Assembly: GCF_963921235.1 (NCBI RefSeq)
Contig: NC_086108.1
Location: forward strand, 33,172,001 to 33,232,000
DNA from: Mobula hypostoma
Lineage: Eukaryota
DNA length: 60,000 nucleotides
Direction: 5' to 3'
Positions 1-60,000 of the stretch are shown here, in pieces (the stretch's first letter is position 1; each line of letters opens with the position of its first letter). The notes beneath the pieces are model-generated. The model did not search any database and was not told the origin of the DNA. It saw only the letters and a program-made list of their open reading frames with translations. Made by a program: the position numbers and the translations under genes.

Positions 1-2603
1 AAGGGGTTTGTGAACCCCAGGATGGGAACTTCTAAAAGAAAATGGGCTTCCTGGCAATACCCCAATAAGGAACAATCCCTAGAACTAATGTTGAATGAAG
101 GTATGGTTGTCCATTTAATGAGGCCTTTGTGAATAATGGAAATTTTCTCAAGTAATGCCAAAATGAAAATTGTAAATTATCTGATGTCACTCTATTTGCG
201 AATCATTGAGAATCATTGGACCTGGTTCAGAATTTGATGAATGCACCATTGGCACACAAAGCACCTGATCAAATTTCTCAATTATATTTAAAAACATATG
301 CAACAACATAAATATGGCATGATGCAATAACAATTCTAGGTCTGTATAATTCAGTACAATCAATCATTCTTTGACACTTCAAGACATGGATATTGTACAC
401 GCTCCCCCTCATTAGGAAAACCTTACTTCAGGTATCAGAGTAGGAAATGCCCCTATGGCAAATGTATCTTCCCTGAAGCAAGAAAATCAAAATAGTATGC
501 AGTGCTCCCAGATGTAAATTCACCAAAGCTATGTATAATCACAGCAAGCCTTCCTCAAACTTCTTCTCTTGAAGGGTTAACATACCATGAACCTTACTAA
601 TTTCCTTCTCCTGCATGTTAACCTTCTGTGTATTGTGTCCAATAATACTCATATCCTTCTCATTTTAAACATTTATTCAGCTGTCAGTATCTGCAGAGCA
701 GTGACTCATCTCAGTGAGTAGACTGGCAGATGTACAATCCCTCTACAGTGTTAGAAAATGTAAATAGGTTTGATGCTGGAAAAGGATTAAATATTTCAAT
801 GTAGCATTTTTTTTCTTGTCTGCTGATGGGTTTTAACCATATGAATTACATGCACTGCACTTATGATTTTCTGGCATATAATAATGTTTCCTCAAATGAA
901 ATTGCTTGTTAAGATGCAAGTTCCATCATAAGCCATGTAATTTCACAGCAGGTGTCTGATTTCAGTAAGTAACTGCACAAAAACTCCTAATTTTAACCAT
1001 TTCAAACTTAGTCCTAAAGTTGTGAACCTTCTTCTCAGATGGGTTGATCTACTTCAATTAATGATAAAAAAAATTCTACAGCCATGGCATCTTGCTGCTG
1101 CTTTTGATAGGTGATTTCACAGAAGTGATTTAGTGTGCTCTGATTTCCCTGCAAGACTTCTTTATTCAGTGTTTGGAAGGTTTCCAGATCAAGGTTTTAT
1201 GATATTGCTCGTCTGCTGGAACATATTCAGATAACAAACCCTATGCTTCAAAAACATTGTGAAATGCCTATAGTCATGTTGTTTTGCTGGAAGAGAATGA
1301 TAAACAGAATGGTGTCTTGCAGGAGAGGCAGAAATCAAAAACGGTTGCTATGTTAGTTGTTACTGTTTTATTTTAGTAATCTTTCTGATCTGATAATCTT
1401 ATGGCAAGAATATTTGCAAAGAATGCCTGCCTGACATAAACCAAGCAAACACCAAAGTGCATTGTTTTTCTAGGCCTGCAGTGATACCCTGAAGACTAGA
1501 TGCATTTTTCTCTTGAAAGTGCAATTTTAAAATGAACCGGCTTTGTAAGATTTTTCGCAGCAACATGCATGAAGAACTATTGTAAGATACAAATGAACAA
1601 CTTGGACTTAAGCAGGTCTTCAATGCTTTAGATCAGTAGATCCCAAACTTTTCTGGGTTTCTGCCCCCTTGGGTCCCAGACCACATCCTCAGTGCACCCC
1701 TCTCCCTTTCTGGCCATTATGTAAATACTATAAAGTAATTTGATTTATGATGCACGGAGAAAGAAAATAATAACTGCAAATTCAAAGCAGTGATAAATAA
1801 TTGCAAAAGTTATTCTAATCTATTTAAAGCTATAAAAATATTTATTTATTTAATTACAAAAAAAAACTATTTTCATCAACAATTTTAGTGTGTAGGTTTG
1901 TAGTCCAGCTATTCACTACTTCATTGCTTTTTCACTTTTCAGTGAGATGAACTGGCCTGGTGCAGTGATTTCAGCTTCTCAATATTCGGCTGAATGTCAC
2001 CCAGAAGGCGTGTCAGATACCCATGTTCAGTCATTTTCAATCTGTTTCATTGCTTTAAAAGAAGTTCAGCGACTGCATTCAAACCATGCTCCTCTAAATT
2101 TAATGTTGGAAAGGCAGTAAAGAACATCTTGATCTTTTTCGACAGTACAGGAGAGCATTTGGAGATTTCTTTCTGCAACCAGATGTCTACATATGATTTT
2201 TTGAAACTTGGCTTCAGCTCAGTCATTTTGTAGCAAGATGACTTCTTTCTCCATTCTTCCTGTTAATCCCTCATTATAAGTGTTAAGGAATGGCCAATCT
2301 GGAATTTGGATTGAAAGAAGATCCTGAAATCTCTGACGTCTTTATGCAGCTCATCCAGGTGGGCACAGTATACTTGAAGATCATCATCTGATATTCTTTC
2401 CATCTCTTCCAACTCAGAGAGGCCCAGAAATTGGAAAAGATCGTGATGGACAATGTTGTGCTTAAATAGACTTAACTCAGACAGAAATGTGGAGATAAGT
2501 GATTTGACTTTGATAAGATTCACATAATTTCCTTGCAGTTGAAGGATGATTTTATTCAACTTTGCAAATAATTCTGACAAATATACAATGTCATGCCTAA
2601 CAT

Positions 2604-3128
2604 TAATTCCACTTCCCATACCTATTCCGACATGTCAGTCCATGGCCTCCTCTACTGCTGTGCTGAGGCCACACTCAGGTTGGAAGAGCAACACCTTATA
2701 TTCCATCTGGGTAGCCTCTAACCTGATGGGATGAACTTTGATTTCTCCAGAAATTTCTTCCGGTAATGCCCCTTCCTCCTTCACCATTCCCCATTCCTAT
2801 TACCCTCTCTCACCTTATCATCTTACCTATTCATCACCCCCCTCTGGTGCTCCTCCCCCTTTTCTTTCTTCCATGACCTTCTTTCCTTGTCTATCAGATT
2901 CCTACCTCTCCAGCCCTGTACCTCTTTCACCAATCAACTCCCCAGCTCTTTACTTCACCTGTCACCTTGTGTTTCTTCCTCCCCCGCCCCCCACACTTTC
3001 TTACTCTGACTCCTCATCTTTTTTTCTTCAGTCCTGATGAAGGGTCTTGGCCCAAAAAGTCAACTGTACTCTTTTCTACAGATGCTGCCTGGCCTACTGA
3101 GTTCCTCCAGCACTGTGTGTGTGTTGTC
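2604..3128 (+). mobile_element. Penelope-like element (PLE) 3' fragment: GIY-YIG C-terminus plus 3' UTR
   Basis: Encodes 'NSTSHTYSDMSVHGLLYCCAEATLRLEEQHLIFHLGSL..DGMNFDF', followed by a pyrimidine-rich UTR and a degenerate hammerhead motif. Homologous to 23633-24203. Splits the hAT reading frame, with an aacatt/aatatt duplication. Confidence 0.75.
3029..3066 (+). ncRNA. Degenerate minimal hammerhead ribozyme motif (PLE-associated)
   Basis: cagtc-CTGATGA-a-gggtcttggccc-AAAAAGTC-aactg. The GAAA box is mutated to AAAA, so this copy is probably inactive. Confidence 0.55.
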
Positions 3129-3815
3129 CAATATTCTTGAGTTTCCTTACTGAATGAAGCATTCAAGTCTTCAAAGAATTTTATCATAGTTTCGAAAAGC
3201 ACATGAGTGTCTCAGTCAGTTTCCTTTTGAGAGTCACCTGACTTGTGTGTGGAACAACAAGTGTTCAAACTGTTCATTATTCTCAATACAAAGTTCTCAA
3301 AATAGTCTAGAATTGAGAGCATGAAGCTTTATTTTATTTACCACTGTGATAACAGTATTTAATGATTTTTGTGACAAGATATTGTTTGTGAATTATACAG
3401 GAAATGATACAGTAAATATACAAACGTTTGTATTAGGTACAGCTTTCATTAGGAAGGTAATAACCCCACAGTGAAGTCCTGTCATTGATGGTGCCCTATC
3501 TGTTGCACATGTAAGAATGTTAGTGAATGGAATGACCTTTTCTTTGAAAAATTGCTCAACAAGCCAAAATATGTATTCCCCTTCATATCTGTTTCTAGTC
3601 CCCTTCCAAACAGCAACTCTTGAACCATTCTTTCATCTTTTATGAATTGAATATAACCAAGAAGCAAAGACTTGCTACCTGGCAAAGTTGTCTGATCCAA
3701 TTGCAGAGCAAATTAGGTTGTTCTGAGTATGTTGCACAATGTGCCTTCCACATTTTCAGGCATTTCATTTATTTCTCTTTGAACAGATTTGTCGCTGAGC
3801 AGAATTGCTTTAATT

Positions 3816-6798
3816 AACCAGAGTGTAGGAACAGATGTAGGGGAGAAGGAAGAAAAAGAAAATAGTAAAGTTGTTTGCACCGTTAGTGATAAACAGAGAG
3901 TAAGAGGTGGAAAATTTCTTAAATGCATTTGTTTTAATGCTAGGAGCATTATAAGAAAGGTGGATGAGATTAAAGCATGGGTTGATACCTGGAAGTATGA
4001 TGTGGTAGCTATTAGTGAAACATGGTTACAGGAGGGGAGTGATTGGCAACTAAATTTTCCTGGATTTAATTGTTTCAGGTGTGATAGAATCAGAGGGACA
4101 AGAGGAGGAGGTGTTGCATTGCTTGTCAGAGAAAATATTACAGCGGTGCTCTGGCAGGATAGATTAGAGAGCTCATCTAGGGAGGCTATTTGGGTGGAAT
4201 TGAGGAATGGGAACGGTGTAGTAACACTTATGGGGGTGTATTATAGACCACCAACTGGGGAGCGAGAATTGGAGGAGCAAATTTGTAAGGAGATAGCAGA
4301 TATTTGTAGTAAACACAAGGTTGTGATTGTGGCAGATTTTAATTTTCCACACATAGACTGGGAAGCCCATACTGTAAGAGGGCTGGATGGTTTGGAGTGT
4401 GCAAGATGTGTGCAGGGTAGTTTTTTGCGACAATACATAGAAGTACCAACTAGAGAAGGGGCAGTGTTGGATCTCCTGTTAGGGAATGAGATAAGTCAGG
4501 TGATGGAGGTTTGTGTTGGGGAGCACTTCGGGTCCAGTGATCACAGTGCCATTAGTTTCAATATAATTATGGAGAAGGATAGGTCTGGACCTAGGGTTAA
4601 GATTTTTGATTGGAGAAAGGCTAACTGTGAGGAGATGCGAAAGGATTTAGAAGGAGTGGATTGGGACAATTTGTTTTATGGGAAGAATGTAATAGAGAAA
4701 TGGAGGTCATTTAAAAGTGAAATTTTGAAGGTACAGAATCCTTATGTTCCTGTTAGGTTGAAAGGAAAGGTTAAAAGTTTGAGAGGGCCATGGTTTACAA
4801 GGGATATTGGAAACTTGGTTCGGAAAAAGAGAGATAACTACAATAAATATAGGCAGCGTGGAGTAAATGAGGTGCTCGAGGAATATAAAGAATGTAAAAA
4901 GAATCTTAAGAAAGAAATTAGAAAAGCTAAAAGAAGATATGAGGTTGCTTTGGCAAGTAAGGTGAAAATAAATCCCAAGGGTTTCTACAGTTATACTGAT
5001 AGCAAGAGGATAGTGAGGGATACAACTGGTCCCTTAGAGAATCAGAGTGGACAGCTATGTGTGGAGCCAAAAGAGATGGGGGAGATTCTGAACAATTTAT
5101 TTTCTTCAGTATTCAATAAGGAGAAGGATATTGAATTGTGTAAGATAAGGGAAACAGGTAGAGAGGTTATGGAAACTATGTTGATTAAAGAAGAGGAAGT
5201 ACTGGAGCTTTTAAGACATATAAAAGTGGATAAGTCTCCGGGTCCTGACAGGATATTCCTTAGGACCTTGAGGGAAATTAGTGTGGAAATAGTAGGGGCT
5301 TTGACAGAAATATTTCAAATGTCAGTAGAAACGGGGACGGTGCCGGAGGACTGGCGTATTGCTCATGTGGTTCCATTGTTTAAAAAGAGCTCTAAGAGTA
5401 AACCTAGCAATTATCGGTCTGTGAGTTTGACGTCAGTGGTGGGTAAATTGATGGAAAGTATTCTTAGAGATGGTAGATATAATTATCTGGATAGACAGGG
5501 TCTGATTAGGAACAGTCAACATGGATTTGTGTGTGGAAGTTCATGTTTGACAAATCTTATTGAATTTTTTGAAGAGGTTATTAGGAAAGTTGACGAGGTT
5601 AAGGCAGAGGATGTTGTCTATTTGGACTTCAGTAAGGCCTTTGACAAGGTTCCACGTGGAAGGTTAGTTAGGACGGTTCAATCGTTAGGTGTTAATATTG
5701 AAGTAGTAAAATGGATTCAGCAGTGGCTGGATGGGAGATGCCACAGAGTAGTGGTGGATAACTGTCATATTGGGGCCGGTGACTAGTGGTGTGCCTCAGG
5801 GATCTGTACTGGGTCCAATGTTGTTTGTCATATACATTAATGACCTGGATGATGGGGTGGTAAATTGGATGAGTAAGTATGCAGTTGACATTAAGATAGG
5901 TGGAGTTGTGGATAATGAAGTAGTTTTTCAAAGCTTGCAGAGAGATTTAGGCCAGTTAGAAGAGTGGGCTGAAAAATGGCAGATGGAGTTTAATGCTGAA
6001 AAATGTGAGGTGCTACATTTTGGTTGGACTAATAAAATAGGACATACATGGTAAATGGTAGGGCATTGAAGAATGCAGTAGAACAGAGTGATCTAGGAAT
6101 AATGGTGCATAGTTCCGTGAAGGTGGAATCTCATGTGGATAGGGTGGTGAATCAAGCTTTGGGTATGCTGGCCTTCATAAATCAGAGCATTGAGTATAGG
6201 AGTTGGGATGTAATGTTGAAATTGTACAAGGCATTGGTGAGGCCAAATTTGGAGTATTGTGTACAGTTTTGGTCACCGAATTATAGGAAAGGTGTCAACA
6301 AAATAGAGAGAGTACAGAGAAGGTTTACTAGAACGTTACCTGGGTTTTATCACCTAAGTTACAGAGAAAGGTTGAAGAAGTCGGGTCTTTATTCTTTGGA
6401 ACGTAGAAGGTTGAGGGGGGATTTGATAGAGGTATTTAAAATTATGAGGGGGATAGATAGAGTTGACGTGGATAGGCTTTTTCCTTTGAGAGTGGGGGAG
6501 ATTCAAACAACAGGACATGAGTTGAGAGTTAAAGGGCAAAAGTTTAGGGGTATCATGAGGGGGAACTTTACTCAGTGAGTGGTAGCTGTGTGGAGTGGGC
6601 TTCCAGCAGAAGTGGTTGAGGCAGGTTCGATGTTGTCGTTTAAAGTTAAATTGGACAGCTATAAGGACAGGAAAGGAATGGAGGGTTATGGGCTGAGTAC
6701 AGGTTGGTGGGACTAGGTGAGAGTAAGAGTTTGGCACAGACTAGAAGGGCCAAGATGGCCTGTTTCCATGCTGTAATTGTTATATAGTTATATGGTTA
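3816..6798 (+). mobile_element. CR1 LINE, 5'-truncated, near-complete ORF2 (APE endonuclease + RT) and 3' UTR
   Basis: ORF 3789-5786 has APE motifs (NARSI, ISETWL, YRPP, DFNFP, SSDH) and RT motifs (KSPGPD, YLDFSKAFDKV). It continues after frameshifts in 5770-6054 (GVPQGSVLGP; YADD mutated to YAVD) and 6048-6578. 3' octamer tail ttatatag/ttatatgg. ttaatt duplication at 3810-3815 and 6799-6804. Confidence 0.95.
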
Positions 6799-8344
6799 TT
6801 AATTGGTCTCTTGACTTATGTAACACAGTACTCAGAACGTCCCTTACTACTGGCAGAATCAGTTCTTCCCCCTACTGTATATGGATTTGAATTGTTGTAT
6901 GAAGCATGCAAATTGTCACTGTCATGTTGTGAGGTGCTGGCAAAGTTACTTAAGTGTTTTCCATTTCTGCAAGTTTTCACAAAGTGACTCAAAATAAGTC
7001 AAGTTCTTGTTTACTCTATCAGTCTATTGCCCTTACTTTACAGTGAGCTAAATAGTTTTGCAAAAATCACCCGAGATAGAAGTTTTCTTCAGGGTTCTTA
7101 ATGAAATCTTTTACTTGTGAATCTGCAGAAAGTAAAATATGTATTAAATTCAATACAGAAAAATCAGTGCATGCCTGAATATACTAATACTATTGATTAA
7201 TCTCACAACCAGTGTTAACCAAGTTAATACACATAGACAGCACTCCATAACTATGTAATGTAAACAAGAGTAAACTTGTGGTGCAATGATAAGCTTAAAC
7301 ATAATACATCCTTCAAAATACATCTACTAAGTGTTTACCAATATTAACAAAAACTTAAAGACTCACAGATATTGCTGTTTTAATGGCAGATAAAGATTGA
7401 AGATGTGTGTATTTCCACTGTGTGCTCCAAATTGAATCAAAACTAACCAGCAGAGGAAATGACAAAAAAAAACAGCTTACTAGAAAGTGATGCTCATACA
7501 AAATGAACTGCGCTTCTGGAGACCAGAACTAATGGAGTATGTTCACTTCACATGTTCAAGGACCTGGACCATTTCATTGCCTCATTTGGAAAAAAAAACT
7601 TTTCAGATAACCAACTCCTAGGCTGCTGTTGGTTGCTTGGTACTGGGATAAATCCATATTTCAGATACTGTACACTATACTGCCTACACATTTTCATTTG
7701 GTCTGCTTCTGCCATTTTCATTTTGGATTAATAACCATGATCAATCGCCTATTGTTCAAGTCCAACCCTAAGTGCTGCAATCAATAAAGGGGAAAGTCAT
7801 GACATAATGATAACTCAGGCATATCTGACTCTGCCTGAAGGTACATAAAGTGGGGCAGTGATATTTTGGTTGGGCCATGGACTAGAGAAATGTGGTCAAG
7901 ATCATTCAAAAGGGCAGATTCGGAACTGTACCCACTGAATGCCATACCCTAATTCACAGAAATTGTGTCACTGTGTGATTAGAGTATGGGAATCATACTA
8001 ACACTGTACCACAGTATTGAATGGCAATAATGCGTAGTGCACTGCTTTAGACCTACAAAATAATTTAATGGGAAATTGGCTAAGATCACAAATGGACTTC
8101 ACATTTATGACAATTATCTCCATTAAAGTGCTTTTAACTTGGTAAAATGCCCCAAGATACAACATCAAAAGTAGAAGGCAAGTAGAACGTAATAGGGAAA
8201 TATATCAGGGATATTTAAGAGACTCTTAGATAGGCACAAGGCTAGAGAAAAAAGGTAGTTATGTGGGAGGGTAGGGTTAGAATGATCTTAGAATAGGTTA
8301 ATGGGTCAGCATAAACATCGTGGCTGAGGGGCTGTACTTTATTA

Positions 8345-8938
8345 CACTCTGTGGCCACTTTATTAGGTACCCCACTGTACCTAATATAATGCCCATTGAG
8401 CGCATGTTCATAATCTTCTGCTGTTGTAGCCCATCCATTTCAAGGCAGAACATGCTGTGCATTCAGAGATGCTCTTCTCCACACCAGTTGTAGCACATGG
8501 TTATTTGAGTTACTGTCAGCTTGAAACATTCTCTGACCTCTCTCATTAACAAGGTTCTTTCGTCCACAGAACTGACATCTCACTAGATGCTTTTGTTTAT
8601 TGCACCAGTCTCTGTAAACTCGAGTGCAGGGGTTCCCACCTATTTTATACCATTCACCAAGAGGTCTGTGGACCCCAGGTTGTGAAACCCTGCTCTAGAG
8701 ACAGTTGAGCATGAAAATCCCACATCAGCAGATTAAGATCTCAAATCACTCTGTCTGGCACCAAGGATCATTCCACAGGAAAAGTTACTTACATCCTATT
8801 TCTTCCCCATTCTGATATTTGGTCTGAGCAACAACTGAACCTCATGACCATGTCTGCATGCACTGAGTGACTGCCACGTGATTGAAGCAGACAGTTAGTC
8901 AACCAATGAGCAGGCATACCTAAAAGTGGCTACTGAGT
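8345..8938. mobile_element. Non-autonomous Tc1-like DNA transposon
   Basis: Inverted termini (ta)cactctgtggccactttattaggtac ... tacctaaaagtggctactgagt; no coding capacity. Confidence 0.6.
8627..8692. mobile_element. Tiny hAT/Charlie-type MITE nested in the Tc1-like element
   Basis: Termini caggggttcccacct ... aggttgtgaaaccctg. The 8-bp flanks ctcgagtg / ctctagag match the Charlie target preference NTCTAGAN. Confidence 0.65.
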
Positions 8939-9068
8939 TCATGTTCTAATTTAATCCTGCAAATTTAGGGTAGATGATCAGAAGCTTAATCGGAATGGAA
9001 AGCCTAAAATGAGGAAGAAAAGGAGAAGATGATTGTTGAGAGAATTCCAGAGATTCAATACACGTCAG

Positions 9069-9917
9069 TGTTACGTACCCAGTAACTGGGTTGCCAAACC
9101 AGCAGAAATGGATCACTCAGTTGGAGTCTGGATTACTAGAACTAAGAAAGTTTTATTAAAGAAACAAGCAACACAGTAATCGAAAGGATAATAAATGCAA
9201 CAGTTCAGCAATGATAAACACACATGTGCACAGAATTAAGATAACAGCATCAATCAAGCTCTATCGTTGTCTAGGGGTAAATGACCAATTTCAAGGTGAC
9301 ACAAAGTTCAGTTCAATTTAGTTCAGTTTGCAGTAATTGTTGCCATGGCGATGGACAATGTTGGGGGGGGGAGGGAGAGAGAGAACGGGAATGACTGATC
9401 ATTCAGACACGGCTTCCACTCACAGACCAGCGATATGGCTCACAAGCAGCTTTTGGGCGGGTCCTTTGTGATGTCACCTGAGGTCACCGACTGTGACCCC
9501 TCCTCCAGATGCGGTCGATCCTCTGCAGTGAACCCGGCACCCAAGCGAGGGTGGACACACACCGGGTTCCCGCTGATCGTACCTTTCCACCCTGTGCGTT
9601 TAAGGTCCGGTACGTCCCACTGAGTCGTGAGAGGCGCACCGCTTCCAAGGTCTCGTTACCTCGGGTGTCGTGTGTGTCTTGCCTTAGCGAACCTGTCCCT
9701 TTTTATCCCCCTGCTGGGGTATCACCTGTCCATCACTTCAAACAGTTCAGGGTCCAAAGGGGGAGCCGCTCCAGACAGCTCTCTCTCCCGTCCCTTCATT
9801 ACACATCTCCAGATGCTGTTTCATTGTGTTCCTTATCTCTCTCTTGAAGACAGGTGGCAGACCAACTGCTGATCACACAGGACAGCTAACATCTTATCTA
9901 TGTGTATTCTTGTCACA
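9069..9917 (-). repeat. 3' LTR of the Gypsy element
   Basis: Direct repeat of 13065-13904, tgtta...tcaca. The adjacent PPT reads taaaggggggacg on the minus strand (9918-9930). Confidence 0.95.
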
Positions 9918-10090
9918 CGTCCCCCCTTTAAGGATTTTTACCGGGAGGTAAAAATTACAAACATGAATACATTATTTGATACACACACAAATATACATCT
10001 TTATCAGCTATTTGGCTAACACAGCGAGTTTGAAGTTGTCAACACCTTGACAGACAGTCATCACATTTTCTGTCCCTTTTATATGTGTTA

Positions 10091-10642
10091 TTAATAATAC
10101 CTTAGACCAGGCTCCAACTCAGCAAACTTCATAGTGGCCAAAAACACTGATGAATTTCGATCAATGTAACCTCTCATTTGGTTTTGTCCCGGACCACAAT
10201 AACAAGGGTCGTCCCATTCCGACTTAGTTTTCTCTCGCAAGGGCTTAGTAGGAGGGGGAGGGGTAGTGACCTCAGAGTTATTGCAAAACTTCCTACAGTA
10301 CCCCACCATCTCCAAGAGCCTTCTGAGGGCCCTCTTGTCTTTCGTGGTTGGGAGGTCAGCGATCGCCTGCACTGTAGCTTGCATCGCTGCCAGCTGCCCC
10401 TGTGTCACCACAATTCCCAGGTAAGTGACCCTCGTGTGGCCGAATTCATTTTTTTCAAGGTTCACTATCAAACTGGCTTCAGACAGCCGTATTAAATTGC
10501 CAATACACACCTCTGTGTTCGTCAGCCCTTTAGTCACTGAATTACTCATTATATATGGCTGTTGTTTGCTAGGCTGCCCTATTGTAACAGACATCACCCA
10601 ACGTCCCAGTTCTTTGCATCGCCTCGGGACAATCAAGCACAC
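10091..10642 (-). pseudogene. Eroded RT remnant of the Gypsy element
   Basis: 'RLSEASLIVNLEKNEFGHTRVTYLGIVV...VQAIADLPTTKDKRALRRLLEMVGYCRKF' matches the Gypsy RT C-terminal/thumb region. The YxDD position reads 'CIGN'. No RNase H. Confidence 0.8.
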
Positions 10643-10692
10643 GGGTGCGAGTCGTTTAATTACTTCTGCTAAAGATTCGCTTTGTTCGGGGA

Positions 10693-12966
10693 TTAAGGGA
10701 GAGACTTATCAGTAGACCTGGCCAAAACAATAGCCTTCTCCCATCTGATCGATCCCATACTAATCTTTTCAAAATGGTTTTTTCCTCTTATCAGGGGGCC
10801 CCTAGCTTCATTGATTTCCACGCTAACGCCGACTAGGTTTGTTAGCATATCAAAAGCCTGTGACCGTCTCAGTTCGCGTCGGTCATGATCAATAACATCC
10901 TTCCCCCTGGGCAGCCGGTAAACCTCTTTCATGATTCCACCAACTGCCTCCTCCAGCACCGCAAAATGTCCACCGGGGGGTACCTCGTGGGCCATGTTAG
11001 AAACCTCATCCCCATAACTCTTTTGCACCACCCCCCACTCCTCATCTGCGGGTACTGTACTTGATTTCCCTTTTTTCCTTAGCACTTCCTCCTCCACACA
11101 ATAGCCTACTAGTTCCCTTGTTAAAGCTGTGTCAGAGAGAGCTGTCTCTGCCGAAACCATCAGCCCCTCGTCTCGCTCCCGCGTCTGCACAAGTTCTTTC
11201 CTGGTTACTGCTACGTCTGTCCCAGCTCCCTCACTACCTCTTGTCTCACTACACCCCGTCTCATACAAGGTTGGCAGAAACGTTTCAGCTAAATTCACTA
11301 CCGCGGTCCCGTGATGAACCTGTGAGTCCATGGGCGGGGCCTCACTGCTGGCGGGCTGACCTGCCAATCTCACGACTGTGAACACGATTCCCCCGGCGAT
11401 GTCATTACCGAGCAAGACTTCCACACCTTTCATCGGTAATTCGGACCTCACCCCGATCGTGACTGGTCCAGAGACCAGGTTGCTCTGTAAGTGTATCTGG
11501 TGCAAAGGGACTGACTCTGTCCCTTCCCCAACACCTTTGACCTCTACCTCCCCAGTCTGGGTCTCTGAGCTAAACTCTAATACACTCTTCAGTATTAGTG
11601 ACTGACACGCTCCCGTGTCTCTCCAGATCCGCACTGGAACTGGTTTTAACCCCTCCTTCACTGACACCAATCCGGCCGAGATAAACCTCTCGCGCCCTTC
11701 CTGAACTTTTTCAGACCTGTCCTTCCCTAGCGGTTCGCTTAACAGCTTGATACAGCCATTCAAAATCGCTGTTTTTCCTTTTTCCGTCTCCTTCTTTGGG
11801 GCAAAGCACCTGGACGCAAAGTGTCCGGCTTTCCCACAATTATAACAGACGACCCCAGGAGACTTCCTACCAGACTGCTCCCGGTCTACCTTAACCTTCT
11901 CACTAGTCCCCGGCCTACTTTCTGACTTTTCCGGCGAACTCTCCCTGCTGTCCTGACTACCCTTCTGGTAGACTTTACTCGGGGCAAACTTCATTTTATG
12001 CGTCAACGCATACTCATCCACTAACTTAGCAGTTGCGGCAAACGTGGCTGCCTCTTTCTCATCGAGGTAGGGTCTCATACCCTCAGGGACACAACCTTTA
12101 AATTGCTCAATCAGGATCAGCTGTAGCAGTCTGTCATAATCCCCCTCTACCCCCTTTGAGGCGCACCAACGCTCACAATATGTCTGCGTCTCACGGGCAA
12201 ACTCCAAATACGTGCGGTCCCACTGCTTCCTTGCATTCCGGAACCTCTGCCGGTATGCCTCCGGGACCAACTCATAAATCCTGAGGATGGCCTCTTTTAC
12301 CACCTCATACCTCTGGGCATCTTCCGCGGACAAAGCTGAGTAAGCTTCTTGGGCTTTCCCTTTCAGTACACTCTGAAGTAAAACAACCCACTTATCCCTC
12401 GGCCAGTCCTGACTTATAGCCACTTTTTCGAAGTGGAGAAAGTACCGATCCACGTCGGTATCGTCAAATGGGGGAACCAGCCTAACCTCCTGGGTCGCCC
12501 GGAACCCTCCACCTTGGTTCGGCACGAGCCCCTGCTCGGCCCTTATCTTTAACTTCTCCAGCTCAAATTCCCTTTCCCTCTGTTTCTCCTCTCTCTCCAA
12601 CTGTCTGTCCCTCTCTTTCTCTTCTCTCTCCAACTGTCTCTCTCTCTCTTGTCTTTCTACCTCTCTCTCCTTCTCTTCTCGCTCCAACTGTCATACCCGG
12701 AACTCGTGCTCGAGTCTCAGTTTTTCAACCTGCACCTGTACCGCGTCTCCAGCAGGTTTTTCAATAGACACCACCCCCAGCTCGCCTTGGGGAAACACAC
12801 CTTTAGATACATAGTGCTCTACAATAGCTCTGTGCATCTCCTCTCTCCTCATTGTTGACTTCACCTTAGCAAGATTCAACCGTTTGGCCGCAGCTACCAA
12901 TTCCGATTTCCTGGCATCCTCTAATGCCTCCAAGGTCGGCGCCTTTATAAATTCCTCAGCCTCCAT
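10693..12966 (-). pseudogene. Gag-protease-(integrase N-terminal remnant) ORF, ~757 codons with one in-frame TGA at 12691-12693
   Basis: ORFs 12691-12966 and 10693-12687 are in the same frame. Contains an E/R coiled coil, a SCAN-like capsid (VPPFDD..YFLHFEK, YRQRFR, ILIEQF), a zinc knuckle CYNCGKAGHFASRC, protease motifs RDTGA and LLGND, and an integrase HH remnant 'AHEVPPGGHF'. Confidence 0.88.
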
Positions 12967-13042
12967 TTCTGCTGTTTGTCTTTTCTTTCTTTCGGGAATT
13001 TTAACCCAATCAATTTACTCCGTCCCAAATTTAGCGTTCAAA

Positions 13043-13060
13043 ATCCCGGACGAGCCCCCA
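13043..13060 (-). promoter_or_regulatory. Primer-binding site, tRNA-Pro
   Basis: The minus strand reads TGGGGGCTCGTCCGGGAT, the canonical tRNA-Pro PBS, 4 nt after the 5' LTR. Confidence 0.95.
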
Positions 13061-13064
13061 GTTA

Positions 13065-13904
13065 TGTTATGTACCTCGTAACTGGGTTGCCAAACCAGCA
13101 GAAATGGATCACTCAGTTGGAGTCTGGATTACTAGAACTAAGAAAGTTTTATTAAAGAAACAAGCAACACAGTAATCGAAAGGATAATAAATGCAACAGT
13201 TCAGCAATGATAAACACACATGTGCACAGAATTAAGATAACAGCATCAATCAAGCTCTATCGTTGTCTAGGGGTAAATGACCAATTTCAAAGTGACACAA
13301 AGTTCAGTCCAATTTAGTTCAGTTCGCAGTAATCGTTGCCATGGCGATGGACAACGTGGGGGGGAAGAGAGAGAGAGAGAACGGGAATGACTGATCATTC
13401 AGAAACGGCTTCCACTCACAGACTGGCGATATTGCTGACAAGCAGCTTTTGGGCGGGTCCTTTGTGATGTCACCGGCTGTGACCCCTCCTCCAGATGCGG
13501 TCGATCCTCTGCAGTGAACCCAGCACCCAAGCGAAGGTGGACACACACTGGGTTCCCGCTGATTGTACCTTTCCACCCTGTGCGTTTAAGGTCCGGTACG
13601 TCCCACTGACTCGTGAGAGGTGCACCGCTTCCAGGGTCTCGTTACCTCGGGTGTCGTGTGTGTCTTGCCTTAGCGAACCTGTCCCTTTTTATCCCCCTGC
13701 TGGGGTATCGCCTGTCCATCACTTCAAAACAGTTCAGGGTTCAAAGGGGGAGCCGCTCCAGACAGCTCTCTCTCTCCCGTCCCTTCATTACACATCTCCA
13801 GATGCTGTTTCATTGTGTTCCTTATCTCTCTCGAAGACAGGTGGCAGACCAACTGCTGATCACACAGGACAGCTAACATCTTATCTATGTGTATTCTTGT
13901 CACA
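13065..13904 (-). repeat. 5' LTR of the Gypsy element
   Basis: Direct repeat of 9069-9917 with scattered substitutions and a 10-bp indel; adjacent to the PBS. Confidence 0.95.
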
Positions 13905-15312
13905 TCAGCAAGAGGTGGTAGGGGAAAGGGGCTTGGGATGGAGGCAGTAGCGATTTGGTTAACATGAGTTTATGAGTATAACAATTGCGAAGTGTGTCAT
14001 TTTGCTGAAAGCACCTTCAGATGCTACAGCTACCTCGCACATTCAGAAACAAGTTTTTTGTATAGTAAGCTCTGTTTGGATTTTCATTACGTATTGGATT
14101 TTGTTTTAGATACCACACTGCAAGAGGGACCTAGTGATCTTCAGGTTGGATGGAGTTATATTCCCTTGAGAGTCATTGAACCAAACAGGGCCGGCAAGGA
14201 CATAATTCAATCACACTCTAATAACTGAATCACTCTGCAGGCTCAAAGAACTGAATAGACTACTTTAATTCCAGCTGCATATCATTAGCAACAACACTGC
14301 AAAGACCATGCAGACTTATTATACATATTGAAATGCCAGTTCAAATAGTGGTAGGAAGTCCCTTACTCCATTGTGCTCCCACCTCTACGGTCTTAAACCA
14401 ATTGTCTTCAGACATGACTTTTCCAGGAATTACTGCTTTGCTGATGAGTGGGTCTCATTCCTGATTGCTTTAGATAGTAACATTTTTTTTTGACATAGCC
14501 ATCTGTGAGCACAGTGATCAAGCTTACAAAATATTGTCGAACATTTTGGGTGCAACGATTTTACATTTGAAGCAGCCTTGCATTTATCAGTTGCTTTAAC
14601 TATACAAGATAAATGTTCAAAGCTGAAGGGATTATTTGTGGAAAAACACATGCAGTGTGAAGCAAATGAGCAGCTCAGATCTGTAAATTATCTTTTACAG
14701 ATCGAGGAAAACAGAAGAGATATTTTCCTAAACTTGTAAATCTTTCCACCTGCTCACTGAAGTTCCCATGGAAATGAAACCTTTGACCTCACTGTGATTG
14801 TATCTTTAACACCTGCTGATAGTTAGAACAGGAAAACTGTAAAGAGAAATCAATAATAATTACCTGGAAGTAATGAAAATGTCTTAAACCCATTTCATGC
14901 AAGTGATGCCAACAATAATGGCCTCTCGGTCTTCCTGCAAAGTGGTTTCACCAAATGGATTAAACCCAGGAGAATTATCATAGGGAATTATTCTCGGTGG
15001 GCATTATTTCAACCAGGGATGCAGTGCTGCTGGAGCTCACCAGAGCACCGCTCCGACACCTCTGTTAAAAAAAAGTCAAAATAAACAAGTGGGGAATTTA
15101 ACAGCGGCCGCACATTAAATAAAGGGAATTTTACAGAAGTGGGGGTTGGGGAGAGGGGGTGGTGGCTGGTGGGGAAAATACCACTAATAACATTAGGATA
15201 TTTGATCGTTTTTGGTGAAATCCTGGAGCTGTGACTGTTTTGTGAAATTCCTCCTCGCTCGACCCATTGTCCCCGCAAACCCTGCTGTAGCCTCCCACCA
15301 TTTCTTAGATCC

Positions 15313-15919
15313 TATTGGAAAATGTAAACGCATACATTGTATTTTCTATATTTACTATATATGTATTACAGTACTTACTCAACAGTATTTCAGTATTTAC
15401 TCGAATGCACACATTATATTTTCTATATTTACTATGTAACCACTGCTAGCTGAATAGAGGGTATTCACTATGTAGCCATGACTTTTGACCTAATCACTAT
15501 TAATTCATGAAGAGAACTAGAATGAAACCAAGTAGGAAGATAACGGTGGCGAGTAAGGTAATGAAATATGTGGCAGTATGTCAAAATAAGACTAATTAAG
15601 AAATAACTGGTTAGGGATGAGGGGACACCTGGTCTAAAATGTAAACCAGGACATAATTAAATTGGGGAGTAAAACAATAGTGGAAAGTCGAGAGCGGATA
15701 TATTGATGATATGTAATCACAGGCCGACAGGATATGATAATGTAGCTAAGATAGGAAATTGCTGTAAAAAAATGCTGTATACAAGCCTCGGGGGGCGGGG
15801 GGGCAGTCAGCAACTAGCTTTCTGATTGTCTCAGCTTTGATTTGCAAATTAAAGTTTAAAACTTCTTGAAGGATTTTCTGCGTCTCCTTGTCGTTTGTGA
15901 GAAACGAGAAACCACGACA
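15313..15919 (+). repeat. ERV 5' LTR
   Basis: Direct repeat of 18798-19372; begins TATTGG and ends CCACGACA; has an extra internal AT-rich duplication near 15335-15440. Confidence 0.92.
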
Positions 15920-15923
15920 AAAT

Positions 15924-15941
15924 TGGCGTCACGAACAGGAT
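15924..15941 (+). promoter_or_regulatory. Primer-binding site, tRNA-Ser(CGA)-like
   Basis: TGGCGTCACGAACAGGAT is complementary to the 3' end ...ATCCTGTTCGTGACG-CCA of vertebrate tRNA-Ser(CGA), as recalled. It lies 4 nt after the LTR. Confidence 0.8.
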
Positions 15942-16760
15942 CAGATAGAGACCTGCGAGGAAGGAAACGGCAGATTGGGGCACTTCCCGGTCCCTCGGGG
16001 ACCCTCACGGGGCTAACAGAATTAAGGGTGCACCCAAAGTAAAAAGGTGAGCGCTTTTTGCGATAATTTGGACTAAGAATTCTGTTGGTTTTGGGGGGTC
16101 TCGGGGACTCAGAAGTGTGAAGCAACTGCCGAAGGGTCTCTCCGATCCAAAGAATCTGGCAGAATTGGGGATAAAAGGAGGCTCAGAGAATTAATCAAGA
16201 GCACGGCCGTGGGGGTAAGTACGAATAAAGTAATAATAAGTTAAGTAAGAAAATTCCACGTGGTGTTGGTAAGTCCCTGTGGATACCGCTTCGCACAAAA
16301 CGAAGGGCTGAACAGGCAGGGAAGGAGAATTAAAAATCCTCGTGAATACTGCCTTAAGAAGTATAAGGGGCTGCATAGGCGAGGTGTAAAAGGAAAAGGT
16401 TCTGTGGATACCGCCCTAAGTAGGGGTCTGCACGGGCAGAATGTAATAAGAGATAAAGATAGTTTAATAGATAATTCAGATGCTGGTGAGATTAACCATA
16501 AGGCTAGGCATAGAAATAGAGTTAGGAAAATAGTACTATTAAATAGGCAAGTCATGAGATTCTAAAAATACCGTAATAGAAAAAGGAGAAAGAGAACAAC
16601 ATGACAGCGAAAGGAACAGCAGTAGAAATATTGAGCAGAAAATTCCCGGTGTGTCAAGGTAAGGTCGCAGAAATTTCAGAAAAATGGGAAAAAAAGAACT
16701 AAAGAACTGGTTACGAAATGGCCAAGAGAAGGAACATTTGATGTAAGCTTATGTGAGGAA

Positions 16761-18128
16761 ATGGAAGCGCTGATGAAACCTAAAGCACTAGCTATAGTAA
16801 AATGCCAGGCACATAAAAAAGGAAACGATGCAGTAACAAAGGGAAATCAAGCTGCAGATGAAGCAGCCAGGAAAGCGTCTGGGTGTACATCCGCTGTTAT
16901 TGCACCCCAGGTAAGTCTAGAGCCGGAACTTATGGTAGAGGACCTAATTGAAATACAGGGAAAGGCAACTTTGGCAGAACAAACACTGTGGAGACAAAGG
17001 GCGGCCAAGCAGAACTCAGAAGGCCTATGGACCATGGAAGATGGCCTACTGGTAGCTCCCACCCCTTTACTGACTATCCTGATCTCAGAGGCACATGGGA
17101 TGGATCATTGTGCAAGGGGGGAAGTAATGAGGAAAATAAAAAAGGATGGATTTTGGTCGCCTTATTTACAGGCTTCAGTAGACCATGTGTTGTCACAGTG
17201 CGAGGTATGCGTGCAGAATAATGTTCGAAAAGGAATTATAACCCCAATAGGTCATATACCCGTACCTGAAGGGCCATTTAAACACCTAGTGATTGACTAT
17301 GTAGACATGATAAAAACAGTAAGAGGGAAAAGATACATGTTGGTGGTAATCGATAGATTCAGCAGATGGGTAGAGGCAGTACCCTCGAAAGATCAAGGGG
17401 CAGGAACAGTGGTGAAATTCCTGACAAACGAAGTGATCCCAAGGTTTGGGATACCGACAGAAATTAGCTCAGACAATGGTTCAGCTTTCATCCAAAAAGT
17501 GGTCAAGTTAATACTGCAAGCACTGAGAATAAAGCAGAGATTTGGATGTGTGTATCACCCTCAGTCGCAGGGTATGGTGGAAAGAATTAACGGGACCTTA
17601 AAAGCCAAACTAAACAAAATCTGTGCAGATACTAAACTCAACTGGGTTGATGCACTACCGTTAGCATTAATGAGTTACCGCATGCAGACTAATCGGATGA
17701 CGTGTCTAACACCGCATGAAATGCTAACCGGAAGGCCCATGCCAGTGCCCCAGTGGAGAGGACCATATAAAGGGCCTAGTTTGGAACAATTGGAATTGGA
17801 ATTAAAACAAAAACAATACATGCGACAATTAACTATGATACATAAGTCTATTTATGCACATGAAAAACAGAAAGAGCCAGAGATCGATCAAGGGGAAGGA
17901 CCAATCAAGCCAGGCGATCAGGTCAACGTGCGAGCGTTTCGAAGAAAGTGGAACGAACCCAAAAGAGAAAGGCCCTTTATAGTAACCAAAGCATCACCCA
18001 CCGCAGTTCAAGTGGAAGGACGCTCCACCTGGTATCATCTCAATCACTGCACTAGAGCAATCCTGCAGGTACAGTCAGGTGGGCCACCCCAGGTAAGTGG
18101 TGAAGAGGAACAAACAGACAGGTACTAG
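16761..18128 (+). CDS. Retroviral RNase H C-terminus + complete integrase (455 aa open frame)
   Basis: RNase H end 'AIVKCQAH...GNQAADEAAR'; HHCC motif 'AHGMDHC...CEVC'; DDE motifs 'IDYVD', 'SSDNG', 'QSQGMVERING'; C-terminal 'WYHLNHC'. Confidence 0.88.
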   Translation: MEALMKPKALAIVKCQAHKKGNDAVTKGNQAADEAARKASGCTSAVIAPQVSLEPELMVEDLIEIQGKATLAEQTLWRQRAAKQNSEGLWTMEDGLLVAPTPLLTILISEAHGMDHCARGEVMRKIKKDGFWSPYLQASVDHVLSQCEVCVQNNVRKGIITPIGHIPVPEGPFKHLVIDYVDMIKTVRGKRYMLVVIDRFSRWVEAVPSKDQGAGTVVKFLTNEVIPRFGIPTEISSDNGSAFIQKVVKLILQALRIKQRFGCVYHPQSQGMVERINGTLKAKLNKICADTKLNWVDALPLALMSYRMQTNRMTCLTPHEMLTGRPMPVPQWRGPYKGPSLEQLELELKQKQYMRQLTMIHKSIYAHEKQKEPEIDQGEGPIKPGDQVNVRAFRRKWNEPKRERPFIVTKASPTAVQVEGRSTWYHLNHCTRAILQVQSGGPPQVSGEEEQTDRY

Positions 18129-18571
18129 ACTGGCTATTGGCAGAGAAAGGAGGAGTTTGTGTAATGTTTGGGGAACAGTGCTGTACTTCTATACCAAATA
18201 ACACTAGTCCAGAGGGATCATTTACCAGAGCAATGAATAAACTGAAAAATCTAAGAAAGGAAGTTAAACAAAATGCAGGGTTTGGACACCAGTTCTTTGA
18301 CTGGTTAAATAGTAAACTAGGAGGATGGGGAGCATGGCTGACTGAGATTGCAGTAACCATGGGTATTGTATTACTAAGCTGTGCGGTCATTCTGTGCTGT
18401 TTTCTTCCATGCCTCAAGTCGCTTGCAGTGCGAGCTGCAATGAAACGGTTTCTGATGCTTCTGGAAATGGTTGGGTTGAGCCCTATGGAGAAGGAGGCAC
18501 CGATGATGTATTCGTACAGTCTACGAGACACGCAAGATGAACAGGAGAGAGATGAAATATGTGGGGATTAG
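18113..18571 (+). pseudogene. Env TM subunit C-terminal remnant
   Basis: 'NRQVLDWLLAEKGGVCVMFGEQCC' (immunosuppressive domain + CX6CC), heptad repeat, and TM helix 'IAVTMGIVLLSCAVILCCFLPCL'. SU and the fusion peptide are deleted. Confidence 0.9.
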
Positions 18572-18797
18572 GCTGTGAAGGCTCCTGAGTCTTTTTCCCT
18601 GTCTCAGATACGAAGGGATGGGTTTTTGGCTCAGCGGCCTAGGGAGGTAGGGAGAGAACACTTTGAGTCTTAAGCGCAGGAAACTATAGTTTAACCCAAA
18701 TTTGGGAGTAAATGCGTGGCTTTATTTGAGCTTTTGTGCATAGACTCTCAGTCCTCTCTCTCTGTATGAGACCCTGTGGGTCTCAAAGGGCGGATTA

Positions 18798-19372
18798 TAT
18801 TGGAAAAATTAAACGCATACATTGTATTTTCTATATATGTATTACAGTATTTACTCAAATGTACACATTGTATTTTCTATATTTACTATGTAACCACTGC
18901 TAGCTGAATAGAGGGTATTCACTATGTAGCCATGACTTTTGACCTAATCACTATTAATTCATGAAGAGAACTAGAATGAAACCAAGTAGAAAGATAACGG
19001 TGGCGAGTAAGGTAATGAAATATGTGGCAGTATGTCAAAATAAGACTAATTAAGAAATAACTGTTAGGGATGAGGGGACACCTGGTCTAAAATGTAAACT
19101 AGGACATAATTAAATTGGGGAGTAAAACAATAGTGGAAAGTCGAGAGCGGATATATTGATGATATGTAATCACAGGCCGACTGCATATGATAATGTAGCT
19201 AAGATAGGAAATTGCTATAAAAAATGCTGTATACAAGCCTCGGGGGCGGGGGGGGGCAGTCAGCAACTAGCTTTCTGATTGTCTCAGCTTTGATTTGCAA
19301 ATGAAAGTTTAAGACTTCTTGAAGGATTTTCTGCGTCTCCTTGTCGTTTGTGAGAAACAAGAAACCACGACA
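18798..19372 (+). repeat. ERV 3' LTR
   Basis: Direct repeat of the 5' LTR, preceded by the PPT and followed by the TSD. Confidence 0.92.
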
Positions 19373-19376
19373 ATCC

Positions 19377-19820
19377 TCAGTCTCTCTCCAGCACTCATTG
19401 TTTGCCGAGAAAATAAAAATCTTAGATCTTTTGAAAAGTGGCACGTCGCTTGCCGAAGTGGGCCGTAAGGTTGGTAAGAACGAATCGAGCATTCGCACAA
19501 TAAAGCAGAAAGAAGCTGAAATTCGTGGAAGTGTTAGTGCTACCCCTACAACGGCAAAAATGGTCTCTCTGGTTCGTGGTAAAGTGCTTGCAAAGACTGA
19601 GAAAGCATTAAGTGTGTGACTAGAGGACATGTCACAGAGCATATCCCTGTTGATGGCAAAATTATGCATGAGAAAGCACTTAGCCTCTATGAGCACTACT
19701 GTGAGGGGGTTGAGGAGAGCGAGAGGAAGGAGTTTAAGGCTAGTAAGGGATGGCTGGCTAGCTTTGTAAAGCGCTACAGCCTCAAGAACTTAAAGATCGG
19801 GGAGACTCGGCATCAGCTAA
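19377..19820 (+). pseudogene. Tigger/pogo transposase N-terminal (CENP-B-type HTH) fragment
   Basis: 'EKIKILDLLKSGTSLAEVGRKVGKNESSIRTIK' and 'EKALSLY...EFKASKGWLASFVKRYSLKNLKIGE'; truncated before the DDE domain. Confidence 0.85.
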
Positions 19821-20566
19821 TTAGTGAGTGCAACTGTGCAATACTTTGTCATATTATTAAATTAAGTATTATATGTTTTATTGTACCAGTTATACACTGA
19901 AATGTAGTGACAGGCTATAATCTTGTTAATGTCTTAACTATCACTATATTTCTGTGGAGCTCTGGAATTCATATATTTCTTTCATCTTGGTTTAGTGCTT
20001 GACATTATAAGAAGCCCTATTCTCATTTTTAAAAATTTTTATATTATATATGAGAGAGAGAGAGAGATAGAGATACAGTATAGAAAAAATTAGCACTGCA
20101 CCCGATTTCAACCTATTCTGCTTGAAGTTTCAAGTCTAAAGACATGTAAAGTTTCCCAAAGGTCTGTACTTCCTGCAAGAACAAACAAATATTGAAGGAC
20201 AAACAATGCAATCTAGAGGCTTGCTTTCTGTCAGATGGGTTGTGCCTGTGAATTCTGTACAATCATGATGCTTTGTGTTTGTACACACATATGCATGCAG
20301 TAGTAGTGATAGGGCATATGCTGTTAAATATTGTAAGCTTTCTGATGTTTAACTTAGCAAAATATAGAAATCGAAAACAAAATTGCTGGTGGTATTACTT
20401 AAGGACATATACAACACTTACTCATTTTTCTTGGAAAATATCAAAAGGTTTTCTTTGAAACAAGCTTCTTGTTGACAACAGAATCTGTTACTGCATGTAA
20501 GTGAGAAGTTAATTGGTTCAGGTTAAAAATGATATTCAAAATTCATTTTCTATATAAAATTCATAT

Positions 20567-20572
20567 TTTATT
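20567..20572 (-). terminator. Candidate distal poly(A) signal for UCK2
   Basis: AATAAA on the minus strand at the end of an AU-rich unique stretch ~3.8 kb past the stop codon. Other AATAAA hexamers lie at 21514, 21904 and 23843. No transcript evidence. Confidence 0.3.
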
Positions 20573-21996
20573 CAAGCTTAGTGAGTCATTCCTTCAGTTT
20601 TTCACACTCTGTGGTTGGAGACTAACATACAATACATGGAAAAGTATGTGGGTGTGAAACAAGGAGTAAAATTTGACTTTTCCTGCAACAAAAAGTTACC
20701 TGTATTGTTACAAAAGCAAGAAAGGACCATTTTTGTCAAACAGAACAGCAGGTTAATTAATGTCCTTTTCAAGTTTAAATCTCCTTCACAGTAGTAGCAG
20801 GTATCACCAGAAGATGCACAACATTTTGTAAGTAGACCAAAACAATATAAAATTTGTCCATCAAACAGAACATTTGACAAAATATGATCATACTTGGTCT
20901 TCAGTAATGAACAGTTAAAGAATTACCAACTTTCCAGTTTTAGGCTTTTGCATCAGCCATCATCAGTACTTGCATCATCAGTAGCCTGTGCACTGCGGGC
21001 TTTCCCAAGTCAGTAACTTGGAAATACCATGCAGGGTTGGCAGGGCTGCTATCTAATGCCAACTTAAATTCCTCCAATCCCCCCCCCCTCAAAAAAACAC
21101 TAACAGAAGAGGCTCAATGCAACTGGTACATTAAATAAATTTGAAATGCAGCTCTGCAAAAAAGAAGTGCTGATTTATCTTGGAACAGGTTACAATAAGT
21201 TTTAAAATGGATCAAAGCAGGACATGCATTGCAGCTTTAAAAAAAAAATCACAGCAATTCAGTTAAATGATTTAGTTGACCTTGAAATGAATACTGGTAT
21301 GAAAAGAAGCTTTAAGTACTATAAAGTAAAAAAGCAAAGCCAGATGTACAATCTGGCTTAAATTAGAAAGTCAATCAGCATTTAAGAAGTGAAAAATTTT
21401 CTTTGGGTGCAACCTTTCATCAGAACTAGGAACTGGAGACAGCAATAAATGGATTTAGTAGACAAAACTGACAGACATATCACATGGAAAACAAATAATT
21501 TTGCATCAGCTTCTTTATTTGATGGCCTTAATAGAAGCCACTTTCTCCCGCTTTTGATGAAAATTCTTCATCTGAAACTGTAACCTGAAAAGTAGTGTAG
21601 GAATATTCTCATGCTTGGACATACAAAGCAGTTAAGAAAAATGAAGAAAAACATAAATCCACCTTAAATGTTTACAAACAAAGACTACCATCAGGATATT
21701 GAACTAAATTACAGGTTTAAAAGACCTATATTTTACAATAAGGGGACGGGATAAATGTGGTCCGGCAGGTTGAACAGAGATAAAGTGAAGGAACCCCAAG
21801 ACTTTTCCCAGAAGTGATTGTGTAACATTTTCAAACTGAGCTCACTAAGAATTCCAATATCCTTCCCACTTGGTCATGCAAGTTCCACAAGTCCAACTCC
21901 ATCTTTATTCAGAGGGTCTATAATTTATGTAAAAAAATCATCCCACTGGCACATCAGGTTAGAAGATAAAGCCATTCAGTGCAATGAAATACAGTA

Positions 21997-22742
21997 CAGT
22001 GGATTCTGGTTAATTGGGACACATTGGGACCAGTATATTTTGGCCCAATTAAGCTGCTGTCCCAATTAGCTGAAGTTTCATGGAAGTAGCTAAAAAGGTA
22101 TAAAAAAGACTGACTGCCAATTAACTGAGTAACAAATTATATATTTAAATGAAATACAGAACAAATTAGAACACTACCAATAATACTATAGTACTTTAAA
22201 AGGTGTATTAGTTTATCACTAGAGGAATTTATCTGGTGTACGCTACCGTGTTCTTTTGATTGACTGTACATGAACAAAATCAGCACAGACGCCCAGTGCA
22301 GATAATGGACTGCCTGTATACAATGCTTTCAATGATTGCGTCTGCCAAATCTTCATCTTCATTGTAACATTCAAGATGATTGTCGATACCATCAAATCTT
22401 TCATGTTTCATTTTCACTTTTGGCCACTTGAAGCAACAGTGAGCAAAACAGCTCTGAATTGTCTTGCAGCTTATTTTTCCAAAAACAATCAGTGACAAAA
22501 ATCACTGCTCTTTGAACACAAACACACGCAACTGGCACCAGATAAAAAATTGTTCACTCCATGCACAGTGTACTGTTTAATGGACACACAAGTGCATGCG
22601 ACTGATGTTAGTTAGAAATTGTTCAGCAACAACCCCAATTAAGTGGCACAGTGTCCCAAATAAACAAAGGGAAAGGGAATCCCAGCTATTTTCTCTATTA
22701 GTTTTGTCCTTTTAGAGTGTCCCAAATAATTGGAATCCACTG
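21997..22742 (-). mobile_element. Non-autonomous Tigger-type element
   Basis: TA-cagtggattc...gaatccactg-TA termini; transposase C-terminal remnant 'ISCKTIQSCFAHC...IDNHLECYNEDEDLADAIIESI'. Confidence 0.8.
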
Positions 22743-23088
22743 TATTTAAATATTGCTGCACAGGCATTAATACCTGGCATTATTTGTAACATTGAAACTT
22801 GTTCCCAGTATATTTCTCAAATCAAAGCTAAACTACAAAAGGACAATATTTGTCTTATAATATATATTTCCATCTAAACACAAACATCCTTTGTTGGATT
22901 GCAATTCTTTGATAAAAGACATTTGCTTGAGCATAAACATTTAAGAACTCAAAAAGCAGGATGTCACTCTTAAGTTACACAACAAACAAAATAAATTTGG
23001 CAAGTTAAATACTTTAGGAAAAAGAAGCAACACACATCAAAGTTGCTGGTGAACGCAGCAGGCCAGGCAGCATCTCTAGGAAGCAGTA

Positions 23089-23126
23089 CAGTCAACGTTT
23101 CAGGCCGAGACCCTTCGTCAGGACTA
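23089..23126 (-). ncRNA. Minimal hammerhead ribozyme motif
   Basis: Minus strand: tagtc-CTGACGA-a-gggtctcggcct-GAAACGTT-gactg. Stem I agtc/gact, palindromic ACGT stem III, GUU at the cleavage site. Confidence 0.7.
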
Positions 23127-24104
23127 ACTGAAGGAAGAGCTAGTAAGAGATTTGAAAGTGGGAGGGGGAGGGGGAGATCCAAAATGATAGGAGAAGACAG
23201 GAGGGGGAGGGATGGAGCCAAGAGCTGGACAGGTGATTGGCAGAAGGGATATGAGAGGATCATGGGACAGGAGGCCCAGGGAGAAGGAAAAGGTGGGGGG
23301 GGGGAGAAAAAACCCAGAGGATGGGCAAGGGGTATAGTCAGAGGGAGAAAAAGAAGAGAGAGAGAGAGAGAGAAAGAATGTGTGTACATAAATAAATAAC
23401 GGATGGGGTACCAGGGGGAGGTCGGGCATTAGCGGAAGTTAGAGAAGTCAATGTTCATGCCATCAGGTTGGAGGCTACCCAGACGGAATATAAGGTGTTG
23501 TTCCTCCAACCTGAGTGTGACTTCATCTTTACAGCAGAGGAGGCCGTGGATAGACATATCAGAATGGGAATGGGATGTGGAATTAAAATGTGTGGCCACT
23601 GGGAGACACTCTGTCCGCCAGGGAAAGCAGGATCTCCCAGTGGCCACACATTTTAATTCCACATCCCATTCGCATTCTGATATGTCTATCCACGGCCTCC
23701 TCTGTTGTAAAGATGACGCCACACTCAGGTTGGAGGAACAACACCTTATATTCCGTCTGGGAAGCCTCCAACCTGATGGCATGAACATTGACTTCTCTAA
23801 CTTCCGCTAATGCCCCACCTCCCCCTCGTACCCCATCCGTTATTTATTTATATACACACACATTCTTTCTCTCTCTCTCTTCTTTTTCTCCCTCTGACTA
23901 TACCCCTTGCTCATCCTCTGGGTTTTCCCCCCCTCCCCCTTTTCCTTCTTCCTGGGCCTCCTGTCCCATGATCCTCTCATACCCCTTTTGCCAATCACCT
24001 GTCCAGCTCTTGGCTCCATCCCTCCCCCTCCTGTCTTCTCCTATCATTTTGGATCTCCCCCTCCCTCTCCCACTTTCAAATCTCTTACTAGTTCTTCCTT
24101 CAGT

Positions 24105-24142
24105 TAGTCCTGACGAAGGGTCTGGGCCCGAAACATCAACAG
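24105..24142 (+). ncRNA. Minimal hammerhead ribozyme motif
   Basis: tagtc-CTGACGA-a-gggtctgggccc-GAAACATC-aacag; core boxes intact, stems I and III partly decayed. Confidence 0.6.
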
Positions 24143-24390
24143 TACCTCTTCCTAGGGATGCTGCCTGGCCTGCTGTGTTCACCAGCAACTTTGATGTGTG
24201 TTACATGATTTTCCAGCATCTGCAGAATTCCTCATGTTTTACTCTAGGAAAAATTCCATTTTGGTGGTAGAAGTGAATTTTGCTTTGAACAACGCTTTGA
24301 AACCTTGGCAGCTTTCCCTTTTCCCCCAAACAGTAGATGGTAAAGTCATGCTAAACTTCATTGCAAGACTTCACTCTCCTCAACCTTCAG

Positions 24391-24527
24391 TCAGTGTGGT
24401 CTGCTGTTGGAATCAGAAGACTCCCTCTTACATGGTGTACTATATCCATTCAAACAGCCATTTTGGCGCTTGCTCAGTCCGCCGTTGAGAAGGTCTTGGA
24501 TGTGTTGCACTATCAAATTTATGGCAA
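24391..24527 (-). CDS. UCK2: Uridine-cytidine kinase 2, last coding exon (exon 7)
   Basis: ccag|TTGCCATA acceptor; '(V)[44 protein letters not shown]'; UCK2-type C-terminus; TGA at 24391-24393. Confidence 0.96.
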
Positions 24528-25505
24528 CTGGTATGAAGGAAAAGAACAAGAATTGTTTCAGCAGCTTAAACAAATACATATGACTATATTACACAGACTT
24601 TAAAAGATTTCTTATGCCAGCACTCCCCATTCCCACAGATTCAACTTGCTAGCAAAAACTTTAAATAAATAGTTATCCAATTTGCATTTCTCTTTAAAAT
24701 ATAATTTATATTTTAACATCTCAGGATCAGTGGCTAAATTACTACTGATTGCTGCAATCTGACACTGGGTCTATAATTAAGTAACATCAACAACCATGTA
24801 ATGAAAGTCAAATCACATGGACAGGTAATACAAGCAATCATTTCCACAGCACAAATTCTGATACAGATTATTCAGAAACATTTCCATCCAAGATGCAGCA
24901 TTTATATTCAAAAAGTTGTAGAATTCCTAGCAGGACAGACTCAAGGTTATAGCTCATCTGCCAAGTTACCTTTTGCACTGTGCCAATTTCAATGCATGCA
25001 ACAGGCCAAAACGAGTTCTTTATTAATTTACTGATCTCCTCAAAAATAAATCAAAAATCATTCCCTTACTATACACAAAGAACGAAGGCAATTGGAAGAG
25101 ATTTCAACAGCCACAGCAGCATCATTATATTTTTACCTTACTGTTCCTCAATATAACATTTCTAAACCTATTCCTTTATTTTCAAATGTTACATTTCTAC
25201 CTGCAGGCACAATTCCATAATAGATCAGTGTATAAAATGAATATCTGTGGTAAGATACCCCTTTTGCTCAATTCCCTGATTATGTTTTACTGAATTCAAT
25301 TAACTGCACACAGACAAGTGATGCATGTCAGTTCTTTAAGACATCAAATTTCACAAGTTTATCACCTCATTACCATAGATACCTTTATTCAAAAACATTG
25401 CTTCACAAATGTCAGCTGACGCATCAAACCAGTCAAGTTATTTGCCAGACACAGTTACAACTCCCACAGCATTCAGCTCTTAAAAATATAGCAGGGTGAA
25501 GCAGT

Positions 25506-26160
25506 CCAGAATCAGAACCAGGTTTATTATCACCGGCATATGTCGTGAAATTTGTTAACTTAGCAACAGCAGTTCAATGCAATACATAATATAGAAGAAA
25601 AAAAAATAATAAATAAGTAAATCAATTACAATATACATATATTGAATAAATTAAAAATTGTGCAAAAACAAATATATTAAAAAAGTGAGGTAGTGTTCAT
25701 GGGTTCAATGCTCATTTAGGAATCGGATGGCAGAGGGGAAGAAGCTGTTCCTGGATCGCTGAGTGTGTGCCTTCAGGCTTCTGTACCTTCTTCCTGATGG
25801 TAGCAATGAGAAAAGGGCATGCCCTGGGTGCTGGGGGTCCTTAATAATGGACTCTGCCTTTCTGAGACACCGCTCCTTGAAGATGTCTTGGGTACTTTGT
25901 AAGCTAGCACCCAAGATGGAACCGACTAAATTTGCAACCCTTTGCAGTTTCTTTCAGTCCTGTGCTGTAGCCCTCCCCCCGCCCCGCCCAACACCACACA
26001 GTGATGCAGCCTGTCAGAATGCTCTCCATGGTACATCTATAGAAGTTCTTGAGTGTATTTGTTGACATACCACATCTCTTCAAACTCCTAATGAGGTATA
26101 GTTGCTGTCCTGCCTTCTTTATAACTGCATCAATATTTTGTGACCAGGTTAGGTCCTCAG
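25506..26160 (-). mobile_element. Rex1/Babar LINE 3' fragment
   Basis: 'IFKERCLRKAESIIKDPQHPGHALFSLLPSGRRYRSLKAHTQRSRNSFFPSAIRFLN'; (TTCTGA)n-type tail; same family as 38385-39518. Confidence 0.85.
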
Positions 26161-27117
26161 GGACTTAACCAGCAGTTTGACAGCTACCTTTTTCTGTTGA
26201 ACGGCTGCAGTTTAGGGTGCTGGGCTCAACAATTCCGGTGGGCCACAGAAGCTTGTTTTGTTTTTTGCATTGCTAGTTTATATAAACTTGCTCCATTCTG
26301 AAGAGCTTGGCAGATGAAAGAGCTGCCATTGCAACAGAATCCTCTGCTCTTTGTGCAGAGACTGCCAGGTCACAATTGTACATGCAATTTGATAGTGTCC
26401 TTCAGGATTAAAATTAGTCAACTATTTAGCACTAGCGATGACAAGGACTCATAAAAGGATGCGTACTCCTTCAATTATTCTGACAGAGTAGATGGCCAAT
26501 AAAGAGATCAGGTAGAATCAAAGTATGAATGTGTCACAGCATTCAGGTCAGATGCTAAGATGAAAATAAAGTTATCCCATTAACCGAATTCTCACAGAAC
26601 AGAAAGTATAGCTCCACAGCACAGATTCTGATTTTTATTGGTATATTAGCATCAAGGGTATTAAAGTTAAATTCAATTCCATAAGGTGCAAATACAGAAT
26701 TAATTTAACTTTGTAAAAAACTCTGTCATTTCTGATTTCTAATAATAGATCACTCATTGGACCTGTATTGGAGAGCCATTACATATATGGGGGCAAGAAA
26801 TAGTTCTCTGATGTAACCTAAAAATCAATGTTTTGGATCACCCAGTTACCATCTTTTCATTAATATCAATAATCATCTAAGACTTTGTCAAGAAAGTTCT
26901 CATTTGATGCAGTTCTGACTAAACACATTTCAGATGTTCAAGAGAGTCTTTTGCAGTGCAGGCAATAAGCCAATGTAGATGTGTCAGGGGAAAACTAAAA
27001 CACTTAATGCCAGTTGCCAATCTCTTCCAAGGTCATCTATAAAAACAAAGTAGAATGCTAGCAGCAAAGGAATTATTGAAAAGCTTAATTCAAAAAAAGC
27101 AAAGGGAAATTTCATAC

Positions 27118-27166
27118 CCAAGTTTTCTGCTCCTCTTGGAATGATGACATCTGCATACTTCTTGGT
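27118..27166 (-). CDS. UCK2: Uridine-cytidine kinase 2, exon 6 (49 bp)
   Basis: acag|ACC...TTGG|gtatga; 'TKKYADVIIPRGAENL(V)'. Confidence 0.96.
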
Positions 27167-28539
27167 CTGTTTGAAGAAGCACATTTGGTACATCAGATAA
27201 ATGATGATGATTTAACATGTGCATCCACAATAGCTGAAGCAAACAGTAGATTAGCCAAGGTCACTTATCACGCCAAGGCCATAAAGAAGAAACTAGTAAA
27301 ACAGACATGCAGCTTTATCCATTTAATCCTGCATGACTTTTACCACTCAGTGAAGCAATTTGTCAAATGATACAAGATACCTTAGCCATTCTATTTGCCA
27401 GGTACATTTAAAATTGATGCGTACACTGACTATACTTGGGTATGTTCAATGTAAAATAATATCTTTCACAATTTCTTTAGCAAATATCATTTACAAAATG
27501 ACTTAACATTTTTAACTTATTACATGAACTGTAACATTTATGCTTACTGTTGCTTGAACCAAGGCATCTTTAAATGTAAATGTCATAATAAAGCTGCACA
27601 GAAGTTTCCATTTTACAATTACATAGAATTTACAGCACAGAAAACTACTACTCTATTCAGTTAGTCTATTCCAGCATCTTACTTCATGGAAGCCTCTTTT
27701 CCCTCTGTACACGTGAACAGTATCAGCATGTTCCTCATATTTTGCTGGTCTGCCTGAATGCCGTTAAGTATTTGCTTTGCCATTCAATATGATCATGGTG
27801 ATCTGTATCTCAACACACATTCTTATATCCCCAGCTTCCCTTAATTTCTGAAAATCTTGGTCTTGAAGTTGGTCAGTGACCCAACCAATGCTGAGTAAAT
27901 CATTCAAAAAAGTCACTACTCCCTAACATAAGAAATTTCCCCTCATCTGTCTAGAATAGCAGGCTATTAACCTTGAGATATTGGTTCTAAGCACCCCAGC
28001 CAGGGTAAAGAATAATGCCTATTACCTTACTTGTTAAGAATTCTGACATGAACAGCTTGCATTCTTCTAAACTTAAGAAAGCACAGGCTATAATTGTTAC
28101 TTTAATAAAGAGAAACACACTACCCAGAAGCCTTCACTGCACTCCCCAATCACAAGCACATCCTTTCTTTTTCACAGTTGTTCGGATGCTGTCTTATCCA
28201 GGCTTCATATAGTTGCAGCCAGACATTTCTACTCCTATAGTTATTGAGAAAGACTAAAGGCCCACAAACTAGTTGCAGATCTTCTAAGAAAGCTTTCAAT
28301 AATTTGTGAATAAAATCTCCAAGTGCTTATGGACATCAAAACCTTTCATCCTCCCATCAATGGAAAAAGTGAATTTTTTTTTAAACTTAAATGAATGGAC
28401 TTTTATTTTTCTACAGTATATACTTGCCTACTCACTTAAGCTGTCTACATATCCCTCTAAAGCTATTCCACATCCCCTTTACAGGCCACACTGCCACCCA
28501 GCTCTGCGTCACTGTCAAACCTGAATATATTACACTTGG

Positions 28540-29350
28540 TGTAGGCGGAGCTTAGGAGGGTTAACGGCTTCTAACGGCTACTCCCTCACTTGCATCCACG
28601 GAAACAGCTCGATTTCCATCTTTAATATCCCTACTATTCCCTCTCAGGGTTCTTTTGAAGACCCTGACCTGGAGTTAAACGCTGACTACGGTTCTTTGCG
28701 GGAATGGGATCCGCTCTTGGGGTTCTACGATCAGCTGTTGTTGTTCAGCACGCCAAAGGCTCAGCCCAAGAGTCTGGCTCGGATTCCGAAGCCTAGGATC
28801 TCGGGGCTCTGGAGACGGGTGGATCGAAGGTCGGTGTCACGACAGGAGACCTGCGTGTTGCTGGGGGAGTCGGGTTATCTGCGACTGTGTGGCTGAAGAC
28901 CCGGGATCTTTGTGATCTTCAGGCACAGAGCACGACAAAAGCGATGTAATGGACTTTTAACATCGTAAACCAGCCAGTTGTTTGTTATGCCTTCCTGCTC
29001 GCTGGGAAAATGGAGACACCTCTTCCTCTCTTATTAGGGAGAGTGAGAACCTGTGGCATGTCAAATACTGGGTGAATCACAAAGTCTTTGGGGTAACTGC
29101 AGGTCTGTGTCTCTGCTATTGCTTTGATCAAGCTTGAGTGCTTGGTGGCCGTGCTGATGCTTTTTTTTGCCAGTGGGGAGAGGGGGGATCGTTGCTCACT
29201 GCTGCTTATGTGCGGGAGGGGCTTTGGGGTTCTAACATTTAACTGTCGTTCACTCTTCGGGGCTCTCTGTTTTTGTGGATAGTTGCGAAGAAAAAGCATT
29301 TCAGTATATATATTGTATACATTTCTCTGACATTAAATTGTACCTTTGAT
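28540..29350 (+). repeat. Probable non-autonomous retroelement with a LINE-like 3' end
   Basis: CpG-rich block in an AT-rich intron, ending in ...tctctgacattaaattgtacctttga, which resembles a Rex/L2-type tail. No ORF; family not identified. Confidence 0.4.
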
Positions 29351-29689
29351 AATGTATAGATTGTGAACACATAGCATTCCAACACGAATACCTATGCATC
29401 CCAATGATCAAAGCTTCCTAGCACAAGACAGACTTGTTCATTCCTGTTTCCCTTCCATTATCCAAACCTCAGTGCATATCGGAACATTACCCCAATACCA
29501 TGTGCTTTAATAGTTTTTAATAATTTTGTCCGTGGCACATTATCAAAGACCTTCTCAAGGTCCAAATAAACCACATCCACTGGTTCTTCCTTATCCATTT
29601 TGAAAATTTAAAAAAAGTCTGACAAATTTGTCACACGTCATTTACCTTTCATGATCTCACATCAACTTTTGAGTTTCACTTTGGAGTAG

Positions 29690-32600
29690 CGAGAGCGAGA
29701 ACCATTGAAAAGAGCAAGTCTCGTCATTTGTAAGATGCACTTGGCCGAATAAAAAGTAGTGAGGTTTAGGTGGTATTGGACAGAGTTAGAGTGGGGAACT
29801 GAAGCCTTGGCAAAAGGAGGCAGAGGCCAAGGACTTGAAGGCCAGTTTGAATCGGCCGCTGTGTAAGTGGACCAGTATAGGAGTGTTGGTCCGTGCCTTC
29901 AGCAAAGAGGCAGAGATGAGTAGCAGGTAACAACAGGCACAGTCAACTTAAAAAAAACAAATTACAACTAATTAAATAAAGTAGGGATGCAGGATCAGGT
30001 GATTCCTTGTAGTTGCAACATGTAGGAGCTGATGGACCCCATTGGGCATGCCACAGATCCTAAGGAAATGTTGGCATGGGCCAATTAAAAGAAGGTAATC
30101 TTAAGCGGAGCAGCCATAGTGCGAGTAGGCCAGTGTTAGAGTGGGGAGCTCAGACTTTGGTGAGGGGAGGCAAAGACTATAGGTAGAAATTCTCGTTTAA
30201 TTTTTCTTTCTTTCTTTGAGCAGTGGTGATGCCAAGCAGGAAACCTCCAGCGTCCAAGATGACTACACCTGCAAGGAGTGCGCCCAGCTGCAGCCTCTTT
30301 CAGACCTTGCTGAGGAACTAGAAGCAGAACTGGATTTGAACTCCGGATCATCTGGGAGGCCGAGGGGTTGATTGACAGAACATGTAGCCAGGTAGTGCAG
30401 GACAGGACCATCAGGAGGGTGAAAGGGGATAGGCAGCCAGTGCAAAATACCCCCGTGCACGTCCCGCTCAACCACAGATGTACCACTTTGGATACTCTTG
30501 GAAGGGGGTGATGGTGGTGGGTTAACCTCGCAGAGGAAAACCACAGCGGTCAGCTCTTTGGCACACTATCTGCCGCTGTGGCTTAGAAGGGAAGGAAGGT
30601 GAAGAGGAGTGTAACAGTCATAGGGGGTTCCATAGTTAGAGGAGCAGACGGGAGATTCTGTGGGTGTGGAAGAGACACCTAAATGACATGTTGCCAGGGT
30701 CAGAGATGTCTCAGATCGGGTGCGTAGCATTCTGAAGGGGCAGTCTGAGCAAATGGAAGTCGTGGTACATAATAGTATTAATGACATGGGCATGAAAAGG
30801 GAGAAGGTCCTGAAGAGATTACTGGGAGTTGGGTAGAAAGATGAAAAGTTGGACCACCAGAGTCGTAATCCCTGGACTGCTGCCTGTGCCATGTGCCAGT
30901 GAGGGGAAGGACGATTTTGCAGATGAATGTGTGGCTGAGGAATTGGTGCAGGGGACAGGGTTTCAGATTTCTGGATCACTGGGATCTCTTCTGGGGAAGG
31001 AGTTACCGATACAAAAAAGAAAGTTTGCACCCGAATCGGAGGGGGAACAATATCTTTGCATGCAAGTTCAGTAGAACTGTTGGGGAGGGTTTAAACTAAT
31101 TTGGCAGGGGGTGGGAACCAGAGTGATAAGACTGAAGATGGGCATTTTGTATCCATCTAGATGCAGCATGTAGTGAGACCGTGAGGCAGGTGATGGGGCA
31201 AACTTGCAGTCAGTGGGATGACAAGGTGTAACAGGAGTTCAATTTGAAAAGGGTGACCAATACCGGACTGGAGGTGTTGTATTTGAGTGCATGCAGTTTA
31301 CAAAATAAGGTAGATGACCTTGTAATGCTGTTGGAGATTGGCAGGTATGATGTGGGCATCACAGAGTTGTGGCTGACAAAAAGATCATAGTTGGAAGCTT
31401 AACACCCAAGGATACACATTGTATTGAAAGGACAAGCAGGTATGCAGGGGGGGCTGGGATGGCTCTGTTGGTAAAAAGTGAAATCAAACCCTTAGAAAGT
31501 GGAAACATAGGAAGATGTAGAATTGCTGTGAGTGGAGTTAGAAACTACAAGGGTAAAAAGACCCTGATGGGAGTTATATACAGGCCTCTGAACAGCAGTC
31601 AGGATGGGGGGTATTAATTACAACAGGAGATAGAAAAGGCATGCAAAAAGGGCAATGTTACTATAGTTATGGGGGATTTCAATATGCAGGTAAATTGTAG
31701 AAAATCACGTTGATGCTGGATCCCATGAGATGGAATTTGTAGAATGCCTACTGGGTGGCTTTTTAGAGCAGCTGTCATTAAGCCCACTGGGGGAATGGTA
31801 ATTTTGGATTGCGTGTTTTGTAATGAACCATTTTTGATTAGGGAGTTAAGGTACAGAAACCCTTGGGAGGTAGTGATCATAATATGATAGAATTCAGCCT
31901 GCAGTGTCAGAGGTAAAAGATAAAGTCATATGGATCTGTATTGCAGTAGAGTGAGGGAATTAGAGGCATGAGAGAGGAGCTGTCCAAAGTTGATTGCAAG
32001 GGGACACTAGCAGGGACGATGGCAGAATAGCAGTGGCTGGAGTTTCTGGGAGCAATTTGGAACCTGCTGTATAGATACATCCCAACCAAAAAGTATTTTA
32101 AAGGGAGAGTGATGCATCCGTGGCTGACAGGGGAAGTCAAAAACAGCATAAAGGAAAAGAGAAGGCATATAATATAGCAAAAATTAATAGGAAGTTAGAG
32201 GATTGGGAAGCTTTTAAAAAACAACAGAAGACAACTAAAAAAGGCCTTAAGGAGAGAACAGGAAATATGAAGGTAAGCTAACCAATAACATAAAAGAAAA
32301 TGCAAAATGTTTTCTTCAGATATACAAAGAATAAAATAGGTGAGAGTGGATATTGGACAGCTGGAAAATTAGACTCGCAAGGTAGTAATGGTGGGGGGGG
32401 GAGAGAGTTGGGAAATCAAAGAAATAGTGGTGAAACTTAAGCAAAATAATTATTAAATCTTCACTATGGAAGACACTAGCAGTATGCCAGAAATTTGGAA
32501 GTGTCAAGGGGCAGAAGTGAGTGTAGTTGCTATTCCCAAGGAGAAGATGTTTGGGAAGATGAAAAAGTCTGATGATAGATAAGCCACCTGGACCAGATGG

Positions 32601-35300
32601 ACTACACCTTAGGGTTAGAAAAAGGAGTAACTGAAGAGATTGTGGAGGCATTAGTAATCTTTCAAGATTCAATAGACTCTGGCATGGTTCTGGAGGAACC
32701 ATTGCAAATGTTGCTCCACTCTTTAAGGAGGGAGGCAGAAGAAGGGAAATTATAGGTCACTTAGCCCGACTTCAGTGATTGGGAAGATGTTGAAGGAGTC
32801 TCTTATTAAGGAAGAGGTTTTCGGGTACTTGGAGACACATGATAAAATAGGCCAAAGTCAACACTGTTTCCCTCAAGGGAAATCTTGCCTGACAAATCTG
32901 TTGGAATTATTTGAGGAAATAACAACCAGGACTAACAAAGGAGAGCCAGTCGATACTGTATACTTAGATTTACAGAAGGCCTTTGACAAAGTGTCGTACA
33001 TGAGCTGCTCAACAAAAGCTCACGGCATTATGGGAAAGACACTGGCGTGGATAGAAGACTGGCAGGAGGCAAAGAGTGGAATAAAGAGGGACTTTGCTGG
33101 TTGACTAGAGGCAACTAGTGATGTTCCTCAGGGGTAGGTGTTGGTATTGTTTATTTTCACATATGTAAATGATTTTGATGATGCAATTGATAGCTTTTGT
33201 CCCCCATGTTTGCAGATGATACAAATATAGGTGGAGGGGCAAGTACTGTTGAGGAAGCAGGGAGTGGGAATAAAGAGGGTCTTTTCTGGTTGGTTACCGA
33301 TGACTAGCAGTGTTCTGTAGGGGTTGGTGTTGGGACAGCCTTTTTCCATGTTATATATCAATAATTTTGACGACAGAATTGATGGCTTTGTGGCTATGTT
33401 TACAGATGATATGAAGATAGGTGAAAGGGCAAGTGGAATTGAGGAAGAAAGGAGTTTGCGAAAGGACCTAGATAGATTATGAGAATGGGCAAAGAAAATG
33501 GACAATGGGCAGATGGAATATAGTGCAGTAAATTATATGGTCATGTACTTTGGTAGGAAGAAAAAAAACGCATGGACTATTTTCGAAATGAGGTGAAAAT
33601 GAAAAAAATCAGAGGTGCAAAGGGACTTTGGAGTCCACATGAAGGATTTCCTGAAGGTTAAGTCAGTGGTATGGAAGGGAAATGCAATATTAGCATTCAT
33701 TTCAAGGGGACTAGAATATAAAAGCAAGGATATAATGCTGAGGTTTTATAAGGCAATGGTCAGTCCACACTTGGTGTATCGTGAGTAGTTTTGGGCTCCT
33801 TATCTAAGAAGAGATGTGCTGACATTGGGGAGGGTCCAGAGTAGGATCAAGATAATTATTCCAGGAATGAAAGGGTTAATGTACATGAGGAGCATATGAT
33901 GACTCTGGGCCTGTACTCACTGGAGTTTAGAAGAATGAGGCCGGGGATCTCATTGAAACCCATCGAACACAGAAAGGCCTAGATCGAGTGGATGTGGAGA
34001 GGATGTTTCCTATAGTAGGGGAGTCTAGGGCTAGAGGGCATAGCCTCAGAATTGACAGACGTCTATTTCCAATAGAGAAGAGGAGGAATTTCTTTTACCA
34101 GAGGGTAGTAAATCTGTGGAATTACCTGCCACAGATAGTTGTGGAGGCCAAGCCATTGGGTCTATTGAACATGGAGTTTGATAGGTTCTTGATTAGTAAA
34201 GTTGTCAAAGGTTATGAGGAGAAATCAGGAGAATGGGGTTGAGAGAGAGAGTTAAATCAGCCGATATGGAATTGCCCAGTAGACTCGATGGGCTGATTGG
34301 CTTAATTCTGCTCTTTTATCTTTTGGTCTTATTGCAGTCCCGGATGTCCATATTTGCAGCAAGTGTTGGCTGCTCGATGAACTCATGGTCAAACTTGACC
34401 TGGAAATGGAGCTTAAAACACAAGAGTTACCTTGACACTGTTTCAGGGGGCAGTCATTCATTGGATTAATTCCTTCAAGTTCAGACTGTGGTCAGAGGAA
34501 AGAGGGTGTGACTGTGTTTCAGGAAGATACAAGGGTCTGAGTGGTGGTGCTGGAGAAGCTTCAGCCCGTGAGCTTTTCCAGCAGGTCTGAGAGTGTGGCT
34601 TGCTGTGAGGATTGCAAGTGGGGACTGTACAGAGGGTGAGCAACTGAACCACGGCATCATGGGTCAGGAAGCCATTCAAAGAAAGGGAGAGAAGTATAGC
34701 TGTAAATGGGGATCGAAAATAGGAATATATACAATTCTCTGTTCCGAAGGCTGTGTTGTTTTTGACTGTTTTGTCCTTTGCCCAGGTTCAAGACATCTCA
34801 TTGAACCAACAGAGGAATTTGGCATGGGAGGGAAAGGTTCAGTTGTCATGGTCCACGTGGTGATCAACGACACAAGAAAAACAAGGAAAGAGGTTCTTCT
34901 GCGGGAATTTGAACAGCTAGAGACTAAATTAAAAATAAGACCGAAAATCGTAATAATCTCTGGATTGTTACAGAGAGCCAGACGCGTGGCTTAAAGATTG
35001 GTGTGGGAGGTGGGTTTGAATTTGTGAGATATTGACACCAGTATTGAGAAAGGAGGAAGCTGTTCTGATGGGATGGGATGAGCTCCACCAGAGCCTCACT
35101 GGGACTAGGCTCCTGGCACATGGCACAACTAGGGCTGTGGATAGGGTTTTACACTATATAGTAGTGAGGTAGGTTCAACAGCTTGAAAGGTGAGGATAAT
35201 GTAAAAGAGAAGGAGAGTGCAGGAGAGGTTATCCAGGTCTCCAGAATAAAGAGCAAGGCAAAGAGTTTATAAAGGGATGAAAATCTAACTTCAGGCAACA
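29690..35300 (+). mobile_element. Older CR1 5' part (5' UTR + ORF1), split by a second CR1
   Basis: ORF1 zinc finger begins 'MQDQVIPCSCNM' (~29987) and resumes as 'VPDVHICSKCWLL' (~34337). Esterase remnant 'VVMVHVVINDT' at ~34850. Confidence 0.65.
30045..34330 (+). mobile_element. Full-length but decayed CR1 LINE (ORF1 esterase + ORF2)
   Basis: ORF1 remnants 'NVWLRNWCRGQGFRFLDHWDLFWGR'; ORF2 remnants 'YLDLQKAFDKV' and 'RRNFFYQRVVNLWN'; many stops; attg duplication at 30041 and 34331. Confidence 0.88.
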
Positions 35301-36189
35301 CCTAGACAAAATTGAGAAGGCTACTTTGTCTTATGTAGATTGTATTATGTATAGTTTTTGATAAATTCTATTGTATTTCTTCATTTTCTTGTAAATGCCT
35401 GCAAGAAAATGAATCTGAAGGTAGTACATGGCAACACAAGTACTTTGGTAATATACGTTTTTTTTTAAACTTTACTTTTCCTTTATCAATCCCTTAATTC
35501 TTCTTCACCAAATCTTGAAATCTTCACAATCTCTAGGCTTGCTGTTTTATTTTTTGGCAATATTCTCAGTCTTTTGACTTCTTTTCAAAGACATGGCAGG
35601 ACCATAGTTCTATTTATTTTGCCCTTAGAAAACAGCTTACATGTAATATATTTTTTAATTCTTTTAAACTTGGCCATAGCTTGTTTACCATCATGCTTCT
35701 TTCTGTAGTGTTTCACTTTACAATAATTAACTGATGCCTCACAGGTTTATAATTTGCCTTGCTTACATTTAAAATCCAGTTTCAGATTGAACAAAATCAC
35801 CTTAATTCTTTTTTTTTACATAAAATTATATATTATAATCCCACGTCCTTGAAAGTCCCTTACTCAGAACAATCAAACCCCTTCTCATTACACAATATCA
35901 GATCAAAATATCCTGCTTCCTTGTTAGTTCCTCAGTAAAACAGTCTAAACAACCATCTTTATCCATCATGTGAATTCATTCACCATGTTTTTTGGTAAAG
36001 TTGGTTTGCCAGAATTATGTAAATTAAAGTGTCCATATTTATTGCTTTACCTTTGTTACATCCTATATTACCATTTTTGTTTAAAGGCCTTTATACACAA
36101 TTCCACCAACTCCCTCCAAAATGATTCTACTTCATTTCTGATATGATTCCTCCTCCTACTGCCTTTAAACCTTCCTTTAAAATTGGGCA

Positions 36190-36568
36190 ACACACATCAA
36201 AGTTGCTGGTGAATGCAGCAGGCCAGGCAGCATCTCTAGGAAGAGGTGCAGTCGATGTTTCGGGCCGAGACCCTTCGTCAGGACTAACTGAAGGAAGAGT
36301 TAGTAAGAGATTTGAAAGTGGGAGGGGGAGGGAGAGATCCAAAATGATAGGAGAAGACAGGAGGGGGAGGGATGGAGCCAAGAGCTGGACAGGTGATTGG
36401 CAAAAGGGATATGAGAGGATCATGGGACAGGAGGTCCAGGGAGAAGGAAAAGGTGGGTGGGAAGCCCAGAGGATGGGCAAGGGGTATAGTGAGAGGCACA
36501 GAGGGAGAAAAAGGAGAGAGAGAGAAAAAGAATGAGTGGAAAAAGAAGAGAGAGAAAAAGAATAAGTG
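36190..36568 (-). mobile_element. Penelope-like 3' UTR fragment
   Basis: Nearly identical to 23030-23380; perfect 10-bp TSD aaattgggca (36180-36189, 36569-36578). Confidence 0.85.
36249..36286 (-). ncRNA. Minimal hammerhead ribozyme motif
   Basis: Minus strand: tagtc-CTGACGA-a-gggtctcggccc-GAAACATC-gactg; sense with the UCK2 pre-mRNA (intron 5). Confidence 0.68.
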
Positions 36569-37848
36569 AAATTGGGCACATCATTTTCAACTTTTCCTCA
36601 CTTCTATGAATTTATGGAATACTTGATTTCAACTTGGTCACTTTGCAACCTTGTTTCCATAGTTGCCTAGAGAACACTTTAGATAGTCCTATGAAGAATG
36701 GGCGCTGTTTGAGGCAGTCAACATACTTCAAACAAATTTAATAAGGTAAAGCTTCGTAAGTATATTTACCAGTAAAAAAATAGATTTCTGTAGTTTAAAA
36801 TTTAAAGGCAAGAAAACAAGTTTACCTGCTTTGTGAAAGTATTTCTATATCGGAAAAATTTTAAAAGAAGAATCCAATTACCAACAGGTACAAGATTGGA
36901 AACTCCTTAGGTGAATGAAAATCATTATTTGAGTCAAGATTAATATTGAAAATTTGTAATGGTCTAAGCCTTGTAGCTTTCCTAAGAAATTTCTGGGGTA
37001 GGAAATGTATAGAGTGTTTATTGTTATGAAAGAAAAAAAAAGAGAATTAGACCGAGAAAACAGGTCAGCTGAAGTCAGTACCAACGAAGTTATTAAAGCC
37101 ATGGAAATCTCTCAGGGATGGCAAATTTCAAAATACAGTAAGGCTATTTTAACCTTGCACCAAAGATGATACGAGACACTGTGTCTGCCTTAATGTACTG
37201 AATTTTGGAAACTCAACCATTTTGATTAAGATTTAATGATGAAGTAGTGAACAGGATTCCAAATCCTGGGGAAGCAAATTTAAAACTTGAGAAAAAGTGC
37301 CGGATGTTATAAATAAAGTTATGGTCATGGTAATAGAATGAAAAGATTCTTCCCAGTCCCTCTCCCAGGAGAATAGCTATAGAATAGATGCCAACAAACC
37401 AATTCTTCTCCGTAATAACATAATTGGTCCAGTACTCTCAGATTGAGGAGTCACGAATACATCTCTGAAATGGTCCTGATCGGACTGATATTTTTGTTGT
37501 ATTTCAGAATGAGTTGAGGAAAATTTTCTTTACCCAGAAGGTAATGAACCATTGGAATACTCTGTTTAAGGGGAGGATTACTTTTTGAGTTCATTCCTAA
37601 CAGGTCAATAGGTTTCACGAAATCAAGGGAGTCAAGGAGTACAGTATTAGTAGAAGTCTCAAAGTAATAGATTAATCAACACTTATTAATTATTGAAGGA
37701 GACATGAGAGGCTAAATGGTCTGCCCTTGCTCCTATTTCTTATGATTATATGTTCTAAAGTAACTTAGTTGACTAAGTAACTTCATACATTTCCTTTTAT
37801 TTAATTTCCAAAATGATTGTATGGTATTTGTACAATTGTTATACTTAC

Positions 37849-37946
37849 AGGGAGGCAGAATTCTTCAAAAGCTGGCTTGACAAATGTTATGTACTGTGTT
37901 AAAACTTGTTCTAGGTCCCGCTGCCTTTCACTGATGTCTCTTAATA
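37849..37946 (-). CDS. UCK2: Uridine-cytidine kinase 2, exon 5 (98 bp)
   Basis: ttcag|TATTAAGA...CCT|gtaagt; '(V)[32 protein letters not shown]'. Confidence 0.97.
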
Positions 37947-38384
37947 CTGAAAACAAGCAGGAGGTACAAAGTGAACACTCAGAGAAATTATTCAAAAATA
38001 ATTTTTTTCTTACTCTTAGCTCTACCTTTTTCATCCCATTTTATTTCCTTCAAATGTGAATATCTCCAAATGTTTCATTACTTGTCATTCAAAAACAAAC
38101 ATCATTTACTGAAATTACCGCACACACCTCCAGTTAAAAATGCATATATCCATTATTCTTCAGATTTGAAAAAGGAAATTAATTGCCTAACCTTAGGCTG
38201 TTGATTACATAAAATGTTACTGAATGATAGGTAACACTGGATAAAACAAACTTTTGAGTTTTATGCATCCAAATCCTAGAAGCCTACCATTAAAGGTTGA
38301 GTGGCAACATAAGAGACATGGAAGAGGTATTGACAACAATGCTGTATTCCATCTCAGTTTTCAGTTTCTTTTGTGCTGTAAAGC

Positions 38385-39518
38385 TGCACATGGATAGCCA
38401 AGCTCTTGATTGAGAAGTTGCAAAACCTGGGCCTCTGTACCTCCCTCTGTAATTGGATCCTTGATTTCCTAACTGGAAGACCACAATCTATGTGGATTAG
38501 TGATAACACATCCCCTTCACTGACGATCAACATTTGCGCACCTCAGTGTGTGCTTAGCCCTCTGCTCTACTCTCTATATACACGACTGTGTGGCTAGGCA
38601 CAGCTTAAATATCACCTACAAATTTGCTGATGATACAACCACTGTTGGTAGAATCTCAGGTGGTGAGGAGAGGGCGTACAGGAGTGAGATATGCCAACTA
38701 GTGGAGTGGTGCTGCAGCAACAACCTGGCACTCAACATCAGTAAGATAGAAGAGCTGATTGTGGACTTCAGGAAGGGTAAGACGAAGGAACACATACCAA
38801 TCCTCAGAGGGATCAGAAGTGGAGAGGGTGAGCAGTTTCAAATTCCTGAGTGTCAAGATCTCTGAGGATCTAACCTAGTCCCAATATATCGATGTAGTTA
38901 TAAAGAAGGCAAGACAGCAGCTATACTTCATTAGGATTTTGAAGAGATTTGGCATGTCAACAAATACACTCAAAAACTTCTATAGATGTACCGTGGAGAG
39001 CATTCTGACAGGCCGCATCACTGTCTGGTATGGGGGCGGGGGGGGGGGTTGCTACTGCATACGACTGAAAGAAACTGCAGAGGGTTGTAAATCTAGTCAG
39101 CTCTATCTTGGCTACTAGCCTACAAAGTCCCCAGGACATCTTCAGGGAGCAGTGTCTCAGGAAGGCAGCGTCCATGATCAAGGATCTCTAGCACCCAGGG
39201 CATGCCCTTTTCTCATTGTTACCATCAGGTAGGAGGTACAGAAGCCTGAAGAAACACACTCAGCCATTCAGGAACAGCTTCTTCCCCTCTGCCATCCGAT
39301 TCCTAAATGGACATTGAACCCTTAGACACTATATCACGTTAAGATACAGTATTTCTGTTTTTGCACGATTTTTAATTGATTCAATATACATATACTGTAA
39401 TTGATGTATTTATTTTTATTTATTTTTTTCTTCTATATTATGTATTGCATCGTGCTGCTGCTGCTGCTAAGTTAACAAATTTTACGTCACCTGCCAGTGG
39501 TATTATACCTGATTCTGA
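38385..39518 (+). mobile_element. Rex1/Babar LINE, 5'-truncated RT + 3' UTR
   Basis: '[14 protein letters not shown]', 'YKFADDTT', 'LVEWCCSNNLALNISK'; tail cctgattctga. Confidence 0.9.
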
Positions 39519-39809
39519 ATAAATAGCATTTATTCAAATCTCAACAAGAACATTTTAATCTTATAAATGCCAATGAGGGAATATTGCTCAAAAACACTTC
39601 CTGGAATAGAAAATATTTCCATGCCTGCAGAAACAAAACAACTGTTGTTCAAAGATCAGGCTGTTAATCGTTACAAGAAGAAAATACTAGAGGAGAATCT
39701 GTGCAGAGGTGAAACAACACTCAAGTAATCACTGAAAATATCAGTGCCCATTCCTTTAAGCTGAATATATACTTTCATCTCAAGGGAGTCTACCAGGGGA
39801 AAGGCAATT

Positions 39810-40000
39810 TAGGATTGGGGTTGTGTAATGAACCAGATTTGATTAGGGAGCTTAAGGTAAAGGAACCCTTAAGAGGCAGTGATCATAATATGAAAGAATT
39901 CACCTTCGAGTTTGAGAGGAAGATGACAAAGTCAGATGCATCAGGTATTACAGTGGAGTAAAGGAAATTTTAGAGGCATGAGAGAGGAGCAAGCCAAAGT
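39810..40000 (+). mobile_element. Short CR1 ORF2 fragment
   Basis: Homologous to 42755-42960 (endonuclease C-terminus, GSDH region). Confidence 0.7.
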
Positions 40001-41759
40001 ACCTTTCATTCCACATTATGCTCACAGTAGTTTAGTCTATAGTAGTGTTCTCTTTCTCATCTTTACAAATAAAGCAGAGTTCAAGTGGTCCAACACAAAA
40101 GTGGCTGCTATAAATCAAAACCCCTTTACATAGCTTTGAAACCCAAAGTGGAATCCTGATAGGCAATAGTGTTGCAAAATACGTCACCAATTGGATCCTG
40201 CAAATCACTTCCTTTAGATGATGCATTGGAAGCTACTTGTCGCAAGACCACATACTGAAGGCCCTTTCACAAGGAAATGGCAGTGATTGTCCACCCAATA
40301 TGCTTTATCATGTAATCTTGAACTAAATTAGAGGAAAGTGACATATCAATTTTCCTGAGTCACACTATCTGATAAGGTCGAAATAAGTGTTTTCAAAATA
40401 AAGCAAAAGGAGCAAGTAGGAAAAAAATGTCCATAGTCCTACAGAGTTTCTCATTTTCATCATGGAATATTATGCCTATTTTCCCTCTCACCCGCCCATT
40501 TCTGTTCCTCTTCACCCCCATCTAGTTTTCTTAACCACCCATATGTCTTGATCATTTACTCAGTGCTAAACTCTTTAGGAAGCTCAGTTACAAAAGAACT
40601 AATTTAATATGAATGGAAAATAGATTAACATTTATGTTAATATGCACTTGATCATGTTGAACAAGTTTCCTTAAAATACAAAATCTTATCCAGTTTATCA
40701 TAGTCCAAGTTGAATTAAAATTCTGATGTGGGAACCAATGGGTGCCAAATAAATTTTGTTTTCTTAACGACATCTTAATTCAACCCTGTGGATATGCTCA
40801 AATCCACACAGTGATTGGCATAGCTCATGAAAGGACCACCACTAGTCCTGAACTAAAACAAAATCAGGTAGAAACTAGCAAAAAATGATGCTGAAGAAAC
40901 CCAAATGCAGATTCATGATTTCTAACTCTGAGATTTGACACACTGCTTGCTTGGGCTTCAAGGACAGCATCAGCTATCATTGAACTCTATATAAGACACA
41001 AAATACTGCTCCTGTTGAGTGAAATAATGGAATAACAAAACAGAACTTTTCTCAAAGTAGGTACTAAATGTAGTTTAGTAGCAGATTTGTTTCACATTAA
41101 CTACAACAGAAATTCTGTACAGTTTCATTACAACAAAATACAGAAACAATATTTCAAAAGGAAAGATAGATAATTTGGTTCCAACTTTATTGTCCACAAA
41201 TACAAGTTCATCCCATTTTGCTTCCATTTTGTGTAATGTCAGACACTGTCACCTCCGGCAGAAACATAATTGGCCTCAACTAGAAACAATGATCAAATTC
41301 TCATTTGGAAACTACGGCCTACAGTTAGTACTATCAGCGAAATTATATTATCAACCTCCTTGAAAGCAATATCAAATACCTGAATTGAATGAGAGTTTAA
41401 AAACAAATAATATTCATCCCAGGAAAGGTGCAGATTAAAAATAGTTACACCCAAAAACGAAAAAAAAGGGAATTATTTCTCTAAGTGCATTTATCATATC
41501 ACTGGTACTCATGTCGGAAATTAACGTTACCAATATTGCTTGGCTAATGTCAAGGATGTGGAAAAGCATTTTCATTCCATTAATCTTTTGATTCATAAAT
41601 AATTATTCTTAAGGTGATTAAAAATACTAGGTTTTCAAATAAATATTTCAGGACATTTTTACTGATGGCATTAAAACATTAATATTAAATGGTAAAGTCC
41701 ATGACTAAAACATACTACCACATGGCACCTACACGATTTGAGTGTGCCTTCTTGCTTTT

Positions 41760-44700
41760 GGTAGGACAGCAGGGAGTTTGGAAGGAAGCTGAGAAGCAGG
41801 ACCTCAAGGCAAGTAATCTCGGGATTGCTGCCTGTGCCATGTGACAGTGAGGATAGGAATAGAAGGAGGTGGCAGATAAATGCGTGACTGAAGAATTAGA
41901 GCAGGGGGAAGGGATTCAGATTTCTGGATAACTGGAACCTCTTCTGGGGCAGCTGGGACTTGTACAAAAGGGACGGAATGCACTTGAATCTGAGGAGGAC
42001 CAATATTCTTGTGGGCAGATTTACTAGACCTGCTGGGAGTCATTTAAATTACTATGGCAGGGAAATGGGAACCAGTATGATAGAGCTGCGGATGAGCCAG
42101 TAGGTCTACAAGTAGATGATGGGTGTAACATGATTGTAAGGAAGGACAAGCCAACGATTGGGTACAAATGCAGACAGAGCAAAGAGTTAAATTGTGAATT
42201 AAATCGTATCACAGAGGCAAAATTCAAAAGGGCAAAGAATGCAGGACTGAAGGTGCTGTATTTAAATGCACATATCATTTGGAATAAGATGGGCGAACTC
42301 ATGGCACAATTAGAGATCGGTCAGTATGACGTGAGCATCTCTGAGTCATGGTTGAAACAAGGACATAGCTGGGAGCTTAACATAAAAGGATATACCTTGT
42401 GTCGAAGGACAGGCAGAAAGGCATAGGCGGTGGTATGAGATGGAATTACATCTTTAGAAAGAAGTGACATAGGGTCAGAGAATGGTGAATCTTTGTGGGT
42501 GGAGTTAAGAAATTGCAAGTGTGAAAAAAACATTATGGGAATCATATATAGGCCTCCAAATAGTAAGCGAGATGTGGGGGTCGAGATTGCAAAGGGAGCT
42601 GGAAAAGGCATGTAACAAGAGTAATGACACAACTGTGACTTCAATACACAAGGAGATTGGGAAAATCAGGTTGGTGTCAGATTGCAAGAGAGTGAATTTG
42701 TTGAATGCCTACAAGATGGCTTTTTATAGCAGTTTGTGCTTGAGCCTACTTGGGGAAAGGCCATCTTAGATTGGGTGTTGTGTAATAACCCAGATCTTAT
42801 TAGGGAGTTTAACATAAAGGAACCCTTAGGAGGCAGTGATCAAAATATGACTGAATTCATATTCCAATTCGAGAGGGAGAAGTGTAACTCACATGTGTCA
42901 GTATCGCAAAAGAATAAAGGGAATTACAGAAGCACGAGAGAGGAGCTTGCCCAGTTGGATTAGAGGAGGATACTGGCAGGGATGACAGCAAAGCAGGGAT
43001 GGCTGAAGTTTCTGGGAATAGTTCACAAGGTGCAGGATAGATGTGTTCTACAGAGGAAGAAGTTCTTAATTGGCAGGGGTAGGCAACCGTGGCTAACAAG
43101 GGAAGTTAAATATTGTATAAAAGCCACGGAAAGGGCAAGGAAAGGTAGCAAAAGTGAGTGGGAAGTTGGATGATTGGGAAGCTTTTAAATTCCAACAAAA
43201 GGCAACTAAAAATGCTATAAGAAGGGAAAAGATGAAAGATGAAATGAGGGCAGACTAGGCAGTAAAATAAAGCAGAATACCAAAAAATTTCCAGTTATAT
43301 AAAGAGTAAAAGGGAGGTGAGATATTGGATCATTGGAATTTTTTGCTGGTGAGGTAGTAATGGAGGACAAAGAAATGGCAGATGAACTTAATGGGTACTT
43401 TACTGTGTGCCAGAGCTCCATGAGTGTCAGGGAACAGGAGTGAGTTCCATTGTTATTACAAAGGAAAAAGTGCTATGCAAGCTCAAAGGTCTTGAAGTGG
43501 ATGTCACCTGGGCCGATGAACTACATCCTAAACGATGTTGCTGAAGAGATTATGGATGCATTGATCATGATCTTTCAAGAATCATTTGATTCTGGCATGG
43601 TCCTGGAGGACTGGAAGATTGCAAATGTCACCCCACTCTTTAAGGAAGGAAGGAAGGCAGGCAAAATAAAAGAAATTATAGTCCAGTTAACCTAACCTCA
43701 GTGGTTGGGAAAGTATTGGAGTCTATTAATAAGAATGAAGTTTTGAGGTACTTGGAAACTAATGATAAAATAAGTCAAAGTCAGCATAAATTCTGTAAAG
43801 GGAAATTTTGCCTGACTAATCTGTTAGAATTCTTTGAGGAAGTAACGAACAGGGTGGACAAAGTAGAGGCAGTGGATGTTATTTACTTGCATGTTCAGAA
43901 GGCATTTGATAAGCACACTTGAGGATACTTAAGATAAAATCTTACAACGTTACAGGAAAGATACAGGCATGGATAGTGGAATGGCTGGCAGGCAGGAGGC
44001 AGAAAGTGGGAATAAAGGGGGCCGTTTCTGGTTGGCTGCTGGTGACTAGTGGTGTTCCTCAGGGGTCAGTATTCGGACTGCGGCTTTTCACATTGTCAAC
44101 GATTTAGATAATGGAATTGGTGGCTTTGTGGTAAAGTTTGCGGATGATACAAAGGTAGGTGGGAGGGGTAAGTAGTCTGAGGAAGCAATGTGATTGCAGC
44201 AGGACTTGGACAAATTGAAAGAATGGGCAAAAAAGTGGCAGATGGGATACAGTGTTGGGAAATGTATGATAATGCATTTTGGTAAAAGGAACAATAGTGC
44301 AGACTATTATCTAAATGGGGAGAAGGTTTAAGCACCAGGTGCAGAGGGACTTAGGAGTCCTTGTGCAAGACTCCCAGAAGGTTAATTTACAGGTGGAGTC
44401 CATGGTGAAGAAGGCAAATGCAATGTTGGTATTTATTTCAAGGGGAATATAAAAGCAAGGAAATAATACTGAGCCTTTATAAGACACTAGTCAGGCCACA
44501 CTTGGAGTATTGTCAACAGTTTTGGGCTCCATATCTCAGAAAGATGTATTGTCATTGGAGAGAATCCAGAGGAGGTCCGCGAGGATGATTCCAGGAATGA
44601 AGGGGTTAACATACGAGGAGTGTTTGGTCAGCTTTGGGCCTGTACTCAGTGAAATTTAGAAGAATCGGGGGTTGGGGGCGGGATCTCATATCTCATTGAA

Positions 44701-45068
44701 ACCTACCGAATGTTGAAAGGACTAGATAGGGTGGATGTGGGGAGGACGTGGGGTAGATGTGGAGAAGACGTTTTCTATGGTGGAGTATCCAGAACTAGAG
44801 GGCACAGCCTCAAAATTGAGGACGACCCTTTAAAACAGAGGTAAGGAGGAATTGTTTTAGTCAGAGAGTAGTGAATCTGTGGAATGCTCCAACACAGACT
44901 GTGGTAGAGGCCAAGTCCGTAAGAATATTTAAGGGGGAAGTTGATAGTTTCCTGATTTGTCAGGGAATCAAAGGATATGACGAGAAGACAGGTGCATGGG
45001 GTTGAAAGGAATGGCGGAACAGACTCAATGGGCTGAATGGCATAATTCTGCTATGTCTTATGGGCTTC
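41760..45068 (+). mobile_element. Decayed CR1 LINE (ORF1 C-terminus + ORF2 + 3' UTR)
   Basis: 'LKVLYLNA', 'EDWKIANVTPLFK', 'CLTNLLEFFEEVT', 'TSGVPQGSV'; numerous stops and frameshifts. Confidence 0.9.
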
Positions 45069-45586
45069 TGTGGAGAACTCGCTACAATCAGAACCTCCAT
45101 TTTTTCTTCATGAATCCTCAGGGCAAATGAAAGAGATCCATTTTTATAAGTAACACATGTTTTCTTTGCATCCTGTGGCACAGCCAAGACTATTCCATAT
45201 TGGGACCTAATCCATAATGTCTCATATCAGTCCAATACTCCTGAACTTTGTCCACCACCATCAAGGAAGGCAGATAGCAAAGTAGAACTTTTGAATGTGC
45301 CAAGTGAAAGATGGCCAAGGGCCCAAACTGAGCTGAGTCCAGACAATGGGTTCAGGCAACATGGCACTCTCTTGTCCAGAGTCCTGCTCACAAATGGTGG
45401 CCATAGATCTGTCTATTGATATTATCAATGACTTTTCAGGAACCGAGTACATCTTATTTGAGATCAAGTTATCAATTGTGGTCCTCTGAAAAGGGATGAA
45501 CTTTGATCCTTTTTGTTTGGGAAATCAAATTTATACAGACATCATAAAAACAAACCACATCACAATAGTTTCTACCTGCCCTGTAC

Positions 45587-45729
45587 CTCTGCGTGACAGT
45601 CTGGTGTCCGCATCAGTGTCCACAAACAGTTTCATCTGAAACATGTCCCGGATATCCTGCATGTAAAAGGCCAAGATACCTTCAAATAGCACCACATCTG
45701 CTGGGTAGACAGTCACTGTTTCAGATTTT
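45587..45729 (-). CDS. UCK2: Uridine-cytidine kinase 2, exon 4 (143 bp)
   Basis: ttccag|AAAA...AGAG|gtacag; '[47 protein letters not shown]'. LAFY and DADT are UCK2-type rather than UCK1-type. Confidence 0.97.
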
Positions 45730-48374
45730 CTGGAAAGCAAACAGAAATAAATAATAGGAACATGGAAATTTGTAAGTGATAACAAGTAATTCCATCATTA
45801 CCACTGAACTCTCAGACACTAAATGCAGGATTCCATTGATTGAAAAAAGGTGCATTTGAAATCTCTCCTTTATCTTGCCCCTCTTTGCATTCCATGCCGT
45901 AAAACTCAATCAAGCTTTCCATTCATATTTGTACAAATTTCTTTCTTGGTTGTAGTTCAGAACACAAAGTGCATTAAGTTTCAATCATTCAACTACTTTG
46001 GCCTCCTACTTTATCTGTCCAGAAAAGTGCGTCCCTTTCCTGGAAAGTCTTTGCTAGTCCAAATACAATATTTCTTCCAACAGAGATGGCAGCATTACCC
46101 AAATCCAATACATGGTTTGAGTGTAGTTACAACCTGATGATGGATTTTCTATAGCCATTAATGATACAACTCAGTTTTGAACACAGATTAATGACATAAA
46201 AGTGCCACTGTGCATCACAAATTGAACAGTTTAAGACTAAAGCTGAACACATTACAATGTTATATACAGAGAGGGAAAAGCAACTTCAATTTCCTTAAGC
46301 ACAGGAAGTAAAAAGACACAATTCAACATAAATTTACTTTAAAAATCCCCAACAGTGTCTATGTCAACACTTGACAAATTCTGAACAGAAAATTTTGGTC
46401 ACAGTGACCCATATTGGTGGTTATCTGAAAATTCCATTCCGGCCATTTAAAAACAAAGAGCAGTGTGTGGCAAAATCTAATCCAGAGGAAGAAAGCCAAT
46501 CCATGCCGAAGGCAGAGAAAGGCTGCCAAAACCTAAATCCAAAATCTAAACTCAGATGGAAGAAGATGCCGCGCAAGAAGAGACAAAGCTGAGGGGGAGA
46601 ATTGAAGACAGTAAAAAAGGTTGATTTGTAGAAGCTTGATGAACGAGCTCGTTTCTAAGCTCAGAAATAAATGAAAAAAAAATTCTTCCTTTGTCCAAGA
46701 TGCTAGACATTACATATAATCACTCAATCTTTATTCTTGCTATTTCAGCATTGTTTTTCAATTAGATAGGGTGTCATACCGCACAGAAGCGGGTCTTTAG
46801 CCCAATATGTCTTAAGCCACCCTTGCAGCTCTCTACACTAATCCTATGTACGGGCATTGATCTGTGCTTCACTATGCCATGTCTGCACATTTTTCACATT
46901 GCCCAGTCCACTTCCAATTGCTCTGTGGCTGATTACCGTTGCACATCCCTTGTTTAGTTGCCCTTTTGCTTCGTCCATCCCTGCAGCAGGTTCACCCTAT
47001 ATAGTCCAGCAGGTCACCATCCACTTAGGTCCATGAGCTCCACCTACCTCCTGCATCAACTTGAGCTCCAGCCTGCCATCTTCCTTTCAGGCCACCCTAA
47101 GTCACACTCTGACTTCTCCTTTTCAAGTTCACTTGAGCTCCATCATGCCTCCTCCCTTTCACGTCTGCTTCAGGTCCACTGCCAGTTTGTCATTTCTGCT
47201 ATGAAGCATCCTCCTACTTGGTGTGCTGGCTCATCAGCCTGCACTTCTTGAAACCGAGAATAAACTTATCAGGTATCCTAACTGGTCATTTCAATTGGGC
47301 AAGGTTAACCCCAAATCAAACTGTCATTTGGCCTTCATAGAATACAGCAGATAAATCACACATGGAAGCTTGGGGAAAACATTAATGTCAGCTCATGCCC
47401 AGCACTCCAGACCATGACTATTCAAAGGGAGCCAAACTGAACAAGCAGGTTTGCATACTGTACATTCAACTATTTGGAAAAAGAAAATGTGTACTATTTT
47501 TGACATCCTCGTGGTGTGTAACACATGTCTGTACAATCATTCCCATTTCTTCTTTAACTCTCTTGGTCTAGACACATCCTGAATTTTTACATAACATCTC
47601 ATTATTTTGATTTGCATTTTTACAGCATCTTCAATGCAGCAAATGTCCCCATGGGCTTTAAATGAACTTTCAGACAAATTCAACAATGAGTCATGAAGAG
47701 ACAGGAGAAGGAGACAGGAGAAGAGTTGACCAAAATCTTGCTCGAAGAAAGTGGTATAGGGAACACCTTCAAAGTGGGGTGGCAAGCTTCAGCAAAGGAG
47801 TTGGAGGCATGACTATGACAATGTGATTAGCAATGATAGAGCATAGATGGAGAAAGGGAATGGATAAACCCATTTTGAAATTTTATAACTTCGGTTATTA
47901 GACTGGGAACCAATATAAATTAGGAGATATGGGTCATGAGTAAAAAGGACACAGTGCCAACTGAGTTAGAGACCACAGAGGTTTAGTTTGAGCTTAGGCC
48001 TGCAAGACAACAGGAATAGCAAGTACAGAGGTCAAAAAGATTTGGGATTAGGTTTTCTGAAGTAAATGATGGCATGACTGAGTGGAGTTATAGAATGAAT
48101 GGGGTTACATATATGAAAACATACACACTTTTGATGATCAAAGAAAACATAGGACTGGAAGCTCAACTCAGATCAAACAAGTTGTGAAGAATCTTCTCCA
48201 TGTTAACCAGGTCTTAGCTGTTGGCAAGGGAAGAGAGTTTACCATGGCACTGAACAATTTGGGATTACCATAGTCTGTATAGTCACCAAACAGGAAGTTT
48301 TGCTAAGAATACCAGAGCACCACAATGTCATGAAAAAGCAAATATGTAAAAGACTCTCAAGGAGGAAACAATTA

Positions 48375-50857
48375 CAGGTGTCCCCCGCTTTTCAAACGTT
48401 CGCTTTACGAAACCTCACTGTTATGAAAGACCTACATTAGTACCCTGTTTTCTCTAACAGAAGGTTTTTGCACTGTTACGAAAAAAGCAGTGCGCGAGAA
48501 ATGATGGCGTGCAAAAAAAAAAGCAGCACGCGCCCCGAGCCGCCAAGCTCCTCCCCCGGAACCGCCATTGCTTAAACACGTGCTTTATCTCAATTTATTT
48601 TGTGCGTCCGTTAGCAAGATGAGTTCTAAGGTATCGGAAAAGCCTAAAAGAGCTCATAAGGGTGTTACACTTAGCGTAAAACTAGACATAATTAAGCATT
48701 TTGATTGTGGTGAACTTGCCTGCATCTACCATTCGCACTACTTATACGCAGAGAGAAAAAATCTTGAAAGCTGCCGATGTTACTGTTGGTTCTGCTCGTA
48801 GCAATGTGGTCTCTCTTAGTCGGCATCCAGTAATGGATAAAATGGAAAGTTTATTGCTTGAGTGGATTGATGAGTGTACAAAACGTGGTGTTCCTTTAAG
48901 TTATCTTATACTGAAGGAGAAATCAGTCAGTCTTTTTAATAAGCTGAAACAGAAAGCACTGGCCGATGGTGATGAAAGTGTTGAGAAAGTGGAATTTAAA
49001 GGTAGTCACGAGTGGTTTGATCCGTTTCTGAGGCAAGGGCAGCTTCATAGTTTAGCGTTTACTGGAGAGAGTGCTTCGGCTGACACTGAAGCTGCCGAAA
49101 GGTTTCCAGCAGAACTGAAGAAAATAATTACAGAAGGCAGTTATTCATATAAGCACGTTTAACTGTGACGAAACTGCAATTTATTGGAAAAAATTGCCGA
49201 GCAAGACATTTATTTTGATAGAAGAAAAGCAGGCTAAGGGACACAAGGCATCGAAGGACAGGTTTACCCTAATGCCTATTATTAACGCCACTGGTGATGC
49301 TGTCCTTAAGCCTCTACTAGTGTACCATTCAGAAAATCCGAGAGCACTTAAAGGCGTTGATAAGAAAACACTTCCTGGTGTGTTCCGATCACATCCAAGC
49401 AGTTGGAACACCCAAGTGCTTTTTTCTGAGTACATGAGCAGATACGTTAGTCCTTTTGTTGAAGAATACTGTTGAGAAAATAACCTCGATAATAGGTGTC
49501 TTGTGATTGTCGATAATTGTGCTGCTCATCCGCCTGACATTACCGAGTATGGCAGTAACATTCGTGTTGCGTTCTTACCGCCGAATACGACATCGTTGCT
49601 GCAGCCGTGCGACCAAGGCCTAATAGCCACAATTAAAGCTTACTATACGCAAAATGTGATGCATTTTATTGTAAGTGCTATTGACAGAGAGGGCTGAAGC
49701 ATCTTTGCGAGAGGTCTGGAAAGACTACAATATAAAACTGGCAATCGCCAACATTGGAGATGCTCTCGATAGGCTAACAGTCTCGATGAGAAATGGCGTT
49801 TGGAGGAAACTATGTCCCGAAGCAGTGAACGATTTTAAAGGCTTCGAACCATCAACAATAAATACGACAATAGTGAGCTTGGCTAAGGAGGCTGGGTTTG
49901 TGGAAGTTGACGAAGATGATGTTGAGGTTTTGGCATCCCATGACCAAGAATTGACAGATGAAGAGCTGATGCAATTGGAAGAGGAAAGGATAACAATTGA
50001 AACCAAACGCAGCAGCGAAAATGAAGTCGTCCAGGGACTGAACGTGAAGTAGTTGCATGAGATTTTCGCTGCGATTGACAGCGCTGCAATGATTGCAGAA
50101 AAGTATGACTTTAATTTTGAAAGGGCATGTAGGTTTAGGGCAGGTTTGCAGGATGGTTTGAGTGCTTACAAGAACTGTATGATAGAAAAATACGTGAGGC
50201 TAAGCAATCAAGTATACTGTTGTTTTTCAAGCTTTGCACATCAGCCACAGCAGACGACGAACCTCGACCTTCGACATCGAGGCAGGCAGACATAGAAGAT
50301 GACCTGGCTACCCTATTGGAAACAGACTACGATGAGATGACACCCCAGTCTCCTCTACCTCCCACCACCCCAATTTCCGACGATTCAGCCTAACACACCA
50401 TCCCGATTCCCATAAGCGAAACTACACTACACATACATTATTTCTACTTTATATAGGTTGTGTATCTTTGCGTTATTTAGTATCATTTGGCAGCCCTTGT
50501 TGCTTAAAGGTTACTGGAGAGTGCTTCAGCCGACAGCGCCTGCGCCAACAACGCCTGCGCCGACAGTGCTTCTGCCGAGAGCGCATGTGTGAGATTTTCG
50601 CTGCGCTGGACTGTGCTTCAATGTTTGCAAAAAGTATTTCTACTTTATATAGGCTGTGTATTTATCATGTCGTTCCTGCTTTTACTATATGTTACTGTTA
50701 TTTTAGGTTTTATGTGTTATTTGGCATGATTTGGTAGGTTATTTTTTGGGTCTGGAAATGCTCATATTAATAAATGGTAATTGCTTCACTTTACGACATT
50801 TCGGCTTACGAACCGTTTCATTGGAACGCTTTACCTTCGGATGGCGGGGGAAACCTG
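48375..50857 (+). mobile_element. Full-length Tigger/pogo DNA transposon with disrupted transposase
   Basis: TA-caggtgtcccccgc ... gcgggggaaacctg-TA termini. Transposase from ATG 48619: HTH, 'FKGSHEWF', 'NCDETAIYWK', 'IVDNCAAHP', 'FLPPNTTSLLQPCDQGLI'; several frameshifts and stops. Confidence 0.93.
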
Positions 50858-51406
50858 TACACTCTTTCAGCTATGTTGTGGAACCACATTTTTGCAGCAT
50901 TTTGTAATCAAAAGATCAGCTCAGTCTAAAATCCATGATTTTCAGTGCACTGCTGAAGAAATGTTGCAGCAAGATGCATTTTTGAATACGACATTAAATC
51001 AGCACAGCATAAATAATTTTCACAAAACTATTCAAAAAGGATGGCAGTTGTCCTAGTATCTTGACCAACATTCATCCCTCAGAACAGGTGAGCTAATCAT
51101 TATTGTTTGTGAGATCCTAGTTGACACTTCCTACACGACTGTGGCTACATTTCAAAAATTTTTTTAAAAAACTACAAAGCCAAAGCTGTAATTCTGAAAA
51201 CAAATGTTGCACTTTCACACAGATCATTAAATTTAGCACACATCAGGCATTAATTTCTGGATCTTACTGCTCTGCAAGTATGAACTAAATATTGCATTGT
51301 CCACCCATGACATGTTTATCAATTCCAAAGTCCAGCTAAGGTGTGTACATCATTTTTCATTGATGGGAAAAAAAGTCAAAAATTATTTCTATAAAAAGCA
51401 ATTTAC

Positions 51407-51503
51407 CTGGAATGGGAAACAAAGTCATATACAGGAATCTCAACTATTTTTCCTTCAATTATATCTCTCAGGGTATTGAATATCAATTCATTATCAAAGG
51501 CAT
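51407..51503 (-). CDS. UCK2: Uridine-cytidine kinase 2, exon 3 (97 bp)
   Basis: ttgcag|ATGCC...CCAG|gtaaat; '(D)[31 protein letters not shown](R)', with the Y112/H117 equivalents. Not in the ORF track. Confidence 0.96.
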
Positions 51504-51591
51504 CTGCAAGCAAAAAAAATAAAATAAATAGTTCCAGTAGATTAGAAATCAAAACTGCTTTCCATTGTAAACTTATTTAAGATTTACATAC

Positions 51592-51751
51592 CTGGGTGAT
51601 CAAAGTTAAACTGACCCTTCATTGCTTTTCCTTTCTGTTCAGGCGTCAGGACTCTATAAAAGCTGTCTTGGCTCACGATAACCACCTGGCGTTTGTGATG
51701 GTCGATCTCATTTTGACCAAGTAGCTGGACTATTTTCGTACAAACTGAAGA
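51592..51751 (-). CDS. UCK2: Uridine-cytidine kinase 2, exon 2 (160 bp)
   Basis: gtag|TCTTCA...CCAG|gtatgt; '[53 protein letters not shown]', with the catalytic D62 equivalent. Not in the ORF track. Confidence 0.96.
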
Positions 51752-53029
51752 CTACCTCAGAGAGAGAAAAAATGTGATACGTAAGGCTGTGATTACTATA
51801 TTGGGGCCTTCCCTAACCCTCACCAGAGTAGATTTCCAGTCCAAAATCCTTGGTATTGAGCTGCATTCAGATCAAAATTAAATTTGGAATTAAGTCAATG
51901 GTGTTTACTTATCTGATGTAGTTTTTAAAATAAAAATTTGTTACAATATTTAAGTAAATTATTCTGAAACAATACAAAGTTTAAAAACTTTTACATGGAG
52001 TTTTGATTTATCAGGTTTGTTAACATTTGGAAATATTTTTCAAAGAGTCGCTTGCTTCATAAACCTATCATTTCAGAATGGAGATTTTCTGTTGCATTTC
52101 CTGGAAGAAATTCACATAACAGAAAAATTACCAAGCACTGTGATGAACTAATCTTAGCATTTTCCACTCTAGTACAAGCAAAAGCTATCAACCATACACA
52201 ACAAAAACCACTAGAACTAATTCTTCTTTCATTCTCTGAACTCATTTTACATCTGAGGCAGAGTGGAGTCATTATCAACAATAGACTTAACAATACAAGG
52301 CCTATCACTGCTGAAACACAGTTATGTCTATTAAAAGTTAAGCAATTTTGTTTTTTATTTTTGAAAGAAATGCGACTGAACAATTTGCAGTCACTGTGAT
52401 TTCAATAAAGTGAATGTGTAGTATTTTCCCATCAGTCATTGCCAGGCACTTGTCACCCTACCATCAGAATTTGATTTATTATATGTCATGTAATTTGCTA
52501 TCATGCACCAGCAGTACAGTGCAAAGGCATTCAGTACTAGAGTGCCTACGACTTCTGCACAGAACTGTATTTGTCAACGTGGAGCATTGCAGGAGGGGCG
52601 TGGAACTGGTAGCAGAGAAAGAGTGCCAGGGGTGGGGTGTGGTGTGGGTGCAGACAAGGTCACCAGGCAAGGTCATTTGAACAATTGGTTTATTGATCAT
52701 TTGCAGAATGTTCTCTGGTGCTTCCCTCTCCCTCCCTTTTCCCAACCATGATTCCCCTCTCCCAGCCTCCTTAGCACTCTCAATCCACAATAGAAACCCA
52801 ACCAGAATCAGATTTATCATCACTCTGATATGTCATGAACTTTTTGTGGCAGCTGTACAGTGCAATACATAAAATTACTACAGGACTGTGTAACATCTAG
52901 GCACTCTAAGTATGGATATTTGTGTCCATAGATTATAAAGAGAGAATATAATTATTCAAAATTTAAGGATGGTTTAATTTATGTTTATAATTGTTTTTAA
53001 GATATGGGAGAAGGTGGGGAATGACTGAT

Positions 53030-55300
53030 TAGACCATTAAGACTTTAACACCACAAAATATAGGAACAGAATTGGGCCATTTTGTCCATGGAGTCTGCTC
53101 CACCATTTCATTATGACTGATCCATTTCCTTCTCAGTCCCAATCTCCTGCCTTCTCCCCGTAACCATTCATGCCCTGACTAATCAAGAGTCTATCAGCCT
53201 CTGCCTTAAATACACCCCAATGACTTGGCATCCACAACCGCCTGTGGCAACAAATTCCACAGATTCACCACTCTCTGGCTAAAGAAATTCCCCCTCACCT
53301 CTGTTCTAAATGGATATCCCTCTATTCTGAGGCCGTGTCCTCTGGTCTTAGGCTCCCCCACTATAGAAAAGATCCTCTACACATCCAAGCTATCGAGGGC
53401 TTTCACCTTTAGATGAGTTTCAATGAGAGCCCCCCCTCCCCCGCCCCCAGAGAGTACAGGCCCAGAGCCATCAAATCTCCTCATAAATCAACCCTTTCAA
53501 TCCTGGAATCATTTTCGTGAACCTCCTCTGAACCCTCTCCAATGTCAGCACAATCTTTCTTAGATAAAGTGCCCGAAACTGCTCTCAATATCCAAGTGAA
53601 GCTGTACATTAAGCCTGAACATTAAGCCTGCCCATTACATCCTTGTGTTTATATTCTGGTCCTCACAAAATGAATGCTAACGTTCCTAGAGGGGAAGCCT
53701 TTTAGGACCGAGATTAGGAAAAACTTCTTCACACAGAGAGTGGTGAATCTGTGGAATTCTCTGCCACGGGAAACTGTTGAGGCCAGTTCATTGGCTGTGT
53801 TTAAGAGGGAGTTAGATATGGCCCTTGTGGCTACAGGGGTCGGGGGTATGGAGGGAAGGCTGGGGCGGGGTTCTGAGTTGGATGATCGGCCATGATCATA
53901 ATAAATGGCGGTGCAGGCTCGAAGGGCCGAATGGCCTACTCCTGCACCTATTTTCTATGTTTCTATGTTGTATTTCCCTCCTTACCACAGATTCAACCTG
54001 CAAAGTACCCTTTAGAGAATCCTGCATGAGGACTCCCAAGTACCTTTGCATCTCAGATTTTTAACTGTTCTCCCCCTTTACAAAAATAGTCTACGCTTTT
54101 ATTTTTTCCACCAAAGTGCATGACCATATATTTCCCAACTCTGTATTCCATCTACCTCTTCTTTGCCTATTCCCCAATCTGTCCAAGTCCTTCTACAGCC
54201 TCTCTGCTTCCTCAACACTACCTGCCCCTCCACCTATCTTTGTATCATCCGCAAACTTGGCCACAAAGCCAACAATTCTGTTATCCAAATTATTGACATA
54301 CAAGGTAAAAAGAATCAGTCCCAACACAGACCCCTGTGGAACACTAGATACCAGAAGCCAACCAGAAAAGGCTCCCTTTGTTCCCATTGTTTGCTTCCTG
54401 CCAATCAGCCAATGCTCTGTCTATGTTAGCATCCTACCTGTAAATGCATGGCTCTTAACTTGTTATGCAGTCTTGTCAAAGGCCTTCAAAAATCCAAGTA
54501 CACAACATTCACCGATTCTCCTTTGTCTTTCCTGCTTGTTATTTCTTCAAAGAATTCCAACAGATTTATCAGGCAAGATTTTCCTATGAGGAAACAATGC
54601 TGACTATGGCCTATTTTATCACGTGCTTCCAAGTACCCTGAGACCTCATCCTAACAATCAACTCCAATATGCTTCCAACCACTGAGGTCAGGTTAACTAA
54701 CTTATTTTCCTTTCTTCTGCATTTCTTCCTTCTTGAAGATTGGAATGACATTTGCAATTTTCCATTCCTCGGGAATGATGCCAGAATCAATCGATTCTTT
54801 AAAGATCATTACTAATGCCTCCACAATCTTTTCCAGAACCCTAAAGTGTAGACCATGTAGTCCAGGTGATTTATCTACCCTCAGACCTTTCAGCTTCCCA
54901 AGCATCTTTTCCCTAGTAATGGCAACTTCACTCACTTCTGCCTCCTGACACGCTTAATCTTCTGGCATACTGTGAGTGTCTTCCACAGTGAAGACTGATG
55001 CAAAAATACTTATTCAGGTCATCGACCAATTCCTTGTCCCCCATTACTACCTCTCCAGCAACATTTTCCAGTATCTACTCTCGCTCCTCTTTCATACCTT
55101 ATATCACAAGAAACTTTTGCTATCTTCTTTAATATTATTGTCTAGCTTACGTTCGCATTCTATCTTTTCCCTTATTATGACTTGCTTTCTGCTGGTTTTT
55201 AAAGCTTCCCAATCTTCTAACTTCCCACTAATTTTTGCTCTATTACAATATATGCCCACTCTTTGGCTTTGACTTCCCTTGGCAGCCATGGTTGCATCAT
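53030..55300 (-). mobile_element. Decayed CR1 LINE, 3' part (continues at 59568-60000)
   Basis: Minus-strand 'VPQGSVLG...AKFADDTKIGG', 'VDKSPG', 'EEWKIANVIPIFKK'. Confidence 0.88.
53685..53966 (+). mobile_element. Short CR1 3' end nested in the minus-strand CR1
   Basis: 'FRTEIRKNFFTQRVVNLWNSLP'; (TTTCTATG)n tail; host sequence resumes after it. Confidence 0.8.
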
Positions 55301-55302
55301 CT

Positions 55303-58300
55303 GGCCTGTGGAAAGCTGCCAGTGAGTGAGTGGGCCAGTGAAGGAGTGGAACTTTGAGGCTTTGACTCGACAGATTCTGGCAGTTGGTCTGTGCAATCAA
55401 GATTTGAATAGATCAGTAGAAAACCGTTGATTAGGCAATCAACATTTGAATAGCTCAGACTCAGCAGAAAGCAGCTGATTGGGCAATCGAGGTCAGGTGA
55501 CCAAGCATTTTGAAAACCTCAAACCGATAAATAGAGGGTAGCTCAAACGAAGCGGCCTGTGGAAAGCGGCCAGTGAAGGAGTGGAACCTTGAGGCTTTGA
55601 CGAGAAGAGGCGGAGGACAAGCTTGATCACAGTTAGTCTTTACAATGCCTCCTGAGATGGTGATGTGCCTCTCATGTGAGATGTGGCAGTCTTGGGGGAA
55701 CGCCCCTCTCCCGCAGAGTCACATCTGCCAGAAGTGCATACGGCTGGGAGATCTGGATGACCATGTAAGGAATCTGGAGCAGCAGCTTGATGACCTTTGA
55801 CTCATAAGGGAGAATGAGGCAGTCATAGATGAGAGCTACAGGGAGGTAGTCACACCTAGGCTGTCGGAAGCAGGTCATTGGTGACAGTCAGGGGAGGGAA
55901 AGCGAAGGTGAGCAGACAGATAGTGCAGAGCACCCCTGTCGCCATTCCCCTGAATAATAAGTTTACCATCCTGGATACTGTTGGCGGGGACGACCGACCA
56001 GGTGTGAGCAACGGTGGCAGGGCCTCCGGCACTGAGTCTGACCCGGTGATGCAGAAGGGTGGGACGGAGAAGAGGAGAGCTGTCGTCATTGGAGACTCTG
56101 TAGTCAGGGGAGCAGACAGGAGATTTTGTGGATGTGAGAAGGACACCCGCATGGTTTCTGCCTCCCGGGTGCCAGGGTCCGGGATGTCTCTGACCGAGTG
56201 CACGACATCCTGGTACGAGAGGGAAAGCAACCAGAAGTCGTGATACACGTTGGTACCAACGACATAGGAAGGAAGAGGGTTGAGATCCTCAAGTGTGAGT
56301 TTCAGGAACTAGGCAGAAGGCTGAAGAAAAGGACCTCAAGGGTGGCATTCTCAGGATTGCTGCCAGTGCTACGTGATTGTAAGAATTGGAGGAGATGGCA
56401 GTTGAATGCGTGGCTGAGGAGTTGGTGCAGGGAGCAGGGTTTTAGATTTTTGGACCATTGGGATCTCTTCTGGGAAAGGGGGGACCTGTACAGATTGGAT
56501 GGGTTGCACCTGAACTCAAGGAGGAGCAATATCCTTGGAGGTAGATTTGCTAGCATGGTTTGGGAGGGTTTAAACCAATTTGCAAGGGGGATGGGACCCA
56601 GAGCGATAGAGCAGTGAAAGAAGTGAATGGAGTAAAGCCAGATCTAACATGTAGAGAGGCTTTGAGGAAAGAGAAGCAGAATAAAGAGTGTAAAGGTAGT
56701 AAGGTAGAAGGGCTGAAGTGTGTGTAATTCAATGCAAGAAGCATCAGGAACAAAGGTGATGAACTGATAGCTTGGATACATACATGTAATTATGATGTAG
56801 TGGCCATTATAGAGACTTGGCTGGCACCAGGGCAGGAATGGATTCTTGATATTCCTGGATTTCAGTGCTTTAAAAGCGATAGAGAGGGGGGAAAAGGGGA
56901 AGAGGGTTGGCATTACTGGTCAGGGATACTATTACAGCTACAGAAAGGGTGGGTAATGTAGCAGGATCCTCTTCTGAGTCAGTATGGGTGGAAGTCAGGA
57001 ACAGGAAGGGAGCAGTTACTCTGTTGGGGGTATTCTATAGGCCCCCTGGTAGCAGCAGAGATACAGAGGAGCAGATTGGGAGGCAGATTTTGGAAAGGTG
57101 CAAAAATAACAGGGTTGTTATCATGAGTGACTTTAACTTCCCTAAAATTGATTAGCACCTGAATAGTTCCAAGCGTTTAGATGGGGCAGAGTTTGTTAAA
57201 TGTGCCCAGGACGGATTCCTGTCACAGTATGTGGACAGGCCGACTAGGGGGAATGCCATACTGGATCTAGTATTAGGTAATGAACCGGGTCAGGTCACAG
57301 ATCTCTCAGTAGGTGAGCATCTGGGGGACAGTGACCACCGCTCCCTGGCCTTTAGCATTATCATGGAAAAGAACAGAATCAGAGAGGACAGGAAAATTTT
57401 TAATTGGGGAAGGGCAAATTATGAGGCTATAAGGCTAGAACTTGCGGGTGTGAATTGGGATGATCTTTTTGCAGGGTAATGTACTATGGACACTATGGAC
57501 ATGTGGTCGATGTTTAGAGATCTCTTGCGGGATGTAAGGGATAAATTTGACCCAGTGAGGAAGATAAAGAATGGTAGGGTGAAGGAACCATGGGTGACAA
57601 GTGAGGTGGAAAATCTAGTCAGGTGGAAGAAGGCAGCATACACGAGGTTTAGGAAGCAAAGATCAGATGTGTCTATTGAGGAATATAGGGAAGCAAGAAA
57701 GGAGCTTAAGAAGGGGCTGAGAAGAGTAAGAAGGGGCTGAGAAGAGTAAGAAGGGGGCATGAGAAGGCCTTGGCGAGTAGGGTAAAGGAAAACCCCAAGG
57801 CATTCTTCAATTATGTGAACAAAAAAAGGATGACAGGAGTGAAGGTAGGACCGATTAGAGATAAAGGTGGGAAGATGTGCCTGGAGGCTGTGGAAGTGAG
57901 CAAGGTCCTCAATGAATACTTCTCTTCGGTATTCACCAATGAGAGAGAACTTGATGATGGTGAGGACAATATGAGTGAGGTTGATGTTCTGGAGCATGTT
58001 GATATTAAGGGAGAGGAGGTGTTGGAGTTGTTAAAATACATTAGCACGGATAAGTCCCCGGGGCCTGATGGAATATTCCCCAGGCTGCTCCACGAGGCGA
58101 GGGAAGAGATCGCTGAGCCTCTGGCGAGGATCTTTATGTCCTCGTTGTCGACGGGAATGGTACCAAATGTTGTCCCCTTGTTCAAAAAAGGTAGTAGGGA
58201 TAGTCCGGGTAATTATAGACCAGTGAGCCTTACGTCTGTGGTGGGAAAGCTGTTGGAAAAGATTCTTAGAGATAGAATCTCTGGGCATTTAGAGAATCAT

Positions 58301-59567
58301 GGTCTGATCAGGGACAGTCAGCATGGCTTTGTGAAGGGCAGATCGTGTCTAACAAGCCTGATAGAGTTCTTTGAGGTGACCAGGTATATAGATGAGGATA
58401 GTGCAGTGGATGTGATCTATATGGATTTTAGTAAGGCATTTGCCAAGTTCCACACGGTAGGCTTATTCAGAAAGTCAGAAGGCATGGGATTCAGGGAAGT
58501 TTGGCCAGGTGGATTCAGAATTGGCTTGCCTGCAGAAGGCAGAGGGTCATGGTGGAGGGAGTACATTCAGACTGGAGGATTGTGACTAGTGGTGCCCCAC
58601 AAGGATCTGTTCTGGGACCTCTACTTTTCATGATTTTTATTAACGACCTGGATGTGGGGATAGAAGGGTGGGTTGGCAAGTTTGTAGACAACACAAAGGT
58701 TGGTGGTGGTGTAGATAGTTTAGAGGATTGTCGAAGATTGCAGAGAGACATTGATAGGATGCAGAAGTGGGCTGAGAAATGGCAGATGGAGGTCAACCCG
58801 GAGAAGTGTGAGGTGGTACAGTTTGGAAGGACAAACTCCAAGGCAGAGTACAAAGTAAGTGGCAGGATACATGGTAGTGTAGAGGAGCAGAGGGATCTGG
58901 GGATACATGTCCACAGATCCCTCAAAGTTGCCTCACAGGTGGATAGGGTAGTTAAGAAAGCTTATGGGGTGTCAACTTTCACAAGTCGAGGGATAGAGTT
59001 TAAGAGTCGCGATGTAATGATACAGCTCTATAAAACTCTGGTTAGGCCACACTTGGAGTACTGTGTCCAGTTCTGGTCGTCTCACTATAGGAAGGATGTG
59101 GAAGCATTGGAAAGGGTACAGAGGAGATTTACCAGGATGCTGCCTGGTTTAGAGAGTATGCATTATGATCAGAGATTAAGGGAGCTAGGGCTGTACTCTT
59201 TGGAGAGGAGGAGGATGAGAGGAGACATGATAGAGGTGTACAAGATAATAAGAGGAATAGATAGAGTGGATAATCAGCACCTCTTCCCCAGGCACCACTG
59301 CTCAATACAAGAGGACATGGCTTTAAGGTAATGGGTGGGAAGTTCAAGGGGGATACTAGAGGAAGGTTTTTTACTCAGAGTGGTTGGTGCATGGAATGCA
59401 CTGCCTGAGTCAGTAGAGGAGGCAGATACACTAGTGAAGTTTAAGAGACTACTAGACAGGTATATGGAGGAATTTAAGGTGGGAGGTTATATGGGAGGCA
59501 GGGTCTGAGGGTCGGCACAACATTGTGGGCCGAAGGGCCTGTACTGTGCTGTACTATTCTATTTATT
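55303..59567 (+). mobile_element. Full-length CR1 LINE (5' UTR, zinc-finger/SGNH-esterase ORF1, APE-RT ORF2), inactivated
   Basis: ORF1 from ATG ~55645: 'CLSCEMW...HICQKC', 'VIGDSVVRG', 'HVGTNDIG', 'DGLHLN'. ORF2 fragments run to 59331+. A 20-bp tandem duplication lies at 57707-57746. Tail tattctat. Confidence 0.93.
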
Positions 59568-60000
59568 TAATCCTGCCTTTAGAATACTACTTTCTGGGAT
59601 GCATCGATCCTGCATCTTTTAAATATTCCCATAAGCTCCAGCCATTGCCACTCTGTCGTCATCCCTGCTAGTGTCTCCTACCGATCAACATTGGTCAGCT
59701 CTTCTCTCATGCCTCTGTAATTGCCTTTACTCCACAGCATCACTGATACATCCGACTTTAGCTTCTCCTTTTCAAATTGCATCATATCATATTATGATCA
59801 CTGCTCCTCAAAGGTTTCTTTATCTTAAGCTCTTTAATCAATTCCAGTTCATTGCAAACACCCAATCCAGAAGACCTGATCCCTTAGTGGGCTCAACCAC
59901 AAAGTGTTCTTAAAAAGCCACCTTGTAGGTATTCTACAAATTTACAAATTCCCCTTCCTGGGATCCAGCACCAACCTGGCTCTCCCAATATACCAACATA
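59568..60000 (-). mobile_element. Continuation of the minus-strand CR1
   Basis: Reverse complement matches the CR1 ORF2 endonuclease/linker seen at 31700-32130 and joins 55300. Confidence 0.8.

Follow-up and report, generated by a model that had tools for sequence, protein, structure and literature searches.

A head-to-head pair of truncated Penelope-like element copies in the UCK2 3' UTR of Mobula hypostoma, with a long predicted hairpin

Penelope-like elements (PLEs) have been described as units in which an inverted, 5'-truncated copy is joined to the element, with a tail of 30-40 bp on one end and a target-site duplication (TSD) around the whole (10.1101/2021.04.23.441226), and two sites at which reverse transcription starts are reported as the source of the tail (PMC11167929). 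Neptune- and Nematis-type PLEs are marked by a CX2-5CxxC linker and by cysteines lying between the endonuclease's GIY and YIG motifs (10.1101/2021.04.23.441226). Minimal hammerhead motifs are a further property of metazoan PLEs, and opposite-strand pairs of them 100-700 bp apart were already noted by Cervera and De la Pena (2014, PMC4209133). According to the same source a single minimal PLE hammerhead does not cleave in vitro and multimers cleave little, and the PLE hammerhead of an anole is reported to need the protein of the element (PMC11167929). Penelope repeats are heavily hyper-edited in a lizard (PMC5625713). In Xenopus, PLE-related retrozymes are reported as depleted from exons, with the exonic cases lying mostly in 3' UTRs (10.64898/2026.07.22.740005). 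Narrow literature searches returned no mention of UCK2 together with an inverted repeat or transposable insertion in its 3' UTR and, among titles and opening lines of abstracts on Penelope in Chondrichthyes, nothing on a hairpin of the type considered here.

We analyzed a palindrome that a first-pass annotation had placed just behind the UCK2 stop codon in a window of 60,000 nucleotides from Mobula hypostoma (contig NC_086108.1, positions 33,172,001 to 33,232,000; coordinates below are those of the window). The insertion resembles the EN+ Neptune/Nematis unit (10.1101/2021.04.23.441226) in its inverted truncated copy, its 30-40-bp tail on one end and its TSD, and the likeness extends to a C-terminal GIY-YIG domain with CxxC, a CX2-5CxxC linker and a hammerhead in the pLTR. 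Unlike in the canonical unit, both copies at UCK2 are cut to their last ~600 nt, leaving a near-symmetric palindrome without coding capacity. Its hammerhead agrees with the minimal metazoan PLE motifs (PMC4209133) in being of type I, without helix III, with a palindromic ACGU, a short helix I and an extra base between positions 9 and 10.1, but helix II is short (3 bp), the two motifs lie about 1 kb apart and they are located in a host 3' UTR. Inverted Alus in human 3' UTRs (10.1101/2023.11.30.569399) offer a second comparison, the likeness being a long transposon-derived dsRNA, predicted at UCK2, that use of a candidate proximal poly(A) site would leave out of the mRNA; the UCK2 structure differs in having arisen from one insertion instead of two independent SINE insertions and in its longer (~560 bp) and tighter (93%) stem with a 26-nt loop. 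As a repeat predicted to supply its own dsRNA it is also like the hyper-edited Harbinger repeats of frog and Penelope repeats of lizard (Porath et al. 2017, PMC5625713); lizard Penelope is named there as massively edited. The reading that we consider probable is one head-to-head insertion of truncated PLE copies, through which the UCK2 message likely reads, with a hairpin of ~560 bp that is probably a tolerated passenger and a predicted ADAR substrate.

Comparison of 23010-24253 with its own reverse complement (BLAST) gave an inverted match of 92.3% over 1,207 columns, with ungapped arm segments at 23017-23308/23923-24214 (92%) and at 23359-23606/23633-23880 (95%), the latter pair lying 26 nt apart (Table 1). 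The 14-bp TSD that the first-pass annotation had drawn around the palindrome was recovered with 13 identical positions and is flush with both element ends, and this one TSD also upholds its claim of a single insertion event; as a chance control, 23 of 300 random position pairs scored as high under a loose search of +/-45 nt. The annotation had further described arms of ~570-580 bp around a 26-nt loop. The arms stand, while the loop is not a spacer, because it matches longer copies of the element: the truncation point of the right arm lies about 26 nt further 5', and the two arms join on a single common base at 23606. Of 557 aligned columns, 38 distinguish one arm from the other, and left-junction contigs occur in four independent runs, in agreement with the earlier opinion that the palindrome is real. 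Along its whole length the right arm matches family copies at 88-94%, and its 3' region is as in a copy (L131) that retains a long coding frame. The right arm is further from the family majority than the left (5.4% vs 3.2%; 25 vs 13 private changes, p=0.07), a gap that we set aside because half of the reference copies came from the left-arm query.

Table 1. Features of the palindrome and of UCK2 in window coordinates
Feature	Position	Strand	Remarks
Distal AATAAA	20567..20572	-	19 nt before furthest contig end
Distal UCK2 3' UTR past element	20548..23009	-	Near-contiguous contigs in X5, X10, X15; includes MITE 21995-22744
TSD, left copy	23010..23023	.	Junction filled by contigs of runs X5, X9, X10, X15
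Left arm, inverted tailless 5'-truncated PLE copy	23025..23606	-	PLE sense in UCK2 mRNA
Minimal type I hammerhead, sense in UCK2 mRNA	23089..23126	-	Core intact; triplet GUU, GUC in most copies
Right arm, 5'-truncated PLE copy with tail	23606..24239	+	PLE sense on +; antisense in UCK2 mRNA
Hairpin loop, unpaired 5' overhang of right arm	23607..23632	+	Element coding sequence; matches longer copies L004, L012, L022, L036
GIY-YIG endonuclease, C-terminal 66 codons	23610..23810	+	Right arm, translation; left-arm mirror about 23605-23429 (minus)
Element-supplied AATAAA	23843..23848	-	Candidate signal; same hexamer in 32/54 aligned arms
Second hammerhead motif	24105..24142	+	Core broken (GAAACATC); antisense in UCK2 mRNA
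PLE tail, ~37 nt	about 24203..24239	+	Right arm only; left arm without
TSD, right copy	24240..24253	.	13/14 identical to left copy
UCK2 final coding exon	24391..24527	-	Ends ...SRPH*; stop TGA 24393-24391
UCK2 upstream exons	near 27157, 37869, 45692, 51435, 51670	-	Sequence matches

The Penelope origin proposed by the first-pass annotation is borne out by the GIY-YIG C-terminus encoded in the arms, by the RT-EN frame of a related copy and by the PLE-type unit. The 66-aa GIY-YIG piece from the arm alone gave no Pfam match, nor did the RT piece of a longer copy (L012), whose full endonuclease domain matches Pfam GIY-YIG (E 3e-4, below the curated cut-off). In L131 a single frame of 1,058 aa runs from RT to a C-terminal GIY-YIG (Pfam RVT_1, E 4e-5, below cut-off); the arms match this copy at 88% and have the same C-terminus and the same end. 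In L131 the GIY and YIG motifs enclose a pair of cysteines (GVIYCVRCSRCGLLYIG), and two motifs with His come after them, the CCHH arrangement; in both L012 and L131 the RT and EN are separated by a CX4CX2C linker, CKRNKCYTC, which fits Neptune or Nematis. One ORF with RT and GIY-YIG is a family feature, shown by the single frame of L131 and the GIY-YIG domain of L012, and absent from the truncated UCK2 copy itself. Judged by its motifs, the element in the arms is a Neptune-like EN+ PLE, the clade being a motif assignment, with a linker that fits Neptune and Nematis alike.

How large the family is was seen with a 154-aa RT piece as query, which returned 50,702 first-look candidates; the 150 that were scored were all 96-100% identical. 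No strand-biased C>T mutation was found in it (C>T 0.013 and G>A 0.017 per site per copy). At another locus (L046, 1109-2853) the arms of a head-to-head pair are 0.4% apart, share 21 variants against the family majority and are enclosed by a TSD of 15-17 bp; this pair is a very young insertion of a distinct subfamily, so the family has been active recently. The window itself contains a further, tailless single copy of 350 bp (36187-36538, minus; 91%) inside a UCK2 intron, and an older PLE relative (2603-3126, plus; 68-80%).

To the first-pass annotation the arrangement seemed special, a view that the abundance of such pairs does not support. For an unbiased sample we took twelve 50-kb blocks (600 kb) at coordinates on large contigs that were arbitrary and round, not random, and kept for the count those matches that were 84% identical or more and extended to the 3' end of the pLTR, dropping older and inner-only ones from 56 matches in all. 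The resulting 21 young 3' segments or pairs divide into 13 singles and 8 pairs, each of the pairs being head to head and none tail to tail, and these pairs are accordingly a routine product of the family. In seven of the eight, one arm is tailed, the other is not, and there is a TSD of 13-16 bp; the eighth (B00) is without a clear TSD. Extrapolated to the genome, there would be ~46,000 pairs (Poisson 95% 20,000-91,000), mostly with short stems; in the sample seven of eight stems are under 100 bp and one, of 367 bp, exceeds 300 bp. Many short pairs and singles in the unbiased blocks (L061-L120) start just inside the hammerhead, at arm positions 486-512, a clustered 5' truncation. The similarity search yielded 57 loci, of which 24 are pairs; 10 of these 24 have stems of more than 500 bp, including two near twins of the UCK2 palindrome (L009 and L057; stems 565 and 545, gaps 46 and 24). 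With ten such stems, two of them with gaps below 50 nt, the UCK2 hairpin lies at the long end of the size range yet is not unique. A long arm is combined with a short one, the copy ends lying ~37 nt apart, in 27 of the 32 other pairs (7/8 unbiased, 20/24 found by similarity).

The host gene is encoded on the minus strand, and two of its exons are closer to human UCK2 than to UCK1 (E 3e-23 vs 1e-18 and 1e-13 vs 4e-5); its final exon gave no Pfam match. From the stop codon it is 137 nt to the TSD and 151 nt to the element. A hexamer scan of this interval found neither AATAAA nor ATTAAA, the first AATAAA being that at 23848-23843, and both the distance of ~150 nt and the missing AATAAA had been noted correctly before. 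The ~3.8 kb that had been taken for the ancestral length of the 3' UTR is its present length including two insertions, and without the palindrome it amounts to ~2.6 kb (coordinate arithmetic). The second insertion is a MITE-like element of ~750 bp (21995-22744). It carries terminal inverted repeats of 28 bp (86%), has TA at either end, is present in high copy number, as seen from contig pile-up, and was found in organisms A, B and C. We take it to be of Tc1/mariner or pogo type.

Sequencing runs were used to follow the transcript and the insertion. Part of 20500-24600 is contained in 20 runs; in organism A, four probable RNA runs contain 0.76-0.79 of its words and DNA runs 0.81-0.84, and in organism D the share is 0.08-0.09. 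Contigs were compared over 20500-23280 in four of 24 runs, X5 (organism A), X9 and X10 (B) and X15 (C), of which X9 is DNA and the other three are presumed to be RNA, a guess backed by their contig ends since no run is recorded as RNA. In X5, X10 and X15, from three studies, contigs extend from 20548-20576 to 23048-23071 and break only in repeats. They cross additional AATAAA/ATTAAA hexamers at 21909-21904, 21519-21514 and 22581-22576 (minus). The contigs of the probable RNA runs end at 20576, 20565 and 20548, and that of the DNA run continues past 20500. Shared ends are a weak hint by the method's own rating; together with a hexamer at the expected distance they make the distal AATAAA (20572-20567) the likely main UCK2 poly(A) signal. 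The UCK2 mRNA likely reads through the element to this signal, and the 3.8-kb UTR then holds the whole palindrome. Read-through with a hairpin, as first proposed, is thereby retained for the flank, which is covered down to the distal AATAAA, and remains likely by inference for the palindrome, with no contig of the four runs spanning both arms in the 20500-23280 interval, outside which the centre and right junction lie. Contig depth beside the element and in the distal UTR was 129 vs 228, 131 vs 270 and 63 vs 81 in the three probable RNA runs. We made no use of this contrast, since the depth of contigs is no measure of RNA level, and either a 3' bias or a block to reverse transcriptase would mimic it.

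At the left junction all four runs pass from the flank into the element for 24-48 letters, with X15 (48) alone satisfying a 31-letter rule and the others reaching 24-29; the X5 contig has no differences over its 25 element letters. Because the junction continues into the element in every one of these runs, the insertion is common to organisms A, B and C, the presence in relatives that the first-pass annotation had proposed to check. Flank differences among the three organisms number 19 in 1,439 and 37 in 1,475 letters, and the arm differences of 38/557 are in keeping with an insertion older than their splits.

In a read-through RNA the minimum free energy (MFE) fold predicts 564 arm-to-arm pairs, as expected from the earlier proposal of a long hairpin that buries the sense hammerhead. 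A long dsRNA stem of this kind is a textbook ADAR substrate. The change spectra contained no excess of T>C over DNA, in contigs that pool thousands of PLE copies and cannot resolve the UCK2 locus. Apart from five shared variants, four of them in a low-complexity tract, no alignment column had compensatory arm changes. The 26 arm transitions on the UCK2 strand divide evenly into 13 G-U wobble and 13 A-C mismatches, as expected without selection for pairing, in a test that rests on these 26 transitions and could miss weak selection. The stem thus shows no sign of upkeep, and the arm differences look neutral. Retention in three organisms inside a 3' UTR, despite the exon depletion reported for Xenopus, leaves room for a function.

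The palindrome is one of several repeats in the window. Decayed LINE fragments occur at 3783-6575, 30585-34331, 41772-45011 and 53046-60000, with endonuclease and RVT_1 matches at 3783-5783; many lie in UCK2 introns and in both orientations, so that the pre-mRNA would also contain further inverted pairs of a looser kind. A 680-bp repeat is found in opposite orientations (85%) in two UCK2 introns (25512-26180 and 38838-39518). A retrovirus-like element at 15313-19373 has direct repeats at 15313-15920 and 18798-19373 (92%) and frames that match RNase H, integrase (rve, MLVIN_C) and env (TLV_coat); neither gag nor RT was found among its long frames, and for this reason it looks internally deleted. 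The element at 9069-13904 resembles an LTR retrotransposon: its direct repeats measure ~850 bp (95%), and a frame of 665 aa on the minus strand contains SCAN and zf-CCHC domains.

In the preferred reading a single PLE insertion behind the UCK2 stop codon would have brought in two truncated copies, head to head, and integration would have proceeded through target-primed reverse transcription, either at both nicked strands or involving a switch of template. The UCK2 mRNA would be continuous across the palindrome to the distal poly(A) signal, and its hairpin may be edited as an ADAR substrate and otherwise carried as a presumably neutral passenger in the manner of inverted Alus (IRAlus).

The first-pass annotation had proposed a combined poly(A), dsRNA and ribozyme switch, an idea weakened by the routine nature of the pair, by the lack of selection for pairing and by the reported failure of lone minimal hammerheads to cleave. 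Its poly(A) component deserves separate consideration: some UCK2 mRNAs would end hairpin-free at the element-supplied hexamer (23848-23843), the rest would be dampened by the hairpin, and the ratio would set the UCK2 level. Such control is reported for IRAlus (10.1101/2023.11.30.569399), the insertion is common to three organisms, and the hexamer is transcribed about 240 nt ahead of the partner arm, so that it could act before the stem closes. Against this, the hexamer is a common family feature, and the 60 nt downstream, read by eye, are purine-rich with no evident U/GU-rich element. The distal UTR is moreover covered in the probable RNA runs of A, B and C, and the stem carries no signal of selection. 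We therefore regard such a switch as unlikely, and were it real, it would match a mechanism known for inverted Alus and not add a new kind of control.

UCK2 transcripts may instead end in or before the element, with the RNA that covers the left arm and the flank as far as 20548 arising as a separate transcript from the left-arm pLTR or being released by cleavage. The left arm does lie in PLE sense and is directed down the UTR, a promoter is attributed to pLTRs (PMC11167929), and no contig bridges the palindrome. This explanation is nevertheless improbable, given that the interval from stop to element offers no poly(A) hexamer, that probable RNA and DNA runs contain a near-equal share of the 4.1-kb stretch, and that the same cover recurs in three studies.

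A third alternative is a ribozyme off-switch, in which the sense hammerhead would cut the UCK2 mRNA between 23094 and 23093 if the hairpin were opened or helix III supplied in trans. The motif itself, which the first-pass annotation had located accurately, is supported by inspection and by the literature: the left arm retains the core CUGACGA...GAAACGUH and stem I (UAGUC/GACUG), and of the two arms it alone has the full set of minimal hammerhead features (CUGANGA, extra base, helix II, GAAA, palindromic CG, UH and helix I). Family RNA is abundant in the runs, with thousands of contigs, so trans partners exist. An intact core is, however, the family norm (41/54 arms) and no sign of selection, the triplet has decayed to GUU, and helix III is missing, monomers of this type being described as inactive and dimers as weak in vitro (PMC4209133). 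The MFE folds never form the hammerhead, either alone or within the UTR, and 46 of the 49 bases of its region pair with the opposite arm. Rfam gave no match over the whole window at E<=1, which is uninformative because minimal PLE hammerheads are without helix III. Contig ends and joints inside the arm (e.g. 23088, 23125) were rejected as marks of cleavage or splicing; they occur in the DNA run as well and come from other family copies. By analogy with the published motifs we infer that the lone UCK2 hammerhead is inactive, which would leave little ribozyme activity to switch, and this alternative is very improbable. A fold-back chimera of the assembly can be dismissed almost entirely, for although assemblers are known to have difficulty with inverted PLE structures (10.1101/2021.04.23.441226) and the comparison with run contigs covered only the left of the two junctions, the arm differences, the family-typical asymmetric ends, the flush TSD and the left junction in four runs all speak against it.

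As one of many such insertions, the UCK2 locus in itself carries little weight. Its value lies in offering a well-defined test: the ~560-bp hairpin predicted in the UTR of a housekeeping gene of a cartilaginous fish is fixed and 93% paired, and a unique centre junction and 38 arm-distinguishing positions would make editing, export and poly(A) choice readable per molecule. It is a long shot that in this fish lineage the PLE family, by making tens of thousands of one-step hairpins, provides an IRAlu-like layer of dsRNA within which the poly(A) signal that came with the UCK2 insertion would, through the choice of site, determine whether the mRNA has the 560-bp hairpin and so tune a nucleotide-salvage enzyme. 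If the poly(A) switch were true, control of the IRAlu type would have a counterpart outside mammals that a retroelement made in a single step.
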